Positions 1 to 64,000 of a stretch of 64,000 bases of DNA are shown here, in pieces. The notes under the pieces are model-generated. The model was not told the DNA's origin, searched no databases, and saw nothing but the letters and a program-made list of their open reading frames with translations. The position numbers and the translations under genes are program-made. The stretch is taken from NCBI GenBank assembly GCA_035299545.1, contig DATGWJ010000021.1:10090-74089 (forward strand), in the 5' to 3' direction. The stretch is from Minisyncoccota bacterium. Lineage in GTDB: Bacteria > Patescibacteriota > Minisyncoccia > Phycocordibacterales > UBA9973. Within the stretch, counting starts at the first letter, position 1; the number at the start of each line of letters is the position of its first letter.

Positions 1-235
1 CTCCGACTTCGTCTATATCGCCAGTTCGGACACATTTCTGAACATCAACTAAGCGTGTCCCCATTGGGTGTTTTTGCCCTAAAAGATAAGGCACTAGTGG
101 TTGCATTCCTGCAGTATTAAAAAGCACAGATGGGTCGTTCTCTGGAACTAAAGAGGCAGAAGGTATTATCTTATGTCCACGGTTTTCGAAAAATTTAAGG
201 AATTTCTCTCGGATTTCATTTGAGGTCATATGCAT
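1..235 (-). CDS. alaS: alanyl-tRNA synthetase, N-terminal fragment (gene runs off the window)
   Basis: The minus strand reads [53 protein letters not shown]...[13 protein letters not shown], the canonical AlaRS N-terminal motifs. It is not in the ORF track because it is partial. Confidence 0.6.
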
Positions 236-265
236 TCATATTATACTAAAAACACTAAACAGAAA

Positions 266-298
266 AGCCCTCCGGTAATATCCCGGAGGGCTTTTCTT
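266..298. terminator. intrinsic terminator hairpin AAAAGCCCTCCGG-loop-CCGGAGGGCTTTT (bidirectional)
   Basis: Perfect GC stem flanked by A and T runs, immediately after the mgtC stop. Confidence 0.7.
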
Positions 299-827
299 AG
301 TTGTAATTATCATCCTGAGGATTATTTTCTTTAAAGAATTTTGATTTTCTTAACTGTTCTTCCAAGAACCAAAGAACAATAAATATGAATAAGGTTAGAA
401 TAGTAGTAATTATTGCAATATTAAAAAGTTTAAAACCAGCGGCCATTCCAATACCAGCAGAAACCCAAAGACCCGTGGCAGTAGTAAGACCCATTAATTT
501 TGAATCTTTAGTGAAAATTAATCCAGCTCCAATAAACCCTATACCCACAACAATCTGAGAAATAAGTATTAAAGGATTTAACCCAGAAAAACCAGTATAG
601 AACTTGACCATTTCATTTGAAATAATAACAAACAAAGCAGAACCCATTGATACAAGTGCGTACGTTCGCATTCCTGCTGTTTTGTGCGCCCATACACGCT
701 CTGTACCTATAACCATACCCAATAGTAAAGCAACTAATAGACGAATAACCACATCTACAGTTGAAATATTTAAAAAGTTTTCCATAGTATAACCATTATC
801 CCACAATGCCTCCACCCAAGCAAGCAT
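297..827 (-). CDS. mgtC: MgtC/SapB family membrane protein
   Basis: Motif GMVIGTERVWAHKTAGMRTYALVSMGSALF plus multiple TM helices. The true start is probably the internal Met near 785, since the annotated start overlaps mnmA. Confidence 0.7.
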   Translation of the reverse strand: MLAWVEALWDNGYTMENFLNISTVDVVIRLLVALLLGMVIGTERVWAHKTAGMRTYALVSMGSALFVIISNEMVKFYTGFSGLNPLILISQIVVGIGFIGAGLIFTKDSKLMGLTTATGLWVSAGIGMAAGFKLFNIAIITTILTLFIFIVLWFLEEQLRKSKFFKENNPQDDNYN

Positions 828-1974
828 TTACGTCATAAACAACAATAGATTGACCACTATCAACAAGTATATTTTTATCAAAAATTATTTTTGCCTTTTT
901 ATCTTCCGATACTTCTACCTTGCAAGAAAAATGCTCCCCATGATACCTAATCTGAGCAGTATACTTTTTGTCTTTCTCTGGAATACTCGATATCCAATTT
1001 ACTTTTTCTATTTCCAAATAATTAGATTCTTTATTTCCCCCTGAACCTGGTTCAAGGGAGACTGTAATGGTATTATCTTTAATATTTTTAGATATAACAT
1101 AAAGAGGTTTTTCGTTATCTTCTTTCTTGTTTACTCTAAACCCATGCCTTTCTCCAAGAGTGAAGAAAACAGCTCCATCGTGAGTACCTATAATTTCTCC
1201 TTTTTCATCTAAAACATTTCCTTTTTCAGATTTAATATAATGCTTCAAGAAATCTTTCATATCAAGTTGTCCAAGAAAACAAACTCCTTGGCTGTCCTTT
1301 TTTGTAGCAGTAGGAAGTTTATATTTTTCTGCAAGTTTACGAACTTCTGTCTTATTCAAGTGTCCAACAGGGAAAAGTGTGTGACGAAGATCTTCTTGTG
1401 TAAGAGTCCATAAAAAATAAGATTGATCTTTAGAATCATCTTTTGACTTGCGAAGCGCCAATAGTCCTTGAGAAGCGACGGGTGTGGGTGAGAAAGCGAA
1501 TACATGGAGCTTTCGCAAGACCTTTTGAGATTTCTTTGTATTCAAAGAATCCAAAAGGTGTACTGCGCCTGTAAGGCGGGCCGGAGTATTTACAGCATAA
1601 TGCCCTGTCGCAATAAAATCTGCGCCGTGGGATTTGGCAAAATTCCAAAACACTCCAAATTTTACTTCGCGATTACACATTACATCGGGGTTGGGTGTTT
1701 TTCCTTTTTTATATTCTTCTATCATATAGTCTGCCACACCTTCCTTGTATTCCTTTTCTGCATCACATTCCAAGAATGGAATACCTAGATGAGCACAGAC
1801 ACGCATCGCATCGCGACGTTCATCTCTCCAAGTACACTCTATAAAATCCGGTGTCCAGGTACGGATAAAAACACCAACAACGTTGTATCCTTGTTCTTTT
1901 AGAAGAGCTGCTGAGACAGATGAATCCACCCCTCCCGACACTCCAACAAATACTGTTTTATACTTTGATTTCAT
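796..1974 (-). CDS. mnmA: tRNA-specific 2-thiouridylase MnmA
   Basis: PP-loop VGVSGGVDSSV, NPDVMCN and GHYA motifs. Confidence 0.9.
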   Translation of the reverse strand: MKSKYKTVFVGVSGGVDSSVSAALLKEQGYNVVGVFIRTWTPDFIECTWRDERRDAMRVCAHLGIPFLECDAEKEYKEGVADYMIEEYKKGKTPNPDVMCNREVKFGVFWNFAKSHGADFIATGHYAVNTPARLTGAVHLLDSLNTKKSQKVLRKLHVFAFSPTPVASQGLLALRKSKDDSKDQSYFLWTLTQEDLRHTLFPVGHLNKTEVRKLAEKYKLPTATKKDSQGVCFLGQLDMKDFLKHYIKSEKGNVLDEKGEIIGTHDGAVFFTLGERHGFRVNKKEDNEKPLYVISKNIKDNTITVSLEPGSGGNKESNYLEIEKVNWISSIPEKDKKYTAQIRYHGEHFSCKVEVSEDKKAKIIFDKNILVDSGQSIVVYDVNACLGGGIVG

Positions 1975-2128
1975 TTAAATAAACCAATTGCTACATAAAA
2001 TAAGCTCTTCTCAAAATGCACGGATATTTTTCTGCTGAAAAATTCCTCGTGCTCGCGCCGTCGCGCTCCCAAGGCATTTTTTAAAGACTTATTTTCTTTC
2101 GCAATTTTTAATTCTTAATTGGTAATTA

Positions 2129-3022
2129 TTAATTACCCCTACTCCACCTTGCAAATATACCACAAGGTAGCAATATGTCACTTCCTGTTTGTTCTATCAC
2201 AAGTTCCCCACTTTCTATGATACCTTTGTAGTTTTTCATCATATCCTTTAAATTATTTTGGTACGCAATAGGAGAATACCCAGCAGTATATCCATTTATT
2301 AGAATAAACAGAGGATTAGAAGATAGTACTTCTTTACACAATTTCATTAGCTCAAGAAAATTCTCTTCTATTTTCCACAATTCATCTTTCGGACCATGGC
2401 CAAAAGAAGGAGGATCCATAATTATGGCATCATATTTGTGTCCTCTTTTTACTTCTCGCTTCAGAAATTTAATTACATCTTCGACTATCCATCTTGTCGA
2501 AGCATTTTCTAATCCAGAAAGTTTTGCATTCTCTCGTGCCCATTCTACTGCGGTCTTCGAACCATCTACATGGCAAACTTCTGCTCCGGCTTTAGCACAA
2601 GCAAGTGTAGCCCCACCGGTATAAGCAAAAAGATTTAATACTTCTACTTTTCTATTCTTTGATTCTTTTTTAATTAACTCTTCTGTCCACTGCCAATTTG
2701 GAAGTTGCTCAGGGAAAAGCCCGGTGTGCTTAAAAGATGTAGGCTTAATAGAGAACTTTAAACTCCCGTAAGATATATTCCAGCTTTTTGGTGTTCCTTC
2801 TTTTACTACCCACCCTGCCTGCCGGCCAGGCAGGTTTGTCTTAATTCCATTCCGAACAAATTTTAACTCAGCTTTTTCCCAATCGGAAATATTTTTTGAT
2901 TTTTCCCATATCGCTTCAGGGTCTGGGCGTTTTAGAATATAGGAACCATATCTTTCCAATTTCTCTCCATTACCGGAATCAATTAATTCATAATCATTTT
3001 GTTTTTCTGTTTTTAAAATCAT
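2129..3022 (-). CDS. class I SAM-dependent rRNA methyltransferase (RlmI/RlmK-like)
   Basis: SAM-binding fold LNLFAYTGGATLACAKAGAEVCHVDGS and IIMDPPSFG (DPPxF) motif. Confidence 0.6.
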   Translation of the reverse strand: MILKTEKQNDYELIDSGNGEKLERYGSYILKRPDPEAIWEKSKNISDWEKAELKFVRNGIKTNLPGRQAGWVVKEGTPKSWNISYGSLKFSIKPTSFKHTGLFPEQLPNWQWTEELIKKESKNRKVEVLNLFAYTGGATLACAKAGAEVCHVDGSKTAVEWARENAKLSGLENASTRWIVEDVIKFLKREVKRGHKYDAIIMDPPSFGHGPKDELWKIEENFLELMKLCKEVLSSNPLFILINGYTAGYSPIAYQNNLKDMMKNYKGIIESGELVIEQTGSDILLPCGIFARWSRGN

Positions 3023-3023
3023 A

Positions 3024-3938
3024 TTATTTAAGATATTTATTTATATTTTGTTTATGCTCATCATACGAGACAGCGAAGTGCACTTTACCATTTTTATCAT
3101 GAAGATAATATAAGTAGGAGGATGCTTTTGGTGATATAGCTGCTTTTATAGATGTTAGACCAGGATTATTAAGTGGTTTTATAGGTAGACCTTTATTTTC
3201 ATAAGTCCATCTATCTACATCTACCTGGAGAGGCATATTGAGTGAAATTCTTTTCCATAAAATACCAGAAATTATTTCAACATCTTCTTTCCCACCCGCT
3301 TCTCCTTCTAAAATAGATGCCATGATTACTATTTCCGATAAACTTTTATTACTTTCTTTTAACTCTAAATCAACATTTTCTATTTTATTATTAAAATTAT
3401 CAAACAATTTTTTAATTATTTCATCTGGCTGATCAAGTGAGAATAAAAAGTATGTATCTGGGAACAAATAACCCTGTTTATCTTTTGCTTGAGATAAAAA
3501 TAATTCCTTGTTAAATTGAGGTAATTTATCAGAGAGAATATCAGCAATCTGTTCATTAGTTAAACCTTCCCTGATTGTAATTTTTATAGGCTTCAAATTA
3601 TAGTGGCCTCGTCCTATCTGCCAAGCCACAACAAAAACAGGGGCTTCTTTTTTAATTAGATAATCACCAGTAATTATTCCCTGCCCTTTCTTTAAAAGTT
3701 TAATGAATATTTTTAAAGTTAGATCATTTTTTACAATATTTTTATTCTCTAATTCTAATGCGAGAGAATTTATAGATTGCCCTCCAGAAATATGTATAAT
3801 AGTATCACTACCACCAAATGGAGAGGCTAAAAAAGTAAAATAAAGAATAATAACAAAAATCAATACTAATAATATATACCATTTTTTAGTATTAATTTTT
3901 GTGTCTTGTGACTCTATTTTTTCGAAATTATCATCCAT
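3024..3938 (-). CDS. mltG: endolytic murein transglycosylase MltG (YceG-like)
   Basis: N-terminal TM anchor and the YceG signature region with GYLFPDTYF. Confidence 0.75.
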   Translation of the reverse strand: MDDNFEKIESQDTKINTKKWYILLVLIFVIILYFTFLASPFGGSDTIIHISGGQSINSLALELENKNIVKNDLTLKIFIKLLKKGQGIITGDYLIKKEAPVFVVAWQIGRGHYNLKPIKITIREGLTNEQIADILSDKLPQFNKELFLSQAKDKQGYLFPDTYFLFSLDQPDEIIKKLFDNFNNKIENVDLELKESNKSLSEIVIMASILEGEAGGKEDVEIISGILWKRISLNMPLQVDVDRWTYENKGLPIKPLNNPGLTSIKAAISPKASSYLYYLHDKNGKVHFAVSYDEHKQNINKYLK

Positions 3939-3941
3939 AAA

Positions 3942-5240
3942 CTAGACAGGCAAATTGGAAGGTGGCTTTGCAATCTTTGACTCGATACGCTTGAAGCTTG
4001 GTGTCTCTGAAACCATTCCAGGGAAATGATAAATACTTGCTAATTCCTCACTTGAAAGAACAAAAACATTTGGTTTACCAGATGGGAAGAACATATTAAA
4101 CACTGCTGGATATTTAAAGGCGAACTGTAATGGTGGATGGAAGAATGTCCTCATTCTATAGAAATTAAGCATACGTCTCTTTAATGCCGTTAGGGCAAGA
4201 CCTGTAGGGTCAGACCATGGTGCATCGAACTGAGTAGAATTCACACGATTAAGCTCATTTGAATTTGGCTGAGCAAACTGACGAAATACAAGACGAGCAG
4301 AACGTCTTAGATTATTAAATTGGTCATCTGATATTAATCTTTTATCTGCTAAGGTAACTAATCTGATACCACAATCAAAATGAATGAGTTTCAAATTAGA
4401 AACCCACAATCGAATAGTATCTTCAAGGAATCCAGGCGCACGAACTTCTGTGGCATCAGAACCTCCCACTCCAGATTTTGCGTGAATTCGGGTATAAGGT
4501 TTAAGAACATCTTGAATGTGCTCTTCCGCATATGCATCAAAGTCCACATGCTTACCAGTAAAATGACTATGATATTTCTTAATGTTCTGTCTTACAACTA
4601 TTTGTATCCAAACTTGTTCACCCTTAGGGAGAGAACCCAGATATTCTATGATAGGAGTTATTGGGTCTATCTTGTATTCTTCCTTAGTCCCACTTTTCAT
4701 TTCCTCTACCTGCTTATAGGTTTTTATTGTTTGAACGTCGTGTTTTAATTTATTAAATTCACAACCCCAAAGATTCCAATCACCATCTTTTCTATATTGA
4801 GGAATTTTAAAAGCGTAATCCTCTACTTCTACTACTTTTGCCTGAGGATATTGCGCGTATATTTGCGTCTCTACGAGATCACGAATACGAGTAGGTGTAC
4901 GAATATAAAAATGAACTCTTCCGTCTATAGAAACAATTTCAAGTGAAAACCAAAGCCAAGGTGCACCCTGTACGAATTGCTCCCAAAATCCTTTCATACT
5001 CTTATGATAAAGAGCGTTAGAAAAGATAAGCTCCATAGCTGCAGGTGTCTTTATAACTTCACGGGGTACTTGAATCTCAAGAAGAACCCATTTTATTCCC
5101 ATAATAAAACGTTCTTGTCGGTAATGATGCCACAAAGTGAAAGCTATATATGCCAAAGGTATCGGCATAAGGTAACCAATAGTGACTAAAAGTATTTGTA
5201 TTAGATTGAAATTATGAGTTGCTAAGAATTGTTCTATCAT
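3942..5240 (-). CDS. hypothetical membrane-anchored protein (432 aa)
   Basis: Long ORF with an N-terminal TM segment; no recognisable catalytic motif. Confidence 0.5.
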   Translation of the reverse strand: MIEQFLATHNFNLIQILLVTIGYLMPIPLAYIAFTLWHHYRQERFIMGIKWVLLEIQVPREVIKTPAAMELIFSNALYHKSMKGFWEQFVQGAPWLWFSLEIVSIDGRVHFYIRTPTRIRDLVETQIYAQYPQAKVVEVEDYAFKIPQYRKDGDWNLWGCEFNKLKHDVQTIKTYKQVEEMKSGTKEEYKIDPITPIIEYLGSLPKGEQVWIQIVVRQNIKKYHSHFTGKHVDFDAYAEEHIQDVLKPYTRIHAKSGVGGSDATEVRAPGFLEDTIRLWVSNLKLIHFDCGIRLVTLADKRLISDDQFNNLRRSARLVFRQFAQPNSNELNRVNSTQFDAPWSDPTGLALTALKRRMLNFYRMRTFFHPPLQFAFKYPAVFNMFFPSGKPNVFVLSSEELASIYHFPGMVSETPSFKRIESKIAKPPSNLPV

Positions 5241-5243
5241 ATG

Positions 5244-5330
5244 TTATCTAGAAAAATAACCTATCAATATGGCGATTAAAATAAATCCGAGTATTATTAC
5301 TATAAGATTCATAATCATTCCTCGTTGCAT
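5244..5330 (-). CDS. candidate 28-aa hydrophobic micro-protein (MQRGMIMNLIVIILGFILIAILIGYFSR)
   Basis: ATG to TAA ORF ending 3 nt before the start of the 432-aa gene. Single predicted TM helix. Speculative. Confidence 0.2.
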   Translation of the reverse strand: MQRGMIMNLIVIILGFILIAILIGYFSR

Positions 5331-5358
5331 ATGTATTATTGTATCATAAACAAAATAA

Positions 5359-5392
5359 AAACTCGACTATAGTCGAGTTTTTATTTTGTTTA
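5359..5392. terminator. intrinsic terminator hairpin AAAACTCGACTATAGTCGAGTTTTT
   Basis: Perfect palindrome plus T run, right after the stop of the sigma-like gene. Confidence 0.7.
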
Positions 5393-5393
5393 T

Positions 5394-6425
5394 TTATGCA
5401 ATTGCGTATTGTCCCTGCTTGTTCTTCTTAAAATATTTAGGATTCTGTAAATTTACTAAAATAGTGTTCTTCTTTAGGTATCTTTCTTTCATAACTTGGT
5501 CAACAATTTCTTCTTTTACCATTGGTCCATTTTTCTTTAGAAGTTCTTTTATAACATCTCGGACTACACCAGTCTTGTAACCCCATTCAGATAAGGCATA
5601 TATACCTCTTCCAACAAGGACAAATCTTGGATCCTTTATGAGCTCATTATGACAAGTAGCAACATGACACTTCTTTCCGAAAGTATTTGAAACTGCCTTA
5701 GCTACTTCTCTGAAATGCATAGGACTGCCGTGCTTGCGCATCATTAAGAAAGCATAATCTTTCACTCCACGTGTCTTTATACTTGGTGATGATGCTCTAC
5801 CCCATTCTCCAAGTGGGTTTTTACTAATCTTTTTTGATATTGAGAGCCAGCGACGAGCAATCTCTTCATTTCTATATTGTTCAGATAAATCTTTTATCTC
5901 TTCAAGGAATCGAGCGATAAGCTCACTTTCTGAAATTAATTCATCATCTTTTAGATTTTCATAAATATTCTTGAGTGATTTGTGAATACGATCTGCAATT
6001 TCAGAATCAATACTCCATCGTGCTTTAAAATGATCGTCTTCTTTGTGTTTAGTAAACTCATTACTTAATGTTAAGAAGAGGTTTATGTGGTTCTGAGTCA
6101 ATTTATCTTTTGCTAAATGATTGAGAAGATCTTGTTCTGAAACTATTGCTCCTAGGGTGTGGACTAACTTTTTAAGCTCTTCGAAAACTTCCTTTTCATT
6201 TTTAAAGAATTCAGATTTGCGGATAAGAGATAATGCTGTGTTTTCTATTTGGCGGACACGTTCACGAGTAATACCATATTTCTTACCTATTGCTTCAAGA
6301 GTTCGGCGTTCTGTATCAGCAGTCAATCCAAATCGGTTAACAATGACCTCATAGGCGCGAGGAGGTAAATCTGCTAGTATCTTTTTAGTAATCTGCTTTG
6401 GTTTAAATGTAACTGTAGTAGCCAT
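5394..6425 (-). CDS. sigma-70 region-4 HTH / HARE-HTH domain protein
   Basis: N-terminal LPPRAYEVIVNRFGL...TLEAIGKKYGITRERVRQIENTAL matches sigma-70 region 4. C-terminal HFREVAKAV...RFVLVGRGIYALSEWG matches the HARE-HTH pattern (as in RNAP delta subunit). Confidence 0.5.
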   Translation of the reverse strand: MATTVTFKPKQITKKILADLPPRAYEVIVNRFGLTADTERRTLEAIGKKYGITRERVRQIENTALSLIRKSEFFKNEKEVFEELKKLVHTLGAIVSEQDLLNHLAKDKLTQNHINLFLTLSNEFTKHKEDDHFKARWSIDSEIADRIHKSLKNIYENLKDDELISESELIARFLEEIKDLSEQYRNEEIARRWLSISKKISKNPLGEWGRASSPSIKTRGVKDYAFLMMRKHGSPMHFREVAKAVSNTFGKKCHVATCHNELIKDPRFVLVGRGIYALSEWGYKTGVVRDVIKELLKKNGPMVKEEIVDQVMKERYLKKNTILVNLQNPKYFKKNKQGQYAIA

Positions 6426-6522
6426 AATGAATAAAAATTTAATCTAATTAATTTATATCTTTTACTATAATATCATTACTATTAAATAAAGTCAACCTTT
6501 TAGAAATACCCCAATAAAATCA

Positions 6523-8331
6523 TTACTTTTTAGACAGAGTCTTAGCTTTTGATCTTTCCATTTCTGTCAAAAGCTTCTTCCTTAAGCGGACACTTTTAGG
6601 GGTAATTTCAAGATATTCATCTTCTGCCATTATCTCTAATCCCCTTTCAATAGATAGCTTATACGGCGGTTTTACAATTATGGCCTCATCTGTCCCACTC
6701 GCCCGCATATTTGAAAGCTGTTTGCTTTTTGTAGGGTTTACACTCATTTCATCGCCTTTAAGTACATTACCTACAACCATCCCTTCATAGACTTCATCCC
6801 CGTGTTCAACATACAAAGTCCCCCTTTCTTGAAGAGTCCAAAGAGAGAATGCAATTACCTTGCCAGCGACCATAGAAGTCATAGAACCGACATCTCTTTT
6901 CTTTATTTCACCAGCAAAACTTTTGAATCCTATAAATCTCGATGCAATTATTCCTTCGCCTTTTGTATCTACGACAAACTGACCTCGGTATCCGAGTAAA
7001 CCTCTTGTTGGAATTTCTATTAAGATACGAACTATCCCTTCCTTCTCATGCATACTTGTGATAATTCCGCGACGTGCAGTTAACTTCTCTATCACTGCGC
7101 CGGAATATTCATTACGAACATCAATAGTTGCCTCTTCATATGGTTCCAATTTTTCTCCATTCTCTTCTTTTATAATTACATGCGGTTGAGATACTTGAAG
7201 TTCATAACCTTCACGACGCATATTTTCAAGAAGAACTGCAATGTGTAATTCGCCGCGTCCGTAAACAAGAAAACCTTCTTGAATTTCTTCTTGGTCTGGT
7301 GTATCAAAATTCACTCGGAGCCCAACGTTCATTTCTAATTCTTTTTCTAGTCGCTCTCTTATCTGTCTACTTGTGACATATTTTCCTTCACGTCCGGCAA
7401 AAGGAGAATCGTTAACTAAAAAGTTTAAAGAAATTGTCGGCTCATCTATGGCGATAGATGGAAGAGCTTCAGTGTTTGGATTATCACAAATTGTTTCTCC
7501 TATGTACACATCTGGAATACCAGCAATAATCGCAATATCTCCAGTATTTAATTCGCTCACCTCTTTTCTGTTTATACCTTCGAATGTAAACATCTTGGTA
7601 ATCTTTGCATTTCGTGATTTACCATTACTATCTTTCACTATTATTCCTGAACTTGTCTTTATAGAACCAGAGTAAGCACGGACAATAGCTAAACGTCCTA
7701 AGAAATTATCATATCCAAGATTAAAAACTTGAGCTCGGAAAGGATCTTCTTTGTTTACTGAAGCTTCTTTCACTTCTTTCAAAATCAAATCGAAAAGCGG
7801 AGTTAAATCTTTTGATTCATCTTCAAGGTTCATCTTTGCTATACCAAGTCGTCCGATAGCATACATATATTTGAAATTAATTTGCTCTTCTGTGGCTCCA
7901 AGCTCTAAGAAAAGTTCAAGTATTTCATCGTGAACGCGATGAGGATTTGCGGCTGGTTTATCTATTTTATTTATTATAACGATTGGTTTAAGTCCAAGTT
8001 CGAGAGATTTTTTGAGCACAAATCGTGTCTGAGGCATAGGCCCTTCTTGCGCATCAACTAACAGAAGCACTGAGTCGATAGCACGAAGAACACGCTCAAC
8101 TTCAGAACCGAAGTCAGCGTGACCTGGAGTGTCTACAATATTTATTTTTGTTCCCTTATAAATTACAGAAGTGTTTTTTGAATATATAGTAATACCCCGC
8201 TCAAGTTCAAGAGCGTTTGAATCCATAGTTACTCCTTCTTCCACCATTCCACACTGCTTCATCATCTGGTCAGTGAGAGTTGTCTTACCATGGTCCACGT
8301 GTGCAATTATAGCTATGTTTCTAATTTCCAT
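6523..8331 (-). CDS. typA: translational GTPase TypA/BipA
   Basis: NIAIIAHVDHGKTTL, DTPGHADF, 602 aa with a translation-factor domain order. Confidence 0.9.
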   Translation of the reverse strand: MEIRNIAIIAHVDHGKTTLTDQMMKQCGMVEEGVTMDSNALELERGITIYSKNTSVIYKGTKINIVDTPGHADFGSEVERVLRAIDSVLLLVDAQEGPMPQTRFVLKKSLELGLKPIVIINKIDKPAANPHRVHDEILELFLELGATEEQINFKYMYAIGRLGIAKMNLEDESKDLTPLFDLILKEVKEASVNKEDPFRAQVFNLGYDNFLGRLAIVRAYSGSIKTSSGIIVKDSNGKSRNAKITKMFTFEGINRKEVSELNTGDIAIIAGIPDVYIGETICDNPNTEALPSIAIDEPTISLNFLVNDSPFAGREGKYVTSRQIRERLEKELEMNVGLRVNFDTPDQEEIQEGFLVYGRGELHIAVLLENMRREGYELQVSQPHVIIKEENGEKLEPYEEATIDVRNEYSGAVIEKLTARRGIITSMHEKEGIVRILIEIPTRGLLGYRGQFVVDTKGEGIIASRFIGFKSFAGEIKKRDVGSMTSMVAGKVIAFSLWTLQERGTLYVEHGDEVYEGMVVGNVLKGDEMSVNPTKSKQLSNMRASGTDEAIIVKPPYKLSIERGLEIMAEDEYLEITPKSVRLRKKLLTEMERSKAKTLSKK

Positions 8332-8436
8332 AAAATTTTTAATATAAATTTTTTAAACAAAAATATCCGCCGATAGCGGAAAATCCGATTTAAGATATCT
8401 TTATAATATCATACTTTCCGAAAAAAGTAAATATTT

Positions 8437-9543
8437 TTAAAGTAATTTTATTATATCGTGATAAGTTACGAAAATCATTAAAATTATCAATAAGCCAAAG
8501 CCGACGGCGTTTACAACATTTGCTATTTTTGGTTTTATTCGAGAACCTTTTATCTTCTCAATAAGTAAGAAGAACAATCTTCCTCCATCAAGAGCTGGAA
8601 ACGGAATAAGATTTATAACAGCAAGGTTAATAGATATAAGAGCTGTGAATGAAAGTAAGTAGACAAATCCGAACTTTGCTGCATCACCCACAACCCCGAC
8701 AATCCCTACAGGACCTGTAAGAGTAGAGAGATCAGCTTGCCCTATAACAGCATCATGAATTAAATTATAAAATCCTGCCACAGTCGCAACTGTCACATCC
8801 CAGGTTAATTTCAACCCTTCCCATAGAGCTCTGTGCACAGGGAGCTTGAGAGTACCTATCATATCCATTGAGATACCGATCATTGCATTTTCACTAGTAC
8901 TACTCTTCTCTGGAATAACTTTTATATCAAGTGGTTCTTGTCCTCGAACTACAGACACTGTCACCTCGTCACCATTGTGTTTCTTTACGAAATTCTGAAC
9001 ACTCTCAACACTAAAATATGAGGATAATAACATAGTTGAATCTGTCTTTGTTTCTAAAGAGACTATTTTATCACCTGTCTTTACTCCCCCTTTCTCTGCA
9101 GGAGAATTTGGTAATACACTAGTAACTGTAACCGCTTGATTTTCTACTATAGCTCCCTTTGGCACTGCCCCCACAGAAGTAGGTAGCCCAGAAATAAAAC
9201 CGACAGATAAAAGTATCCATGCCACAAGTAAATTCATTACTACTCCAGCGACTAATACAGCCGCTTGCACATATCTTGGTTTATTCACAAAACTTCTAGA
9301 ACTATCTGGTCCAGTCATTGAATCTTCATCTGGATTCTCCCCAAAAATTTTCACATACCCTCCAAAAGGTAGAGCATTGAAATTATATGAAGTCTCTCCT
9401 ATTTTTTTACCAAAAAGTTTTGGTGGAAAACCAAAAGAAAATTCATCCACTCTTATTTTATTTAATTTCGCAACAATAAAATGCCCAAATTCATGGGAGA
9501 TAACAAGGATAAGTAAAATTATTAAAAAAATTAAAATATTCAT
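8437..9543 (-). CDS. rseP: RIP metalloprotease RseP (site-2 protease)
   Basis: HEFGHF zinc motif, TM helices, central PDZ-like region. Confidence 0.85.
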   Translation of the reverse strand: MNILIFLIILLILVISHEFGHFIVAKLNKIRVDEFSFGFPPKLFGKKIGETSYNFNALPFGGYVKIFGENPDEDSMTGPDSSRSFVNKPRYVQAAVLVAGVVMNLLVAWILLSVGFISGLPTSVGAVPKGAIVENQAVTVTSVLPNSPAEKGGVKTGDKIVSLETKTDSTMLLSSYFSVESVQNFVKKHNGDEVTVSVVRGQEPLDIKVIPEKSSTSENAMIGISMDMIGTLKLPVHRALWEGLKLTWDVTVATVAGFYNLIHDAVIGQADLSTLTGPVGIVGVVGDAAKFGFVYLLSFTALISINLAVINLIPFPALDGGRLFFLLIEKIKGSRIKPKIANVVNAVGFGLLIILMIFVTYHDIIKLL

Positions 9544-9546
9544 GAA

Positions 9547-10080
9547 TTAACTCATTATTTCAGTTTCCTTTTTATTGAAAATGGCTTCAAGATTATTGTT
9601 TGCTTCATCTACGCATTTTTGAATTTCATCTTTACCTCTTTTCTTTTCATCTTCAGACATATCTTCTAATTTATCTATTTCAGATTGTCGCTCTTTGCGA
9701 ACACTAATTCGGGCATCTTCAAGTTTTTCTTTTAGAACTTTTGCAAGCTTTGCTCGATTCTCAGTAGTAAGCATAGGGAAAATAACTCGAACACCATCAC
9801 TATCAGACACAACAGAAAGACCAAGATTAGATGCATTGATTGAATTTTCTATTTCTTTAATTTGATTTTTATCCCATGGAGCAATGCGAAGAGTCTTTGG
9901 GTCTTCTATTGTGATACCTGCAATATTTTTTATCGGCATATGAGTGCCATAACTTTCTACAGTGACACTATCGAGAACCATCGGAGTCGCTCTACCTGTG
10001 TGCACTTGCCCATATTCTTTACTCAACCATTCTTCTATCTTTTTTAATTCTACTTTAAAACCTTGTGTGTTATACGCCAT
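9547..10080 (-). CDS. frr: ribosome recycling factor
   Basis: VHTGRATPMVLD ... LTTENRAKLAK; typical length and motifs. Confidence 0.9.
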   Translation of the reverse strand: MAYNTQGFKVELKKIEEWLSKEYGQVHTGRATPMVLDSVTVESYGTHMPIKNIAGITIEDPKTLRIAPWDKNQIKEIENSINASNLGLSVVSDSDGVRVIFPMLTTENRAKLAKVLKEKLEDARISVRKERQSEIDKLEDMSEDEKKRGKDEIQKCVDEANNNLEAIFNKKETEIMS

Positions 10081-10089
10081 ATACCTTTA

Positions 10090-10788
10090 TTATATCACAA
10101 GAGCTAAGTGTTCTAAAACCATTTTCACTGAGCCGCCTTGTGTACTTAGATAACCTCGACTTTTTTGTAATTCTTCTAAAATAAATTTTAATTTTTCATC
10201 CTTTCTATCTTTCTTAAATTTTTGATAAAAAATATTTTCTAATTCATTTATAAAAGAAGTTGCATAATACCTGAGCTGCCCACTATTCTCTTCACTTTTA
10301 TTATCTTTAATTATTTCTGCAACTTTATCTATTCTATCTTTCAGAGAAGATGCGACAAATGATAATGCTTCTTTCTGGATATCTTTATTATTTCCACTAT
10401 CTATTTTTATAATATGGGTTCTTGAGATAATAGTATCTAGAAGTACAGAAGCATCTGGAACTACTAAAAAGAAGTGAGTATTCTCCGCTGGTTCCTCGAT
10501 TATTTTGAGTAATGTCTGCTCTGCTTCTCGATTTATAAAATTAGAAGCAATGATACAAACTCTTTTACCCTCTGTTACTCCGAGTTTACTATGCCAATCT
10601 TTTATTTCCCTACTGTCATCCATCGTGAACGACTCATACACCTGACAAATAACATCAGGGCTATTACTTTCAATATGGCCAGATTCTTCTAAATATTTAA
10701 GTAATTCATTCGGAGCTGTTTCCTTATCTCCTTCTATAACATAACTATGGTAGAGCTCTTTAGGAAAAAGTTCATTAAAAATATTCAT
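10090..10788 (-). CDS. holB: DNA polymerase III delta-prime-like subunit (AAA+ fold without Walker A)
   Basis: HSYVIEG ... IIEEPAENTHFFLV ... SRTHII, compare HolB SRCQ. Confidence 0.5.
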   Translation of the reverse strand: MNIFNELFPKELYHSYVIEGDKETAPNELLKYLEESGHIESNSPDVICQVYESFTMDDSREIKDWHSKLGVTEGKRVCIIASNFINREAEQTLLKIIEEPAENTHFFLVVPDASVLLDTIISRTHIIKIDSGNNKDIQKEALSFVASSLKDRIDKVAEIIKDNKSEENSGQLRYYATSFINELENIFYQKFKKDRKDEKLKFILEELQKSRGYLSTQGGSVKMVLEHLALVI

Positions 10789-10794
10789 ACAATA

Positions 10795-11664
10795 CTATTG
10801 TACATCAATCGGGAAAATATCAGAAAGGTCTCCTGAATAATAGAACTCATAAGCTATATCACCAAAAGTATAGTCGGTATTATTCAATCTTATTACTGAG
10901 CCACCTGCCTGCGGATTCTCTTTGGGCACAGAATAATAAAATCCTAAATTATAAAGAGTAGCAAGAATTTCCGGTCTGTTACTTATGTCGTATCCAGATT
11001 TTTCCCATTGCGTAATTATTTGCCTCATGAATAGACCAACATACAAGTAAGAATAATACGGGTCTTTAGAGTTCGTTATTCTGTTCATCCTTTCTACTTC
11101 CACGTCTACTCCCGGCGCATAGTCAGCTACGTGCTCCATATCTTCCCCTAGATAATAAACAGACTCTTTATTCTTTAAATTACTTTCTATTATTCCTACT
11201 GTTTTAGGTTTTAGGCCTGCAATGCCAAAAGAAGTATTTGAAAGTGATGCCAAAATTTTTAGTGGTTCAAAATAACTTTTTAGTGATTCTCTTCTACTAC
11301 TGAAGAATCTAAATTGTTCTCCTATAACTGCACCGAGCATTAAGCGCGGAGATATACCAGCATCATTCGCAGCTCTTTTTATCACTTCTTGATCACGAGT
11401 GAAAACTTCTCGCATAAGTCTCCATTCATCAGTGTTAGCCCAATCTTTAGTAAAAATAAATGGATTATCTATTATTTGTATTCTACTTACAGCACTTGCA
11501 TTCTTGGTCACATTAAAATAAGAATTCCTTTCTGAGACCGAACCCTTAACATTAAACCAACCAAATTGCATTCCAAAATAGACAAAAGTAAAAACAAATC
11601 CAATAAAAGCAAATATGAACACAACTAGGCGAAAGATATTTCGTTGGATTTTCTTATAATTCAT
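10795..11664 (-). CDS. hypothetical membrane-anchored protein
   Basis: N-terminal TM helix; no recognisable motif. Confidence 0.5.
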   Translation of the reverse strand: MNYKKIQRNIFRLVVFIFAFIGFVFTFVYFGMQFGWFNVKGSVSERNSYFNVTKNASAVSRIQIIDNPFIFTKDWANTDEWRLMREVFTRDQEVIKRAANDAGISPRLMLGAVIGEQFRFFSSRRESLKSYFEPLKILASLSNTSFGIAGLKPKTVGIIESNLKNKESVYYLGEDMEHVADYAPGVDVEVERMNRITNSKDPYYSYLYVGLFMRQIITQWEKSGYDISNRPEILATLYNLGFYYSVPKENPQAGGSVIRLNNTDYTFGDIAYEFYYSGDLSDIFPIDVQ

Positions 11665-11667
11665 ATT

Positions 11668-12681
11668 TTATTTCTTACTTAAAATGCTTTTCTTATAAGT
11701 ATCTAAGTGGTTAAGTGCTTCTCCTGTACCTTTAGCTACACATAGAAGCGGTTCATCGGCAACGCGAGCTTTCACCCCTGTCCTTCTGTAAACTAAATCT
11801 GCCAAGTTTCTAAGCTGACTAGAACCTCCTGTCATAATAATACCGTCGTCTATAATATCTGAAGCGAGTTCTGGAGGTGTCTCTGAAAGAACATCCTTAA
11901 TAGCACCGATCATAGTGCGCAATTCTTTGTCTATCGCTTTCACAATTTCATTTGTAGAAATCTGTGCTGTACGAGGAAGACCTTGGATATAATCGCGTCC
12001 TTTGATTGTGATAGTCAACTCTTCTTCAAGAGGAACAGCTGCACCAATTTTTATTTTAATTGCTTCTGCTGTTCTGTCTCCAATAGCAAGATTGAAAGTT
12101 TTCTTTATGTAGTCAGTGATAGCTTGGTCTATTTTATTGCCGGCACATTTTACTGAAGTTGAAGCTACAATTCCTCCTAGCGCAATAACTGCAATATCTG
12201 TAGTACCTCCTCCTATATCCATAATCATATATCCTCTTGATTCTTGAATTGGAATACCTGCACCGATTGCAGCTAGAATTGGTTCCTTCACTACATATGC
12301 ATTCTTTGCTCCAGCTCTTATCGCTGCTTCCACAACAGCTCTGCGTTCTGTCGATGTAATCCCTGCAGGCACAGATACCATAACATCTGGTTTAAATAAA
12401 TTAAATTTACCAAGCGACTTGGAAATGAAATATCGAAGCATAGCTTCTGTAACTCTGTAATCTGCTATTACTCCGTCTTTCATAGGGCGATACACTATAA
12501 TATTCTCGGGAGTTTTACCTATCATGTCTCGTGCTTCAATACCAATGGCAAGAATCAAATTATCCTGCTCAGAAACAGCCACAACAGAGGGCTCATTTAA
12601 GATAATCCCTTTATTTGGTAGGTATACAAGAGTATTGGCTGTACCTAAATCTATCCCTAATTTTTTCGAAAATATAGACAT
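11668..12681 (-). CDS. mreB: rod shape-determining protein MreB
   Basis: GIDLGTANT, actin-fold ATPase motifs. Confidence 0.9.
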   Translation of the reverse strand: MSIFSKKLGIDLGTANTLVYLPNKGIILNEPSVVAVSEQDNLILAIGIEARDMIGKTPENIIVYRPMKDGVIADYRVTEAMLRYFISKSLGKFNLFKPDVMVSVPAGITSTERRAVVEAAIRAGAKNAYVVKEPILAAIGAGIPIQESRGYMIMDIGGGTTDIAVIALGGIVASTSVKCAGNKIDQAITDYIKKTFNLAIGDRTAEAIKIKIGAAVPLEEELTITIKGRDYIQGLPRTAQISTNEIVKAIDKELRTMIGAIKDVLSETPPELASDIIDDGIIMTGGSSQLRNLADLVYRRTGVKARVADEPLLCVAKGTGEALNHLDTYKKSILSKK

Positions 12682-12740
12682 AATATGTATTTAACAAGGC
12701 TATTGTAACACAAAATAATTAATTTAAAAATTGGGCCCAA

Positions 12741-14723
12741 ATGGCATCTTTGTGCTACGATATAAATATGTATATAGCCACAGTTATACCTCTAGCTAAA
12801 GGAAGCCAAAAAGAATATTTGACTTATTTTTCAGGAACCGATATTCCTCTAGGAAGCATAGTTACTGTGCCTATTCGCTCAAAAAATTTTGATGCAATTG
12901 TGGTAAATATTGAAGAAGCAAAAAATCTAAAATCCGATATCAAGAATGCTGACTATCAACTTAAAAAAATAACCGAAGTAAAAGGTGATTCACCTTTTGA
13001 TAAAAATTTTTTCAATGCTTGCCAGAAAATGAAGGATTATGCAGTCAGTAATACTGGTTCTGTTATTAAATCTCTCTTGCCATCTGCTCTTTTAGAAAAT
13101 ATTGCGCGACTCAAAAAAATAAATAATACTGAAGATAACGATTCAGTAAAAGAAAATCTCAAGCACGAGAAATTAATATTTCAAGCAAACCAAGAAGACC
13201 GCTTAGCATTCTATCGTACTCTCATACGCGAAGCATTTGCTAAAAAAGAATCTGTTTTTATTTGTGTACCCACTCGCTATGATATAGACCATTTTCATAA
13301 AGAACTCGCCAAAGGCATTGAGAAATATGTATTTTCTTTCCACTCTGATATGCCTAAAAAGGTTATCGTGGATACATATAACTCCTCATTAACCGAGGTT
13401 CACCCTATCCTTATTATTGGCACAGGAATATTTATGTCCATTCCTCGTCATGATATTAAAACAGTAGTAGTTGAGAGTGAGAGTTCTGATATCTACAAAC
13501 AAATGGCAAGGCCATACGTAGACATTCGAGGATTCGCTGAAATACTATCATCATTACAAAAAACTAAATTAATATTTGGAGACACGCTCTTGCGACCAGA
13601 AACACTATATAGACACGAACAAGGAGAATTTGGAGAAATATCCTCCCCTCTTTATCGTCTTCCACAAACAGAAAGGCAAACGGTGGTAGATATGAAAAAT
13701 GAAGTAGCTAGCACAGGTAAGAAAGTTTTCACAATCATTAGTAATGATACAAGAAAGATGATAGATGATGCTCTATCTAAGAATCAATCCATTTTCTTAT
13801 TCTCTGTTCGAAAAGGTTTAGCTCCTATCACAACTTGTAGTGATTGCGGAAATACATTACTTTGTCCGGATTGCTCTGCTCCAATGGTTCTCTATGGCAC
13901 CAAACAAATAACTGCAAACAAGGCAACTACACCAAGAATATTTATGTGTAATAAATGCGGACGCAAAGAAAGAACGGAAGTTTCTTGCCCAAATTGCTCA
14001 AGCTGGAATTTATCACCACTTGGAGTAGGCACAGACAGAGTTTGGGAAGAAATAAAAGCTTTATATCCTAAAGTAAAAGTTATCCAAATAGATAAAGAAA
14101 ACACACCTACACAGAAAGATGCATCTATCGCAATGAAAGAGTTCACTAAGAATAAAGGAAGTATTCTAATAGGTACTGAGATGGCATTTTCTAATCTTAA
14201 AGAAGAAGTATATGCGAGTGCAGTGATATCTCTCGATGGATTATTTTCAATTCCTAGTTTTAATATCACTCAAAAAATTCTACACATCATAGAAAAATTA
14301 TTTTATATCACAACTTCAAATATTATTATCCAAACACGAATGCCTGATAATAAAATCTTGCAATATATTCTAAGTGGTAATGTTCTTCCTCTTTGCCGAG
14401 AAGATTTAAAAGAAAGAAAAGATTTCGGTTACCCTCCTTTCCGACGATTAATAAAAATAACTTTCGAAGGCACCGCTAAGGAGACAGAATTCGCAAGAAA
14501 TTACATTGAGAATAAGCTTGGTAATTATGAACCGCAGATATTTAGTGCATTTATAAGTAAAATAAAAGGCAAATATATTACAAACACAGTTATAAAAGTT
14601 GATCCAAGAATTTGGCCACTTCCAACAGGCGATAAAAAGATTATAGACCAAAACTTAGCCGAGAATCTCTCCCAGTTACCTCCTGCTTTTTCTATAAACG
14701 TAGACCCTGAGGATTTGTTATAA
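12741..14723 (+). CDS. priA: primosomal protein N' (PriA)-like with degenerate helicase core
   Basis: PriA N-terminal 3'-DNA-binding-like region and Cys4-Cys4 zinc-binding insert (CSDCGNTLLCPDC ... CNKCG ... CPNCSS). No GxxGxGKT Walker A and no DEXH motif are visible. Confidence 0.6.
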   Translation: MASLCYDINMYIATVIPLAKGSQKEYLTYFSGTDIPLGSIVTVPIRSKNFDAIVVNIEEAKNLKSDIKNADYQLKKITEVKGDSPFDKNFFNACQKMKDYAVSNTGSVIKSLLPSALLENIARLKKINNTEDNDSVKENLKHEKLIFQANQEDRLAFYRTLIREAFAKKESVFICVPTRYDIDHFHKELAKGIEKYVFSFHSDMPKKVIVDTYNSSLTEVHPILIIGTGIFMSIPRHDIKTVVVESESSDIYKQMARPYVDIRGFAEILSSLQKTKLIFGDTLLRPETLYRHEQGEFGEISSPLYRLPQTERQTVVDMKNEVASTGKKVFTIISNDTRKMIDDALSKNQSIFLFSVRKGLAPITTCSDCGNTLLCPDCSAPMVLYGTKQITANKATTPRIFMCNKCGRKERTEVSCPNCSSWNLSPLGVGTDRVWEEIKALYPKVKVIQIDKENTPTQKDASIAMKEFTKNKGSILIGTEMAFSNLKEEVYASAVISLDGLFSIPSFNITQKILHIIEKLFYITTSNIIIQTRMPDNKILQYILSGNVLPLCREDLKERKDFGYPPFRRLIKITFEGTAKETEFARNYIENKLGNYEPQIFSAFISKIKGKYITNTVIKVDPRIWPLPTGDKKIIDQNLAENLSQLPPAFSINVDPEDLL

Positions 14724-14775
14724 AAAATTACGTATTTACTTGCTTAGATTAAAAAGGTGTGATAATATACGCCTT

Positions 14776-15027
14776 ATGATTACAGTTATAGAAGTAAAGA
14801 AAAACGCAAACGAAAGCAATATGAATCTTGTCCGTCGCTTCACTCGTAAAGTGCAAGAGTCAGGAATTATTCAAAAGGTTAAGAGTAAGCGTTATAATAA
14901 GAGAGCCGAATCAAAAGTTAAAATCAAGCAAGCTACCTTGAAGCGAATAGCAAACAAGAAAGTTCAAGAGAAACTATTTAAATTAGGAAAAGCTACTAAG
15001 ACTCTCAAGAAAAAAGGCCACAAATAA
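14776..15027 (+). CDS. rpsU: 30S ribosomal protein S21
   Basis: MITVIEVKKNANESNMNLVRRFTRKVQESGII...KRYNKRAESK matches the S21 pattern. The start was moved to the internal ATG preceded by AAGGTG. Confidence 0.6.
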   Translation: MITVIEVKKNANESNMNLVRRFTRKVQESGIIQKVKSKRYNKRAESKVKIKQATLKRIANKKVQEKLFKLGKATKTLKKKGHK

Positions 15028-15031
15028 TCTT

Positions 15032-15418
15032 ATGTTAGATACAGATTTCTGTACTATTAAAAATAAAACAAAAAGCAAGCTTCCAAGCTTGCCTTTTGTT
15101 TCTATGAAAGACAAAATTCTAGGTAAAAAATACGAATTCGGATTAAGTCTGCTTACACCTCTAGAACAGAAGAAGATAAATTTTAAATACAGAGGCAAAA
15201 ATGAAACTACCAATATTCTCTCTTTCCCCTTATCTAAAACATCTGGAGAAATTACTATAGATCCTATTAAAGTGAAGAAGGATGCTCCGCTTTTTGATAT
15301 GACTTACCCCCAATTTTTCAAATTCTTAGTTATCCACGGAATGTTACATTTGAAAGGTTTCGAACATAGTAGTACAATGGAGAAGAAAGAGAAGGAATAT
15401 CTTAGAATGTTTTCTTAA
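15032..15418 (+). CDS. ybeY: endoribonuclease YbeY
   Basis: NILSFP and HGMLHLKGFEH zinc-binding motif. Confidence 0.8.
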   Translation: MLDTDFCTIKNKTKSKLPSLPFVSMKDKILGKKYEFGLSLLTPLEQKKINFKYRGKNETTNILSFPLSKTSGEITIDPIKVKKDAPLFDMTYPQFFKFLVIHGMLHLKGFEHSSTMEKKEKEYLRMFS

Positions 15419-15438
15419 ATATTTTCTCTTTTTACTTC

Positions 15439-16614
15439 ATGCTGAAAAATAATTACACTTGCGGAATAGATATAGGAACTCATACTACAAAAGTTGTTGT
15501 GGTGGGTTTTGATAAAGGGAAAAAAGAACCCGTTGTTCTTGCGACTGGTTCATCTCCTACTGTCGGAATGCGTTTCGGATATATAGCCAATGTAGATGCT
15601 GTTGCAGATAGTATTAAAAAGGCTGTAAAACAAGCAGAGAATATTTTGGGAATTAAAATTCACAGAGCTTATGTATCCATCGGAGGCATAAGTTTGAGTT
15701 CTAGTATTTCCACTGGCTCAGTAATTATTTCAAAAGCTGATCAAGAAATTACAAACCTAGATGTAGTAAAAGTTATCGCTAACAGCGAAGAAAATCTCGA
15801 TGTGTTAAATAAAAAAGTAATTCATACTTTTCCTCTTTCTTATAAACTTGATGGTAAAGAAATTTATGCAAGGCCAGAAGGATTGCGAGGTATCAAGCTA
15901 GAAGTTAGAACTTTGTTTGTTACTTGTTTAAAACAAAATATCGAAGACCTTATCACAGCTTTCACATTAGCAAAAATAGAAATAGAAGAAATAATTGCTT
16001 CTCCTATTATAACTGCAAATATTCTCTTAGGGAGTAAGCAGAAAGTAGCTGGATGTATTCTGATGGATATCGGAGCAGAGACAGTATCTACTGCAGTATT
16101 TGAGAATAATGTACCTATATCAGTAGCCGTATTCCCTATAGGAAGTATGGATATTACGAAGGATATAGCATTAGGTCTTAAAATCTCTCTAGAAGAAGCA
16201 GAGAGTATCAAGCTTGGAAGTGTCACAGGTGGTGACTATTCAAAAAAGAAAGTTGATGAAATAGTTGAAGCAAGATTGATTGATATTTTTGAACTTGTCG
16301 GTAACCAATTAAAACGTTTAAAGCGTTTCGAACTTCTTCCTGCAGGAATTATAATTACTGGGAATGGTTCATATATAAATAATATTGAAGAAATTGCTCG
16401 TAGAGAATTAAAGCTCCCAGTTAAAGTAGGACCAATCGATTCTTCTTTTAATAATAAATTTAAAGTTCGTGATGCTTCTTGGTATACAGCTTTAGGTCTT
16501 GCTCTATCTGTAGGTGAAGAATATGTAAACGACGCATCGAACAGCACTGTGAGCGGAAATATAAAAGAAGTAAAAAGTTTTTTCAAATCTATATTTTCCC
16601 AGCTTCTTCCCTAA
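15439..16614 (+). CDS. ftsA: cell division protein FtsA
   Basis: GIDIGTHTTK actin-like fold; immediately upstream of ftsZ. Confidence 0.85.
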   Translation: MLKNNYTCGIDIGTHTTKVVVVGFDKGKKEPVVLATGSSPTVGMRFGYIANVDAVADSIKKAVKQAENILGIKIHRAYVSIGGISLSSSISTGSVIISKADQEITNLDVVKVIANSEENLDVLNKKVIHTFPLSYKLDGKEIYARPEGLRGIKLEVRTLFVTCLKQNIEDLITAFTLAKIEIEEIIASPIITANILLGSKQKVAGCILMDIGAETVSTAVFENNVPISVAVFPIGSMDITKDIALGLKISLEEAESIKLGSVTGGDYSKKKVDEIVEARLIDIFELVGNQLKRLKRFELLPAGIIITGNGSYINNIEEIARRELKLPVKVGPIDSSFNNKFKVRDASWYTALGLALSVGEEYVNDASNSTVSGNIKEVKSFFKSIFSQLLP

Positions 16615-16722
16615 GAATAACAAGACAAAACAGGTATTTGTCAAATATTCCCTTTTTCTTGATTTCTGCTATTATGTATCTACTAACTTATTATTAATGA
16701 AAGACCTTACGTCTATAAATAT

Positions 16723-17898
16723 ATGCCTAAATTAAATCCAGATATTGAATCATTCGCAAGAATTAAAGTTATTGGAATTGGGGGTTCTGGAAAGAACGCC
16801 CTTAATCACATGATTAATTCGAAAGTTAAAGGAGTTGAGTTCATTGTTATGAATACAGACACTCAAGACCTTCACAATTCTCTAGCTGAAAAGAAAGTTC
16901 ACCTCGGTAAGAACCTCACTAAAGGTCTAGGAGCCGGAATGAATCCAGAAGTTGGCAAACGTGCAGCCGAAGAGACAAAAGCAGAAATTCAAGATGTCAT
17001 AAAGGGAGCAGATATGGTGTTCATCGCCTGCGGAATGGGTGGTGGTACAGGCACAGGTGCAGCCCCTATAGTCGCACAAGCAGCAAAAGAGCAAGGCATT
17101 CTCACTGTCGCTGTTGTAACTAAGCCATTTTCTTTTGAAGGAAATCAAAGAATGAAACTCGCAGACATGGGTCTTTCTGAACTTGAAAAAGAAGTTGATG
17201 CAATTCTAGTAATTCCTAATGATCGACTCATCGTTATATCAGGGAAAGAAGTCGGCTTCCGCCAAGCATTCGCAATGTGTGATGAAGTTCTAAAGCAAGC
17301 TGTGGAAGGTATCTCAGAATTAATCACTACTCCAGGTATGATCAACGTAGACTTCGCTGACATCAAAGCCGTAATGTATGACGCAGGAAGTGCACTTATG
17401 GGAGTAGGCATCGCAGCAGGTGAAGGACGCGCAGAGAAAGCAGCTTTAGCTGCAATAAATTCCCCTCTTCTAGACCTTTCTATTTCAGGAGCAAAAGGAG
17501 TTCTCTTTGCAATTTCTGGTGGAGACGATCTTACTATTCATGAAATACAAGATGCAGCAAAAGTTATTACTGAATCTATCGATAAAGATGCCAAGGTTAT
17601 ATTTGGAACTATTCGCGATGAGAAACTTAAGAAAGGAGAAATGAAAGTTACAGTTATCGCAACTGGCTTCCCTACTGATATGCCAAAGCGTTCACTCTTC
17701 CAAATGGGTCAATCTAGAGCCGTTGGAGAAACACCAACACCAGTAAAAGAAGAACCAAAGAAGGAAGAAAAAGAAAAGAACGGCAATAATAATGACTACA
17801 TAAAGAAAGCAGACAAAGAAAAAGTAGAAGATGATTTATTCATCGATGATACTGATGACTGGAGTACTGTTCCAGCATTTCTAAGAAGAAAGAAATAA
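16723..17898 (+). CDS. ftsZ: cell division protein FtsZ
   Basis: GGGTGTGAAPIVA tubulin signature. Confidence 0.95.
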   Translation: MPKLNPDIESFARIKVIGIGGSGKNALNHMINSKVKGVEFIVMNTDTQDLHNSLAEKKVHLGKNLTKGLGAGMNPEVGKRAAEETKAEIQDVIKGADMVFIACGMGGGTGTGAAPIVAQAAKEQGILTVAVVTKPFSFEGNQRMKLADMGLSELEKEVDAILVIPNDRLIVISGKEVGFRQAFAMCDEVLKQAVEGISELITTPGMINVDFADIKAVMYDAGSALMGVGIAAGEGRAEKAALAAINSPLLDLSISGAKGVLFAISGGDDLTIHEIQDAAKVITESIDKDAKVIFGTIRDEKLKKGEMKVTVIATGFPTDMPKRSLFQMGQSRAVGETPTPVKEEPKKEEKEKNGNNNDYIKKADKEKVEDDLFIDDTDDWSTVPAFLRRKK

Positions 17899-17905
17899 AA
17901 AAACT

Positions 17906-18010
17906 AAACACGGCATATATAAAATTTTCTTCGCTTATCCCTCTCCGCTCGCAAGCTCGCTCCGGCGCGCCCACACCTACTCAGAAAATTTCATATATGC
18001 CGTGTTTTTT
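17906..18010 (+). repeat. composite hairpin element, copy A: AT-rich 25-bp stem enclosing a 52-nt GC-rich core
   Basis: Stem AAACACGGCATATATAAAATTTTCT pairs with AGAAAATTTCATATATGCCGTGTTT (one mismatch). Core TCGCTTATCCCTCTCCGCTCGCAAGCTCGCTCCGGCGCGCCCACACCTACTC. A-run before and T-run after. Confidence 0.8.
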
Positions 18011-18056
18011 ATATGGATATTTTCTTTGTATTTGACTTATATGCTAAAATAAGAAT

Positions 18057-18983
18057 ATGTACGAATTAATCATTTTAGGAGGTGGTCCTGCTGGCACAGC
18101 TGCCGCAGTATATGCTGCCCGCAAACAATTAAAAACAGCTATTATCACAAGTGATTTCGGTGGCCAATCTATGGTCTCTGAGAAAATCTTTAACTGGATC
18201 GGTACTCCTGAAATACCTGGAGTAGATCTAGCTTCTAATTTCAAGAAACACGTTCTTTATTACAAAGGACCATATTTAGATGTAATAGAAGGAGAAAAGA
18301 TTACTTCAGTAACAAAAAATGATAATGTAATTACAGTTAAGTCCGAATCTGGTAAAGAATACACTTCGAAAGCTCTTATCATAGCAACTGGTAGTGGACG
18401 CAGAAAATTGGAAGCAATCAACGCAGATACTTTTGAAAACAAAGGAATTACTTACTGCGCATCTTGCGATGGTCCTTTGTTTGCGGACCAAGATGTCGTT
18501 GTTATAGGTGGAGGCAATGCTGCATTTGAGACATCCGCTCAACTTCTCGCCTATTGCAAGAGTGTAACTTTAATACACAGAAGTGAAAACTTCCGTGCAG
18601 ATGAGATAACAGTTAAGAAAATTTTTGAAAATCCTAAATTCAAAGCAATAACAAATTCCGAAGTTGTGAGAGTAGATGGTGAACAGTTTGTAAGCTCTAT
18701 TACTTATAAAAATAAAATTACAGGAGAAACTGGAACTCTTCCTACAGCAGGTATATTCGTAGAGATAGGACAAATACCAAACATTGATTTCGTAAAAGAT
18801 ATAGTCAAAATAGATGATTTTGGCAAGATTGCTGTTGATCCTATGAACCAGATGACTAGTGTAGAAGGTATCTGGGCGGCAGGTGATTGTACAAATGGCA
18901 GATATCATCAGAACAACATCGCTGCTGGTAACGGAGTCGTCGCTCTTGAAGACGCTTACCTTTGGATACAAAAGAATAAATAA
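18057..18983 (+). CDS. trxB: thioredoxin-disulfide reductase
   Basis: GGGPAG FAD motif, redox CASCDG, AAGDCT. Confidence 0.85.
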   Translation: MYELIILGGGPAGTAAAVYAARKQLKTAIITSDFGGQSMVSEKIFNWIGTPEIPGVDLASNFKKHVLYYKGPYLDVIEGEKITSVTKNDNVITVKSESGKEYTSKALIIATGSGRRKLEAINADTFENKGITYCASCDGPLFADQDVVVIGGGNAAFETSAQLLAYCKSVTLIHRSENFRADEITVKKIFENPKFKAITNSEVVRVDGEQFVSSITYKNKITGETGTLPTAGIFVEIGQIPNIDFVKDIVKIDDFGKIAVDPMNQMTSVEGIWAAGDCTNGRYHQNNIAAGNGVVALEDAYLWIQKNK

Positions 18984-18990
18984 GAAACTA

Positions 18991-19101
18991 AAAAACAGGG
19001 TATATATAAAATTTTCTTCGCTTATCCCTCTCCGCTCGCAAGCTCGCTCCGGCGCGCCCACACCTACTCAGAAAATTTCATATATACCCTGTTTCTGTTT
19101 T
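18991..19101 (+). repeat. composite hairpin element, copy B: core identical to copy A, outer stem with compensatory changes
   Basis: The core is 52/52 identical to copy A. The stem AAACAGGGTATATAT.../...ATATATACCCTGTTT carries paired substitutions relative to copy A. Confidence 0.8.
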
Positions 19102-19858
19102 ATATAGTTTGATTTACTAAAATTCCCTCCAATATTTCTAATTCAGATTTTGAATTTGGTTGGAAAATTTCCATCATATTTGAAAGTGGGACACCTTCTA
19201 TTTCCAATCCTTGCTCTTGCGCTAATTTAATTAAGTCAGGAAGATAATATTCTTTTTGAGCATTTTCATTCTTTATCTTATTTATATTATTCCATAACCA
19301 TTCAGCATCAAAAGCATAAATTGCAGGATTAACTTCTTTTATTTCTTTTTCTTCGTCGTTTGCATCTTTAAATTCCACAATTTTCACAATCTTACCATTC
19401 GCATCCCGAACAATTCTCCCTAAATTATAAGCTCCCACTCTCCAATCTTTAAAATCAGGCAATGACACTGTCCCCATTGTAATAACTGCTTTGGACTTTT
19501 CATGAGCATCGATTACATTTGTAATTGTCTCTTTAGAAATGAGTGGTTGATCAGTTGAAATAACAAAGATTGTTTTATGATCAGGGTGAACTTGTGGTTT
19601 TGCAGACATAACTGCATGCCCTGTGCCAAGTTGCTCTTCTTGGTGGGCATATATATTATCCATACCAAAAACTTCAAATATTCTTTCTTTTTTATGTCCC
19701 ACGACAATCACTGGCTTTATAGATAAATCAATTGTCGCTAAAGTATCTAAAATGTGCCTTAAAAATGGTTTCCCTCGAAGCATTGCAAGAGCCTTAGGGT
19801 CGTCGGATTCCATTCTTTTTCCTTTTCCTGCAGCTAAAATAATTATTTGTGTGCTCAT
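19100..19858 (-). CDS. GlmU N-terminal-like sugar-1-phosphate nucleotidyltransferase (no LbH acetyltransferase domain)
   Basis: LAAGKGKRM and LGTGHAV motifs. Confidence 0.65.
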
Positions 19859-19907
19859 ATAATATAAAAAAATTATTTATAATGGCTTTACTTTCTTGTA
19901 AGACCTG

Positions 19908-19980
19908 TGCGCGATACAGGATTCGAACCTGTGACATCGTCAACGTCAATGACGCGCTCTACCAACTGAGCTAACCGCGC
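19908..19980 (-). tRNA. tRNA-Val (anticodon GAC)
   Basis: Folded by hand: acceptor GCGCGGT/ATCGCGC, D arm GCTC/GAGC, anticodon loop TTGACGT, T arm ACAGG-TTCGAAT-CCTGT. Confidence 0.85.
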
Positions 19981-19988
19981 AAATTTTG

Positions 19989-20075
19989 CGGAAGCGGTGA
20001 GATTTGAACTCACGATACGGTCTCCCGTATGCCGCTTTTCGAAAGCGGTGCCTTCAACCGCTCAGCCACGCTTCC
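19989..20075 (-). tRNA. tRNA-Ser (anticodon CGA), long variable arm
   Basis: Acceptor GGAAGCG/CGCTTCC, anticodon loop TTCGAAA, variable stem ATACGG/CCGTAT, T arm GTGAG-TTCAAAT-CTCAC. Confidence 0.85.
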
Positions 20076-20122
20076 ATATAAAACATTAAGTTAGTATACC
20101 GAAACGAGGCTAAATAATCAAT

Positions 20123-20755
20123 TTAAGGTAACTGTCGTACTTCTTTTTGAAGAATGTGACCATCTTCATCTAAGTCGTAAATTAAAACTTGCCCAAAAGG
20201 AAGCTCAACTTTCTCAATATCAGCATCAGAAATATTTTCTATATACTTCATTATTGAGCGACCAGAATTACCATGACATACGACTAAGACATTCTTCCCC
20301 TCTTTTAAAACTGGCAATATTTTATTCAAGAAAAAAGGCACAGACCTCTCGTAAACCATTTTCAAACTTTCTCCATTGGAAATATTGCAATCCCAACCTC
20401 TTCGAATTTTTAAAAATTCTTCTTCCCCTAGTAACTTTTGCATTTCCCATTTATTCTTACCGGTGTAGTCGCCGTAGTCACGCTCGTTTAACTCTTTAGC
20501 TTCTTCGGTAGGAATATCTTTACTTAAAGAACTACCTTCTTGTATGGATTCAAGTGTCTCTTTTGAGCGAACCTGAGCAGAGGTAAAAATCTTATCAAAA
20601 TGAATTCCTTCAACTAACTTTCCCATATTTCTTGCCTGTTCAAAACCAAGTGGAGACAAATGAACATCTACAACTCCAGTCCACTTCCCAAGCTTATTCC
20701 ATTCTGATTCGGTATGCCTTAATAACACAAGCTTTCCTACGTTTTTTGTTTCCAT
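20123..20755 (-). CDS. histidine phosphatase / phosphoglycerate mutase family protein
   Basis: LLRHTESEWN motif (RHG phosphohistidine site). Confidence 0.7.
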   Translation of the reverse strand: METKNVGKLVLLRHTESEWNKLGKWTGVVDVHLSPLGFEQARNMGKLVEGIHFDKIFTSAQVRSKETLESIQEGSSLSKDIPTEEAKELNERDYGDYTGKNKWEMQKLLGEEEFLKIRRGWDCNISNGESLKMVYERSVPFFLNKILPVLKEGKNVLVVCHGNSGRSIMKYIENISDADIEKVELPFGQVLIYDLDEDGHILQKEVRQLP

Positions 20756-20791
20756 TTATATAGTATACAACAAATAGTAAACCCTTCGCTC

Positions 20792-20820
20792 TTGACAAAA
20801 TGAGGCACTTACAATATACT
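20792..20820 (+). promoter_or_regulatory. near-consensus sigma-70 promoter TTGACA-17 nt-TATACT
   Basis: TTGACA at 20792-20797 and TATACT at 20815-20820, with exactly 17 nt between them. Confidence 0.55.
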
Positions 20821-20827
20821 GTGTTCT

Positions 20828-20936
20828 GCTTGGAGAGTTTAGAGAGTATCTCTTCAAAGCCGTTGTTCATTTGTGCTTTGTTCATGTTTTTAGGGTTAAG
20901 GTAAGCGGCTTTCGTTTGACGAAAGCCGCTTTTTTG
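20828..20936 (+). ncRNA. candidate small RNA of about 110 nt (promoter to intrinsic terminator, no convincing ORF)
   Basis: Predicted start just after the TATACT box. It ends at hairpin AAGCGGCTTTCGTTTGACGAAAGCCGCTTTTTTG (20903-20936). No plus-strand gene follows. Confidence 0.35.
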
Positions 20937-20939
20937 TTG

Positions 20940-21237
20940 TCTAAAAAGACAAATAAAAAGCCTCCACGATCAAACGTAGAGGCACATGTAAGGTTAATTA
21001 CCTAGGGAAAGTTTCGTTCAGGTATACGCGCCTACACATTGAACAAATGAAGAAAATTAGATCGGGAAGGTGTACATTGTACCCTATCGCCTTATTTTCC
21101 ATTTCCCAGTGGAACCTTGACTTAATGAGTATATTACTCGGAGGAGGAGGAATGTCAAGGGGAAATTTTTAGTTATCAAGTTCTACAACAAGAGATACTT
21201 CCAGTCTCTTCCCCTTAATGGTATTTAAATATATTGG
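20940..21237 (-). ncRNA. structured 3' region after the RT gene (candidate RT-associated ncRNA)
   Basis: 300 nt with no ORF between the RT stop and a minus-strand terminator (CCTCTACG-TTTGAT-CGTGGAGG plus T run, about 20945-20990). Contains nested helices (AAGGGGA...TCCCCTT; CCTTGAC...GTCAAGG) and a CCTCCTCCTCC tract. Confidence 0.3.
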
Positions 21238-22644
21238 TTAAATTTTTAAGTTATATATATTATTGACTCTATTTATGTGTTTTTGTATAAATTTATATGA
21301 GATAGCTTGTGAAGCTAAAAATCTTTTATGGTGAAATAGAAAATCTGTATGTAAACATTCTTTTGTAATATCTTTTAATAAAGCAAGAAAATACTTTTTT
21401 TGTTTAGTATCTATATTAGAGTATATTTTTTTATAGTCTTTAAAATCAGGAGGGTGGGAAACCAAAAAATCTTTTGTCAAAATAAACTTTATAAGGTCAT
21501 CAATTTTCTTCATCTTTCCATCAGCTTTCTTGAGAGAACTTAGTATAGCTCTAACTAAAGTTCTACCTCCAGACCTCAGGTCTTGCTTGTTCTTTAGATA
21601 AAACTCAATTGCTTTATCTATGTTTTTTGAAGAAACAACATTATTGCTTCCTCCTAGTTGCATAAGTATTTCAAATGCAAAATAATTATTAAATTCAGAT
21701 TTTTTTCTTACATGAACTTTTTTTTGATTCAAATTCAAACCTATCCTCATTAAATAACTAGAGGATCTTGCAATAATGTTTTTTATAACTTCTGTTGATT
21801 TAGCGAATACTACTTGGTCGTCTGCATAACGGAAATATTTTGCTCCTAATTTATCACATAATTCTTTCATTTTTTTGTCATAACTTTGCAGATAGAAGTT
21901 AGCTAGAATACGGGAACATTCTCCAAAGAGATCTTGTGGTAAACCAGCATTTTGATGTACATAAAAATTATTATGCCTATTCCAATATTTAAGAAAATGA
22001 AAAAGTAGATATACAACTTCATTATCTTTTGACTCTATATTGCTTCTTATTATATATTCCAGATGATCCAATCTTACTGAATCATAAAAGTTTGCAATAT
22101 CCAATTCTGCCACATAAGAATTTACATAATCATCAACAGAATATTTATAAATTTTGTTTGTAAAATCACCCCAATTAGCTGCCCATGCTTGTGGGTTAAA
22201 ATTAGTAGATATTTCGTATTCTCCTGACTGTATAAATGTATAATAATCTCCTTCAAATTCTTGTACAGAGATAAATTCTTTATCATAGCTAGATAGATCG
22301 ACTTCTTCCTCTATCTTTGTTTCCCCATTTAAAGACCACCCACCATAAGTTCCCTCTACTCTGTTTTTTGCTATGTATTTTTCTAATTTTCTTGTACAGT
22401 AAAAATAAACACAAAGATCTTCCAATTTAAATACAGGAATTACCCTTAAAACCTGGTTACCCTTATTAGAAATTAAATAATTTTGTGGTGGAGAGGGATA
22501 GTATTCTCTGCTTTTTATTTTTATATACAGATTATTAATTAATCTTTCTTTATTAATTGAGGTATATGGTATTAAAGTATCTTTAAGGTTATGTCTCCAA
22601 AACCCCTTATCTAAACATATTTCCTTAAATTCCTTTTCATTCAT
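21238..22644 (-). CDS. reverse transcriptase (unclassified, 468 aa with a long C-terminal extension)
   Basis: RT motifs 1-7: YPSPPQNYLISNKGNQVLRVIPVF; AELDIANFYDSVRLDHL; GLPQDLFGECSRILANFYL; YFRYADDQVVFA; RIGLNLNQKKVHV. No maturase or endonuclease domain. Confidence 0.85.
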   Translation of the reverse strand: MNEKEFKEICLDKGFWRHNLKDTLIPYTSINKERLINNLYIKIKSREYYPSPPQNYLISNKGNQVLRVIPVFKLEDLCVYFYCTRKLEKYIAKNRVEGTYGGWSLNGETKIEEEVDLSSYDKEFISVQEFEGDYYTFIQSGEYEISTNFNPQAWAANWGDFTNKIYKYSVDDYVNSYVAELDIANFYDSVRLDHLEYIIRSNIESKDNEVVYLLFHFLKYWNRHNNFYVHQNAGLPQDLFGECSRILANFYLQSYDKKMKELCDKLGAKYFRYADDQVVFAKSTEVIKNIIARSSSYLMRIGLNLNQKKVHVRKKSEFNNYFAFEILMQLGGSNNVVSSKNIDKAIEFYLKNKQDLRSGGRTLVRAILSSLKKADGKMKKIDDLIKFILTKDFLVSHPPDFKDYKKIYSNIDTKQKKYFLALLKDITKECLHTDFLFHHKRFLASQAISYKFIQKHINRVNNIYNLKI

Positions 22645-23186
22645 TTAGTATTTTTATCCTTAGAACTTTTTGTTATAGAGCTTTTTGTCCCATCTTCAAA
22701 AGTTCCTTCTAGGGCAATAAAGACATCAGCTGGATGTATGTTTGATTGATCAAAAGCAAGTCTTCTTATTTCTGGCTCAACAAATATCTGAGTTTTGTCT
22801 TTTTTACCTTTTTCTCCAGCGTAGACAACTAATCTTTTTCCTACTTTGGATTCAGTAAGAATTGCTCTGACAAAATACATATTATCTTTTGAATCAGCCT
22901 TGTCTTCTGCAATAGGGATAGCTTCATCATCAAGATTAATAAATTTCATTTTCTTAAACTCTTTGGAATTCAACTTATCAATAATGTAATGTTTTTGAAC
23001 ATTAAATTCTCTAGGAAGAGTATAATTTTTTTCACATTCCTGACATTTTAACCAACAAGCGTGTGGGTTATTTAATATTAAAGAAAGAGAGAGATGATGT
23101 TTAGGGCAAAGAGGTTTTGTATATTCCTCAGATGAGTATTGAACATGCCACTTAATTCCATCTATAATTACATATTGGTCATCCAT
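22641..23186 (-). CDS. zinc-ribbon protein co-transcribed with the RT (181 aa)
   Basis: CPKHH...CWLKCQEC Cys/His cluster. Its stop overlaps the RT start (ATGA), which suggests translational coupling. Confidence 0.6.
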   Translation of the reverse strand: MDDQYVIIDGIKWHVQYSSEEYTKPLCPKHHLSLSLILNNPHACWLKCQECEKNYTLPREFNVQKHYIIDKLNSKEFKKMKFINLDDEAIPIAEDKADSKDNMYFVRAILTESKVGKRLVVYAGEKGKKDKTQIFVEPEIRRLAFDQSNIHPADVFIALEGTFEDGTKSSITKSSKDKNTK

Positions 23187-23192
23187 AATATC

Positions 23193-23546
23193 TTAAAAAT
23201 CATAACCGTTATTACCAAAGTTATAATAACTACTTGTCTGTATACTTTTAACCAAAGTTCCTTTATTTCTACAATCAGGACACTCTTGCTCTTCAAGTTT
23301 AGCCCCTTTTGGAATATCAAAACCCTTTTTTGAGAAATTGCAGTTAGTGCATTCAGTATCTAATTTATAGAATTCTGGGATTTTATCATTCATGAGCAGA
23401 TTATAGCAAATTCTTAATAAAATACAAAAATATTTAGGGTCACTAAGGTATGCTTCGCATTCTATCCCAATGTGGTCACAAGTTACTAAATATTTTTCTT
23501 CAAGTATTCGAAAAATATGTAAGTACTCGCGACCCCAGCTCGGCAA
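23193..23546 (-). CDS. cysteine-rich small protein (117 aa), first gene of the RT operon. Start uncertain, apparently TTG
   Basis: TCDH, ECEAY, CTNC and CPDC pairs. Paralogous segment shared with ORF 25201..25440. Confidence 0.45.
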   Translation of the reverse strand: MPSWGREYLHIFRILEEKYLVTCDHIGIECEAYLSDPKYFCILLRICYNLLMNDKIPEFYKLDTECTNCNFSKKGFDIPKGAKLEEQECPDCRNKGTLVKSIQTSSYYNFGNNGYDF

Positions 23547-23625
23547 TTTTTCTGCTGAAAAATTATGCCTGTGCTTTCACAAAAGCGAAAAAGACTGGAG
23601 CAGTCCAGTCTTTTTAAATTCATGC

Positions 23626-23662
23626 TTTTGTGACCCTAGGGGTTAATAATTGGGGACGGATT
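23626..23662. repeat. degenerate copy of the tRNA-Glu 3' half (att-like footprint), copy 1
   Basis: TTTTGTGACCCTAGGGGTTAATAATTGGGGACGGATT versus the tRNA plus-strand AATTTGTGACCCTACCGGGAATCGAACCCGGATT. Preceded by hairpin GACTGGAGCAGTCCAGTC plus T run, as the tRNA is. Confidence 0.6.
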
Positions 23663-23812
23663 GTGGAGGATATAAAGGTATTTATAAGCTATGTTGATTT
23701 CTTGGTATATAAACACAATAGAAAGCTTGACATATCTACTTTTTTGTGCTAATCTCTAGAAAAGAACTTATTTGAAAATAAACTAATATATTCACTAATA
23801 AATGACAAAGGT

Positions 23813-24577
23813 ATGGGACACAGAACACTTAAAAGGGTGCCATTAAATTTTAATGCACCACTAAACAAAGTTTGGAAGGGATATTTAAATCCGTTTCCAG
23901 GACCACGAGAATGTAATCATTGCAAAGGTAGTGGGTATAATAATGCTACTAGGAAAATTGCAGATGATTATTATGGCCATTACTCTCAAAGAAGTCGTCG
24001 CTGGTGTGATAACATTACACAGGATGAAGTGCAAGCCCTCGTTGATGCTGGTCGTCTTTGGGATTTTACCAGAGTTCCCCTTAATGAAAAACAACTGAAA
24101 GATGTTTTGCCTAATGGCTGGCTTCCGTATGATAATGGAAAAATTCCTACAGCAGAAGAAGTTAACGCTTGGAGTGTTAAAGGTATTGGCCACGACACTT
24201 TTAATAAATCTATTTTAATTGAAACAAGAGCCAAACGTTTACATGTCTTCGGTTATTGTCCTCATTGTAAAGGAAAAGGAGAAACAAAACTTCCAAGGAA
24301 GATGAAAAAACGTTATCAAAACTGGCGGAAACATGATCCTCCACAAGGAGAAGGATTCCAGTTGTGGTCAACTACAACAGGAGGATCACCATTTAGCCCT
24401 GTTTTTGAAAATGCTGAACAACTTGCAGTATGGTGTGCAGATAATGCTACTATTTTTGCAGATTATAAACTAACTGCCAAAGAGTGGCTCCAGGTATTTG
24501 CAGATGAACATGTTCTTGATCTAGAAAGTTCCTGTATAATTGTAGTGAAAAAAGAAGCAGAATTTTGCTTAAATTAA
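23813..24577 (+). CDS. hypothetical protein with two CxxCxGxG zinc-finger motifs
   Basis: CNHCKGSGY and CPHCKGKGE. Own TTGACA-17 nt-TAATCT promoter at about 23737-23765 and a hairpin terminator at 24601-24632. Confidence 0.55.
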   Translation: MGHRTLKRVPLNFNAPLNKVWKGYLNPFPGPRECNHCKGSGYNNATRKIADDYYGHYSQRSRRWCDNITQDEVQALVDAGRLWDFTRVPLNEKQLKDVLPNGWLPYDNGKIPTAEEVNAWSVKGIGHDTFNKSILIETRAKRLHVFGYCPHCKGKGETKLPRKMKKRYQNWRKHDPPQGEGFQLWSTTTGGSPFSPVFENAEQLAVWCADNATIFADYKLTAKEWLQVFADEHVLDLESSCIIVVKKEAEFCLN

Positions 24578-24663
24578 TTGTTCATAAAAATTATTATTCT
24601 CTCCAATGGTTATAAGCCATTGGAGTTTTTTTATTTAAAAACACCCTCTTTTGAGAGTTTTTT

Positions 24664-24701
24664 AATTTGTGACCCTAGAGGTTAGTAGTTGGGGACAGAT
24701 T
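24664..24701. repeat. degenerate copy of the tRNA-Glu 3' half (att-like footprint), copy 2
   Basis: AATTTGTGACCCTAGAGGTTAGTAGTTGGGGACAGATT, followed by a TTGACA-17 nt-TATAGT promoter for the next ORF. Confidence 0.6.
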
Positions 24702-24786
24702 TTAGAAAATATAAGGGATTTTGGGTTTTATATTGACAATTAAATTTAAATCTGTTATAGTGTAATAAATTTTAAATTATACAATA

Positions 24787-25155
24787 ATGAGCAATAAAAT
24801 TGTGCACACAGTAATGACACAGGAAGGTCCCCGGTACAGAGTATGGTCAGATAATAGTGATAGATATGTAAGTCAAATCTTAACAGAAGATGAGCTTATG
24901 TTATTTTCAATTTTAATGGAAATAGAACCACTTCTGATAAATCATTTCTATGATCCCAAATATACTGGGGTAGTACTTGGTCACTGGATTCAGCGAGGAG
25001 AAGTTCTTAAGGATTGGAAGGTTGAATCAGAATTTATACCTGCTGATGATAAAGAGCAGGAAAAATATTCCAATATGGCAAAATCACAAAAAGAATTTCT
25101 ATTAAAAGCTGCCAATCTCTGGGAAGAATTCTTTCTTAATGGAAACATTAAGTGA
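24787..25155 (+). CDS. hypothetical protein (122 aa)
   Basis: ORF with an upstream consensus-like promoter; no motif recognised. Confidence 0.45.
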   Translation: MSNKIVHTVMTQEGPRYRVWSDNSDRYVSQILTEDELMLFSILMEIEPLLINHFYDPKYTGVVLGHWIQRGEVLKDWKVESEFIPADDKEQEKYSNMAKSQKEFLLKAANLWEEFFLNGNIK

Positions 25156-25200
25156 ATAACAACAAATCAAACGAGTATAACTTTTAATAGTGTACTCGTT

Positions 25201-25440
25201 TTATTTTACGTAACGATATACTGGAATTGCAAGTACACTTATTAAACCTAATAGGTTAGGGTCACTTTGGTATGCTTCTTCGCATTCATATTTTACGTGG
25301 TCACAAGTTAGACCGGGACCGCGAGTACGCTTATCGGTCATTACATGACCAGTACACCTTTTCCATTCGTGAGTACACTCACATGGAAAAGGTTTTCGAT
25401 TCCCGGACGCGAGATATGCAGATATCTCGCTTAGGGTCAC
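25201..25440 (-). CDS. cysteine-rich small protein, paralog of ORF 23193..23546
   Basis: GLTCDHVKYECEEAYQSDPNLL aligns to YLVTCDHIGIECEAYLSDPKYF. Chosen over the overlapping plus-strand ORF 25272..25460 because of this paralogy. Confidence 0.45.
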   Translation of the reverse strand: MTLSEISAYLASGNRKPFPCECTHEWKRCTGHVMTDKRTRGPGLTCDHVKYECEEAYQSDPNLLGLISVLAIPVYRYVK

Positions 25441-25481
25441 AAATTAAAAACTCCGACTGAAAGGTCGGCTTTTTTAATTTG

Positions 25482-25553
25482 TGACCCTACCGGGAATCGA
25501 ACCCGGATTACCGGCTTGAAAAGCCGATGTCCTAACCGTTAGACGATAGGGCC
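25482..25553 (-). tRNA. tRNA-Glu (anticodon UUC)
   Basis: Aligns position by position to E. coli tRNA-Glu: GGCCCUAUCGUCUAACGGUUAGGACAUCGGCUUUUCAAGCCGGUAAUCCGGGUUCGAUUCCCGGUAGGGUCA. Confidence 0.85.
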
Positions 25554-25768
25554 AAAATAATTACTAATTAACAATTAAATCAGTAATTGGTAATCATTAA
25601 TTACTTGTGAGTATAGCATTTTTGCTAAAATAATCAAATATTATGAGCGTTTTACCCTTGAAAAGTATGGATATTCTAGCTTGACTTTTTAGATAAAAAG
25701 TGATATAATATACACAAATAACTTGAAAATATAATAAAAATAAATAACGGCCTAGGAGGGCTTACATA

Positions 25769-26266
25769 ATGTCAACTCATACAAAATCACCTACTGACTC
25801 ACATGGAGAAACTAGTACCCCTAATGTAAGTACATCAAAAGTGTTCGCAATTTTTATAGGTATATTTTTTTCTATTATTATTATTATTTCAATAATAATA
25901 ATAATTAATAAGCCTAAAAAACTTAGAAATAACGTAAAAGTTATAGAACAAACAATGGTTAGTAATGTTTCAAAAACTTATGATCTTTCAGATATAAGTT
26001 ATGATTCATTATTAACTTTTGAAGTAAAGAATGGTGAGTTAATAAAAGTAGAACTTACTAATGATTGGTGCCCAATGTGGTCATCTGGAAAAATTAAAAC
26101 CTATGACGACAATAGAATTGAAAGAATTCTTGAGGGATCCAAATACATTAGAGGTCCTATAAGTACCCCTTCTCAAAATTACTTTTTCGTAAATAACAGT
26201 GCCTTTAAAATTACTGTTAAAATAGGAAGATGTAAATCAAAAACTGACTGTAAATTCAATCTTTAA
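25769..26266 (+). CDS. hypothetical membrane-anchored protein
   Basis: Poly-Ile TM helix. TTGACT-17 nt-TATAAT promoter and AGGAGGG Shine-Dalgarno upstream. Confidence 0.5.
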   Translation: MSTHTKSPTDSHGETSTPNVSTSKVFAIFIGIFFSIIIIISIIIIINKPKKLRNNVKVIEQTMVSNVSKTYDLSDISYDSLLTFEVKNGELIKVELTNDWCPMWSSGKIKTYDDNRIERILEGSKYIRGPISTPSQNYFFVNNSAFKITVKIGRCKSKTDCKFNL

Positions 26267-26276
26267 TCTTACTAAA

Positions 26277-27296
26277 ATGGAATTTGTATATAACTTAGGA
26301 ACGTTAATTATTCTATTCTTAATATTAGTTATTCTTAAACTAATATTACCACTAGTGTCATACAAAATGAAAACTTCCTTAATAATAGCAATATGTGGAG
26401 CAATATTATTTGCGGCTAGATTTATTTATCTTCTAATAGGAGAATTTAATTTATGGCCATTAATATTTTGTGTCATTTGTTGTGTTTTTATTTACAAAGG
26501 AAGTAAAACTGTTGCATTTAAAACAACAACTGGAGTATTTTCAAAGATTACTCAAAAGTATGTTGGGCATATGGATCAAGGATCTTTAAATTGGGCAGAC
26601 CCAATGTTTGAAGTAGTAACTATAAATGTTGATGGTTCTCCAAATATTTCTCTTGATTTACAGGAGTTAAAAATAGAAGTATTGTCTACTCCAGATATGC
26701 ACACTAAAGTCCGAGGGATAAGAGCTAAGGTAAAAAACATAGTGTTTATGCTAGAAATCATAGAAGATGAAATGCCTTATTTATTTGAAATTGAAGGAGG
26801 TGGAGAAACAATAAAGAAGCGAATTCTTTCTTTTATTAATCTTTTTTTTCTTGATGAAATTGGAAAAATAGATCCAGTTGATTTAGATGAAGATAAAGGA
26901 GAAATATTAAAAAAATTAGCTTCTCGATTAAAAAGATCAGTAAACTCTTTCTGTAAAAAGAATCATTATCCTTACAAAATTCCTAATGGTTCAATAGCCA
27001 CTATTGGTGACACAGAACTTGAAACTAAATACTATGAAGTATTAGCAAAAAAGGAATTCACCAAACTTGAACAAGATGGTTTTGATGTAGAAGCTGAAAG
27101 GATTCGTGAAAGACTTCTTACTCTTGGTAATGCACTTTTACCAACAGCAACAGACAACGAAAAGTTAAAAGCTGCTATGGTTGCTATTAAAATAACACCA
27201 AAAACAATCGAAGAAAAAACTTTTGGTGTTAATACAGAAATATCTGCTCTCTTAAAAGAATTAGCAGATATATTAAAGAATAAATTTGTACCTTAA
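26277..27296 (+). CDS. hypothetical polytopic membrane protein with a soluble C-terminal domain
   Basis: Two N-terminal TM helices; a distant SPFH-like flavour only. Confidence 0.45.
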   Translation: MEFVYNLGTLIILFLILVILKLILPLVSYKMKTSLIIAICGAILFAARFIYLLIGEFNLWPLIFCVICCVFIYKGSKTVAFKTTTGVFSKITQKYVGHMDQGSLNWADPMFEVVTINVDGSPNISLDLQELKIEVLSTPDMHTKVRGIRAKVKNIVFMLEIIEDEMPYLFEIEGGGETIKKRILSFINLFFLDEIGKIDPVDLDEDKGEILKKLASRLKRSVNSFCKKNHYPYKIPNGSIATIGDTELETKYYEVLAKKEFTKLEQDGFDVEAERIRERLLTLGNALLPTATDNEKLKAAMVAIKITPKTIEEKTFGVNTEISALLKELADILKNKFVP

Positions 27297-27302
27297 AATG
27301 AA

Positions 27303-27340
27303 ATCAAACACCCCGAGATAAATCTCGGGGTGTTTTTAAT
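27303..27340. terminator. intrinsic terminator AAACACCCCGAGATAAATCTCGGGGTGTTTTT (bidirectional)
   Basis: Perfect 10-bp GC-rich stem plus T run, between convergent genes. Confidence 0.7.
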
Positions 27341-27357
27341 TTCGTATATATAATACC

Positions 27358-27678
27358 CTATTGCATTTCTTGGATATTAATATTATTGTTATCTATTTGA
27401 ATTCTATGTTCTCCTATAGTGTTTAATATAATGTTCATAATTCCAAAAACTGAAACCATCACGAACATTCCTATTATCCCCCACAGCATATGCTTCTTAC
27501 TTGAATTACGAATTTCTTCGTTATCTGGATTAAAAAGATATTGTAAGATGCCATAGATAAAATATACGACAGCTAGAGCGAACAATAAAACAATTATAGG
27601 ATTTATAATTACTCTATTAACACTTCTAACTAGTGTCTCAATATTTGCTTCAGCTGTTGGTATAATCTCTAGAGCCAT
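27358..27678 (-). CDS. small two-TM pilin-like protein (TrbC/VirB2-like), paralog 1 of 5
   Basis: Shared core with neighbours: VVYFIYGILQYLFNPDNEEIRNSSKKHMLWGIIGMFVMVSVFGI. Confidence 0.45.
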   Translation of the reverse strand: MALEIIPTAEANIETLVRSVNRVIINPIIVLLFALAVVYFIYGILQYLFNPDNEEIRNSSKKHMLWGIIGMFVMVSVFGIMNIILNTIGEHRIQIDNNNINIQEMQ

Positions 27679-27681
27679 AGA

Positions 27682-28056
27682 TTAGTAACAATAAATACCA
27701 GCGTCAGGATTTGGAATACATGGGATATCTTCTTGTCTTAGTTGTTCAGGTCCAACTCCGAATGTATTTGTGATAAGTGATAGAATTCCCCAGAATGCTA
27801 CGATAACGAACAATCCAATAAGACCATTTATTATCTTACTTCTTGCATTCTTCTTAGCCTCTTCATCAGAAGACAAAGTAAACTGTATAACTCCCCAAAT
27901 AAAGTAAACAACTGCAAGAGTAATAAGTACAGGGATAGCATATCCGAGCAATCTTGCAATATTACCAAGGATACTGAATGCATTTACGCCATCTGCAGCA
28001 AGTGCAAGCATAGGCATAGAACCGAACACAACTCCTAACGAAATAATTTTCTTCAT
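27682..28056 (-). CDS. small two-TM pilin-like protein, paralog 2 of 5 (signal peptide ending LALA)
   Basis: VVYFIWGVIQFTLSSDEEAKKNARSKIINGLIGLFVIVAFWGI. Confidence 0.45.
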   Translation of the reverse strand: MKKIISLGVVFGSMPMLALAADGVNAFSILGNIARLLGYAIPVLITLAVVYFIWGVIQFTLSSDEEAKKNARSKIINGLIGLFVIVAFWGILSLITNTFGVGPEQLRQEDIPCIPNPDAGIYCY

Positions 28057-28177
28057 AAATAAATCTTTACTAATAAAAGATAATTCTTATAATTTTGTCC
28101 TTTAAACCGACCAGAGTAAAAAAGACATTAACTTTATAACCTTATTGTACCATAAAAGAACAAACTATTTAACAATT

Positions 28178-28498
28178 CTATTGCCCAGGAAGCTGAGGAA
28201 TAGTGTTTGAGATTTCAAATGTTCCAGTGAGGATAGCCACAAGCCCCCACATAGACAACATCACGAACAAACCAATTAACCCTCCGATAATAAAACTTCT
28301 TCCCTTCTTTCTCTTTTCTTCGTTCTCAGGATTTATGTAATACTGTATTACTCCCCATATGAACGCAACCGTTGCAAGTGCAAATAATAGTGGCACTACT
28401 GCTTTATACAAGAAACAACTTGCCCAGTTAACTATGCTAGTTAAATCTTGCATTGATTTACCTGAACAAACCCCGGAAACTGTAACATTATTATCCAT
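28178..28498 (-). CDS. small two-TM pilin-like protein, paralog 3 of 5
   Basis: VAFIWGVIQYYINPENEEKRKKGRSFIIGGLIGLFVMLSMWGL. Confidence 0.45.
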   Translation of the reverse strand: MDNNVTVSGVCSGKSMQDLTSIVNWASCFLYKAVVPLLFALATVAFIWGVIQYYINPENEEKRKKGRSFIIGGLIGLFVMLSMWGLVAILTGTFEISNTIPQLPGQ

Positions 28499-28518
28499 AA
28501 TTAATTCTTATTTTAATA

Positions 28519-28971
28519 TTATGTTGTTTTTTTAATATCTTCGACCGTTTTACCTATAGCGTCTGCTATTACAAATGCCCCCAGGAGTAACGCCGCGCCT
28601 ATGAGCGTATAAACTAGGGAGTTCTTTGCTTTTGTAAGTTTCTCAGAGTTGCCTTGTGCTTGTACAAATAGAAAGCCAGTATAGATAATAGCAAGTGCGA
28701 CAATTGGTATGCCTATGTAGAGAACTATATTTATGATTTCTTTTATAAAAGAAGGAATATCTTTAATGTTATCACCTAAAGGATTTTCTATTTTAGTTGT
28801 TATGTTTGTGCCTGTATTGTCTACTCCTGCAGAATTATTATTAGTATTATCAACTCCATCTGGAGCAGCAAAAACCACTGGAGCTAATAACATAACTGCA
28901 AAGACTATTATAAAACTATATTTTAAAATTCCCGATAATATGGTGTATTTTTTTGTTTTAAAAATTTTCAT
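28519..28971 (-). CDS. small two-TM pilin-like protein, paralog 4 of 5 (signal peptide, N-rich linker)
   Basis: IIYTGFLFVQAQGNSEKLTKAKNSLVYTLIGAALLLGAFVIA. Confidence 0.45.
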   Translation of the reverse strand: MKIFKTKKYTILSGILKYSFIIVFAVMLLAPVVFAAPDGVDNTNNNSAGVDNTGTNITTKIENPLGDNIKDIPSFIKEIINIVLYIGIPIVALAIIYTGFLFVQAQGNSEKLTKAKNSLVYTLIGAALLLGAFVIADAIGKTVEDIKKTT

Positions 28972-29102
28972 CCCGTTAGAGATAGGAATTCTTTAGATTT
29001 CCGTATCTTACTAATTATAATTAATAATATAGACCTAATAAAACATTTTCATTTATCTTAATAATATCACATACACATCTCTAACGGGATTATTAATAAT
29101 AA

Positions 29103-29498
29103 CTAACTTAAGAACGAGTCCCCTGTAAATCCAAGCGCCGCAAGTATCGACTTTACTATAAGCCAAGCTGCGAGAGCGATAACATAGCCAATAAGAGCAT
29201 TTTTAAATATATGCTTTGCTTTTGAGACATTCTCCGAACTCCCTCCAGATGAGAGGTAAAGCCATCCAGCATAAATTATAATAAGAGCAAAAATAGGAGT
29301 GGCAAGAGTTATAAGTATGAAGGAAATAATATTATTTATTATTGTCATTACCATATTAAAATCGCAAGGATCATCAAAACCACCACTATTATTTACAATT
29401 GTATTACACTCTGGCACCAACTTTGCTCCGAATGATATTAAAGGAACAGAGAATATTATGGCAAATCCTAGAACGAATGGAATGACTTTTTTAATCAT
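29103..29498 (-). CDS. small two-TM pilin-like protein, paralog 5 of 5
   Basis: IIYAGWLYLSSGGSSENVSKAKHIFKNALIGYVIALAAWLIV. Confidence 0.45.
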   Translation of the reverse strand: MIKKVIPFVLGFAIIFSVPLISFGAKLVPECNTIVNNSGGFDDPCDFNMVMTIINNIISFILITLATPIFALIIIYAGWLYLSSGGSSENVSKAKHIFKNALIGYVIALAAWLIVKSILAALGFTGDSFLS

Positions 29499-29500
29499 AA

Positions 29501-30820
29501 TTATTTCTTAAGTAGAAGTTCAAGCTGACCTTGAGCTTTATTTATGGACTCACTCACCGACAAATTATTTGATAATATATTTTCTATTAACTCTTTGAAA
29601 ATAGCATCACTTTGAGGTTTATTTGGATCTAGCCAAGACCTGGATATAAGAGCCGAATTAAAGAATGTAAACAAATAAGGGTTAGCTGGCTTTTCAGATA
29701 AAACAGCTCGTGAAGTAGGAGGCAAAGAAAGAGTAATACTTAAATCCTTTGCGACACTCCCCTGACTGAGAATTCCTGCTACACCAAAAGCTGAACTTAG
29801 ATTACTAGATTTCTTATTTATAACAATTGCATAAATTTCTCCATAAGTACGCTTTGTCTGCGAATTTTTAATTTGAGGAATTTGAGTCACATCATAACTT
29901 AAATTTGGATTCACAGACTGTATTTTAAACAACTCACTAGCTCTGCCTATATAGAATGCTAGCTTGCCCCCAGTGAACATATCTAGAGAGTTAGGAAGTG
30001 AACGATTCCATGAATACGCAGTATTGGAAGGATTAGAAAATTCAGTAAAGAATTTTACGACTGCTTCCATTGGACTTACAGAAAGTTTAGAAGGATTACT
30101 ATTTAATAGTGAAATATAACTTGTAGTGTTATTCGTAGCATCCACAGACCTCTTCACTATTCCGTTATTATTCTGAAGAAGTAATGTCGCTAATATATCT
30201 TTCGCATTATTAATATTGCCGTACTGACCAAGTGCTATCATACTTTGGCTTATAGTGCCAATATTATCTCTCTTAGTTAAAGTAGAATTGAGTGGGAATA
30301 ATTCATCCCAAGTCTTAAGCGGAGAAACAATTCCTTCATTAGATAAAATATCTTTGTTGTAGTACAGAACCATAGGGTCTACAACCAAAGGTAAACCTAC
30401 AACACCTTCACTGTCGAGGTAAATATCTGCTCCGTCTATAAATGAATCGCGGAATGTTTTCTCTGGATAGCTGGCATAAGGAATTTTGTATATAAAATTA
30501 TTATTCTTTACTACCATATCAGGAGTTATAATGAACAAATCAGGGCCAACTCCGTTTGCAAATGCTTCTATTAATTCTTGCTGATAGGAAGATGAATTTT
30601 TCTTGATGTAAGTAACACTGAGCTCTTTATTAGCATCATTCATGCCGTCGATAATGTCATACATTTCTGAACTAGGAAATGTCCCCCAAATAGTCACCTT
30701 GCCTTGGGGAGCGTTAGTATTCGATGAAATACCTAAATCAATTACTCCTGAGAATATTAAAACTCCAAAAACGAAAAATGATAGAAATATAGCGACAAGT
30801 ATTGTCTGGAAATTACTCAT
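29501..30820 (-). CDS. membrane-anchored extracellular solute-binding-protein-like protein (439 aa)
   Basis: N-terminal anchor and size consistent with a family-1 SBP fold; low-confidence family call. Stop and start abut the pilin-like array. Confidence 0.4.
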   Translation of the reverse strand: MSNFQTILVAIFLSFFVFGVLIFSGVIDLGISSNTNAPQGKVTIWGTFPSSEMYDIIDGMNDANKELSVTYIKKNSSSYQQELIEAFANGVGPDLFIITPDMVVKNNNFIYKIPYASYPEKTFRDSFIDGADIYLDSEGVVGLPLVVDPMVLYYNKDILSNEGIVSPLKTWDELFPLNSTLTKRDNIGTISQSMIALGQYGNINNAKDILATLLLQNNNGIVKRSVDATNNTTSYISLLNSNPSKLSVSPMEAVVKFFTEFSNPSNTAYSWNRSLPNSLDMFTGGKLAFYIGRASELFKIQSVNPNLSYDVTQIPQIKNSQTKRTYGEIYAIVINKKSSNLSSAFGVAGILSQGSVAKDLSITLSLPPTSRAVLSEKPANPYLFTFFNSALISRSWLDPNKPQSDAIFKELIENILSNNLSVSESINKAQGQLELLLKK

Positions 30821-31340
30821 ATGTAAATATTATACCATAATGGTGAACACTAGTGGAAATTTTTTCTTCAAATCGGAAGCCTCTTTTTTCAAAAAGTTCT
30901 CTTGCCTCGGCTTCTGGCATCACATGGTGCGGAGCTGGACCCATTCCTCCAAAGGAATCACTCCAATCCACAAGAAGAATTTTCCCACCTTTTCTAAGTA
31001 CACGCTTAGCTTCATCTATAATCCCAATCTTATCTTCCACTTGGAAAAGTACATTGGAAATTATCACAACATCCATAGAATTATCCAATAATTTAGTCCC
31101 TCCACGGCGTTCTATGTCGCCCCAAATACAATCTACGTTGTGTATTCCTAATTCTTTTAAATCTGATTCAAGTTTTTTTACTAAATCTTTCTGAACTTCA
31201 ATAGCATATACCTTTCCACTGTTGCCTACACGAGGACTAATGGCTTTACAATAGAAGCCAGTCCCAGCTCCGAAGTCTGCTACACGCATACCTTCTCTTA
31301 ACCCTAAATGTAGAATATTTGTTTCTGGTTTAGTAAACAT
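30813..31340 (-). CDS. class I SAM-dependent methyltransferase
   Basis: VADFGAGTG SAM-binding motif I. Confidence 0.7.
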   Translation of the reverse strand: MFTKPETNILHLGLREGMRVADFGAGTGFYCKAISPRVGNSGKVYAIEVQKDLVKKLESDLKELGIHNVDCIWGDIERRGGTKLLDNSMDVVIISNVLFQVEDKIGIIDEAKRVLRKGGKILLVDWSDSFGGMGPAPHHVMPEAEARELFEKRGFRFEEKISTSVHHYGIIFTYE

Positions 31341-31380
31341 ATTTATAGGTATATTATACTACAAATAAAATAAACTAGAA

Positions 31381-31483
31381 AGTCCGCTATATGTTCAAAA
31401 TTTCTGAGTAGGTGTGGGCGCGCGCCGAATCCGGTGGATTCGGTAGGGATAAGCGAAGAAATTTTGAATATATAGCGGAGTTT
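31381..31483 (-). repeat. composite hairpin element, copy C (core in reverse orientation; inner palindrome GCCGAATCCRSCGGATTCGGC)
   Basis: Core revcomp is TTCGCTTATCCCTACCGAATCCACCGGATTCGGCGCGCGCCCACACCTACTC. Flanked by stem AGTCCGCTATATGTTCAAAATTTCT / AGAAATTTTGAATATATAGCGGAGT. Confidence 0.8.
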
Positions 31484-31492
31484 CTACAAAAA

Positions 31493-33940
31493 CTATAAGA
31501 ATGTAATAGAAGCAATACTATCCCCTGGGCGGAGCTTCATCACGGTCACACCTTGCGTCTGGCGACCAGAAGTAGGAAGTGAATCCAAACTTACACGGAT
31601 AACTTGCCCTTTCTGAGACACCGCGATAATCTCACTTTCATCACTTACTATTTTCGCAACTATAAGCTTACCTGTCTTAGGAGTAACTTTTGCTGTCTTT
31701 ATACCAGAGCCACTTCTCTTCTGTGTTTTGTATTCTTTAATATTAGTTTTCTTACCAAGGCCATTTGCCGAGAGTGTGAGAATGGATAATGAATTCTCTC
31801 CTTTTGGAATACGATCCACTCCAATGACAAAGTCCCCTTTACCGAGCTTCATAGCACGCACACCTCCAGCACTGCGACCCATTTCTCGGACATCTGTCTC
31901 TTTGAATCTTATTGATTGTCCAAGCGCTGTGGCAAGCATCACATCATCACCTTTTGATATTGGAAGAACAGCTTGGAGTTCATCATCCTTATCGAGTCGG
32001 ATAGCTATCAATCCACTTCTTCGGACATCTTTGAAGCTCTCAGCTCCCACTTTCTTTGTCACGCCCATCTTGGTGACCATCATAAGTGTCTCTACTGTTT
32101 TCTTTGTCTCTTTATCTATAGGCAAAATAGAAGTCACCTTCTCTTCAGCTTCAAGAGAAATGAAGTTCATAATTGATTTACCTTTTGTTGCACGCTTACC
32201 TTCAGGAATATCATACATCTTTATCTGATATGCTTTTCCAAGATTAGTGAAGAATAGCAAATCCGAGTGGGTATTTGCGGATATAAGCATGGTTACGAAG
32301 TCTTCTTCTTTTGGCTCAATATCTATTACACCTACACCTCCGCGCTTCTGTGTGCGGTATTCAGAAGGGTCTGTACGCTTCACATATCCACCCTTAGTGA
32401 ATACGAGTACTGACTCTTTCTCTGGGATAAGGTCTTCTTCGTTTATTGCTTTCACTCCTCCTTTTATAATACGAGTGCGTCTTACATCAGAATATTTTTC
32501 TTTAATATCAATAAGTTCATCTGATATAACTTTCATCATTTTCTTTGGACTTGCAAGCAATGCCTCCAATTCTTTAATTAATTCTTGCTTTTCTTTCAAC
32601 TCAAGCTCCACATTTTTACGTTCAAGTCCAGCAAGTTTCTGCAACTTCATTTCAAGAATAGCTACAGCTTGAAGTTCAGAGAATTTAAATTCTTTCATCA
32701 AGTTTGCCTTAGCCACTTGGGTATCTTTAGATGCACGAATTACAGAAATAACTCGGTCAATATGATCAAGTGCTTTCTTGAGTCCTAGAAGAATATGCTC
32801 TCTTTCTTTTGCTTTTCGTAAATCGTACTCAGTTCGGCGACGAACAACTATCTGACGGTGTGTTATAAATTCACTAAGTAAACTCTTGAGCGAAAGCGTC
32901 TGAGGTACGCCATCCACAAGAGCCACGAGGTTGAAATTGAAAGATTGCTCGAGCTGTGTGTGCTTGTAAATGTAATTCAAAACTTTCTGAGGAATAACTC
33001 CACTCTTAAGGTCTATAACAATGCGAATATCTTTTGTAGATTCATCACGAAGACCTTTTACTCCTTCTAATTTTTTCTCTTGAATAAGAACTGCAATAGA
33101 CTCAATAAGAGCTGACTTATTTACTCTGTAAGGAATAGAAGTAATAATGATTTGGAAAGTATCACTCTTTTGTTCTACTATTTCGGCTTCTCCGCGAGTT
33201 ACAACACCACCACGTCCTGTAGAGTAAGCGTGAAGTAAATCATTTTGTCCATAAACTATTCCACCAATAGGAAAATCTGGACCTTTAATGTATTCCATTA
33301 ATTCTTCAGTGCTTGCATCTTTGTTTTCTATTAAGTGAACAGTAGCATCTACAACTTCACCAAGATTATGAGGAGGAATATTTGTAGCCATACCCACTGC
33401 AATACCCAGAGTTCCATTTAGGAGTAAATTAGGAACAGCTGTAGGCAGAACTACTGGTTCTTTGCGAGTCTGATCATAGTTCGGACGAAAATCCACTGTT
33501 TCTTTCTCAAGATCAAGAAGTAATAGTGATGAGAGTCGAGACATTTTGGCCTCTGTATAACGCATAGCAGCTGCTCCATCTCCGTCGATAGAACCAAAGT
33601 TTCCTTGTCCATGAATAAGAGGATAGCGATAAGAGAAATCTTGAGCCATTCCCACCATAGAATCGTAAACAGCCACATCACCGTGTGGGTGATACTTTCC
33701 GAGTACATCTCCGACTACCGCAGCACTTTTACGAAAACGACTTTGAGAAGTTAAACCCATTTCATACATCGCATACAAGATACGTCTATGAACTGGCTTT
33801 AATCCATCACGAACATCAGGAAGAGCACGGTCAGTAATAACCGACATCGCATAGTCGATGAACGAATCTTTCATCTCTGTACTAATTTCTACAGAAACGA
33901 CATTTATATGATTGTCTTTTTTTTCTTCTTCTTTAGCCAT
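31493..33940 (-). CDS. gyrA: DNA gyrase subunit A
   Basis: [28 protein letters not shown]; 815 aa. Confidence 0.95.
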
Positions 33941-33941
33941 A

Positions 33942-34259
33942 TTATTGATATTCTACCGGAATTAAATCTATCTGCTTTTCTACTTCCACTTCTTTCTTTT
34001 CTTCTTCTTTCTTTATTGAAGGAATTTTCCCAACACTTGCAGTGACATTATTATAAGTGTTCGCAATACTTTGTCCAAATAATTCAAATGGCTTTATCTC
34101 TTCTTCTACAGGTGGAGTACTTTCTTTACTTAATTTCTGGCCAATGCTACTTATCCAAACAAACCCCACAAAAGACATACACAATATCAAAGACCCTACA
34201 AGTATTTGCTTGCGAGTGTCTTCCGATTTAGATTGTAATTTTCTTATATAAGTACGCAT
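33942..34259 (-). CDS. hypothetical small membrane-anchored protein
   Basis: Single TM helix and an acidic/Lys-rich tail. Confidence 0.4.
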
Positions 34260-34263
34260 AAAT

Positions 34264-34923
34264 TTAGGATGTTAATACAACTATTTCCCCTTCTTTACCT
34301 ATCAATTCCTTTGCTTTGATTGTAAGCTTATCCAAAGGTGTTACTTTGTCTTGTCCTGCTTCCTTTAAGAATGCTTTTAATGTCTTCTCATCGTAATCCA
34401 TAGGAATAATAATCTTCGGTTCAAGCGTTGTTGCAAGTTTATATGCTTTTTCAGGGTCAAGCAAGTCATTATTGCCAATTGGTACAAAAAGGATATCTGG
34501 TTCAGCGATTTGCTCTCGAACAGTAGAATTTAATTTTTCATCAGAAATTGCACCCAAGAAACATAAAGAAATATTTTCAATCGTTAGAGAATAAATAGTG
34601 TTGATATATTTCTTCCCTGCAAGCTCTGTCTGAGTCATTATTCCTTTTATGAAAATATCTTTGATTTCGTAATCACCAGGGCCGTTTATTTCAAAAGGAA
34701 CTGTCTCTCCATGTGAGACCATTTCAAAGCCATTGTAGTCAGGATGATTGGTAGTAGAAAGGGCAATATCAGAACCGAAACGAGAGGCTTTTTCTCCATA
34801 TTTTGAGTCCTTACTTATAGGGTTAAATGCAACAGTCAAACTTCCCTGTCCAATCTTAAAGAATTGCTTACCTAGATATGTAATAATCATACCTCTATTA
34901 TACCAAAAATTTACAAAAAACAA
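34264..34923 (-). CDS. MBL-fold metal-dependent hydrolase (UPF0173-like)
   Basis: MIITYLGKQFFKI start and DILFVPIGN pattern of the beta-lactamase-fold hydrolases. Confidence 0.5.
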   Translation of the reverse strand: MFFVNFWYNRGMIITYLGKQFFKIGQGSLTVAFNPISKDSKYGEKASRFGSDIALSTTNHPDYNGFEMVSHGETVPFEINGPGDYEIKDIFIKGIMTQTELAGKKYINTIYSLTIENISLCFLGAISDEKLNSTVREQIAEPDILFVPIGNNDLLDPEKAYKLATTLEPKIIIPMDYDEKTLKAFLKEAGQDKVTPLDKLTIKAKELIGKEGEIVVLTS

Positions 34924-35152
34924 AAGGGCTTTTCTGTTAAAATAACCCTTTTCGCAAGGACTGTCCTTGCGAAATTTAGAGGGGTTGATTTTTGGGAGAA
35001 TATATAGTAGAGTGAGTGTATTATAAGCTCGGTTTGAAGGTTAACCCTTTTTGTGTTTAGTTTGGAAAGCAAAAAGATCTTCAACTGCGCCGCGAAACGC
35101 GGTTTTTTTAGTTCCAAAATATAAATTTATTTATATTTTACAAATTATAGAT

Positions 35153-36292
35153 ATGAAAAAAGAAAATGAAAGTGTTATAGAAAGTATTGCAGAAAATGCA
35201 AAAATTGAATTATCTAGTGTTGGTAAAATGCTAGAAAAAGCAGAAGTTCCTCCTCAAGTGGATGCACTCGTAGAAGGACCTGTTATTTCAATACAAAAAT
35301 CATCTGTATATATTGACCTTACTCCATTCGGAACAGGTATCATTTACGGACGAGAATTTATAAATGCAAAAGATATCATTAAGAAAGTAAACATTGGTGA
35401 TGTTGTTAAAGCAAAAGTAGTTGGGACAGACAACGAAGATGGTTATATAGAATTATCTTTGAAAGAAGCAAAGCAAGCTCTTATTTGGAGTGAAGCGGAG
35501 AAAGCTATTAAGTCAAAGACAACTCTTGAGCTTACAATCAAGGAGGCAAACAAAGGAGGACTTATTCTTGAATGGCAAGGTATAGCCGGATTCCTTCCTG
35601 CTTCTCAATTAAAGAGTGAACACTATCCACGAGTAGAAGATTCTGATAAAGATAAAATATTAAAAGCACTCAAAATGCTTATAGGTAAGCGCATCAATGT
35701 TGTAATGATTTCAGCATTACCAAAAGAAGGCAAACTTATATTCTCTGAGAAAGATAATAATCCAGAAGAGCGCCGCGAGATTGTCGGCAAGTACGCTGTC
35801 GGTGATGAACTTGAATGCATCGTTGCAGGAATTGTTGACTTCGGAGTATTCCTAAAGGTGGAAGAAGGTCTTGAAGGATTAGTTCACATTTCAGAAATTG
35901 ATTGGGGCTTAGTTGAAGACCCAAGAACAATGTTCAAGATTGGGGACAAAGTTAGAGCAAAAATAATTGAAATCAAAGATGGTAAAATTTCCCTTTCAAT
36001 TAAAGCTCTAAAGGAAAATCCTTGGAAAGAATTTGAAAATACACTTAAGAAAGGAGACATCGTCTCCGGAGTTGTTATTAAGTTCAACAAGCATGGAGCT
36101 CTTGTTTCTATTAAGCAAGGAGTTGCAGGTCTTGCACACAACTCAGGATTCGGTTCTGAAGAAAAATTAAAAAAGACTTTGGAATTAGGTAAGACTTATG
36201 ACTTCCAGATTACATTATTCGAACCAAAGGAACAAAGAATGACACTTGTATACTTGGATAAGGATAAAAAAGAAACTGAAGAAGCAAAATAA
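35153..36292 (+). CDS. rpsA: 30S ribosomal protein S1 (multiple S1 domains)
   Basis: Repeated S1-domain signatures: GDVVKAKVVG...; ELECIVAGIVDFGVFLKVEEGLEGLVHISEI; GDIVSGVVIKFNKHGALVSI. Start moved to ATG 35153. Confidence 0.8.
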   Translation: MKKENESVIESIAENAKIELSSVGKMLEKAEVPPQVDALVEGPVISIQKSSVYIDLTPFGTGIIYGREFINAKDIIKKVNIGDVVKAKVVGTDNEDGYIELSLKEAKQALIWSEAEKAIKSKTTLELTIKEANKGGLILEWQGIAGFLPASQLKSEHYPRVEDSDKDKILKALKMLIGKRINVVMISALPKEGKLIFSEKDNNPEERREIVGKYAVGDELECIVAGIVDFGVFLKVEEGLEGLVHISEIDWGLVEDPRTMFKIGDKVRAKIIEIKDGKISLSIKALKENPWKEFENTLKKGDIVSGVVIKFNKHGALVSIKQGVAGLAHNSGFGSEEKLKKTLELGKTYDFQITLFEPKEQRMTLVYLDKDKKETEEAK

Positions 36293-36335
36293 ATTAAAAT
36301 CCCGCTCATACGAGCGGGATTTTAATTTTTCCTAC
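36293..36335. terminator. intrinsic terminator AAAATCCCGCTCATACGAGCGGGATTTT (bidirectional)
   Basis: Perfect stem with A and T runs, between rpsA and the convergent HAD gene. Confidence 0.7.
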
Positions 36336-36946
36336 AAAACAATCTTTTCCAGTTCTTTAATATTACGAACAATGTAATCTGGATTCATTAATTTCAGATT
36401 ATTTTCTGAACACAAACCCCAAGTGACAGCAATCGTTTTTATACCAGCTTTTCTACCTATTGTTATTTCTTGATTTGAATCTCCAATAATAGCTGTTTCG
36501 TTTTCTATAAAATTATTTCTTTTTATTATTTTATATAAAGTCTCCTCTTTATCATGAATTCCTATTTCTATATCATTAAAAATATTTTGTAACCCAAATT
36601 TTTTAATTTCAGGAAGAATACTAATCGCATGATCAGCACTTATAACTATAATATTTTTTCCTTCTTTTTTAAGTTTTTGTATTAAATCAATAATCCCAGG
36701 ATATTCTTTAGGATTAAAATTTTCCATAAGGACTTTTTTGTACACAACATCCTGTTGCTCTTTTGTTAAATCTGGTAAATATTTATTCCAAAAAGTCATA
36801 TATGGCTCACTCCACTCATTTCTTAATTGCTCTAGAGTCATTTTATTAAGACCAAAATACTCAAGCATTTTATTTATAACAATAAAATGACCCATGGAGT
36901 GATCTTTTATAACCCCAGACCAATCAAAAATAATATTTTTTATCAT
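36332..36946 (-). CDS. HAD-superfamily hydrolase
   Basis: IIFDWSGVI motif I and GDSNQEITIGRKAGI motif IV. Confidence 0.65.
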   Translation of the reverse strand: MIKNIIFDWSGVIKDHSMGHFIVINKMLEYFGLNKMTLEQLRNEWSEPYMTFWNKYLPDLTKEQQDVVYKKVLMENFNPKEYPGIIDLIQKLKKEGKNIIVISADHAISILPEIKKFGLQNIFNDIEIGIHDKEETLYKIIKRNNFIENETAIIGDSNQEITIGRKAGIKTIAVTWGLCSENNLKLMNPDYIVRNIKELEKIVL

Positions 36947-36953
36947 AAATTGA

Positions 36954-37541
36954 TTATTGATTATAGATACTCATTGCTTTATCTTTCCCACCAGACGACA
37001 AAACTTCAAGAATTTCGGCTACTTTTTTAGAAATCTTTTTTAATTCCTTTAATTCATCATCTTTAAACTTTCCTAAGAGGAATTTCAATACAGCATCTTC
37101 CCCTTTTGGCTTTCTAATCTTTCCAGATGGAGTGGTCGGAGATATGCCAATGCGAATACGAACGAATTCTTTTGACTTAACTTTTTTAATAACTGATTCT
37201 AGCCCATTATGCCCACCAGAAGAACGATTAAAAGAAATTTTTAAACTTCCAAGAGGTAAATCCACGTCATCATACACAACAACTAAATTTTTTAGTTTTT
37301 TAGGGTTATCAATAACCTGACAAACAGCATTCCCCGAATTATTCATAAATGTCTCTGGTAAAAGAAAATCAAACTTTTCACCTTCTATTTCACCCTTAGT
37401 AGAAAGTGATTTTAATTTCATATTATTTTTCCATTCAGAAAAATCAAAACTCTTTGCGATATTTTCTAAAATTATTCTACCCGTATTGTGTCTGGAGTTA
37501 CTGTATTCCTCTCCAGGATTTCCTAATCCAACGATTAACAT
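36954..37541 (-). CDS. pth: peptidyl-tRNA hydrolase
   Basis: LIVGLGNPGEEYSNSRHNTG. Confidence 0.9.
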   Translation of the reverse strand: MLIVGLGNPGEEYSNSRHNTGRIILENIAKSFDFSEWKNNMKLKSLSTKGEIEGEKFDFLLPETFMNNSGNAVCQVIDNPKKLKNLVVVYDDVDLPLGSLKISFNRSSGGHNGLESVIKKVKSKEFVRIRIGISPTTPSGKIRKPKGEDAVLKFLLGKFKDDELKELKKISKKVAEILEVLSSGGKDKAMSIYNQ

Positions 37542-37565
37542 ATTTTTTATTGTACCACAAAATAT

Positions 37566-37666
37566 AAAAAGGGATAATTAAAATTTTATTCGCTTATCCC
37601 TACCGAATCCGGCGGATTCGGCGCGCGCCCACACCTACTCATAAAATTTCAATTATCCCTTTTTAT
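37566..37666 (+). repeat. composite hairpin element, copy D (core variant with perfect inner palindrome GCCGAATCCGGCGGATTCGGC)
   Basis: TTCGCTTATCCCTACCGAATCCGGCGGATTCGGCGCGCGCCCACACCTACTCA. Flanked by AAAAGGGATAATTAAAATTTTA / TAAAATTTCAATTATCCCTTTT. Sits in the divergent pth/lepB intergenic region. Confidence 0.8.
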
Positions 37667-37731
37667 ATAACCTACAACACAACACTCTTTTATACCTTCT
37701 GTCAAGGATAAATATGTGGTAAAATAAAAAC

Positions 37732-38334
37732 ATGGAAAATAACAATGTTCAAATTAATAATGAAAATAATCCTGGAAAAACAAAGCTACAAAAGAACCTC
37801 GAAGGAATTTGGGATCTTTTGAAGTTTGCCCTTATAGCAATTATTATAGTTATCCCTATACGTATGTTTATAGCTCAACCATTCGTAGTAAGTGGAGAAT
37901 CAATGTACCCTACTTTTAACGATGGTGAATATTTAATTGTAGACGAAATTTCTTATATATTGGGCACACCCAAGAGAGGTGATGTTATAATTTTCCGTTA
38001 TCCTAATGATACAAAAAGATTTTTCATTAAAAGAGTTATTGGTATGCCTAACGAAGAAATAATTATTAACAACGGAAAGGTAACAATAAAAAATAAAGAA
38101 AAACCAGAAGGTTTTGTTCTTAGTGAACCATACCTTGGAGAAAAATTTGACACAACAACCTCCTACAAAACAGGAAATAATGAATACTTTGTGATGGGAG
38201 ACAACAGAAATAGAAGCTCCGATTCTCGTACTTGGGGAGTATTAGATAGTAAGTTTATTATTGGTAGAGCATATCTACGCCTCTTACCTACAGATAATAT
38301 TTCATTCTTACCAGGACATTATAACGAATACTAA
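37732..38334 (+). CDS. lepB: signal peptidase I
   Basis: GESMYPT, KRVIGMP and GDNRNRSSDSR motifs. Confidence 0.85.
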   Translation: MENNNVQINNENNPGKTKLQKNLEGIWDLLKFALIAIIIVIPIRMFIAQPFVVSGESMYPTFNDGEYLIVDEISYILGTPKRGDVIIFRYPNDTKRFFIKRVIGMPNEEIIINNGKVTIKNKEKPEGFVLSEPYLGEKFDTTTSYKTGNNEYFVMGDNRNRSSDSRTWGVLDSKFIIGRAYLRLLPTDNISFLPGHYNEY

Positions 38335-38348
38335 TAAACTCACTACAT

Positions 38349-39647
38349 ATGGAAAAGAAAAAAACAATAAAAGGGCCCCAGCAACTTGGAACAGTAAAAG
38401 GAATGCGTGATATTATTGATAGTCAATACTACCAATTCCAAGGATTCTTCGAGAAAGCTCAAGAAATAGCAGTGTACTACGGCTTTAAACCAATCGACAC
38501 TCCTATAGTAGAACAAGAAAGTGTTTTCACTTCTTCTATCGGCATAGGTACTGACATTGTTGATAAAGAAATGTACACATTAAAGACAAAAGGTGGCGAT
38601 CATTTAGCACTTCGTCCTGAACACACAGCCGGTACAATGCGTAGTTATATTGAGCATGGAATGCAAGCCCTTCCTCAACCAGTAATGCTCTATAGTTATG
38701 GACCCGTTTTCAGACACGATAACCCTCAAGCAGGGCGATATCGCCAATTTTATCAATTTGATATGGATGTAATCGGCAGTGAAAAAAGTATCCTTGATGC
38801 TCTTGTTATTCGAACAGCTTGGACAATACTCACCGAAGCAGGAGCAACAGGACTCTCTGTAGATATTAATTCTATTGGCGACAAAGAATGCCGAGCTTCA
38901 TACATTAGAGAATTGGTTTCTTATTATAAGAAGAATATCAATTCCCTCCCCGCAATAGACAGAGAAAGGTTAAAAACAAATCCTCTTAGAATTTTAGATT
39001 CTAAAGAAGAAAAAACAGTGGAATTAAATCAAAACGCTCCAGATACACTTTCACACTTATGCCCCGCTTGTAAGAAACACTTTAAAGAAGTTCTCGAATA
39101 TTTAGAACAAATGGAAATCCCTTATAATATTAATAAGTGCTTAGTGCGTGGATTATCATACTACACAAGAACTGTTATTGAGATAACACAAGAAGATAAG
39201 GAAACAGGAAAGAAAACAACTATCACAGCTGGCGGCCGTTATGATTACCTTGGTAAACAACTTGGAAGCAAGAAAGATATACCTGCAGTAGGAATATCAA
39301 TAGGAGTAGATAGAGTTGTAGAATCACCTTGGTTTGCAAAACTTTCACCACGAATTATAAAGAAGCCAAAAATTTATTTCATTCAACTTGGTTTTGATGC
39401 AAAATTAAAGTCTTTGAATGTTATTGAAATTTTAAGAAAAGGCAAGGTTCCTATTGCGCAGTCCATATCTAAAGATAATTTAGGAGCACAATTGGCCATA
39501 GCTGAGAAATTAGGCATGGAATACGCTATTATCTTTGGACAAAAAGAAGCAATGGAGGATTCTGTGATTTTCCGTGATATGAGTAATCGTTCACAAGAAA
39601 CGGTTAAATTGTCAAAGTTGCTAGAATATATAAAAAATATAAAATAA
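38349..39647 (+). CDS. hisS: histidyl-tRNA synthetase
   Basis: Class II aaRS motifs; LRPEHTAG, GGRYDYL. Confidence 0.9.
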   Translation: MEKKKTIKGPQQLGTVKGMRDIIDSQYYQFQGFFEKAQEIAVYYGFKPIDTPIVEQESVFTSSIGIGTDIVDKEMYTLKTKGGDHLALRPEHTAGTMRSYIEHGMQALPQPVMLYSYGPVFRHDNPQAGRYRQFYQFDMDVIGSEKSILDALVIRTAWTILTEAGATGLSVDINSIGDKECRASYIRELVSYYKKNINSLPAIDRERLKTNPLRILDSKEEKTVELNQNAPDTLSHLCPACKKHFKEVLEYLEQMEIPYNINKCLVRGLSYYTRTVIEITQEDKETGKKTTITAGGRYDYLGKQLGSKKDIPAVGISIGVDRVVESPWFAKLSPRIIKKPKIYFIQLGFDAKLKSLNVIEILRKGKVPIAQSISKDNLGAQLAIAEKLGMEYAIIFGQKEAMEDSVIFRDMSNRSQETVKLSKLLEYIKNIK

Positions 39648-39651
39648 GAAT

Positions 39652-40188
39652 ATGGTTACCATTATTCAAAGTGGAGACAATGTGTTGCGCAAAATATCAA
39701 AAGAAGTGCCTGTCGCAAGCATTACAAAACCAAAAATTCAAAAAATTATAGCCGATATGAGTGAAGCTCTTGATAGCCAGTTTGATGGAGTTGCAATAGC
39801 TGCTCCTCAGATAGGTGTATCTCTCAGAATATTCGTTGTTTCTGGGAAAGTTTTTGATGAAGATTTTATAAATGGCAAAAACTTAGAGAAAAATTACAGC
39901 TCTGAAAAAAAACGAGAACCAAACATGGTGTTTATTAATCCTGTTTTTAAAAAAACCTCCCAAGATAAAAAGTTAATGATGGAAGGATGTTTATCTGTAA
40001 GGCCATTATATGGGAAAGTTCGAAGAGCCACCAGAGCTACAGTTGTAGCTTACAACGAGAAAGGTGTTAAATTCACTAAGGAAGCATCTGGTCTTTTAGC
40101 ACATATATTCCAGCATGAAATGGATCATTTAGAAGGAATACTTTTTATTGATAAAGCAAAAGATGTGCGAGAAGTTTTCTTAGACTAA
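39652..40188 (+). CDS. def: peptide deformylase
   Basis: GVAIAAPQIG, EGCLS, HEMDHLEG. Confidence 0.9.
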   Translation: MVTIIQSGDNVLRKISKEVPVASITKPKIQKIIADMSEALDSQFDGVAIAAPQIGVSLRIFVVSGKVFDEDFINGKNLEKNYSSEKKREPNMVFINPVFKKTSQDKKLMMEGCLSVRPLYGKVRRATRATVVAYNEKGVKFTKEASGLLAHIFQHEMDHLEGILFIDKAKDVREVFLD

Positions 40189-40260
40189 AAAGAAGGTTTT
40201 AGAGGTCTATATTATTAGTAATAATTTATAGGGGTCTATGACTTTTATAACAATCATTAT

Positions 40261-41133
40261 ATGGAAAAACTAAAGTTTGCATTTTTTGGCACTCCATTAC
40301 TCGCCAGCCAAACATTAGACATCTTGAAAGAAAATGGTTTTATACCTGCTGTTATCATAACAGCACCAGACGCAAGATCAGGTAGAGGTATGAATGTGAA
40401 TCAATCCCCCGTAAGCGCATGGGCACTCAAGCACAATATTGCTTGCCTTAAACCAGATAAGATTAATGAAGATTTTGTGAATAGATTCAAAAAATTCGGA
40501 GTGGATATTTCTGTTGTTGTTGCTTATGGGAAAATATTACCGGAAGATTTAATAAAAATTCCCAAATTTGGAACCATAAATATTCACTATTCCTTACTTC
40601 CTAAATACAGAGGTGCTTCTCCTCTTGAATCAGCACTCCTAAATGGAGATAGCGTAACAGGAGTAAGTATTCAGCAAATGGTTTTCAAATTAGATAGCGG
40701 ACCCATTCTAGCCTCCAAAGAAGTACCAATACATATAAACGACAAAAAGGATGACCTCAGAGATAAGCTTACAAATATAGGAGCAAATTTATTATCTGAT
40801 ACTCTACCAAAAATTATTAAAAATAAAATTAAATCTCAAACTCAAGATGAATCGAAAGCGATTTATTGCGCCAAAATACACAAAGAAGATGGTGAGTTGG
40901 ATTTAGAAAAAGGCGATCCTGTTAAAAATTACAATAAATATCGTGCATTTTATGGTTGGCCAGGAGTATATTTCTTTATTAAACCTAAGAATGGTAAAAA
41001 GGCAAAACAAAATGAAAAAATACGAGTAAAAATCAAAGAAGCTATTCTTCAAGATAATAAATTCATTATAAAGAGAGTTACCCCTGAAGGTAAAAAGGAA
41101 ATAAGTTACGAAGACTTCTTAAGACAGAATTAA
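40261..41133 (+). CDS. fmt: methionyl-tRNA formyltransferase
   Basis: NIHYSLLPKYRGASPLESALLNGD. Confidence 0.9.
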   Translation: MEKLKFAFFGTPLLASQTLDILKENGFIPAVIITAPDARSGRGMNVNQSPVSAWALKHNIACLKPDKINEDFVNRFKKFGVDISVVVAYGKILPEDLIKIPKFGTINIHYSLLPKYRGASPLESALLNGDSVTGVSIQQMVFKLDSGPILASKEVPIHINDKKDDLRDKLTNIGANLLSDTLPKIIKNKIKSQTQDESKAIYCAKIHKEDGELDLEKGDPVKNYNKYRAFYGWPGVYFFIKPKNGKKAKQNEKIRVKIKEAILQDNKFIIKRVTPEGKKEISYEDFLRQN

Positions 41134-41513
41134 TATTTCGACGTAAATGGATTACGCTTAGAAATACCCTTAAGCATTTTCTTCACGCTAGTTGCGCCTC
41201 TTTTATAAAGTGTCTGTTTTCTATCTTTTGTACTAGTTATTTGTCGAATTATTTCTTCTTTGGCATCGTCTATAGCAGTATATAGATCTTCTTGTTCAGA
41301 TATTGTATAGAATTTATTCCCAGCTATTTCAATATTAAATTCAGCTTTAAAAATTTCTCCTTGTTTATGATGATTTGTCGTTTTACCTATTTCCACATAG
41401 GCACCCATTTCTCCATCTTTCACAAACTTCTTTATTGCGGATAATCGCTTATTAACATAATCGTTTATAGGGTTCGTTAACTCCATATTGGTTGCTTTAA
41501 TATTTATGTTCAT
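41130..41513 (-). CDS. hpf: ribosome hibernation-promoting factor (RaiA/HPF family)
   Basis: MNINIKATNMELTNPINDYVNKRL ... typical HPF length. Confidence 0.75.
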   Translation of the reverse strand: MNINIKATNMELTNPINDYVNKRLSAIKKFVKDGEMGAYVEIGKTTNHHKQGEIFKAEFNIEIAGNKFYTISEQEDLYTAIDDAKEEIIRQITSTKDRKQTLYKRGATSVKKMLKGISKRNPFTSKY

Positions 41514-41553
41514 ATGTTTTATCTAAGCTAAATTAATAATAATACTTACATTC

Positions 41554-41793
41554 TTAGTATACCAAATTTTCTGGCAAATCAACTGCAATTATCTTACTCG
41601 GGCTTTGATGCCCACTTACAATTCGGACTTTTTTCGTTGAAATATTGAAAATACCTGCCATAATTTCACAGATTCTTTTATTTGCAAGGTTTCTTTCTGC
41701 TTTTTCTCGCACACTTATAATATATGTGTCTTTATTTTTCTTGCTAACATTTTCTTTTTTTGCTCCAGCTAGAACCCTTACTTTAATATACAT
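41554..41793 (-). CDS. DUF167/YggU-family protein
   Basis: Pattern VREKAERNLANKRICEIMAGIFN...VRIVSGHQSPSKII. Confidence 0.6.
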   Translation of the reverse strand: MYIKVRVLAGAKKENVSKKNKDTYIISVREKAERNLANKRICEIMAGIFNISTKKVRIVSGHQSPSKIIAVDLPENLVY

Positions 41794-41833
41794 GTTTATA
41801 TATTACTCTAATGTATAACAAAATAAAAGATGT

Positions 41834-42724
41834 ATGTGGTATAATATAATTGTGAAAAAAATATTAAAATTTTTAAAAATCTTTTTCCTTATTTTATATT
41901 TAATTGTAATCTTTTTATTAATGCTTAAAAGCAAACAGTTGAACAGTGATTACAATCTGCCTGTCTGGCTTATTCCTAGTTTATTTTTTATTAGTATTTT
42001 TTATTTCTGTTATGAATATATAATACTCAAGATAAAAGATGATAAATTAGAAGATGAGATAATCTCCATTGTAAACCACGCATTCCGTACTCCTATTACA
42101 AGTATTATTTGGCATGTAAAAGAACTAGAAAAAAACATTCCCCAAAATGAGAAACTTCTATACTTACAAAATATCAATAACGGAGCAAATCGAATCTTAA
42201 ATGTTGTTGATTCTCTAGTTGGAATAAAAGATGTACAAAATACTTCTGGATACTTTTTTGAAGCTGTCTCGATGAGAGAAATTATTGAAGACTCGATAAA
42301 TAGACACAGAGGTCAAATAAATAAAAAGAATATAGATTTTAGAATACCTACTTTTAAAGATATTCCCCTTCTAACTGTTGATTTGAAGAAAATTTCATTC
42401 GTAATTGATACGCTTATAGAAAATGCTATTTATTACACAAAGAAGGACGGGAAAATATTAATAGATTCTATTTATGATTTTAAAAAACTTGTATTATTTG
42501 TAAGTGATACGGGTATTGGACTAGGAATGATAGATAAACTAAGGATATTTTCAAAGTTTTATCGTAGTGAAAAAGCTAAATTAATGAACCCTGATGGTAT
42601 GGGTTTAAGATTGTATATATCTAGAGAGATCATTAAAAGGCATGGTGGTAAAATATATGCTAAATCGAATGGTCCAGATGAAGGTACTACTTTTTTCATA
42701 GAAATACCATTCAAGAAGAAATAA
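41834..42724 (+). CDS. sensor histidine kinase (two N-terminal TM helices)
   Basis: H-box HAFRTPITSI; ATPase G-box GMGLRLYISREIIKRHGG. No response-regulator partner in the window. Confidence 0.75.
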   Translation: MWYNIIVKKILKFLKIFFLILYLIVIFLLMLKSKQLNSDYNLPVWLIPSLFFISIFYFCYEYIILKIKDDKLEDEIISIVNHAFRTPITSIIWHVKELEKNIPQNEKLLYLQNINNGANRILNVVDSLVGIKDVQNTSGYFFEAVSMREIIEDSINRHRGQINKKNIDFRIPTFKDIPLLTVDLKKISFVIDTLIENAIYYTKKDGKILIDSIYDFKKLVLFVSDTGIGLGMIDKLRIFSKFYRSEKAKLMNPDGMGLRLYISREIIKRHGGKIYAKSNGPDEGTTFFIEIPFKKK

Positions 42725-42775
42725 TAAAACATTCCAACATTCTTAAGAATGTTGGAATGTTTTATTATTAGTATT

Positions 42776-43150
42776 TTATTTTTTAGAAATTATCTCTTCT
42801 ATCTTTTTTATATCTTCACCTATTTCAGAAATTGTAGCTCTTTCTTCTTGTATTTCTTTTTCTGTCTTTTCATCTATCCTTTTCTCTTTATTTAATCCAG
42901 AAATAATAATATTTTCTCCAATAAAGAAAGAAACAAATAACCCTGTTATCATAGTTATAAGTACTCCTATGATTAACGATGCCCACCCTGACATATTCCA
43001 GCTATCAGAAATATGCCAAATTCCCCGCCAAATTGAAACTATACCAATACTCCCAATAAAAGCATATACCAAAGGGAAATGAGTTAATTTTGTTCGTATT
43101 TTATCTTCTAGTTTATCAAAAAAGTTATACAAGTTTCTTATTATTTTCAT
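42776..43150 (-). CDS. hypothetical membrane protein
   Basis: Two TM helices and a charged C-terminal coil. Confidence 0.4.
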   Translation of the reverse strand: MKIIRNLYNFFDKLEDKIRTKLTHFPLVYAFIGSIGIVSIWRGIWHISDSWNMSGWASLIIGVLITMITGLFVSFFIGENIIISGLNKEKRIDEKTEKEIQEERATISEIGEDIKKIEEIISKK

Positions 43151-43169
43151 ATTATATAAAGCTATTCTA

Positions 43170-44666
43170 TCATTTAAAAATAATAATTCCTAATATACCA
43201 ATGAGAAGAAGACAAGTAATACAAGGAATAATTACTCCTTTAAATATATGGGTCTCAAAATTTTTAACCCCAGCGACTGCTTCTGCCGCAAGAATATCTG
43301 AGAGTGCAAGCATATTACCAGTAGCTGCTCCAACAACTCCCAATGACATTATCACTTCAGGATTAAAATTGAGATTTGTAGCAGCAACATAGAAAAAGTT
43401 ACCAAACATAATATTTGATATAGTTACACTTCCTGTAATGAAAGAACCAAAAGCTCCTATAAATGGAGCGAATAGCGGCAATAGTGATGTCTCAAATGCT
43501 TTAGAGATAAGAGTTATAGCTGGAGGTAAGCCAGATAAATTATTACCTGACAAAATCATTATTTGAACTATTGCTGACATTGAAACAATAACAATAAATG
43601 GTCCAATAGTTCCCTTTAGAGAAATAAAAGATGCTTTTCTTAAAAATCTTAAACCACTTCTCCAAAACAAAATCACAATTAAACCAGTTACTATAAAAAT
43701 AAAACCAGGATTAAATAAGTTAAATGTATGAATAAAACCAAAATTTACCATAATTCCCCATCTATCCAAGATAATTTTTCCAAAAATCAAGAGTGCTACT
43801 AATAAACCATAAGGTAGAAAAGCTTTGAGTGGACTCATTGTGTGGGCAAGATGTTCTTCTTTTTTAACTGTAATAGTATTCTTAGGGACAAAAATTCCTA
43901 ATTTAGTAGTAATAATAACTAATGCTAACCCTGCTACAGATCCTAATATAGTGGGAAATTCTTGTCCTAAAGACACAAATAATATTGACGGTAAAGAAAA
44001 AACAATACCAGACCAAATAGCAAAAGGTAACCCTTCAAAAAATTCTTTTTTTCTATTTGGTCTACCTTTTGTAATTATCCAAAGCATAAAAACCGGAACA
44101 ATTATTCCCACAAGATTTAACATTGAGGATATAAAAGGAACAGAAGAAGTTGGTAACCCTGCTAAACCTACTCTTATAGGCGTCCCAGCGGCACCAAAGA
44201 CTCCAGGAGCACTATTCCCTAATAATCCTATTATTAAAGCTCTTAGAGGTGTTAAACCGAGCCCCATAAGAAGAGGTACAGCGACAGCAGCAGGTACACC
44301 GAACCCTGCTGTCCCTTCAAGGAGTGCTTCAAATAACCAAGCAATAACTATAATTTGAATTCTATAATCTTTTGAGAAACTTTCTAAATAATATGAAATA
44401 TTTTTTATGATTTTTAAATCTTTTAATATTTCAAGAAAAAATATGGCTCCAAAAATAATAAAGAAAATATCAATAGCGATAAAGAATCCTTTACCATATG
44501 AAGTATATAAAAATGAAGGCATAATCTTCCAGTAAACAACCGCTAGTACTGTATAAAACAGCAGAGTTATTATAGAAGCCACAAGTAATGATGTTTTCTT
44601 ACTAAATAACAAGAATAAGAAAACAAGGAAAGGAAGTATCGATATAAAAATTGGAATATTATTCAT
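43170..44666 (-). CDS. lctP: L-lactate permease (LctP family)
   Basis: LEGTAGFGVPAAVAVPLLMGLGLTPL...GNSAPGVFGAAGTPI matches the LldP family core. Confidence 0.75.
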   Translation of the reverse strand: MNNIPIFISILPFLVFLFLLFSKKTSLLVASIITLLFYTVLAVVYWKIMPSFLYTSYGKGFFIAIDIFFIIFGAIFFLEILKDLKIIKNISYYLESFSKDYRIQIIVIAWLFEALLEGTAGFGVPAAVAVPLLMGLGLTPLRALIIGLLGNSAPGVFGAAGTPIRVGLAGLPTSSVPFISSMLNLVGIIVPVFMLWIITKGRPNRKKEFFEGLPFAIWSGIVFSLPSILFVSLGQEFPTILGSVAGLALVIITTKLGIFVPKNTITVKKEEHLAHTMSPLKAFLPYGLLVALLIFGKIILDRWGIMVNFGFIHTFNLFNPGFIFIVTGLIVILFWRSGLRFLRKASFISLKGTIGPFIVIVSMSAIVQIMILSGNNLSGLPPAITLISKAFETSLLPLFAPFIGAFGSFITGSVTISNIMFGNFFYVAATNLNFNPEVIMSLGVVGAATGNMLALSDILAAEAVAGVKNFETHIFKGVIIPCITCLLLIGILGIIIFK

Positions 44667-44668
44667 AT

Positions 44669-47600
44669 TTATGGAGTTACGAGAACTCGTCCAGTAGGAC
44701 TTGGTGTAGTCCCTCTAGGAATACTTGTTGCGTTATTATTGTAATTATAAATAACAAAATCATCATATGCCCACCAGCCGTCTCTCCAAGGAGCCGTACC
44801 ACTCCCACCAAGGAAATTCGCAAAATTAATTTTAGTTATGCGAACATCACTATAATCCCTAAATCTATAGTTAGGTATACTGGAAACTAATTTACCATTA
44901 ACAAAATATTCAAGAAGTCCGTTACTTGACCCTGGGGTATTTAATACAAGTCTCACAGTAATATCGTACCAAGTATTAGGACTAAAATAATAATTAATCG
45001 ATTCTGAATTACCCCAGCAATTAGGATCTGGAGACGGACAAGTCATACCAAGATGATTAACATAGAACTTTGTTTGAAGTTTGTCGTTTGTTGAAGTTTT
45101 ACCACTATCAAACATAGTAAGTATAAAAAATGATTTCATATCTGGGGTTGGTTTATATCCTGCGCCAGGCCAACTATTCATATTGGTATAAAAACCAAGC
45201 CCAAACTTTCCAGAAAGCCAGTGAGATGGATAACTTGACCCCGATGTACTAGCTGCGTATTCTGTTGCCATATTTTCTGAAAACTTCATCCTATAACTTA
45301 CATAAATTTCTTCTTGGTTTTGATTAGGTAAATTCATATACCAATCTAATCCACCAGCGGCAAGACTAAACCCATTAGAACCATTTAGTAAATCTTTATA
45401 GAAATAATTTTTCATAATTTTATTTCCGGATTCATCCTCTATCACAACTTTTTGAGTAGACCTATTCGCTCCTCCTGCATCATTCCAATCAGAAGCAATT
45501 TGACTACTCGTATATGTTCCTGGACTTCTATGTTGAAAATCTTGTTTAAAATAAATATTGAAAATATCAGACGTTGTACCACTGTTATTAATCAACTCAT
45601 AATACTTTTGTGCCCATTGTTCATACCCAGTAGAGTTTGGGTGAACTCCATCAGAAGTTAAGGTTGGGCTTGTCTTCCATCCACAATCTGTGGTTTTTGT
45701 TCCAGAAGTATCGTGCCATAGTGTCCACAAATCGACTACGTTTAAGTCTGAATGTTGTGAATCAAAATTCTTAAGCCAAGCATTTTCTGTCTTCATCTTA
45801 TTACACAAAGTAGTGTTATTGTTTATGTTTTCATATGGTGGCATAGTTGTCATATAAATATTTGAAATACCTTTTTGTTTAGCTAAATTATATATTTGCT
45901 CATACCAATATGAATTATCAACACTACTTAATGCATTTACTCCACAAGTTACAAATAATGTTTCTGTTCCTGATAAAACTTTTGTCGATAATTGATTATA
46001 AACCTGAGCACAAGTATTCCCCGATACAGCATAATCACTAATACTGCTTTGAGATAACCCCATTTTAGAAATAAAATAGCTAGGCCAATCACTTGTTATA
46101 CTATCCGACATTGAATCACCTATTACAGCATAAGTAGTCCCTGTAGAAGGAGTAGAACACACCCCACAATTCACACTAGTACCACAGTTGTTTGCCTGAG
46201 TACCACATTTACCTGAACAAGTAGTAGATGTGGATTCTGGAGTACAGACAGGAGGAGTTGTCCCTCCAAAGTAAGTATAAATTTGAGATACCTCACTTGA
46301 ACTTAAAGCTCTATTCCAAATCATTACTTCATCAATTGTACCCCTAAAGCTTCTTCCATTATAACCAATCTGAGAGATTGTAATAGCATCAGCTCCAGAG
46401 ACTGTAGCAGTTGATATTAAATTTCCATCTAAATAATAACTTAAAGAGTTTCCATTTCTTACAAGAACCACATGCCGGAGAGATGAAGTTCCTATAGCAG
46501 AATTATAAAATTCAAATTCTTGTCCATTTGTATTTGTTTCCATTCGTGGGTAGCCACTAGAAGTAAAGAAGATTCTTTGGTAATACCCATCGTCAGCTAA
46601 TACTAATCTATCATCAGAAAAATCTGTAGCTTTTACCCAGAAAGAGTATGTACCTACTGATTGAGTAATAGGTGAATTTAAAGTTATATAATCTGAATTA
46701 TCATTAAATAAATAACACTGTCCTTTTCTACAGTTTGTAGAAGTAGTAGTTGCTCCAGTAACAGTTCCATTATTTGTACCCACAGAATCATTTCCATTTC
46801 CATCAAGAGTCCACCAAGAAAGAAGACCAGACTGCCATGATGGAGTTACTGGTAAAACTGGTATAAGCGTGCAAGTGTCACCACTCTTTTGATACCCAGA
46901 GTTACAGGTAGATAAAGTGCAACTACCGTATGTGGACCAAGTACCTGAATTACAGGTTCGCGATTGAGTACCTGTACCATTAGTAATAGTGCAAGATTGA
47001 GTAGATGAACCGGAACAAGTAGTTGCTACACAAGCATTACCACTAATCTGATATCCAGAATTACAAGTAGATACTGTACAAGTACCGTAAGATGACCAAG
47101 TACCAGAATTACAGGTTCGTGATTGAGTACCTGTACCATTAGTAATAGTACAAGATTGAGTAGATGAACCGGAACAAGTAGTTGCTACACAAGCATTACC
47201 ACTAATCTGATATCCAGAATTACAAGTTGATACTGTGCAAGAGTTGTAATTTGACCAAACTCCAGAATTACAAGTTCGTGATTGAATGCCAGTACCATTT
47301 CCGATAGTACAAGATTGAGTGGATAGACCAGAACAAGTGGTTGCTACACAAGCACCCCCACTAATCTGATATCCAGAATTACATGTAGATACAATACAAG
47401 TGCCATATGATGACCAATTACCTTCATTACAACTTCGGTATTGATATCCTTGACCATTGTAAACAGTACAAGACCTCATAGATGAACCTGTGCAAATATG
47501 AGACGCTTCTTCTCCTTGGCTACAGAGAACTCCCGTGAGAGGACTATATTTAGTAGAATAAGTACAACCAGAAGGTAACGATTTAGGAGCATTAGAACAT

Positions 47601-48025
47601 AGTTCCCCTGTCATCGCATTATACTTTGCTCCAGGTAAACAACCAGGAGCGGTGTAAGTTGAGGTAGAAGTACTACCAGTGCTGGTGGTAGTGTTTGTAT
47701 TGGATGATGTATTTGTTGTAGTAGTTGCAGTGCCGGTCTGAGAAAATTCCAGCGCACTACGAGTAATAGGTCCTACCTTACCGTCTGGTACTAGACCACG
47801 ACTTTCTTGGAATGATTGGATAGCTTGTATTGATTTCTTTCCTATTACTCCGTCTACTACTAGATTGGGAGATGGGTTTAATACCCTATTTAGTACTACT
47901 TGTAGGTTAATACGTTCTTGGAGAGTATCGATTTTGGTGGGGAAAGAGACGGTGGAGGCAAAAGTAATAATAGGAATAATGAAAAATGAAATTACTCCTA
48001 ACTTGATTATATTTAGATTTTTCAT
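44669..48025 (-). CDS. large secreted multidomain surface protein (1118 aa)
   Basis: Signal peptide, then a PG-binding-1 domain (DGVIGKKSIQAIQSFQESRGLVPDGKVGPITRSAL). Thr/Ser-rich linker. Four tandem Cys-rich repeats of about 51 aa (CNSGxWSxYGxCTVSTCNSGYQISGxACVATTCSG). LamG/ConA-like lectin (EVMIWNRALSSSEVSQIY). SGNH/GDSL hydrolase (IGDSMSD...DGVHPN). Unknown C-terminal beta-rich domain. Confidence 0.7.
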   Translation of the reverse strand: MKNLNIIKLGVISFFIIPIITFASTVSFPTKIDTLQERINLQVVLNRVLNPSPNLVVDGVIGKKSIQAIQSFQESRGLVPDGKVGPITRSALEFSQTGTATTTTNTSSNTNTTTSTGSTSTSTYTAPGCLPGAKYNAMTGELCSNAPKSLPSGCTYSTKYSPLTGVLCSQGEEASHICTGSSMRSCTVYNGQGYQYRSCNEGNWSSYGTCIVSTCNSGYQISGGACVATTCSGLSTQSCTIGNGTGIQSRTCNSGVWSNYNSCTVSTCNSGYQISGNACVATTCSGSSTQSCTITNGTGTQSRTCNSGTWSSYGTCTVSTCNSGYQISGNACVATTCSGSSTQSCTITNGTGTQSRTCNSGTWSTYGSCTLSTCNSGYQKSGDTCTLIPVLPVTPSWQSGLLSWWTLDGNGNDSVGTNNGTVTGATTTSTNCRKGQCYLFNDNSDYITLNSPITQSVGTYSFWVKATDFSDDRLVLADDGYYQRIFFTSSGYPRMETNTNGQEFEFYNSAIGTSSLRHVVLVRNGNSLSYYLDGNLISTATVSGADAITISQIGYNGRSFRGTIDEVMIWNRALSSSEVSQIYTYFGGTTPPVCTPESTSTTCSGKCGTQANNCGTSVNCGVCSTPSTGTTYAVIGDSMSDSITSDWPSYFISKMGLSQSSISDYAVSGNTCAQVYNQLSTKVLSGTETLFVTCGVNALSSVDNSYWYEQIYNLAKQKGISNIYMTTMPPYENINNNTTLCNKMKTENAWLKNFDSQHSDLNVVDLWTLWHDTSGTKTTDCGWKTSPTLTSDGVHPNSTGYEQWAQKYYELINNSGTTSDIFNIYFKQDFQHRSPGTYTSSQIASDWNDAGGANRSTQKVVIEDESGNKIMKNYFYKDLLNGSNGFSLAAGGLDWYMNLPNQNQEEIYVSYRMKFSENMATEYAASTSGSSYPSHWLSGKFGLGFYTNMNSWPGAGYKPTPDMKSFFILTMFDSGKTSTNDKLQTKFYVNHLGMTCPSPDPNCWGNSESINYYFSPNTWYDITVRLVLNTPGSSNGLLEYFVNGKLVSSIPNYRFRDYSDVRITKINFANFLGGSGTAPWRDGWWAYDDFVIYNYNNNATSIPRGTTPSPTGRVLVTP
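46820..47460. repeat. four tandem DNA repeats of about 153 bp inside the surface-protein CDS (they encode the Cys-rich modules)
   Basis: Near-identical blocks ...GTACCATTAGTAATAGTRCAAGATTGAGTAGATGAACCGGAACAAGTAGTTGCTACACAAGCATTACCACTAATCTGATATCCAGAATTACAAGT... visible three times, plus one diverged copy. Confidence 0.75.
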
Positions 48026-48056
48026 TATTTAATTATACCAAGAAAAAAAACAAAAG

Positions 48057-48635
48057 TTAATGGGTTTTTAACCAACTAATCATTTTCTTGAAAGTGTTCA
48101 CTCCGGCTTCCCCATCAGCAGTTAAACCATTTGCTTTTTGATAGTTCTTCACAGCTGTCACAGTACTTGGACCGTAGTCATTATCTACTTTATTAGAAGT
48201 TTTATTATATAAGTTTAAGAATTTTTGTACTGTACCCACAGCAGGACCTTGTGATTTAAGTTTAAGATAAACATTGGCATCTACAAGCTTCTGTAATTCA
48301 TTTATGAGAGTTTGATTCTTTGAAACTGTAGGAGTTGTTGTAGTAGTTGGTGTAGTTGTAGGATTAACAACAGGTGCATTTGTATTAGAACCAGCAACAA
48401 CAGGTGCTTCTTCATTGCCCTTACCTTGTTCTATCTCTAATTGTAATAAACTAATTTGCCTCTTTAATTCAGTAACTTCTTTTTCAAGTTCTTCATTTGA
48501 ATCTTCTAAATCTTGTTGCTTCTGTGAATCCACATGAGTACTACCAGACTCCATTGTAGTGAAAGCCCAATACCCCGCGAACCCTATTAAACCTAAAATA
48601 AATATCGAAAAGATAAAAAATTTAAAATTCTCCAT
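48057..48635 (-). CDS. membrane-anchored peptidoglycan-binding-domain protein with a coiled coil
   Basis: C-terminal PG-binding-1 motif GPAVGTVQKFLNLY...DYGPSTVTAVKNYQKANGLTADGEAG. Confidence 0.6.
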   Translation of the reverse strand: MENFKFFIFSIFILGLIGFAGYWAFTTMESGSTHVDSQKQQDLEDSNEELEKEVTELKRQISLLQLEIEQGKGNEEAPVVAGSNTNAPVVNPTTTPTTTTTPTVSKNQTLINELQKLVDANVYLKLKSQGPAVGTVQKFLNLYNKTSNKVDNDYGPSTVTAVKNYQKANGLTADGEAGVNTFKKMISWLKTH

Positions 48636-48669
48636 ATACTAGCGATTATACCACAATATAAAAAACAAA

Positions 48670-48779
48670 AAAATCATAAATAATCTTATCAGCGGGGCGT
48701 GCGCAAGCCTGACGAGGCGAGCAATGAGGAAATTTCTAGTAAGAAATTATCCGGACCCGATGAGAAGAATTATTTATGA
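48670..48779. repeat. divergent composite hairpin (AT-rich stem TCATAAATAAT... enclosing a GC-rich core) downstream of the helicase gene
   Basis: Stem AATCATAAATAATCTTATC / GATGAGAAGAATTATTTATGATT. Core GCGGGGCGTGCGCAAGCCTGACGAGGCGAGCAATGAGG with inner hairpin AATTTCT-AGT-AAGAAATT. Same architecture as copies A-D. Confidence 0.5.
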
Positions 48780-48791
48780 TTTTTTCTTTTA

Positions 48792-50021
48792 TTAATTTAC
48801 AAACGTTAGTGCTTTACCTACTTGGTTTCCACGGCCGGTTCGGCCGATACGGTGAACATAATCTTCATAAGTAGCAGGGATTTCGAAATTAATAACATGA
48901 GTTACATTTGGTATATCGAGTCCGCGCGCAGCTACGTCTGTAGCCACAAGTATCTGACTGTGATTATCGCGAAATGCTTTCAATGCATTTGCACGTTTAT
49001 TCTGATTTTTATCTCCGTGAATAGATTCAGCTTTAAAACCTTGTCTTACAAGTGTCTGACAAAGTTTTTCCACTCCGTGTTTTGTTCTACCAAAAATAAG
49101 AACTTTAGAAAATTCTTTACTTGATAAAAGTGTACTTAAGTGCTCAACTTTATCTTTACCTTGTGGAACACGCACAATATCTTGGTCGACATTGCGAGCT
49201 GTCTCCCCTGTTTTCACTGAAATTTTTTCTGGATTAGTTAGAAATTCTTTTATCAACTTATCAATTTCACTTGTGATTGTCGCAGAGAATAAAAGTGTCT
49301 GACGATTCGGAGCCATTTGCGACATTACAAATCGCATATCATCTACGAAGCCCATATCGAGCATTCTGTCCGCTTCATCAAGTACGATAGTACGAAATTC
49401 TGCTAAGCGTAGAACTTTCCTATCTACTAGGTCACGTAACCTCCCAGGAGTTCCTATCACAATATTATGAGATCTTTTAAGTCCATAAATCTGATTAGAA
49501 ATTCCCATTCCGCCAACGCAACACACAGAAAAGATTCGGAGATCTCCCCGGAAGCCCATAAGTTCTTGGTTGATCTGCATTGCTAATTCGCGAGTTGGCA
49601 CTATTACTAGAACTTTCTCTTGTGGATTATTTAATATTTTATTAATAGATGGAATCAGAAAAGCAGCAGTCTTACCCGTACCAGTATTTGCAATACCGAT
49701 AACATCACGACCAGAAAGAACGTGAGGGATTGCCATATCTTGAATTGGAGTTGGGTCGACATAACCTTTCTTTGAAATATTTGTTTTGATTGCAGTGTGA
49801 ATATTAAAATCTGCAAATTTATTTACTGGAATATAAGGAGCAGATTCGATAATTGGATCCGCTTTCTTAATGAAACGAGAATGACTAATAGAACTGCCAC
49901 CGCCAAAACGCTTACCAGACCTTGAACGTCCAAAATTTTTTCTGCCACGAAAATTGTTTTTAGATCCACTAGAATGTGAACCGCCGCCTTGGCTTCTGCC
50001 TCGGCTTGATTGTTTATACAT
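48792..50021 (-). CDS. DEAD-box ATP-dependent RNA helicase with a Gly/Arg-rich N-terminal tail
   Basis: Q-motif region; GIANTGTGKTAAF; DEAD; SAT; HRIGRTGRG. Confidence 0.9.
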   Translation of the reverse strand: MYKQSSRGRSQGGGSHSSGSKNNFRGRKNFGRSRSGKRFGGGSSISHSRFIKKADPIIESAPYIPVNKFADFNIHTAIKTNISKKGYVDPTPIQDMAIPHVLSGRDVIGIANTGTGKTAAFLIPSINKILNNPQEKVLVIVPTRELAMQINQELMGFRGDLRIFSVCCVGGMGISNQIYGLKRSHNIVIGTPGRLRDLVDRKVLRLAEFRTIVLDEADRMLDMGFVDDMRFVMSQMAPNRQTLLFSATITSEIDKLIKEFLTNPEKISVKTGETARNVDQDIVRVPQGKDKVEHLSTLLSSKEFSKVLIFGRTKHGVEKLCQTLVRQGFKAESIHGDKNQNKRANALKAFRDNHSQILVATDVAARGLDIPNVTHVINFEIPATYEDYVHRIGRTGRGNQVGKALTFVN

Positions 50022-50262
50022 AATTTTTTACCTAATCTATTAAAATAAAAGTAAGACGGATTAGGACCTTCCCCTCTAGTTTCCAATAATGACTATCACG
50101 AGGGATAAGGCGTTATGTCGCGCAACATGCGCAAGAAACCAATGAGAATACAACTTACTATATAAGTATATAATTATTCTTTAATTTTGTCAAGTTTAGT
50201 GAATCTATCTCCACTAACTAAAACTCCCCTTGAACCGAGTTCAAGGGGAGTTTGTTTATAAA

Positions 50263-50403
50263 TTACTTTCCTCTTTTCTTTACTGATTTTTTCTTGTCTT
50301 TCTTGTTTGCTAACATTTCTTTCTTTGCAAGAAGACGTTTTGCTGTTTTCTTAGAATGTTTTGATTTCTTATGAGGATGCAATGATGTTGCTCTTTTTGC
50401 CAT
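50263..50403 (-). CDS. candidate 46-aa highly basic protein (MAKRATSLHPHKKSKHSKKTAKRLLAKKEMLANKKDKKKSVKKRGK)
   Basis: ATG to TAA ORF absent from the track (under 60 aa). Followed by hairpin AAACTCCCCTTGAACCGAGTTCAAGGGGAGTTT plus T run on the minus strand. Possibly a ribosomal-like or nucleic-acid-binding micro-protein. Confidence 0.3.
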   Translation of the reverse strand: MAKRATSLHPHKKSKHSKKTAKRLLAKKEMLANKKDKKKSVKKRGK

Positions 50404-50512
50404 ATAAATTTTTATCTATTATTAATATATTTTTATTATACTTTATATTATAAATATTACAAAGAAAAATACTCACAGCTCGCAGAAGCGAACTAGAGTA
50501 TTTCTCTTTTAA

Positions 50513-50713
50513 TTACGCACGAGATACTTTTGTAGCCGCTGGGCCTTTTTCGCTTTCCATTATTTCAAAAGTAACTGTGTCTCCGACTTGAAGCTCGTCA
50601 AATTTGACTCCGACAAGTTCTTTCGAATGAAAGAAAAGGTCTTTCGTCTCACCTTCGCGAGCGATAAAACCGAATCCTTTACTCGTAAGTGTTTTTATTG
50701 TTCCTGTCATCAT
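50513..50713 (-). CDS. cspA: cold-shock protein (CspA family)
   Basis: GTIKTLTSKGFGFIAREGETKDLFFH (RNP1/RNP2). The long 5' UTR is typical of csp genes. Confidence 0.85.
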   Translation of the reverse strand: MMTGTIKTLTSKGFGFIAREGETKDLFFHSKELVGVKFDELQVGDTVTFEIMESEKGPAATKVSRA

Positions 50714-50879
50714 ACGATTATATTTGTTTGATTATTTTGATTGAAACTTCGACATGGTTCCTTTGTGCCTAAACACTATTTCAGTATAACACACTTCCTA
50801 TTTTATACATATTATTTAAAATTTAAACATATAAAAACACTAATCATCTCTTTAGAGATTAGTGTTTTTGTCTTATTTT

Positions 50880-51263
50880 TTAAGCTAATTCCGCCATCTT
50901 CCTGATAGTTAATAGATTCTCTAGACCCATATCTCTTCTTTTTGTTATATTTACTATAATAACTCTATACACATGAATAATCTCTTCTTTTGTTTGGCAT
51001 ATCTCGATAGCTCTCCTTGCGATAGCTTTATCGAGTCCCTTGTCTAAGTTGTTGTAAAACATGTCCTCTAATTTTTGAAGAGATTTTTCATTTTTTATTT
51101 TTTCTAAATATTCAAGATCTCTTGCAATTACAGGTAATGGTTCTTCTTCCATATTTATAGCTTTTTCTATAACATTCCATATTTTTGATGGGTCTTCCAG
51201 ATGAGATGTAATTTCTTTAACCAAAAATTGGAATTGCCTACTGTTCAGTTTAATTTTATCCAT
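50880..51263 (-). CDS. hypothetical protein (127 aa)
   Basis: ORF with its own promoter-like region; no motif recognised. Confidence 0.45.
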   Translation of the reverse strand: MDKIKLNSRQFQFLVKEITSHLEDPSKIWNVIEKAINMEEEPLPVIARDLEYLEKIKNEKSLQKLEDMFYNNLDKGLDKAIARRAIEICQTKEEIIHVYRVIIVNITKRRDMGLENLLTIRKMAELA

Positions 51264-51392
51264 TTCGTCATGTTTTATGGTTATTTTAAAAAAACTAAGT
51301 TCCTTTTAATAGTACTATTGTTAAAAAGGCCGGTCAATGTCATTTTAATGCTTATAAAACAAAAAGAAAATCCATATTTATAAATATGGATT

Positions 51393-51704
51393 TTAATTAT
51401 TACACAAACAGCAACATAACCTTATCCACCACTTTTTCACCCCCTTTTTCAAAAAAGTTGCCTTCTCAATTTTGCCGTATTTTCCCCTTTTTTTGTATAC
51501 AACAAAGACTAAGTGTAAGTCCTTCTTACATTTTCTGATCTTTGTGATAAAGCTACCTTCACACTCCCAAAGAGGTCTGGACACTCCATCAGAGCAAAGC
51601 ATATCGCCACGAGCAGTTTTCTCGGAAGATTCTTCGCTGATGACTTTATTAGTATACGAATCATTCGTATAGACAAACCATGTGATATTTCTTTCCCTTC
51701 CCAT
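51393..51704 (-). CDS. hypothetical Cys-containing small protein (array gene f)
   Basis: Preceded by conserved promoter/leader module f. Confidence 0.4.
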   Translation of the reverse strand: MGRERNITWFVYTNDSYTNKVISEESSEKTARGDMLCSDGVSRPLWECEGSFITKIRKCKKDLHLVFVVYKKRGKYGKIEKATFLKKGVKKWWIRLCCCLCNN

Positions 51705-51736
51705 TTTTGTGTTTTTTAGAATTTACAATTTTCTTT

Positions 51737-51765
51737 ACATTACTTCTTGTGGAGCATATTGTCAA
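51737..51765 (-). promoter_or_regulatory. promoter module f: TTGACA-17 nt-TAATGT plus conserved leader
   Basis: Minus-strand read: TTGACAatatgctccacaagaagTAATGTaaagaaaattgtaaattctaaaaaacacaaaATG. Confidence 0.55.
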
Positions 51766-51805
51766 ATGCCGTTTAATTATGATTTAAATATGTTATTATA
51801 AATAT

Positions 51806-52705
51806 ATGAATTTCGAGAACCAAACAATCACTTTCAAACCTAAGCCCCTTTTCGAGGATGTAGAACTTCAAAAGCGACTTCTCTTAAAGAAGCAGGAACT
51901 TGTAGATAAATATAGACCCAAGGAGTCTACTTTTACAGATATCTATCCTGAATCAGAAATAAAAGCCGACTTGGAAGAAATTGAAAAGATTAAATCGTCG
52001 TTCGATAAAGGAGATGAGAGTAATGAGTATCTTAAAAATATTTCTTCTATATATGAGGGAGTTATTGCAGATCAGATTGGAGCAAATGCATGGTTCGGTG
52101 ATAATTGTGAATCCATTGCAACATCCGAATACGATGATATTAAAAATGGCGTTGACGTTGTAACTATTTTCAAAGAAGACCAAGACAAGCACTACCTCGG
52201 TCTAGGTGTAGATGTAACATTTGCTTCAGATAAAAAAGTTCTCGAGAAAAAGTTGGAAAGTATAAAACAATGTATTAGAACAATGTCTCTACCCTCTCTT
52301 AAATATTTCCAAGATCCAGAGACAGAGGAACATAAAAAGATTTTCTTACCGAAAGTCATTATTGGCTCACGATTGTCTTCTGCTGAAAAGCTTATACAAC
52401 TTTGGGGAAGTAAAGATGTAGATAAGAACAAGAAGCTAGCAGAGCACCCTGTCTCTTCGAAGATAATTATGGAATCACTTGCTCAGTTAAAATATTTTTA
52501 TGATTACGCCATGCATTTGTCAGACAATGATCCAATTCATCATAATAAAGATGAATACAGAAAAATTGCTATAGGTTATGGCAAGATGTACAACATATTT
52601 GTAGATATCTACCAAGCCAAGAAAGACACTATAAACACTAACTTGAATGAAATTTCTGATGATATCGTCTACGAAACTATTTGTGAGTATACCAATAAAA
52701 CTTAA
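51806..52705 (+). CDS. hypothetical protein (299 aa)
   Basis: ORF only; acidic, no motif recognised. Confidence 0.5.
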   Translation: MNFENQTITFKPKPLFEDVELQKRLLLKKQELVDKYRPKESTFTDIYPESEIKADLEEIEKIKSSFDKGDESNEYLKNISSIYEGVIADQIGANAWFGDNCESIATSEYDDIKNGVDVVTIFKEDQDKHYLGLGVDVTFASDKKVLEKKLESIKQCIRTMSLPSLKYFQDPETEEHKKIFLPKVIIGSRLSSAEKLIQLWGSKDVDKNKKLAEHPVSSKIIMESLAQLKYFYDYAMHLSDNDPIHHNKDEYRKIAIGYGKMYNIFVDIYQAKKDTINTNLNEISDDIVYETICEYTNKT

Positions 52706-52712
52706 TTAAATT

Positions 52713-53231
52713 ATGGTTCATAGAATTCTTCCTCTAAAATTCTTTTATCGCAATACAAAGATAATAGCGAAGGAGCTGTTAGGAAAATATCTAGTTCGTA
52801 AATCAAAAGGAAAAAATTTGGCTTTTATGATAACAGACGTAGAAGTCTATGACGGCTTTAATGATTTAGCTTCTCATGCATCAAAGAAAAGAACCCCTCG
52901 AAATGAAGTAATGTTTCAATCCGGAGGCAGATGGTATATTTATTTTGTTTATGGAATGCACAGTATGCTAAATATCGTTACTCGCGAGAAGGATTACCCT
53001 GCTGCTATTTTAATACGAGGATTAGAAGGAATATCGGGACCAGGCAAGGTGACTAAAATACTAGGCATAGATAAGTCGCTCAATAAACTACCCGCGAATA
53101 GAAAATCTGGACTTTGGATTGAAGATCGCGGGATTCACATATCACCCAAAAGTATAAAAAAATCTCCACGAATAGGCATTAATTTCGCTGGCAAAATTTG
53201 GGCAACCAAACCCCTACGATACTATATATAA
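52713..53231 (+). CDS. mpg: DNA-3-methyladenine glycosylase (Mpg/AAG family)
   Basis: AKELLGKYLV, DVEVYDGFNDLASHA, GGRWYIYFVYGMHSMLNIV, AAILIRGLE, GPGKVTKILGI. Confidence 0.8.
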   Translation: MVHRILPLKFFYRNTKIIAKELLGKYLVRKSKGKNLAFMITDVEVYDGFNDLASHASKKRTPRNEVMFQSGGRWYIYFVYGMHSMLNIVTREKDYPAAILIRGLEGISGPGKVTKILGIDKSLNKLPANRKSGLWIEDRGIHISPKSIKKSPRIGINFAGKIWATKPLRYYI

Positions 53232-53232
53232 G

Positions 53233-53275
53233 AAAAAACCCGAACTTCCAAGAAGTTCGGGTTTTAATAATTTTG
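53233..53275. terminator. intrinsic terminator AAAACCCGAACTTCCAAGAAGTTCGGGTTTT
   Basis: Perfect stem plus T run after mpg. Confidence 0.7.
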
Positions 53276-53712
53276 CTTAATTGAGGCTCTGCTTCCTCTA
53301 GGCATCTCCATTTGTAATATTAAACGGGGACAAACTTACTCGGCGTTGTTTTATTTGTGTAGGCCGAGAAACTAGGCAAAATACATTGCATTAATTAAAG
53401 AACTGCACGTCAGGGTGGTAGATTCATAGATGCTTCATTTTTAGGTAAACATCCGCACTAAAACCCAAAGGCGATTTTATGGTGTGTATACTAGCACACC
53501 GTAATTATTTATGCAATAGAACAATACTAGTGGGTTCCATTCTCCGATATTCATATGTTTCTGCGGCGTCACGTCGTAATAGCACACTTAAGACCCAGTT
53601 AACTTAGTAGCCTCCATTTTACGGTTTCCGTCGGAAAGGTTACTGACCCTATATCCTTTAGTTCGACTAGTATTGTTTTGTCTTATTATTAAATTAGCAT
53701 TTATTAAAACAA
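53276..53712. ncRNA. 437-nt ORF-free, GC-enriched region between two terminators (candidate structured RNA; strand unknown)
   Basis: No ORF of 60 aa or more. Long-range palindromic pairing AACAATACTAGT(53519-53530)/ACTAGTATTGTT(53659-53670). Local hairpins GGTGTGTATACTAGCACACC, TCGGC...GCCGA. Ends at terminator AAAGGCCTGCTCATAGGAGTAAGGCCTTT. Confidence 0.25.
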
Positions 53713-53729
53713 AAATAAAGGCCTTACTC

Positions 53730-54329
53730 CTATGAGCAGGCCTTTATATTTATTTTATTTATCAGCTTGGGTATTTCTTCCCAAGAGTTCATCCTTATGG
53801 ACCCTTTTGGTAAAGGCGCCCTATTCCACGGACAGTCATACACTACAACAGGGATTCCAACATTAGTGCAATCAGCAACATGCGAAAGGTCATCATCTAT
53901 AATAACATCCATATTTTGACTTCTACACATTTCTGATTTTTTTATTTTAACTCCAGAAGACCCATAAGAATTTGTGTGATAAATTTCCGAGAAAACGTTC
54001 GGGAAATATTTCTCTACCCATTCTTCGGTCTGTTTTGTTAATGCATAGATTCTACCTGTAACAATAGAAAGTTTATGACCCTCATTTAATAGGAAATTCA
54101 TCGCGGATTGAGAACCCGGTATAGGAGCAACTTCTTTAAAATAATTAGTTTCAAAGAATTCAACTAATTTTTGAACTTCTTGTTCCTTTGTTCCTCCCCA
54201 CACTTCACGATACCAACAAGAAAAGAAATCCTCTCTTTTTAAAGTTGTCCCATATTTATCATTATGGAATAAGATAATATTGCTAATTAAATCCGCAATA
54301 GTATCATCGACATCTACTGCTATATGCAT
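53730..54329 (-). CDS. 5'(3')-deoxyribonucleotidase (NT5C-family HAD phosphatase), array gene e
   Basis: HIAVDVDDTIADL (DxDxT), NT5C family layout. Confidence 0.65.
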   Translation of the reverse strand: MHIAVDVDDTIADLISNIILFHNDKYGTTLKREDFFSCWYREVWGGTKEQEVQKLVEFFETNYFKEVAPIPGSQSAMNFLLNEGHKLSIVTGRIYALTKQTEEWVEKYFPNVFSEIYHTNSYGSSGVKIKKSEMCRSQNMDVIIDDDLSHVADCTNVGIPVVVYDCPWNRAPLPKGSIRMNSWEEIPKLINKINIKACS

Positions 54330-54362
54330 ATATGTTTTATTTAAGAGTTACAATTTCCTTCA

Positions 54363-54390
54363 CATTACTACTTCCTGTGAAAATTGGCAA
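54363..54390 (-). promoter_or_regulatory. promoter module e: TTGCCA-16 nt-TAATGT plus conserved leader
   Basis: TTGCCAattttcacaggaagtagTAATGTgaaggaaattgtaactcttaaataaaacatATG. Confidence 0.5.
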
Positions 54391-54435
54391 ATAAAAAGAA
54401 AACCCGCCGAAGCAGGTTTCTGCTGGCGGGTTGTT

Positions 54436-54915
54436 TTAGCAAAGTGGAACGAATTCCTGAATTATGCTAAACGGTTTCCCTAAAATCATTCTCACGATTA
54501 AAAGATAAAGCACTCCACAAACAAGCATTCCCGGAAGATTGTGTATTCCAGATGGAATCAACAATGCTTTGAAAATTAAGCTGTTGTAGATAATTGCTCC
54601 CGGCGCAATCGAAAGGAAAATTGCCATACTTTTTAAAATCCATTTCGCGTTGCCTTTATACTTTTCGCTAGTACCGATGTACCACATATACGGAGCAAAA
54701 AGGAATAGAAAGAAAGCGAAATATCCAATAAATGGGGAGAAGAAATACAGGGCAACAGTGTTCATCCATGAATTGTTATATTCTCCGTTCATCCAGAAAA
54801 CAGGAACGGAGAGAATTAAACCAATAACAAAACTGACTATTATAACAAAAAAGCTGGTAAAGCGAACACTTTCTCCTTTTTTGGTGTTAACCAAGAAATT
54901 CATAATTCTTTTCAT
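54436..54915 (-). CDS. hypothetical polytopic membrane protein
   Basis: Four predicted TM helices. Confidence 0.5.
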   Translation of the reverse strand: MKRIMNFLVNTKKGESVRFTSFFVIIVSFVIGLILSVPVFWMNGEYNNSWMNTVALYFFSPFIGYFAFFLFLFAPYMWYIGTSEKYKGNAKWILKSMAIFLSIAPGAIIYNSLIFKALLIPSGIHNLPGMLVCGVLYLLIVRMILGKPFSIIQEFVPLC

Positions 54916-55065
54916 TTTTTAGGGATTTTTGAGGTTTTTATTAAAGATCTTTATTGTGTATAGTATAGCATATTTATATATAAAAGTCAAGTAAATATAC
55001 CTTGTAAAATAAGGGTAAAAATAAAAAGCTCTTATCTTTATCAAAAGTATAAGAGCTTTTTGTAA

Positions 55066-55719
55066 TTAGAGTACAAGTTCAAAGTCAGGATCCGTAGCAA
55101 TGGTAAATTGAGGGTGGTCGCTTCCTATTTTTTTCAGTACCTTTTTTGTTTTTGTAATCCATTTCTTATGCTTGCTTTTACAAAAGAAACAATTGAAGGC
55201 ATCTTTTTCTTTTAAGAAAAGAGCTTTAACAGGAGGTGTGTGAGACCCCCAATAGCAATGATCAACCATGGCAATGTTTTTCTGAAAACTACGGATTTTC
55301 TTTCCTCCTTCAGGAATAAACAATATTAATTGCTTCCCAATAGAAAGCATGGTTCCATCATCTAAGACTTTTCCTACAGGAAAACTACTTTGCCCTTTTA
55401 GCGCTATCTTTTTTAAGACGGGTGAACCATTTATTACTTGCACTAAGTAAATAGAAGTCTGAGTGACTGCATAAAAATTCTGAAGCTTTTTGGGCATCTT
55501 AAGAATTTCTTTTGTTGTTACAATTACTCCCCTAACCACAGCGGATGTCGGTATTGAACACACAAGAATAAAAACTATTCTTAAGACAAGTGATTCACTG
55601 GGATTATGAGGATGGATAAATTCAGTAATAATTATGAAAACTAAAATTATTAATCCTAAAACTGAAAAATAAGAATACAGAGCAAGCCGCATCTTTGGCA
55701 TTTGACTTAATTTTTTCAT
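55066..55719 (-). CDS. hypothetical membrane protein (array gene d)
   Basis: Two N-terminal TM helices; preceded by promoter module d. Confidence 0.5.
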   Translation of the reverse strand: MKKLSQMPKMRLALYSYFSVLGLIILVFIIITEFIHPHNPSESLVLRIVFILVCSIPTSAVVRGVIVTTKEILKMPKKLQNFYAVTQTSIYLVQVINGSPVLKKIALKGQSSFPVGKVLDDGTMLSIGKQLILFIPEGGKKIRSFQKNIAMVDHCYWGSHTPPVKALFLKEKDAFNCFFCKSKHKKWITKTKKVLKKIGSDHPQFTIATDPDFELVL

Positions 55720-55751
55720 ATATTAAATTTTTAGAGTTGTACTTTTCTCCT

Positions 55752-55780
55752 ACACTACATTTTCTAATATGTAAAGTCAA
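55752..55780 (-). promoter_or_regulatory. promoter module d: TTGACT-17 nt-TAGTGT plus conserved leader
   Basis: TTGACTttacatattagaaaatgTAGTGTaggagaaaagtacaactctaaaaatttaataATG. Confidence 0.55.
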
Positions 55781-55854
55781 GGAATGATTCCCTTCCATTA
55801 AATCTAAAACACTTTCGCAAGGATATTGCGAAAGTGTTTTTAAGAAAACTGTTT

Positions 55855-56541
55855 TTATTTAAGTAAGAATCGTAATGTTGAAACAAGGCGAATCTTTTTA
55901 TATTCAGGAGAGCCTGGATCCTTGTCGGTAATATCAAACACTCCTTGGTTGCCTCGAGCGACACTTCCGACTGTTGAATCAGAGTTTTCGGCAAATTGTG
56001 AAGCAGTACTTCGAGCATTCTTTATTGCTTCTGCAAGCATTTCTGGCTTAATACTATTTAAATCTGAGAATTCAAACGAAATACTATTCTGGTTTAGAAC
56101 AACGCCTCTTTTCACAAGTAAGAGTGTTTCGTTTGAAGCGGCCTTAGCTTGGTCAACTTTTTTCGTATAAACAGAAACTTGGTTTGTAGAATTATATCTG
56201 AATGCAGCTTCTTTGTAAGTGTCTTGGTAAATATTCACAGGGGCAGCATTTATTTCGGATGGCTCGAAACCTTTTTCAACAAGAAATGCTTTTATGGTTG
56301 TAATATTCTTCTCTATGTCTGCATACAATGAATCGATATTGTTTGACTTCACCTCAAAGCTCATAGACCAGATAGCTGTGTCAGCTTTCACAATTCTTTC
56401 TGAAAGACCTTTCACTTCTACATATGACCCCTGCTTAGAGAAATTTTTAGCAGAGATAAAGAATGCCAAAGAAATTAAAATGGCAAAAACTATAACTGAT
56501 ACACTAATAAATGCTAATTTGTTTTTTTGATTGTTTTCCAT
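55855..56541 (-). CDS. SIMPL-domain (DUF541) membrane-anchored protein
   Basis: Pattern of the periplasmic immunogenic-protein family (...AIKNARSTASQFAENSDSTVGSV...). Confidence 0.65.
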   Translation of the reverse strand: MENNQKNKLAFISVSVIVFAILISLAFFISAKNFSKQGSYVEVKGLSERIVKADTAIWSMSFEVKSNNIDSLYADIEKNITTIKAFLVEKGFEPSEINAAPVNIYQDTYKEAAFRYNSTNQVSVYTKKVDQAKAASNETLLLVKRGVVLNQNSISFEFSDLNSIKPEMLAEAIKNARSTASQFAENSDSTVGSVARGNQGVFDITDKDPGSPEYKKIRLVSTLRFLLK

Positions 56542-56588
56542 ACTCTAATCATACCACAAAAATAAAAAGAAAACCCACTTTAGTGGGT

Positions 56589-56846
56589 TTAACTTTTTAG
56601 ATATTTACCAGCGACACTGAGAGCGAACGATGAAAGTATTATAAATATGTTTATAAAGAATAATTGTGGTATTATTCCCCCTTTATCAGGCCCACCTGTG
56701 AACATCATAATAATACCCAAGACTGCGAAAGTAATAGATGCGATAATAAATATTTTTGTTGCTATTTTTTGCATAGATATATTATAACCCCAGAAGTAAT
56801 AAAAAGAAACCCGCCAAAGCAGGTTTCTACTGGCGGGTTTTAACAC
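56589..56846 (-). CDS. hypothetical small membrane protein
   Basis: Two TM helices. Confidence 0.4.
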   Translation of the reverse strand: MLKPASRNLLWRVSFYYFWGYNISMQKIATKIFIIASITFAVLGIIMMFTGGPDKGGIIPQLFFINIFIILSSFALSVAGKYLKS

Positions 56847-57064
56847 GTTTGGAGAGATTCGTTTCCAATATCCTCCACATGTACATGATCCAGAGGAATA
56901 TTTTCATCCACTATATCCGCAATCGGACGAACTACGACCTCTTTTTTGATTGGTATCTTAATACCAACAAAATTTTCTGGATAACAATGAGGGCAATCAT
57001 CTTCCCTAAAACGGTTTTTACTTTTAGGGGTACCGCAGGCTCCACATTTGTCTGATGTATTCAT
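56840..57064 (-). CDS. small zinc-ribbon protein (array gene c)
   Basis: CGACG...CPHC. Preceded by promoter module c. Confidence 0.45.
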   Translation of the reverse strand: MNTSDKCGACGTPKSKNRFREDDCPHCYPENFVGIKIPIKKEVVVRPIADIVDENIPLDHVHVEDIGNESLQTC

Positions 57065-57096
57065 GTTTTTTATTTTTAGATTAGTACTTTTTCTTA

Positions 57097-57125
57097 AGAT
57101 TACTTTTTCTGCGTTTAAAAGTCAA
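57097..57125 (-). promoter_or_regulatory. promoter module c: TTGACT-17 nt-TAATCT plus conserved leader
   Basis: TTGACTtttaaacgcagaaaaagTAATCTtaagaaaaagtactaatctaaaaataaaaaacATG. Confidence 0.55.
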
Positions 57126-57145
57126 TAAAAAGAAAAGGACTAACT

Positions 57146-57595
57146 TTATCTCTCGAGCTTTTTTCTTAGTTCATCTATGACAGCTTTCTTCCAAAATTTC
57201 ATAGAAAACCAGCCAATAAGTGGCTTCGCAACTAGGCGGAGCCAACGTTTATGAATAGTAATTTGATAAGTGTAATCAATCATAGTGCCTTCTGGACATT
57301 CAGAGAGTAGCAATTCTTCGTGTCCTGAAGTTCCAAACTTGGGGCTTTCATTATCTGAAATATACCCTTTCCCAGGGAGAATTTCTGTTTTCATTTTTAC
57401 TGGAAAATTTTGACCGAACGATTTAACGTTCGCATCCATTTCTAAATGATTTTCTTCACGCTTTACGATTTGAATAGATTCAGCAACTTTCGGAAAATAT
57501 AGAGGGAATTTTTCAAAGTCAGTTATTATATTAAACACACTTGTTAAAGGGGCTTTGATAAGCCACTTATCATGGAGATTGATTTTGTTTTTCAT
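57146..57595 (-). CDS. SRPBCC (START/polyketide-cyclase-like) family protein
   Basis: N-terminal WLIKAPLTSVFNIITDFEKFPLYFP, typical of the Polyketide_cyc2 fold. Confidence 0.5.
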   Translation of the reverse strand: MKNKINLHDKWLIKAPLTSVFNIITDFEKFPLYFPKVAESIQIVKREENHLEMDANVKSFGQNFPVKMKTEILPGKGYISDNESPKFGTSGHEELLLSECPEGTMIDYTYQITIHKRWLRLVAKPLIGWFSMKFWKKAVIDELRKKLER

Positions 57596-57703
57596 ATGAA
57601 AATTATATCAAAAAAATTAAATACTCCATAATAAAAACCCCTGCATCTTTCAAAGAAGATACAGGGGTCAAAATGTTTAACAAAGGAGCAATATCAACGA
57701 GGG

Positions 57704-58333
57704 TCACCGACCCCGCAAAGAACTAGGATCAGGCCCCACGAAACACCGATCACCAGTACTATAATGAATGCTTTCACCATTCCCACCGGTAAAACCACTA
57801 CCGTCCCACGAGATCACGCCCTCCGCTTCCAGAGCATGTAATTCGTCATCAGTGTAATAATGAAGAGATGGAATCGGCACAGCATTGGCATACACGATGC
57901 AACCATCTTTTTCGTTCCAGAACACGTCCACCGTACTGAAATTACCGTCGAAGTATTCGACATTACTCGCTATGCGCGTTACCAATATGCCTTCTTTAGC
58001 ATTTACCTGCAGTTTTAGACGCTCGTAAAGTTCGTTCATACTCGCGTAAAGTTCAGCAAGATCAGCTTCCGGGTCGTATTTGTAGGTATTATTACTGGTA
58101 CCCGAAAGATACTGACCCAAAATGTGCTGACTTTCTTTAAGGGACTGCTCCATAGGTGAAGGTGCTATCGCATAGATTCTAGCTTTCCCAGAAGAATCGA
58201 GAAAGACCATTCGGTGTGGATTCGAAAACCCCGTACAGATTGTTATTTCATCTTGAGCCTTCAAAATCCCCAATAAAAACAGCAAAGCAAATACCACCAC
58301 CAATACGATGGTTATTTTCCATAGCTTTTTCAT
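57704..58333 (-). CDS. secreted hypothetical protein; compositionally atypical (noticeably GC-richer than the background)
   Basis: Signal peptide; GC visibly higher than surrounding genes. Confidence 0.5.
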   Translation of the reverse strand: MKKLWKITIVLVVVFALLFLLGILKAQDEITICTGFSNPHRMVFLDSSGKARIYAIAPSPMEQSLKESQHILGQYLSGTSNNTYKYDPEADLAELYASMNELYERLKLQVNAKEGILVTRIASNVEYFDGNFSTVDVFWNEKDGCIVYANAVPIPSLHYYTDDELHALEAEGVISWDGSGFTGGNGESIHYSTGDRCFVGPDPSSLRGR

Positions 58334-58478
58334 ACAAACCTCTCTTTCTTATTAAATTGTAAACAACTTGACGAAATGATAACACTTAACGCTCTTTTTG
58401 TCTAACAAGGAAATATATCCAATAATATTAGTAATAAAAAAGAGCCTCAATACTGAGACTCTTTTATAGAAACATTAT

Positions 58479-64000: not shown

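Follow-up and report, generated by a model that had tools for sequence, protein, structure and literature searches.

The window analysed here, a 64-kb stretch of DNA belonging to a Candidatus Paceibacterota genome bin, carries on its minus strand a block (27358-31340) that is a single operon, in which a gene for a SAM-dependent methyltransferase is followed by one for a MalE-type, solute-binding-like (SBP-like) protein and by five tandem genes for pilin-like proteins of the PF18895 family, named here pil1 to pil5 (Table 1). The methyltransferase gene, which had been left out of the block in the initial annotation, overlaps with its stop the SBP start by 8 nt; the SBP stop lies 2 nt before the start of pil1, the next genes are spaced by 131, 20, 121 and 3 nt, and one terminator closes the unit. 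The five pilin ORFs keep exactly the coordinates first listed, all on the minus strand, and an HMM built from them found no further copy of the array in the window. Next to the methyltransferase gene lies gyrA, identified through 85-92% identical orthologs annotated as PF00521/PF03989. The base composition of the block is like that of its surroundings. The tRNA island initially placed beside it was overstated, as the Glu tRNA alone is adjacent and those for Val and Ser are 5.7 kb off. An insertion bearing a reverse transcriptase is found about 2 kb from the block.

Table 1. Features of the locus, with positions in the window
Feature	Position	Strand	Description
tRNA-Glu	25481-25553		Adjoins the block
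Promoter-like site	25681-25709		TTGACT-17-TATAAT with upstream TG, 5' of the 165-aa gene
165-aa membrane protein	25769-26266	+	Single-pass, TM residues 28-46; immediately 5' of the SPFH gene
339-aa membrane protein	26277-27296	+	Three N-terminal TM helices; predicted SPFH (stomatin/prohibitin/flotillin/HflK/C) fold
Terminator	27306-27335		Bidirectional intrinsic hairpin, 13-bp stem with 7 G-C pairs, between both convergent units
pil5, 106 aa	27358-27678	-	Final gene of the operon; conserved N-terminus MxFxIIPxAEA
pil4, 124 aa	27682-28056	-	Classical signal peptide (...ALA|AD), two-helix hairpin
pil3, 106 aa	28178-28498	-	Without signal peptide in this genome; loop NPENEEKRKKGR
pil2, 150 aa	28519-28971	-	Long K-rich signal peptide, low-complexity N/G/T spacer, NPLG motif, two-helix module
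pil1, 131 aa	29103-29498	-	Signal peptide, variable Cys...Cys loop (predicted extracellular), two-helix pilin module
SBP-like protein, 439 aa	29501-30820	-	MalE-type; N-terminal signal-anchor helix
Methyltransferase, 175 aa	30813-31340	-	SAM-dependent; first gene of the operon
gyrA	31493-33940		

The array proteins are indeed divergent paralogs, alignable at pairwise identities of 21-50%, and each is built of two strongly hydrophobic segments with a short charged loop in between. A signal or anchor helix had been ascribed to every copy; the two hydrophobic segments occur in all five, but a signal-like N-terminal helix only in the 131-, 150- and 124-aa proteins, being absent from both 106-aa copies, for which the upstream room is also too small. 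In a similar way, the proposed NP[DE]NEE motif with a K/R-rich stretch behind it is matched to the letter by genes three and five alone, and GLIG...W/FG can be recognised approximately in all five. Each position has features of its own. Some pil1 orthologs carry big TIG/IPT, FN3-like or DUF5018 domains N-terminal to the pilin module, pil3 has two TM segments and a conserved Cys pair preceding helix 1, and pil5 lacks a signal peptide in every ortholog, some of which bear C-terminal extensions of about 250-510 aa (with repeats in locus L015). The pil4 protein, named 'pilin' at NCBI, has 519 homologs, many of them 60-89% identical, and a conserved Cys pair in its C-terminal tail; its AlphaFold2 model (pLDDT 76) shows helices at residues 3-19, 26-61 and 65-99. 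With a median ortholog identity of 64% it is among the best conserved of the five, and likely represents the candidate major subunit. The hairpin topology, the Cys pairs of the tails and the N-terminal (pil1) and C-terminal (pil5) additions indicate that both termini of the pilins would be outside the cell.

All five proteins exceed the gathering score of PF18895 (T4SS_pilin; cut-off 26.6 bits), with 34.3, 27.4, 36.4, 38.7 and 33.6 bits from pil1 to pil5. The TrbC/VirB2 model (PF04956), to which the initial annotation had pointed, is approached by two array proteins and passed by none of the five, with pil2 slightly below the cut-off of 27.9 (26.0 bits, E 1e-5) and pil1 at 18.8 bits. For a comparison by hhalign, 53 diverse proteins from such arrays were combined into one profile; against VirB2/TrbC proteins located between virB1 and virB3, it matched over the whole mature two-helix module (probability 90.4%, E 1.4e-6; VirB2 residues 53-118, that is, the mature pilin) at about 9% identity, whereas the controls (reversed and column-shuffled profiles, and the AtpE c-subunit) stayed at a probability of 0.5% or less. 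Membership in a VirB2/TrbC-like pilin superfamily, as originally suggested, is therefore supported by these profile comparisons.

The first gene of the operon matches Methyltransf_31 (68.9 bits) and Methyltransf_11 (56.7 bits), and directly precedes that for the SBP in the close family as well as in L025-L029 and in loci of the L042/Moranbacteria type (36% identity to the L042 copy, E 3e-41). The assignment of its neighbour as SBP-like holds with SBP_bac_8 (61.2 bits) and SBP_bac_1 (55 bits), and its weak matches in the PDB are to sugar-binding proteins. It had been called a lipoprotein; however, its N-terminus, with a single TM segment at residues 9-27, has neither a Cys nor a lipobox, and this copy is thus signal-anchored, a lipobox being found in distant orthologs. 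There is no ABC permease or ATPase gene beside it or among the scanned ORFs of the window. A pilin ORF starts within 300 nt past the SBP stop in 62 of the 67 related loci with enough DNA downstream of the SBP gene; of the other five, L020, L024, L043 and L114 do have the array, which the filter missed because ORF calls overlapped or the SBP was fragmented, and in L109 the 1.2 kb that follow the SBP gene contain no array. This linkage is still seen at 25% SBP identity. Distant lineages have a GalU-like NTP_transferase gene directly 5' of the SBP, and a gene for an MGDG-synthase-type glycosyltransferase lies between their pilin genes or behind them.

The order gyrA, methyltransferase, SBP and pil1 to pil5 is kept in 24 of 25 distinct loci of the close family (L005-L029), the lone exception being L025, where a gene for a PheT-like protein is found upstream instead. 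Even in relatives whose gyrA is no more than 68-70% identical, every ORF finds its best match in the paralog at its own position. Median ortholog identities are 52-64% for the pilins, 65% for the SBP and 64% for the methyltransferase, and each array position keeps its own architecture regarding signal peptide (or none), a Cys pair preceding or following the helices, low-complexity spacer and domain fusions. Recent duplicates, repeats and silent cassettes were all absent at the array. As judged from sequence comparison, the array genes represent five orthologous groups of old origin in fixed order, which evolve about as fast as their neighbours.

The connection with type IV secretion comes from another lineage. 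No VirB4, VirB3/PrgI, VirB6 or VirD4 was detected in the 64-kb window, where every ORF of at least 250 aa was scanned with Pfam (gyrA via its orthologs) and Patescibacterial VirB4 and PrgI were used in phmmer searches, in agreement with what had been noted for VirB4, VirB6 and VirD4. Nor did these components occur at up to 10 kb from the array in the remaining 39 genome loci, except for an ambiguous HerA/DUF87 ATPase in L039; according to the literature, the VirB4/PrgI/VirB6 core is located near dnaA in the Paceibacteria class. In L042 (Moranbacteria UBA1362), the genes run as methyltransferase, SBP, pilin, pilin, PrgI/VirB3 (39 bits), a 228-aa ORF and VirB4 (P-loop_TraG 101 bits, CagE_TrbE_VirB 21.4 bits), an order shared by all 14 further metagenome contigs long enough to show it, some of them not distinct. 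Since in this Moranbacteria-type lineage the module runs into PrgI/VirB3 and VirB4, it is tied to a type IV secretion system (T4SS). Patescibacteria-clade VirB4 has been reported in 2,407 of 3,035 assemblies and arrays of 2-11 VirB2-like genes in 383 Patescibacteria assemblies (PMC12102498), and in Southlakia epibionticum the pilin array is essential for epibiotic growth (PMC10633639).

Altogether, we consider it probable, if by no means certain, that the block is the extracellular pilus-forming module of a Patescibacterial T4SS, which in this Paceibacteria lineage would lie away from the VirB4/PrgI/VirB6 core. The pilins would insert in the membrane so that both termini face outwards and the K/R-rich loop the cell interior, with three of them relying on a cleavable signal peptide, and the T4SS ATPase and channel would then pull them out and polymerise them. 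The five may be old, non-redundant subunits with fixed roles, of which pil4 would likely be the major one and pil1 and pil5 the display or tip subunits, as their orthologs bear adhesin-type domains. The SBP-like protein would probably be an adhesin or sensor that binds glycans, or else a partner in assembly, and the complete structure would be used for contact with the host cell, or for transfer to or from it. The sequence data show to which family the proteins belong, their topology features, the operon, the conserved order and, in another lineage, the link to PrgI and VirB4, whereas polymerisation, the roles of the single subunits and those of the SBP-like protein and the methyltransferase are inferred. 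Several points count against a T4SS pilus module, such as the sub-threshold PF04956 scores, the two copies without signal peptide and the lack of a T4SS core in the window. Moreover, a profile search of the PDB placed VirB2 (8cue) at E 0.006, no better than GPCR transmembrane noise, Foldseek with the hairpin model gave nothing specific, and the literature covered describes no filament for any PF18895 protein. To our knowledge, a strict linkage to an SBP fold is also without precedent among classical T4SSs.

Alternatively, the PF18895 proteins might not be pilus subunits at all, but two-helix membrane anchors, or subunits of a membrane complex working with the SBP-like protein independently of any T4SS in Paceibacteria, for instance as a device to bind or take up glycans from the host. 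The near-universal SBP-array linkage, the lack of a nearby secretion ATPase in 39 of 40 genome loci, the sugar-metabolism neighbours of the distant lineages and the binding of sugars by the closest PDB relatives of the SBP all fit this idea, and orthologs with large extracellular fusions could be mere anchored surface proteins. We find it unlikely, although worth keeping in mind, given that neither the adjacent genes nor the scanned window ORFs include a permease or ATPase partner, that there is a specific profile match to true VirB2, that the module continues into PrgI and VirB4 in L042 and the 14 metagenome contigs, and that the same family sits inside the essential T4SS cluster of S. epibionticum (PMC10633639).

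The two plus-strand genes, correctly described as convergent with the array, had been taken as companion membrane proteins. The 339-aa product gave no match in Pfam (Band_7 included), NCBIfam or PDB sequence searches, but Foldseek with its AlphaFold2 model (pLDDT 82.6) retrieved HflK/C (7wi3, E 6e-8), erlin, prohibitin, flotillin and stomatin from the PDB, all with probability 1.0, and the predicted structure is thus that of an SPFH (HflK/C-like) fold. SPFH proteins are scaffolds of membrane complexes, and a gene for a small membrane protein followed by an SPFH gene resembles the order of NfeD-SPFH pairs; the pair in the window differs from SPFH operons in that Pfam recognises neither Band_7 nor NfeD, and that the 339-aa protein has three TM helices at its N-terminus and belongs to a very narrow family of 23 proteins. 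No family was found for the 165-aa protein in searches that included Pfam, NCBIfam and PHROG. A functional companion, such as an SPFH scaffold organising the assembly site, would agree with the adjacent and convergent arrangement of both genes in the window and in L003, L015, L022 and L027, but seems improbable. A promoter-like site of their own precedes the two genes, which form a separate convergent operon, set off from the array by the bidirectional terminator; they adjoin the array in no more than 4 distinct relatives, being absent from the 10 kb downstream in the other 21 of the 25 close-family loci, and the SPFH-fold family is narrow compared with an array module that spans classes. The SPFH-fold protein is probably outside the pilin system.

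Still less credible is that the five copies are interchangeable major pilins for antigenic or host-range variation, an idea put forward for Patescibacteria arrays (PMC12102498) and, as antigenic diversification, for this one; the VirB2 paralogs of Bartonella and Anaplasma have served as the analogy in the literature. The low identity between copies would be in line with it; however, the separate orthologous group and architecture at each position, the order fixed across relatives, ortholog medians equal to those of the flanking SBP and methyltransferase, and the absence of duplicates, repeats and cassettes argue against it. Finally, generic holin-like or phage-derived membrane peptides, as the small size, the two TM segments and the nearby reverse-transcriptase insertion might suggest, are effectively refuted by the lack of holin Pfam matches and of PHROG families at E ≤0.01 (beyond one weak match of unknown function) and by gyrA-adjacent chromosomal synteny across many genomes; the surroundings-like composition also speaks against them.

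VirB2-like pilin arrays in Patescibacteria were already published in 2023-2025, and the one described here belongs to this known kind. The arrays of Quinonero-Coronel et al. 2025 (PMC12102498) similarly combine PF18895 with PF04956 in 2-11 divergent tandem copies (about 25% mean identity), chromosomal and with no relaxase nearby, and many surveyed pilin genes are not beside virB4. That virB4-anchored survey reported Microgenomatia and Saccharimonadia as the richest in arrays and suggested antigenic or host-range variation, whereas our array is in Paceibacteria, far from virB4, consists of five fixed orthologous groups and follows a methyltransferase and an SBP-like gene, a linkage of which we found no mention in the paper and the supplements consulted. 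What the present analysis adds is the conserved set and order of five orthologous groups, the operon with methyltransferase and SBP, the near-constant SBP-pilin linkage and the Moranbacteria-type junction. S. epibionticum (SEML1_0014-0019; Wang et al. 2023, PMC10633639) also has six tandem PF18895 proteins, some matching TrbC/VirB2, in a monoderm cell with no recognised relaxase or coupling protein; its array is within a VirB4/PrgI/VirB6 cluster that lists no SBP_bac_1 gene, in contrast to the array here, detached from the core and joined to SBP-like and methyltransferase genes. The Agrobacterium VirB2 T-pilin/TrbC (PF04956; PDB 8cue, 8exh) shares the signal peptide, two hydrophobic helices and short loop, but at about 9% identity, with PF04956 below threshold, and in a diderm instead of a monoderm envelope; moreover, classical T4SSs have one major pilin plus VirB5 and not five paralogs. 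Bartonella and Anaplasma likewise possess several tandem divergent VirB2-type genes, read as antigenic variation, whereas one-to-one orthology and fixed order here point to non-redundant roles. The major and minor pilins of type II secretion systems and of type IV pili also form a fixed set, with a single operon for about five different small subunits, of which some have extra domains. Although their fold is unrelated, their assembly machine is another and the array pilins have no prepilin peptidase motif, the extra domains on some subunits would by analogy suggest tip, base and shaft roles.

The pilin-like genes of this operon appear to be fixed, non-redundant subunits and not variants of one another, they are accompanied across classes by genes for a protein of the solute-binding (SBP) fold and for a methyltransferase, and in one lineage the module is fused to a PrgI-VirB4 core. 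The operon lies in a window of ~34% GC, rich in housekeeping genes (gyrA, ftsA/ftsZ, mreB, hisS, pth, frr and the gene of ribosomal protein S1). The five paralogous pilin-like ORFs pointed out in the initial annotation (pil1 to pil5, see Table) are indeed present, share 21-50% pairwise identity and show in hydropathy analysis two strongly hydrophobic segments each, with a short charged loop in between. An HMM built from the five did not find a sixth copy in the 64-kb window, and the intergenic gaps from pil1 to pil5 measure 131, 20, 121 and 3 nt. Upstream of pil1 and on the same strand, an SBP-like gene (SBP_bac_1/SBP_bac_8) ends 2 nt before the pil1 start, and the stop of a SAM-dependent methyltransferase gene overlaps in turn the SBP start by 8 nt. 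The initial observation is thus confirmed, and the unit extends further than first drawn, since the methyltransferase gene also belongs to it.

Table. Features of the pilin operon in the window and of related loci (L-numbers, loci gathered from genomes and metagenome contigs)
Feature	Coordinates	Strand	Description
Methyltransferase	30813-31340	-	175 aa, SAM-dependent
SBP-like protein	29501-30820	-	439 aa
pil1	29103-29498	-	131 aa, first pilin in transcription order
pil2	28519-28971	-	150 aa
pil3	28178-28498	-	106 aa
pil4	27682-28056	-	124 aa
pil5	27358-27678	-	106 aa, last pilin in transcription order
Bidirectional terminator	27306-27335		13-bp stem, 3' of pil5
L042 cluster (Candidatus Moranbacteria UBA1362)	9312-19502	one strand	In order: methyltransferase, SBP (SBP_bac_1, 108 bits), pilin, protein with two pilin modules, PrgI/VirB3 (39.3 bits, cut-off 27), 228-aa ORF, VirB4, 177-aa ORF, ComM, G5 + lytic-transglycosylase protein
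pil1/pil5 ortholog fusion, L021	8382-10490		Fused to two-helix pilin module
pil1/pil5 ortholog fusion, L008	1311-3122		Fused to two-helix pilin module
pil1/pil5 ortholog fusion, L007	11312-12682		Fused to two-helix pilin module
pil1/pil5 ortholog fusion, L015	13065-14948		Fused to two-helix pilin module
pil1/pil5 ortholog fusion, L016	8479-10248		Fused to two-helix pilin module

A search with the SBP-like protein against one genome per species yielded 40 Patescibacteria loci. In the close family (25 loci, L005-L029), with SBPs 30-75% and gyrA 55-92% identical to those of the window, 24 loci have gyrA and the methyltransferase gene ahead of the SBP gene, the exception being L025 with a PheT-like gene upstream, and in those 24 the order pil1-pil5 is kept after the SBP gene wherever the contig reaches far enough. 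Moreover, the best match of every pilin ORF in the close family is the window paralog of the same position. Alignments of the orthologs revealed distinct traits for each group: a signal peptide and a Cys-bounded variable loop in pil1; a long K-rich signal peptide, a low-complexity spacer and an NPLG motif in pil2; a Cys pair ahead of helix 1 in pil3; a classical signal peptide and a C-terminal Cys pair in pil4; and a conserved N-terminus MxFxIIPxAEA in pil5, where none of the orthologs has a signal peptide.

Regarding family membership, the five proteins exceed the gathering cut-off (26.6 bits) of PF18895 (T4SS_pilin), with scores of 34.3 (pil1), 27.4 (pil2), 36.4 (pil3), 38.7 (pil4) and 33.6 bits (pil5), and the same family is the precomputed annotation on homologs and neighbouring proteins. 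Hydropathy and AlphaFold2 gave the PF18895/VirB2 architecture of two helices and a short charged loop in ~100-150 aa, the pil4 model being a hairpin of helices 26-61 and 65-99 (pLDDT 76), and a protein identical to pil4 (124 aa), encoded on an 81-kb contig of a genome bin, is recorded at NCBI as "pilin [Candidatus Paceibacterota bacterium]". The exact pilin sequence also occurs on short Logan contigs, and SRR5823602 contains identical contigs. The comparison with TrbC/VirB2 (PF04956, cut-off 27.9 bits), initially put forward as the check, left all five below the threshold, just under it in the case of pil2 (26.0 bits, E 1e-5), at 18.8 bits for pil1 and with no match for pil3, pil4 and pil5; scores against NCBIfam NF045849 (Mbov_0395 pilin-like conjugal transfer protein) were 22.6-35.7 bits, under its 40-bit cut-off. 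An HMM profile of the array searched against PDB sequences retrieved VirB2 (8cue) with an E of 0.006, but GPCR transmembrane segments scored alike, and for this reason the search was replaced by a controlled hhalign test. The query was an alignment of 53 diverse array members and the target a set of six VirB2/TrbC proteins from MPF_T plasmids, each encoded between virB1 and virB3, which were retrieved with a Ti-type query used as a lead only and 85% identical to the real proteins. The entire two-helix module aligned to residues 53-118 of Agrobacterium VirB2 with a probability of 90.4% (E 1.4e-6), and the controls (reversed, six column-shuffled and the unrelated two-helix AtpE c-subunit) gave at most 0.5% each. 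This signal comes from the diverse profile only, as profiles of single orthologous groups reached 49% for pil1 and at most 1.5% for the others. A Foldseek search of the PDB with the pil4 hairpin found generic helical hairpins only (best E 0.7), a two-helix hairpin being too simple for an informative fold search. Altogether, these profile comparisons indicate that the assignment of pil1-pil5 is correct, and that their VirB2/TrbC-like identity stands at the superfamily level.

The SBP-like protein scored 55 bits against SBP_bac_1 and 61.2 bits against SBP_bac_8, above the gathering cut-offs. Linkage to the pilins was scored when a pilin ORF began no more than 300 nt from the SBP stop codon, and 62 of the 67 loci with enough downstream DNA showed it. 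A pilin array is nonetheless present in four of the five failures (L020, L024, L043 and L114), where ORF calls overlapped or the SBP was fragmented, and in the remaining one (L109) the 1.2 kb of DNA available downstream contain no pilin. SBPs of as little as 25% identity still show the linkage, which extends to Falkowbacteria, Moranbacteria and further lineages and to arrays as long as 13 genes. The annotated neighbours of the SBP gene in L042 and three other relatives (L002-L004) include no ABC permease or ATPase genes, nor do such genes flank it in the window. Its description as a lipoprotein did not survive for the window copy, which like eight close orthologs has no Cys in the first 60 residues and hence no lipobox; a lipobox-like motif does occur in 23 of the 67 SBP orthologs, among them some distant ones and those of the Moranbacteria-type cluster (L042 and L086-L114), which are putative lipoproteins. 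As for the gene just upstream of the SBP gene, in distant lineages a GalU-like NTP_transferase replaces the methyltransferase, at L030, L032-L035, L037, L039, L041, L043 and L044; at L041 one pilin-like ORF lies between the GalU-like and SBP genes, and an MGDG-synthase-type glycosyltransferase occurs among or after the pilin genes at L041, L043 and L044.

The scan of window ORFs of at least 250 aa, all covered save gyrA (identified through annotated orthologs), agreed with the initial annotation in that no VirB4, VirB6 or VirD4 is found in the 64 kb; VirB3/PrgI is likewise absent, and two ORFs, 3942-5240 and 51806-52705, were left without family assignment. The Moranbacteria cluster of L042 offers a different picture, with PrgI/VirB3 and VirB4 genes following the pilins on the same strand. 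Its VirB4 matches P-loop_TraG (101 bits), AAA_10, DUF87 and CagE_TrbE_VirB (21.4 bits), and the 228-aa and 177-aa proteins of this type of cluster have no family match. The L042 order, at least through VirB4, was found in 14 out of 14 long-enough metagenome contigs (not all distinct), with SBPs 56-100% identical in a scan with that of L042, and it is repeated in contigs L086-L114. The window proteins are related to those of L042 for both the methyltransferase (36% identity, E 3e-41) and the SBP (27% identity, E 6e-38). The contiguity with PrgI and VirB4 in L042 therefore places the module physically within the T4SS cluster in one class, whereas it is detached in Paceibacteria, for which virB4 has been described near dnaA in the literature. 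Two further candidates were examined. ORF 3942-5240 (minus strand, 432 aa, with an N-terminal TM segment, between a sigma-70-region-4/HARE-HTH gene and yceG) was considered as a hidden T4SS part, but it has no Pfam, NCBIfam or PDB match and is unlike the unassigned ORFs of the Moranbacteria-type cluster. A 703-aa ATPase of L039 (171-2282), with N-terminal membrane segments and located 4 kb upstream of the SBP-pilin array, is HerA/DUF87-like, ambiguous as a VirB4- or T4CP-like partner and found at one locus only; two NUDIX genes, a Bro-N gene, two small unannotated ORFs and a GalU-like gene lie in between.

The Patescibacteria account for a considerable part of the bacterial diversity that has not been cultured, and their life is spent in attachment to host cells. 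Arrays of this kind have already been described in the group, so this is not a new system. In Southlakia epibionticum, six PF18895 pilins are encoded within a T4SS cluster that is essential (Wang et al. 2023, PMC10633639), and 441 VirB2-like arrays of 2-11 genes, with a mean identity of 25% within an array, were reported in 383 Patescibacteria assemblies (Quinonero-Coronel et al. 2025, PMC12102498). The latter work found Patescibacteria-clade VirB4 in 2,407 of 3,035 assemblies, and, of the 1,948 VirB4-carrying assemblies with pilin genes, no more than 1,135 had them near virB4. A 2025 review regards VirB2-like arrays as a hallmark of Patescibacteria (PMC12857230), and no T4SS other than theirs, with its VirB2-like pilins, has been shown to be required for growth of the bacterium that bears it (PMC10633639, PMC12857230). 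What is added here is the fixed five-subunit organisation and the methyltransferase-SBP partnership, linked to VirB4 in another class; no mention of the SBP-array linkage was found in PMC12102498 or its accessible supplements, nor by full-text literature search.

A signal-like helix with an A-x-A-type site occurs in pil1, pil2 and pil4, and in neither of the 106-aa copies, pil3 and pil5. Some relatives have a pil1 with 200-600 residues inserted between signal peptide and pilin module, and the inserted domains include TIG/IPT (61 bits), FN3-like and DUF5018. Others have a pil5 that continues for roughly 250-510 residues beyond helix 2, with tandem repeats seen in L015. These fusions, the conserved Cys pairs of the tails and the K/R-rich loop between the helices point together to a membrane topology where both termini are extracellular and the loop is intracellular, which is also the one adopted by VirB2- and F-type pilins before assembly.

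On balance, the operon probably codes for that module of the Patescibacterial T4SS which lies outside the cell and forms the pilus. Both ends of each pilin would face outward after insertion, which pil1, pil2 and pil4 would achieve through Sec and signal peptidase and pil3 and pil5 without a leader, and a core of VirB4, PrgI and VirB6 encoded elsewhere in the genome would extract and polymerise them. The best candidate for the shaft subunit would be pil4, which is among the two most conserved pilins (64%) and has a canonical signal peptide, and candidates for exposed or tip positions would be pil1 and pil5, as they tolerate adhesin-type fusions; the sugar-binding-fold (SBP-like) protein may serve as adhesin, sensor or assembly partner. 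A more tentative and, as a whole, doubtful extension is that methyltransferase, SBP and pilins form a conserved, so far unremarked T4SS module, where the methyltransferase would modify the pilins and the five of these would assemble into a single heteromeric filament, in which shaft, tip and base are each made of a fixed subunit. In that case the MalE-fold protein would be dedicated to the secretion system or pilus, for instance as an adhesin or sensor that recognises glycans or as a platform for assembly, and would have no part in a transporter. If the SBP-like protein is truly a T4SS component, it becomes a candidate host-recognition element of these epibionts. The main rival explanation is that the pilin hairpins form with the SBP-like protein a membrane complex independent of secretion, which would fit both the tight SBP-pilin linkage and a window free of core genes; the alignment with VirB2 and the Moranbacteria cluster argue for the T4SS module, and we regard the rival as rather unlikely.

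Another alternative involves the convergent plus-strand genes for a 165-aa (25769-26266) and a 339-aa protein (26277-27296), initially taken as companion membrane proteins of the block. The pair ends at the terminator common to the array. A separate promoter-like site (TTGACT-17-TATAAT with an upstream TG, 25681-25709) belongs to the pair, which adjoins the array in no more than four distinct relatives (L003, L015, L022 and L027), and the family of the 339-aa protein has only 23 members. The two genes are treated as neighbours and not as companions of the array, and a functional association with an SPFH protein is improbable. The 339-aa protein has no sequence-family match, Band_7 Pfam included, so its SPFH membership is fold-based only: the AlphaFold2 model (pLDDT 82.6) retrieved HflK/C, erlin, prohibitin, flotillin and stomatin with Foldseek (E 6e-8 to 1e-3, probability 1.0), and as modelled it is a divergent SPFH protein, with the SPFH fold and a long coiled-coil helix. 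The 165-aa protein is its upstream membrane partner.

The divergence of the five copies had also suggested antigenic diversification, that is, an array of recent, fast-evolving and interchangeable copies. The five orthologous groups occupy fixed positions, and the median identity of the window pilins to their orthologs is 52-64% (pil4 with 64% and pil5 with 63% being the most conserved) versus 65% for the SBP and 64% for the methyltransferase next to them, with 88% for gyrA, which makes antigenic variation very unlikely. Judged from these identities, pil1-pil5 are old, non-redundant genes under ordinary constraint. Finally, an origin as holins or phage membrane peptides, the scenario that the initial annotation had set against the pilins, is hardly conceivable, since no holin family match was obtained, nor any PHROG match apart from a weak one of unknown function, and the chromosomal synteny is conserved.

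Other parts of the window deserve a mention. Compared with L002 and L015, it contains a ~5.6-kb insertion (20100-25700) bounded by tRNA-Val/Ser (19907-20075) and tRNA-Glu (25481-25553), which encodes a histidine phosphatase, an RVT_1 reverse transcriptase and several Cys-rich CxxC proteins. The reverse transcriptase (468 aa, 21238-22644, minus strand) overlaps a 181-aa ORF; no long template/variable repeat pair was found that would make it a DGR, and no Rfam match at E <=0.01 that would make it part of a group II intron or retron. A 57-nt direct repeat (23627-23683 and 24666-24722, 81% identical) lies 65-130 nt upstream of the plus-strand genes starting at 23813 and 24787, and may be a shared leader or regulatory element. 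A multi-domain protein of 1118 aa (44669-48025, minus strand) combines PG_binding_1, Laminin_G_3, GDSL lipase and polysaccharide lyase 14 domains; it is probably located on the cell surface and could be an enzyme attacking the host cell wall. A second PG_binding_1 protein is encoded next to it, at 48057-48635.

Follow-up and report, generated by a model that had tools for sequence, protein, structure and literature searches.

The window, a stretch of 64,000 nucleotides from a Minisyncoccota bacterium, has as its longest open reading frame a gene for a protein of 1118 aa (the runner-up encodes 815 aa), as the sequence-only reading had claimed. The frame of 3357 nt runs uninterrupted at 34% G+C, and its GC and GC3 resemble those of the adjoining genes. 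From the N to the C terminus, the product consists of a probable signal peptide, a PG_binding_1 domain, an S/T-rich linker, two Cys loops, four 53-aa modules, a Laminin_G_3 domain, a Cys-rich linker, an SGNH domain, and a PL14/PL36-like domain, with each domain complete (Table 1). The same reading had described a secreted mosaic surface protein and had proposed domain HMM searches and structure prediction as a check; both were run, and all of the domains that it had named were upheld by profile and structure searches. Neither an exact copy nor a full-length ortholog of the gene was found in the collections and databases searched. Comparison with related Paceibacteria loci showed that the gene occupies a variable slot, with synteny intact on both flanks.

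Table 1. Features of the 1118-aa gene and its flanks (window coordinates)
Feature	Coordinates	Strand	Evidence or remarks
L-lactate permease gene, downstream	43170..44666	(-)	Pfam PF02652, E 3.6e-69
1118-aa ORF	44669..48025	(-)	3357 nt, uninterrupted frame
PL14/PL36-like beta-jelly-roll lyase domain, aa 816-1118	44672..45580	(-)	PF21294, profile, Foldseek
SGNH (GDSL) esterase domain, aa 632-812	45590..46132	(-)	Pfam PF00657/PF13472
Cys-rich linker CTPESTSTTCSGKCGTQANNCGTSVNCGVC, aa 594-623	46157..46246	(-)	motif found in homologs
LamG/concanavalin-A-like lectin domain, about aa 396-590	46256..46840	(-)	Pfam PF13385 (Laminin_G_3)
Four tandem 53-aa (159-bp) modules, six Cys each, aa 178-389	46859..47494	(-)	
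Two short Cys loops, aa 129-143 and 154-168	47522..47641	(-)	form C-x2-G-x2-[YF]-[NS]-x2-TG-x2-C
S/T-rich linker, aa 96-127	47645..47740	(-)	composition
PG_binding_1, aa 36-92	47750..47920	(-)	Pfam PF01471, E 2.6e-8, 34.4 bits vs. cutoff 23
Probable Sec signal peptide, aa 1-23	47957..48025	(-)	MKNLNIIK + LGVISFFIIPIITF + A↓ST, by eye from the translation
Promoter-like site TTAACT-17-TGgTATAAT	48032..48060	(-)	consensus scan and direct reading; 6 nt short of the start codon
192-aa gene, upstream	48057..48635	(-)	TM anchor, coiled coil, P/T linker, PG_binding_1 (PF01471, E 5.8e-15, aa 129-185)

The promoter-like site ahead of the gene is weak evidence, since such sites are as numerous in the region as expected by chance. 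At the other end, direct reading of the junction placed the ATG of the lactate permease gene 2 nt past the stop codon of the 1118-aa gene; no terminator-like site lies between the two, the first being at 42723-42766, and the two genes are probably cotranscribed. Permease orthologs with 54-67% identity were present in 24 Paceibacteria/Patescibacteria MAGs, so that synteny assigns the genome to this group, and the adjacency of this gene is conserved with or without the large gene. The surroundings of the 1118-aa gene showed no genes for uronate catabolism, and the permease was the sole transporter nearby. The PG-binding domain that had been claimed for the 192-aa neighbor was clearly detected, and aa 36-76 of that protein gave weak Pfam matches to coiled-coil families. 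Furthermore, the 192-aa gene lies beside lactate permease and/or DEAD-helicase genes at six related loci (L002, L011, L017, L019, L021, and L025), all of which lack the 1118-aa gene. Its conservation in relatives without the large gene means that the shared PG-binding domain is no sign of a functional pair; as judged from this comparison, the 192-aa gene is a conserved core gene and not a dedicated partner.

By eye, the signal peptide comprises MKNLNIIK, a hydrophobic 14-mer, and TFA↓ST. The PF01471 match, above the gathering score, spans profile positions 3-57 of 57, in agreement with the peptidoglycan-binding domain reported earlier, and this region shares 72% DNA identity with the N terminus of the homolog P0004. 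The S/T-rich stalk of the earlier description corresponds to the linker that follows. Of the two short Cys loops, neither of which matched Pfam, loop 1 fits the motif regex, which 12 of 73 homologs also match behind their PG-binding domain; loop 2 (CTYSTKYSPLTGVLC) does not fit the regex and was picked out by eye.

Four tandem disulfide-rich modules had been predicted, and four were found, each with six Cys; all 24 repeat Cys are retained. Their size was corrected from about 51 aa (153 bp) to 53 aa (159 bp), and the units are not near-identical at the DNA level but diverged, with 66-86% pairwise identity, 8-19 synonymous codon differences per pair, and a longest common exact run of 51 nt. This divergence makes assembly collapse or expansion unlikely and slippage less likely than had been implied; thus, the supposed proneness to expansion and contraction is not indicated. 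The module model was confident (pLDDT 93), with a disulfide-type beta-hairpin fold, and matched no Pfam model or solved structure. EGF/cEGF, Sushi, and furin-type Cys-rich repeats are among the closest known systems. Assignment to cEGF/EGF-like (PF12662) was rejected, as the E value was 0.011 for the whole protein and 0.59 for the repeat region, below the 26.6-bit cutoff, and the alignment was limited to the CNSGYxxSGxxC tail of the module. DUF7107 (PF23416) was likewise rejected: our protein had no match at E <= 10, and the DUF7107 match of the homolog P0009 (aa 478-524) lies outside its 53-aa units (aa 286-443).

The LamG/ConA-type lectin call was firmly supported, with a Laminin_G_3 envelope at aa 442-580 that takes in profile positions 2-151 of 151 (E 2e-18, 67.4 bits versus a cutoff of 27.6). 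The CTPESTSTTCSGKCGTQANNCGTSVNCGVC linker motif that comes next immediately precedes the PL14-like domain in P0101, P0116, P0134, P0215, and P0229 and was also present in P0016. The predicted SGNH (GDSL) esterase was confirmed by PF00657 (25.7 bits, above the 23.6 cutoff; GDSL/SGNH Pfam span, aa 634-806) and by intact catalytic blocks, namely, G636-D637-S638 (I), G669 (II), G695-x-N697 (III), and D792-x-x-H795 (V); PF13472 scored slightly below its cutoff (31.2 versus 32.9 bits). These blocks are kept in every homolog covering them. In Foldseek searches, the SGNH model resembled sialate O-acetylesterases (Bacteroides/Phocaeicola, 6NJC/7PZG), the acetylxylan esterase PbeAcXE (7TOH), and the phage phi24B esterase (6YP6), with which it has the SGNH fold and Ser-Gly-Asn-His blocks in common. 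Target-normalized TM-scores were 0.66-0.73 over about 195-210 alignment columns for single-domain esterases and lower, 0.35-0.38, for PbeAcXE. Identity was 16-19%, and our esterase, unlike these enzymes, is paired with a lyase domain in a conserved didomain, of which it forms the N-terminal half.

The C-terminal domain is a member of the PL14/PL36 polysaccharide lyase superfamily. The sequence-only reading had called the C terminus beta-rich, which holds, as it is a beta-jelly roll, and unknown, which does not, given a PF21294 match (E 1.9e-9, 38 bits versus a cutoff of 27) and PL14/PL36 structure matches. This match covers just profile positions 134-200 of 215; PF21294 was matched over most of its length by all eight homologs tested, with E values down to 1e-86. 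A family profile of the domain found 4648 cluster representatives and, against the PDB, matched Aly36B (5.8e-12) and AkAly30 (8.9e-11). The best Foldseek matches were PL36, PL14, and PL20 lyases (6kcv, 1.3e-14; 5gmt, 8.2e-12; 3a0n, 2.5e-11; also 2zzj), with a model of moderate confidence for the protein half holding this domain (pLDDT 73).

At the putative active site, conservation is partial. K940 is the family Lys of the GGK(L)PG motif (Lys in 156 of 157 aligned sequences); a passage in PMC8618178, citing Dong et al. 2019, gives this Lys as the catalytic residue of Aly36B. Y988 is the first Tyr of the Tyr-x-Tyr pair expected for PL14, and N990 replaces the second; each position is Tyr in 153 of 157 sequences, and Asn occurs at the second only in our protein. 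In place of the FSxRxMW Ser and Arg, our protein has F967 and L969, at positions that vary across the family at large (90 of 157 sequences have Arg). F and L also occupy these positions in the nearest subclade (P0074, P0075, and P0086), which keeps K, Y, and Y. Compared to the PL14 lyases of Chlorella virus (vAL-1, PDB 3GNE/3A0N) and Aplysia (AkAly30, PDB 5GMT), which have the beta-jelly roll and PF21294 in common with it, the domain conserves the equivalents of AkAly30 cleft Lys K99 and first Tyr Y140, whereas S126, R128, and Y142 correspond to F967, L969, and N990. It further differs in a 14-aa insertion ahead of the Lys motif, in its low identity (13-15% in structural alignments), and in its place within a multidomain bacterial surface protein, fused to an SGNH esterase. 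The PL36 alginate lyase Aly36B (PDB 6KCW/6KCV), the best match by both sequence profile and Foldseek, is a single-domain Chitinophaga enzyme; equivalents of its K143 and Y185 are present, but the Arg of its LRMMW motif is Leu and its second Tyr is Asn. At 18-19% identity, its substrate specificity is not transferable. Given N990 and F967/L969, the lyase activity of our protein may be weakened, altered, or lost; resemblance to lyases at the level of the fold is no guarantee of activity, and Cip1 provides a precedent (PMC3764139).

The SGNH domain is directly fused to the lyase domain in seven differently built proteins, namely, ours, P0074, P0076, P0077, P0090, P0094, and P0116. The recurrence of this fusion suggests that the pair couples de-O-acetylation with the binding or cleavage of acidic polysaccharide, and the conserved didomain could be the basis of a new subgroup of bifunctional CAZymes. 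In addition, P0004 combines PG-binding, LamG, three Cys modules, and a PF14099 lyase, and P0215 combines PG-binding, a Cys module, and a PL14-like domain; both thus follow an anchor-stalk-lyase logic like that of our protein.

On balance, we consider it more likely than not that the 1118-aa protein is a Sec-exported, wall-tethered carbohydrate-active enzyme of modular build, made by a Paceibacteria (CPR) bacterium. It is of a known kind and could plausibly serve to degrade the surface polysaccharide of another cell. PG_binding_1 would hold it noncovalently on peptidoglycan, most simply that of its own wall, and the linker and Cys modules would form a stiff stalk projecting the distal domains; the occurrence of 1 to 15 module copies per protein is consistent with a spacer. 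LamG would dock onto a glycan, and SGNH would strip O-acetyl (or other O-acyl) groups off an acidic polysaccharide, with acetylated polyuronides (bacterial alginate, glucuronan) or host capsule or EPS as candidate substrates. The jelly-roll domain would then bind the de-esterified chain and probably cleave it by beta-elimination, thereby opening or remodeling the surface polysaccharide of a neighboring or host cell, or a biofilm matrix. In host-attached Paceibacteria (Ca. Yanofskyibacteriaceae/Minisyncoccaceae), extracellular proteins with PG-binding domains are highly expressed (PMC10936435). These proteins, of the same organism class and compared by description only, likewise carry an N-terminal PG-binding domain on a large secreted multidomain chain with a proposed host-interface role; they are described with Ig-like, PKD, and galactose-binding domains, without an esterase-lyase payload or a 53-aa Cys stalk.

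The sequence-only reading had named an adhesin or an enzyme. An adhesin with a receptor-modifying esterase would mainly attach to a host glycan, the SGNH domain editing O-acetyl groups as phage tailspike esterases do and the PL14-like domain, devoid of lyase chemistry, serving as a carbohydrate-binding module like LamG. We regard this as unlikely but still a serious contender: it fits the loss of the second Tyr and of the Ser/Arg pair, the two lectin-type jelly rolls in one chain, Foldseek matches (at low TM-scores) to phage tail fiber and tailspike proteins with SGNH-type modules, and the proposal of Paceibacteria PG-binding proteins as attachment factors (PMC10936435). However, our protein still has the invariant Lys and the first Tyr of the pair, the change at 990 needs a single-nucleotide substitution (TAT to AAT), and the subclade that also lacks Ser/Arg yet has K, Y, and Y points to a functional variant, not decay. 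The conserved esterase-lyase didomain argues for a polysaccharide-modifying or -depolymerizing enzyme over a plain adhesin.

It is quite improbable that the protein is instead directed at peptidoglycan, with PG_binding_1 targeting a substrate wall (its own or a host's) and SGNH acting as an Ape-like O-acetyl-peptidoglycan esterase for remodeling or lysis. In favor are the intact SGNH triad, the fact that wall-active enzymes typically carry PG_binding_1, and the partial NCBIfam matches, all to peptidoglycan hydrolases, although these arise via PG_binding_1 only. Paceibacterota homologs fuse that domain to beta-helix, Ig-like, F5/8 type C, and lyase domains, and so many unrelated payloads indicate a generic anchor; moreover, SGNH accompanies the lyase domain rather than PG_binding_1, and the esterases among the best 50 of 110 structural matches (E <= 0.001) are sialate and xylan acetylesterases, with no O-acetyl-peptidoglycan esterase in that set. 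An artifact, whether misassembly of paralogous surface protein genes (in the ORF or the repeat array) or a decaying pseudogene, would explain the missing full-length ortholog, the large gene in a variable slot, and the one altered invariant catalytic residue. It is nevertheless highly improbable in view of the unbroken frame, the complete domains and repeat Cys, the composition matching that of adjoining genes, the intact synteny, and repeat units distinct enough for unambiguous assembly.

In ultrasmall CPR bacteria, cell contact and the uptake of material from other cells are poorly understood, and the surface enzymes identified so far are few. The enzyme reading makes the 1118-aa gene a testable candidate, with an anchor, a stalk, a lectin, and a didomain whose esterase site is intact and whose lyase site is partly noncanonical. 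Should the lyase domain be inactive, it would show how such a fold can be co-opted for binding. As a by-product of wider use, the analysis offers the confidently folded Cys-rich module. A more speculative extension, which we consider unlikely, is that the anchored esterase-lyase breaches the capsule or EPS of an episymbiont's host at the contact site by deacetylating and cutting it, on a stalk of an undescribed six-Cys fold, and that both the stalk module and the didomain pass between CPR bacteria and DPANN archaea. The 53-aa module recurs widely among surface proteins of CPR and DPANN members, and the closest didomain homologs carry archaeal pilin-type signal peptides.

The largest gene in the window, as the sequence-only reading had stated, encodes 1118 aa, the next open reading frame being 815 aa long. 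Its 3357-nt frame runs without interruption through DNA of 34% G+C and contains several independent profile matches, so the gene is real and far beyond chance. The peptidoglycan-binding, LamG and SGNH (GDSL) domains read earlier from the sequence are each backed by a Pfam match over its cutoff (PG_binding_1, Laminin_G_3 and PF00657); one domain, Polysacc_lyase_14, had been missed. NCBIfam gave partial matches only, all through the PG-binding domain. Read by eye, the N terminus (MKNLNIIK, a 14-residue hydrophobic core and TFA|ST) resembles a Sec signal peptide. The Cys-module array is preceded by two shorter Cys loops, C-x2-G-x2-[YF]-[NS]-x2-TG-x2-C, a motif also present after the PG-binding domain in 12 of 73 homologues. 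A Cys-rich linker, CxPE(S/T)xxTCxGKCGxQxNNCGxS(V/I)xCGxC, has no Pfam match; it recurs immediately before the PL14-like domain in the homologues P0101, P0116, P0134, P0215 and P0229 and is present in P0016 too.

Features of the 1118-aa gene and its surroundings (nt, window position; aa, residue of the 1118-aa protein)
Feature	Position	Strand	Details
ORF	nt 44669..48025	minus	1118 aa
Promoter-like site	nt 48026-48060	minus	TTAACT-17-TGgTATAAT
192-aa neighbour	nt 48057-48635	minus	
Terminator-like hairpin	nt 42723-42766		first one downstream of the ORF, after next small gene
PG_binding_1	aa 36-92		Pfam E 2.6e-8, 34.4 bits, cutoff 23
Cys loops	aa 129-168		two
Cys modules	aa 178-389, nt 46859-47494		four
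Laminin_G_3	aa 442-580		Pfam E 2e-18, 67.4 bits, cutoff 27.6
Cys-rich linker	aa 594-623, nt 46157-46246	minus	
Lipase_GDSL (PF00657)	aa 634-806		Pfam E 1.5e-5, 25.7 bits, cutoff 23.6
Lipase_GDSL_2 (PF13472)	aa 635-802		Pfam E 3.8e-7, 31.2 bits, just under cutoff 32.9
Polysacc_lyase_14 (PF21294)	aa 1011-1077		Pfam E 1.9e-9, 38 bits, cutoff 27
Lys of GGK(L)PG (K99 AkAly30 / K143 Aly36B)	K940		156/157; behind 14-aa insertion
First Tyr of Y-x-Y (Y140 / Y185)	Y988		153/157
Second Tyr of Y-x-Y (Y142)	N990		153/157; sole Asn of column
Ser (S126 of AkAly30)	F967		variable in family
Arg (R128 of AkAly30)	L969		90/157

Cys spacing divides the array into 53-aa units with six Cys apiece, and Tandem Repeats Finder reported a period of 159 nt with 3.8 copies and 81% matches. 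The count of four tandem modules in the sequence-only reading thus stands, but its period of 51 aa (153 bp) does not. Nor are the DNA repeats near-identical, as had been claimed: any two units are 66-86% identical and show 8-19 synonymous codon changes, and the longest exact word common to units is 51 nt (units 2 and 3). Having diverged this far, the units are old enough for unambiguous assembly and are not obvious slippage substrates, contrary to the suggestion that they are prone to expansion and contraction. The module is widespread: an HMM built from the four units found 327 copies in 73 homologues, with 1 to 15 per protein. Carriers, where named, are Paceibacterota, Falkowbacteria, Nanobdellota and Woesearchaeota archaea, and a few others. 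No Pfam model scored over noise on the module, and resemblance to cEGF (E 0.011-0.59) is limited to the CNSGYxxSGxxC tail. AlphaFold2, applied to two modules with a 56-row alignment, returned an all-beta-hairpin architecture at a pLDDT of 92.8. This 53-aa module, confidently folded in prediction yet unclassified and common to CPR and DPANN proteins, is new.

A search with aa 631-1118 returned P0074 (57% identity), P0076 and P0077, homologues that cover 95-98% of it and each combine SGNH with PF21294. With a profile built from five sequences over the last 303 residues (alignment A1), 4648 cluster representatives are retrieved at E <= 1e-3, and PF21294 was matched by all eight homologues tested, with E down to 1e-86. 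In a sequence-only comparison with solved structures, the A1 profile matched Aly36B (PL36, E 5.8e-12) and AkAly30 (PL14, E 8.9e-11); the five-sequence profile was needed, as the C-terminal domain searched against the PDB as a single sequence gave no match. For the AlphaFold2 model of aa 625-1118 (pLDDT 73.4), the top Foldseek matches to the C-terminal part were Aly36B (1.3e-14), AkAly30, Chlorella-virus vAL-1 and a PL20 glucuronan lyase, and those to the N-terminal part were sialate O-acetylesterases, the acetylxylan esterase PbeAcXE and the phi24B esterase. Together, the PF21294 homologues, the profile matches to solved lyases and the Foldseek matches identify the C terminus as a predicted PL14/PL36-type beta-jelly roll. 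It is beta-rich, as first described, but the label "unknown" falls with the Polysacc_lyase_14 match and the profile and Foldseek matches to Aly36B and AkAly30.

The esterase site is intact: it has S638, G669, N697, D792 and H795, and no homologue covering these residues departs from them. The lyase site, aligned across 157 family members and the aligned segments of 5GMT and 6KCW, is partly non-canonical, and its atypical N990 is new. In the nearest subclade (P0074, P0075 and P0086), the Ser and Arg positions hold F/L as in our protein and Y-x-Y is retained. According to a review (PMC8618178, citing Dong et al. 2019), the GGK(L)PG Lys of Aly36B serves as both catalytic base and acid; thus, core lyase chemistry could be retained in the 1118-aa protein. 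Activity of the C-terminal domain is nevertheless not assured: no convincing lyase activity was seen in Cip1, which structurally neighbours these lyases (PMC3764139).

Seven proteins have an SGNH domain followed directly by a PL14-like domain (the 1118-aa protein, P0074, P0076, P0077, P0090, P0094 and P0116); their other domains differ and include pilin-like N termini, CUB, and an apiosidase with a collagen-binding-like domain. Repeated fusion in such varied contexts argues for functional coupling of the two domains, and recognition of this conserved didomain is new. The closest SGNH-lyase homologues, P0074 (L027:3413-5949), P0077 (L028:6001-8223), P0082 and P0076 (L029), start with a class III (pilin-type) signal of the archaeal kind, K-(G/A)|Q and then a hydrophobic helix; at locus L027 this signal sits upstream of the called start codon. 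At L028, a T2SSE-type ATPase and six ORFs of 150-190 aa adjoin the didomain gene, and L029 contains an archaeal ThrRS editing domain. These features suggest that the didomain is common to CPR bacteria and probable DPANN archaea, with up to 57% identity.

Lyases are known to be hindered when polyuronides, such as bacterial alginate or rhizobial glucuronan, carry O-acetyl groups, which makes "deacetylate, then bind or cleave" the most economical reading. The protein would be exported and tethered non-covalently to peptidoglycan, with the linker and Cys modules forming a stalk and LamG targeting a glycan; an acidic polysaccharide, on another cell or part of a matrix, would then be de-O-acetylated and bound, and probably cleaved by beta-elimination. 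In Paceibacteria attached to methanogens, extracellular proteins with PG-binding domains are reported to be highly expressed and have been proposed to mediate host interaction (PMC10936435), which fits this general picture. Weighed against this reading, an adhesin whose inactive lyase fold acts as a binding module has perhaps one chance in four, with N990 in its favour and the retained K940 against it. An esterase acting on O-acetyl-peptidoglycan is unlikely, with the PG-binding domain and intact SGNH site set against the recurrent fusion to a lyase fold. Most improbable is an assembly artefact or pseudogene, given the divergence of the repeats and the open frame. We keep to deacetylation followed by binding or cleavage as the preferred reading.

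An exact-sequence look-up of the 1118-aa protein found no record. The full-length search gave 73 matches, owed nearly entirely to the Cys repeat and PG-binding domain, none covering >34% of the query and hence none a full-length orthologue. Pattern scans with the SGNH+lyase half found no relative in GTDB genomes and one SGNH-only match, 45% identical, in JGI metagenomes. The families of all recognisable domains are already known, as are surface proteins of this kind in Paceibacteria; what is new is this particular architecture, without a full-length orthologue in the collections searched. A phage origin of the SGNH-lyase half was rejected, the only match being a 26%-identical SGNH domain in two Vibrio phages. 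Recent horizontal acquisition was also rejected: all domain segments have GC and GC3 inside the range of neighbouring genes and thus give no sign of recent foreign origin.

An L-lactate permease gene (E 3.6e-69) starts 2 nt past the stop codon, and the first terminator-like hairpin comes only after the next small gene; co-transcription of the two genes is therefore likely. The promoter-like site ends 6 nt ahead of the ATG, and is weak evidence because such sites were as frequent in our scan as chance predicts. No Shine-Dalgarno sequence is visible before the ATG in the same interval, and a leaderless transcript is possible. An orthologue of the permease (54-67% identity) was found in each of 24 Paceibacterota/Patescibacteria MAGs, which identifies the lineage. 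The 192-aa upstream neighbour, with a TM anchor, coiled coil, P/T linker and PG_binding_1, suggests a membrane-to-wall tether. It lies beside the permease and/or a DEAD helicase in six of these permease loci, from related Paceibacteria MAGs (L002, L011, L017, L019, L021 and L025), from all of which the 1118-aa gene is absent; by this distribution, it belongs to the conserved core and is no dedicated partner.

At L002 (1745-8353), the slot is occupied by a histidine kinase and an 886-aa repeat-rich surface protein. At L001 (1-6894), where the permease is 73% identical, the partial upstream gene (at least 759 aa) was considered as an orthologue and proved unrelated on comparison. Downstream of that permease lies P0004, which consists, in order, of PG-binding, Cys loops, LamG, three Cys modules and a PF14099 lyase-like domain; it shares 72-74% DNA identity with our gene in the N terminus and repeats and differs in domain order, a rearrangement that indicates domain shuffling. 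The slot around the permease (window 42776-48635) is variable between relatives. Absence or replacement in relatives, together with the reordering in P0004, marks the 1118-aa gene as accessory: it occupies a variable slot and belongs, with its domains shuffled, to a family of surface proteins.

Across the whole window, Rfam at the gathering threshold reported three tRNA genes only, at 19908-20075 and 25482-25553 (minus strand). The terminator-like hairpin has a perfect 20-bp stem between convergent genes for a 124-aa membrane protein and a histidine kinase, and is probably a bidirectional terminator.

Follow-up and report, generated by a model that had tools for sequence, protein, structure and literature searches.

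A conserved, unannotated non-coding locus between two convergent genes of a candidate phyla radiation genome, possibly comprising two small RNA genes

What occupies the 498-nt gap that separates the stop codons of a convergent gene pair, Mag (plus strand, stop at 53231) and NT5C (minus strand, stop at 53730), in a 64,000-nt stretch of bacterial DNA (hereinafter, the window)? The proteins encoded on both sides of this gap have their best matches in metagenome-assembled genomes (MAGs) from the Paceibacterota/Parcubacteria, which belong to the candidate phyla radiation (CPR). Identical contigs are present in the groundwater or sediment runs SRR5823600-602. Genomes of CPR bacteria (Patescibacteria) are smaller than 1 Mb and contain little spare DNA, and the content of non-coding RNA in these genomes is poorly charted. 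A sequence-only reading of the window had singled out positions 53276-53712 (hereinafter, the segment) as an unusually long, ORF-free and compositionally distinct region that is isolated between two terminators and looks like an independent non-coding locus.

The unusual length of the spacer was borne out: a rough ORF map of the window places the gap between Mag and NT5C third in size among 72 gaps, the median being about 55 nt, with 41 of the 72 gaps shorter than 100 nt. The description as ORF-free also stands, given that the gap contains only two short ORFs, of 42 aa (53479-53607, plus strand) and 36 aa (53477-53587, minus strand), neither of which is intact in the one relative with a syntenic locus, where 1-nt indels and an early stop disrupt both. 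A type I toxin-antitoxin locus was considered and rejected on these grounds because no short ORF is conserved, all of them being disrupted in the relative by 1-nt indels or early stops. The compositional claim turned out to be overstated. The GC content of the segment is 37.8%, compared to 34.2% for the window, which places it at the 81st percentile of all 437-nt windows, and the GC shift of the segment as a whole is modest. What remains of this claim is that the segment lies at the top of the range for the other intergenic gaps in the window (21-38%, the exception being the gap that contains the tRNA-Val and tRNA-Ser genes, with 43%) and that the GC content is distributed unevenly, with 44.7% in a left module (53283-53376) and 41.4% in a right module (53512-53680), compared to 35.6% in the middle and 10.8% in the right tail. 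The features of the locus that are discussed below are collected in Table 1.

Table 1. Features of the locus and its neighbours in the coordinates of the window; the strands of the RNA elements and promoters are those of the proposed two-RNA arrangement
Feature	Position	Strand	Basis or remark
Mag, DNA-3-methyladenine glycosylase	52713-53231	+	PF02245
T1, hairpin with a 14-bp stem and a 3-nt loop	53235-53265	both	terminator-like on both strands
HP0, small hairpin GAGG...CCUC, contains GGAAGCAGAGCC	53283-53298	-	invariant in L070
Left-module core (HP1, linker and start of HP2)	53305-53343	-	39 nt invariant in three lineages
HP1, imperfect 9+9 palindrome around TAATAT	53305-53330	-	three-lineage alignment
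8-nt linker (CAAACUUA on the plus strand, UAAGUUUG on the minus strand)	53331-53338	-	invariant
HP2, 6-bp stem CUCGGC/GCCGAG, variable loop of 18-21 nt	53339-53368	-	closing-pair change in L078
P(+), candidate promoter of RNA-R, TTAAAG-18-(TGg)TAGATT	53395-53424	+	consensus match; predicted start near 53431
P(-), candidate promoter of RNA-L, TTGCAT-17-(TGc)TAGTAT	53488-53516	-	predicted start near 53481
Right module, 158-nt multi-branch domain closed by a 12-bp stem	53520-53677	+	folding, identity with L070
T2, hairpin	53718-53746	both	-15.6 kcal/mol on the plus strand, -18.4 kcal/mol on the minus strand; U-rich tails on both strands
NT5C, 5'(3')-deoxyribonucleotidase-like protein	53730-54329	-	PF06941

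Conservation and distribution of the locus

The syntenic relative, denoted L070, encodes a Mag protein that is 81% identical to that of the window (L069 and L071-L074 are truncated copies). Across Mag and the upstream gene for a 299-aa protein, the two genomes are 56% identical at third codon positions; second codon positions are 93-95% identical. Against this scale, the positions 53283-53344 are identical throughout (62 of 62), and 53512-53680 is 93% identical; the middle (53377-53511) shows 75% identity with 11 gap columns, and the AT-rich right tail, 56%. Apart from two 1-nt indels inside the right module, all indels are located in the middle and the tail. The conservation is comparable to that of the codon positions that determine amino acids. 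Because the identity is far above that at third codon sites and the ORFs are broken, we infer that the locus is non-coding and subject to strong purifying selection. A decaying pseudogene or a neutral spacer would be compatible with the lack of an ORF and of any database match, but identity of 93-100% over about 230 nt, against 56% at neutral sites, effectively rules out this explanation, to which we assign next to no plausibility.

The only further locus came from one scan of metagenome contigs with a transition-tolerant 34-nt degenerate pattern derived from the invariant left block. This locus, L078 (identical to L079), matches the window at 88.6% identity over 70 nt (BLAST), with about 75 nt shared and 39 consecutive invariant nucleotides, and the corresponding NT5C orthologue is 50% identical at the protein level. 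In L078, the best local alignment with the right module scores no better than shuffles (43 versus 36 +/- 5); the right module has its sole homologue in L070. The block is not linked to smpB, next to which it is located in L078: six related smpB loci (L084-L090), with SmpB proteins 81-90% identical to that of L078 and with shorter spacers, do not contain it. Because L078 holds the left module alone and these six loci lack it, the left module is an independent unit, highly conserved and sporadically present. The conservation of the locus in L070 contradicts the decaying pseudogene or spacer that the sequence-only reading had named as the outcome if relatives showed no conservation.

Other searches for copies were negative within their respective scopes. 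Among GTDB species representatives, 65 Mag loci were compared with the segment, and none showed nucleotide similarity; two contexts of NT5C homologues (L076 and L077) do not contain the element; and, in the locus with the closest Mag relative (L075, 84% amino acid identity), a different convergent gene lies 33 nt downstream of Mag, and the element is absent at that position. Four pattern scans of IMG/VR yielded nothing or chance hits, a blastn search against phages and plasmids gave no match, and 746 kb of Patescibacteria loci yielded no additional copy with covariance models built for either the block or the right module. A mobile repeat (MITE, REP or IS remnant) was rejected, as the element occurs once in the 64-kb window, did not turn up again in those 746 kb and matched nothing in the phage and plasmid collections. 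Thus, the distribution of the locus appears to be very narrow, with the complete locus known in two lineages and the left module in three.

Two structured modules

Proposed as an independent non-coding locus, the segment does qualify as functional, with no conserved reading frame and identity far above the neutral level. It does not qualify as one 437-nt unit: a middle of lower conservation lies between two strongly conserved modules, L078 contains just the left one of these, and the modules give different strand signals. In the middle, conserved structure was detected on neither strand (alifold SCI of 0.12-0.17; z > 0).

The left module consists of three small hairpins, HP0, HP1 and HP2, with an invariant linker between the latter two. 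The string GGAAGCAGAGCC, at 53285-53296 on the minus strand, is part of HP0; at the position of HP0, L078 contains another hairpin, AAGUU-GGCGG-AACUU, which was left out of the covariation count due to a 1-nt register shift. The parts of the HP1 palindrome are TCTCCATTT-GTAATATT-AAACGGGGA. In HP2, the closing pair is changed from C-G to U-A in L078, with both sides substituted, and the loop is different in all three sequences. A count of pairs across the three sequences shows 93% of the cells paired. Four pairs carry substitutions in both partners (expectation, 1.7), a number that was reached by 15 of 500 shuffles; three of these four double changes fall in the terminator. The covariation of the left-module helices is, accordingly, suggestive but thin. 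A long-range minus-strand helix, CCUUUGGGU/GCCUAGAGG, was omitted from the model because it clashes with HP0 by 4 nt and neither of its strands varies.

Folding leaves the strand of the left module undecided: the single-sequence z-scores are slightly better on the plus strand, and the alifold z-scores for the 5' block are slightly better on the minus strand (-2.7, compared to -2.0 on the plus strand). Inside HP1, there is an invariant extended -10-like sequence, TGTAATATT, at 53314-53321 on the plus strand, from which a plus-strand transcript starting inside the block could conceivably originate.

The left module could also act as DNA, the layout of HP1 being reminiscent of the core site of a recombinase, an operator that overlaps a -10 box or a hairpin at an HUH nick site. 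The invariance of 39 nt in three lineages, loop included, the palindrome of HP1 that is equally good on both strands, and the sporadic presence in differing genomic contexts are all compatible with such a role; furthermore, TAATATTAA in the HP1 region presumably resembles the TAATATTAC nonanucleotide of rolling-circle (HUH) nick sites. However, no gene for a recombinase, Rep protein or transposase is located near the segment in the window; the serine recombinase of L078, about 1 kb away, lies beyond smpB and the tmRNA gene; and the block is present in a single copy in the 64 kb and in none in the further 746 kb. The compensatory change in HP2 and the replacement of HP0 point to folded single strands, and a DNA site would leave the right module unexplained. 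Taken together, these observations make a DNA site an improbable explanation. A dif/Xer site was also considered and dropped, no arms of the TTATG type being found.

The right module is delimited by a perfect 12-nt inverted repeat, AACAATACTAGT/ACTAGTATTGTT, at 53520-53531 and 53666-53677, with the arms 134 nt apart. The long-range pairing reported in the initial reading is confirmed in this form: a perfect inverted repeat of at least 12 nt appeared in only 33 of 5000 mononucleotide shuffles (0.7%). In L070, 11 of the 12 pairs are kept, and there is one extra outer A-U pair. The hairpins inside the module include GCGGCG-UCA-CGUCGU and ACGG-UUU-CCGU, the latter within the stem UUAGUAGCCU/AGGUUACUGA. 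The folding signal is stronger on the plus strand in both species, with single-sequence z-scores of -3.5 (plus) and -0.4 (minus) in the window and -2.0 and -1.3, respectively, in L070, and with alifold z-scores of -3.0 and -1.1. The substitutions in this module are mixed, with the change of a hairpin loop from UUU to CUC and one wobble-compatible stem change found along with substitutions at other stem positions and in junctions. At the site of P(-), a plus-strand hairpin of the window (53477-53504) is not retained in L070.

Comparison with known RNA families

At the gathering threshold, the Rfam 15 search of the entire window produced three tRNA hits only, all outside the region. At E<=10, there were zero hits on 53266-53717, and on 53100-53900 and L078:5598-5810, only terminator-driven or chance hits that are well below the gathering thresholds. 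Thus, the Infernal search that had been suggested for SRP RNA, RNase P RNA and tmRNA detected neither these nor any other family in the segment. ARAGORN found neither tRNA nor tmRNA in the segment. Both ARAGORN and Rfam readily find the tmRNA of L078 (114 bits), and in the segment, a tmRNA, including the permuted form, is rejected for lack of an ARAGORN or RF00023 match. The poor likeness to helix 8 of SRP RNA that the sequence-only reading had already discounted indeed leads nowhere: the string is present, and no SRP model scores at E<=10, with GGAAGCAGAGCC not conserved in L078.

Patescibacteria have tRNA genes with group I introns, some of which escape both RF00028 and ARAGORN, and a custom model, gpI_bact_tRNA, has been used for these introns (PMC13011429). 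In the segment, a tRNA gene with a group I intron was rejected: ARAGORN, with introns allowed, detected no tRNA, RF00028 gave no signal, and no tRNA exon halves were found, that is, no T-arm-like sequence with a G53-C61 pair and no acceptor pairing. Inspection by eye for group I R and S elements turned up R/S-like strings in the wrong order. Among the other candidates, a T-box was rejected because AGGGUGGUA is not conserved in L070, and a CsrA-type sponge because the GGA count is within expectation.

Some diverged RNase P RNAs of CPR genomes are missed at default cut-offs, with no hit in 10 of 35 circular CPR genomes (PMC8172020), which would leave room for a minus-strand housekeeping RNA that has diverged strongly, RNase P RNA being the most plausible one. 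The length of about 430 nt fits, and an upstream stretch, AAAAUGGAGGC, could pair with GCCUC-AAUU in the manner of helix P4. Furthermore, the minus strand contains GCCUAGAGGAA...GCAGAGCCUCAAUUA, which we take to resemble the stretch GCCUAGAUGAA...ACAGAACCCGGCUUA of E. coli RNase P RNA (GCAGAGCCUCAAUUA, CR-V-like by eye, being the stretch noticed in the initial reading). However, neither RF00010 nor RF00011 produced a hit at E<=10 on either strand of the 452 nt searched, the P4 candidate would cross the 12-bp helix, for which the support is good, and L078 has retained the adjacent block but not the CR-V-like string. On the minus strand, the folding of the right module does not surpass that of shuffles. 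Furthermore, the element is absent downstream of Mag in L075, although it could be located elsewhere in that genome, and the core alone recurs as a unit of about 210 nt in L078. An RNase P RNA is, then, highly improbable. Given these results, the segment is very likely to represent a functional non-coding locus that belongs to no described family.

A two-RNA model and its likeness to known systems

Hairpins are present on both sides of the segment, in agreement with the initial reading; the notion that they isolate it does not hold, since these are the terminators of the neighbouring genes, shared rather than private. T1 is located directly 3' of Mag and folds at -19.4 to -19.9 kcal/mol, with the tail UUUUUUCUU on the minus strand; the L070 homologue of T1 scores as a terminator on the minus strand only. 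T2 is not scored by the terminator scanner on account of an internal loop; because the stop codon of NT5C lies within the T2 loop, T2 is the terminator of NT5C itself. The flanking terminators are probably used in both directions.

Canonical sigma-70 promoters appear to be in use in this organism, as exemplified by TTGACA-17-TATACT upstream of a helicase gene. The promoter scanner found no site within the segment of the window. Nevertheless, promoter-like hexamers on both strands are conserved at aligned positions of the window and L070, with the limitation that all such calls are consensus matches in AT-rich DNA. The site aligned with P(+) in L070, TTGAAA-17-TAGATT, matches 9 of the 12 consensus positions and is the sole promoter-like hit of the scanner in the L070 locus; within the 75%-identical middle, the hexamers of P(+) coincide with islands of conservation. 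The site aligned with P(-) is TTGCTA-17-(TGa)TAGTAT; P(-) scores 7-8 of 12 plus the TG (7 in the window), too low to pass the cut-off of the scanner.

The genomic context of the left module in L078 is more explicit. In this locus, ftsH (minus strand) is followed by a terminator hairpin (5565-5595) and the block; then, after an interval of about 170 nt, come smpB (plus strand), the tmRNA gene and the serine recombinase gene. Among the promoter-like sites of the ftsH-smpB spacer, the best one, TTGACT-17-TATCAT (5806-5778; 10 of 12 plus an extended TG), lies on the minus strand and is directed through the block toward the terminator at 5595-5565. No plus-strand gene lies upstream of this terminator, so that it would serve only a minus-strand transcript. 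The copy in L078 thus has the look of a complete gene, about 210 nt long, with a promoter, an RNA and a terminator of its own.

From these observations, with the strands, the transcript ends and the division into two genes all derived from sequence analysis alone, we tentatively propose that the segment consists of two small non-coding RNA genes, arranged back to back and transcribed divergently. RNA-L would be a minus-strand transcript of about 250 nt, extending from about 53481 to 53235 (outer span 53232-53481), with a variable 5' part followed by HP2, the linker, HP1, HP0 and T1. RNA-R would be a plus-strand transcript of about 320 nt, from about 53431 to 53750-53755, in which the 158-nt domain and T2 are preceded by a stretch complementary to the start of RNA-L. 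We assign RNA-L to the minus strand because of the layout of the promoter and terminator in L078 and the minus-only terminator in L070, and RNA-R to the plus strand because the folding z-scores favour this strand in both species and P(+) points into the domain. Both transcripts would start from the promoter-like motifs in the middle, such that their 5' regions would overlap by about 50 nt and hence be complementary; RNA-L would end at the terminator hairpin of Mag, and RNA-R at that of NT5C. The overlapping 5' ends and interleaved promoters could couple the expression of the two genes, via either transcriptional interference or antisense pairing, and the invariant, predicted single-stranded linker together with the HP1 loop of RNA-L could form a recognition surface. 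As a working guess, both might be structured RNAs that act in trans or bind proteins. The predicted RNA-R contains two CU-rich strings, UCUCC and CCUCC, that are similar to anti-Shine-Dalgarno sequences. Two divergent RNAs would explain the conservation of two modules, the unstructured yet non-neutral middle, the cassette in L078 and the differing strand signals; over the whole span of RNA-R, the alifold z-score is only -1.4.

The implicit model of the sequence-only reading was different, namely, a single long structured RNA of about 420 nt that is transcribed on the plus strand from the left module, or from before it, to T2. Consistent with this, the segment as a whole folds better on the plus strand (z-score of -2.85, compared to -0.35 on the minus strand; alifold, -2.0 compared to -0.5), and the extended -10-like TGTAATATT within the left module is invariant. 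However, the interval between T1 and the conserved sequence is only 17 nt long and has no fitting promoter, and a transcript that starts after TAATAT would exclude HP0 and the 5' half of HP1, even though these are either invariant or structurally replaced. In L078, a plus-strand transcript would have no use for the upstream terminator and would run into smpB. Moreover, the middle lacks conserved structure, and neither strand of the entire L070 sequence surpasses shuffles in folding. A single plus-strand RNA is, therefore, an unlikely alternative to the two divergent RNAs.

The retention of 39 invariant nucleotides despite the divergence of NT5C to 50% identity, combined with the sporadic presence of the left module, could reflect horizontal transfer or else a function of the selfish or defence type. 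It is conceivable, although we consider it unlikely, that RNA-L represents a new, sporadic cassette of Paceibacterota with such a history or function and that, coupled head to head with a second new structured RNA of about 300 nt via the overlapping promoters and complementary 5' ends, it forms an all-RNA regulatory switch that includes no protein-coding gene.

A locus of about 450 nt that shows 93-100% identity where neutral sites have fallen to 56% must have a role. If the two-RNA model is valid, the locus would encompass two clade-specific structured RNAs in an unusual, protein-free head-to-head arrangement; for now, the wider importance is limited by the narrow distribution and the missing functional lead. 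All told, the locus is real, conserved and unannotated, and constitutes a new, narrowly distributed non-coding RNA candidate, possibly with two genes.

Several type I toxin-antitoxin pairs, such as tisB/istR-1, shoB/ohsC and zor/orz, consist of divergent RNAs with complementary 5' regions. The locus described here would resemble these systems in that two short head-to-head units are proposed to share one island with interleaved candidate promoters, the 5' regions are predicted to overlap by about 50 nt, and the presence among relatives is sporadic. It differs in that the defining toxin is missing, the 42-aa, 36-aa and shorter ORFs all being broken in L070. With the RNase P RNAs of CPR bacteria (PMC8172020), it shares a similar length, the clade, the fact of having been overlooked by annotation and, on the minus strand, a short string that is CR-V-like, but not a covariance-model signal or a compatible helix topology, and L078 does not conserve the string. 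Similarly, the group I intron-containing tRNA genes (PMC13011429) are unannotated RNA loci of about 400 nt in the same phylum, whereas the segment has neither tRNA exon halves nor an RF00028 signal. A further analogy is with orphan bacterial genes for small or medium non-coding RNAs, which are located in intergenic islands and comprise a sigma-70 promoter, stem-loops and an intrinsic terminator. The segment matches no Rfam 15 family, and its distribution is very narrow. Like these genes, it is free-standing between protein-coding genes, has a GC content above the intergenic background, combines conserved stems with variable loops and a Rho-independent terminator, and occurs as a cassette-like copy in L078.

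The Mag-NT5C locus and its relatives in other records

The terminator of the NT5C gene (5'(3')-deoxyribonucleotidase-like), a hairpin at 53718-53746, holds the TAG stop codon of that gene (53730-53732) in its loop, and therefore the 5' arm of the stem is made of the last NT5C codons. Runs SRR5823600-602, to which L001, L067, L068 and L087 belong, yield short Logan contigs that match the window 100% over the non-coding locus between Mag and NT5C; the same runs also yield a contig encoding an SmpB protein identical to an SmpB whose record names a Paceibacterota TPA MAG. In L078, the distant Paceibacterota contig that carries the left module of the locus, a recombinase gene adjoins the tmRNA gene, which suggests that an element is integrated at ssrA.

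Other ORF-poor stretches and small genes of the window

The most extensive ORF-poor part of the window, at 61239-62197 (959 nt, GC 34%, longest ORF at most 66 aa), gave no match in an Rfam search at the gathering threshold. An apparent gap of 858 nt at 50022-50879 (minus strand) contains two small genes that were overlooked by the 70-aa ORF filter, as well as a promoter of textbook form; between this promoter and the DEAD-box helicase gene (48792-50021) lies a leader some 140 nt long.

Features of the window and of contig L078
Feature	Position	Strand	Description
Cold-shock-type protein gene	about 50513-50713	-	GFGFI motif
Lysine-rich protein gene	about 50263-50403	-	46 aa
Promoter	50193-50165	-	TTGACA-17-TATACT
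Large serine recombinase gene	L078 6415-8327		directly 3' of tmRNA gene; Resolvase, Recombinase, Zn_ribbon_recom domains
Two-copy element	17906-18023 and 18993-19110		about 100-118 nt; 91% identical; on either side of ORF 18057-18983
Reverse transcriptase	21238-22644	-	468 aa; PF00078 RVT_1, E = 2.7e-13; YADD motif
ORF-poor stretch	20756-21237		482 nt; 3' side of reverse transcriptase; largest ORF at most 63 aa; GC 37.8%
Direct repeat	23627-23683 and 24666-24722		57 nt; 81% identical

Repeats and the reverse transcriptase region

Each copy of the two-copy element forms a long hairpin, with the GC-rich core CGCTTATCCCTCTCCGCTCGCAAGCTCGCTCCGGCGCGCCCACACC between AT-rich arms of about 25 nt, and the arms differ between the copies by compensatory changes (CACGGCA/TGCCGTG in one versus CAGGGTA/TACCCTG in the other). 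Each copy of the direct repeat is followed by a downstream plus-strand gene (23813-24577 and 24787-25155, respectively), and the repeat may be a leader or regulatory element common to both genes. Apart from these two pairs, no TR/VR-like repeats of at least 40 nt were found around the reverse transcriptase, in the 17-28 kb interval. The ORF-poor stretch next to this gene could be a reverse transcriptase-associated non-coding RNA or template region, of the retron, DGR or Abi type.
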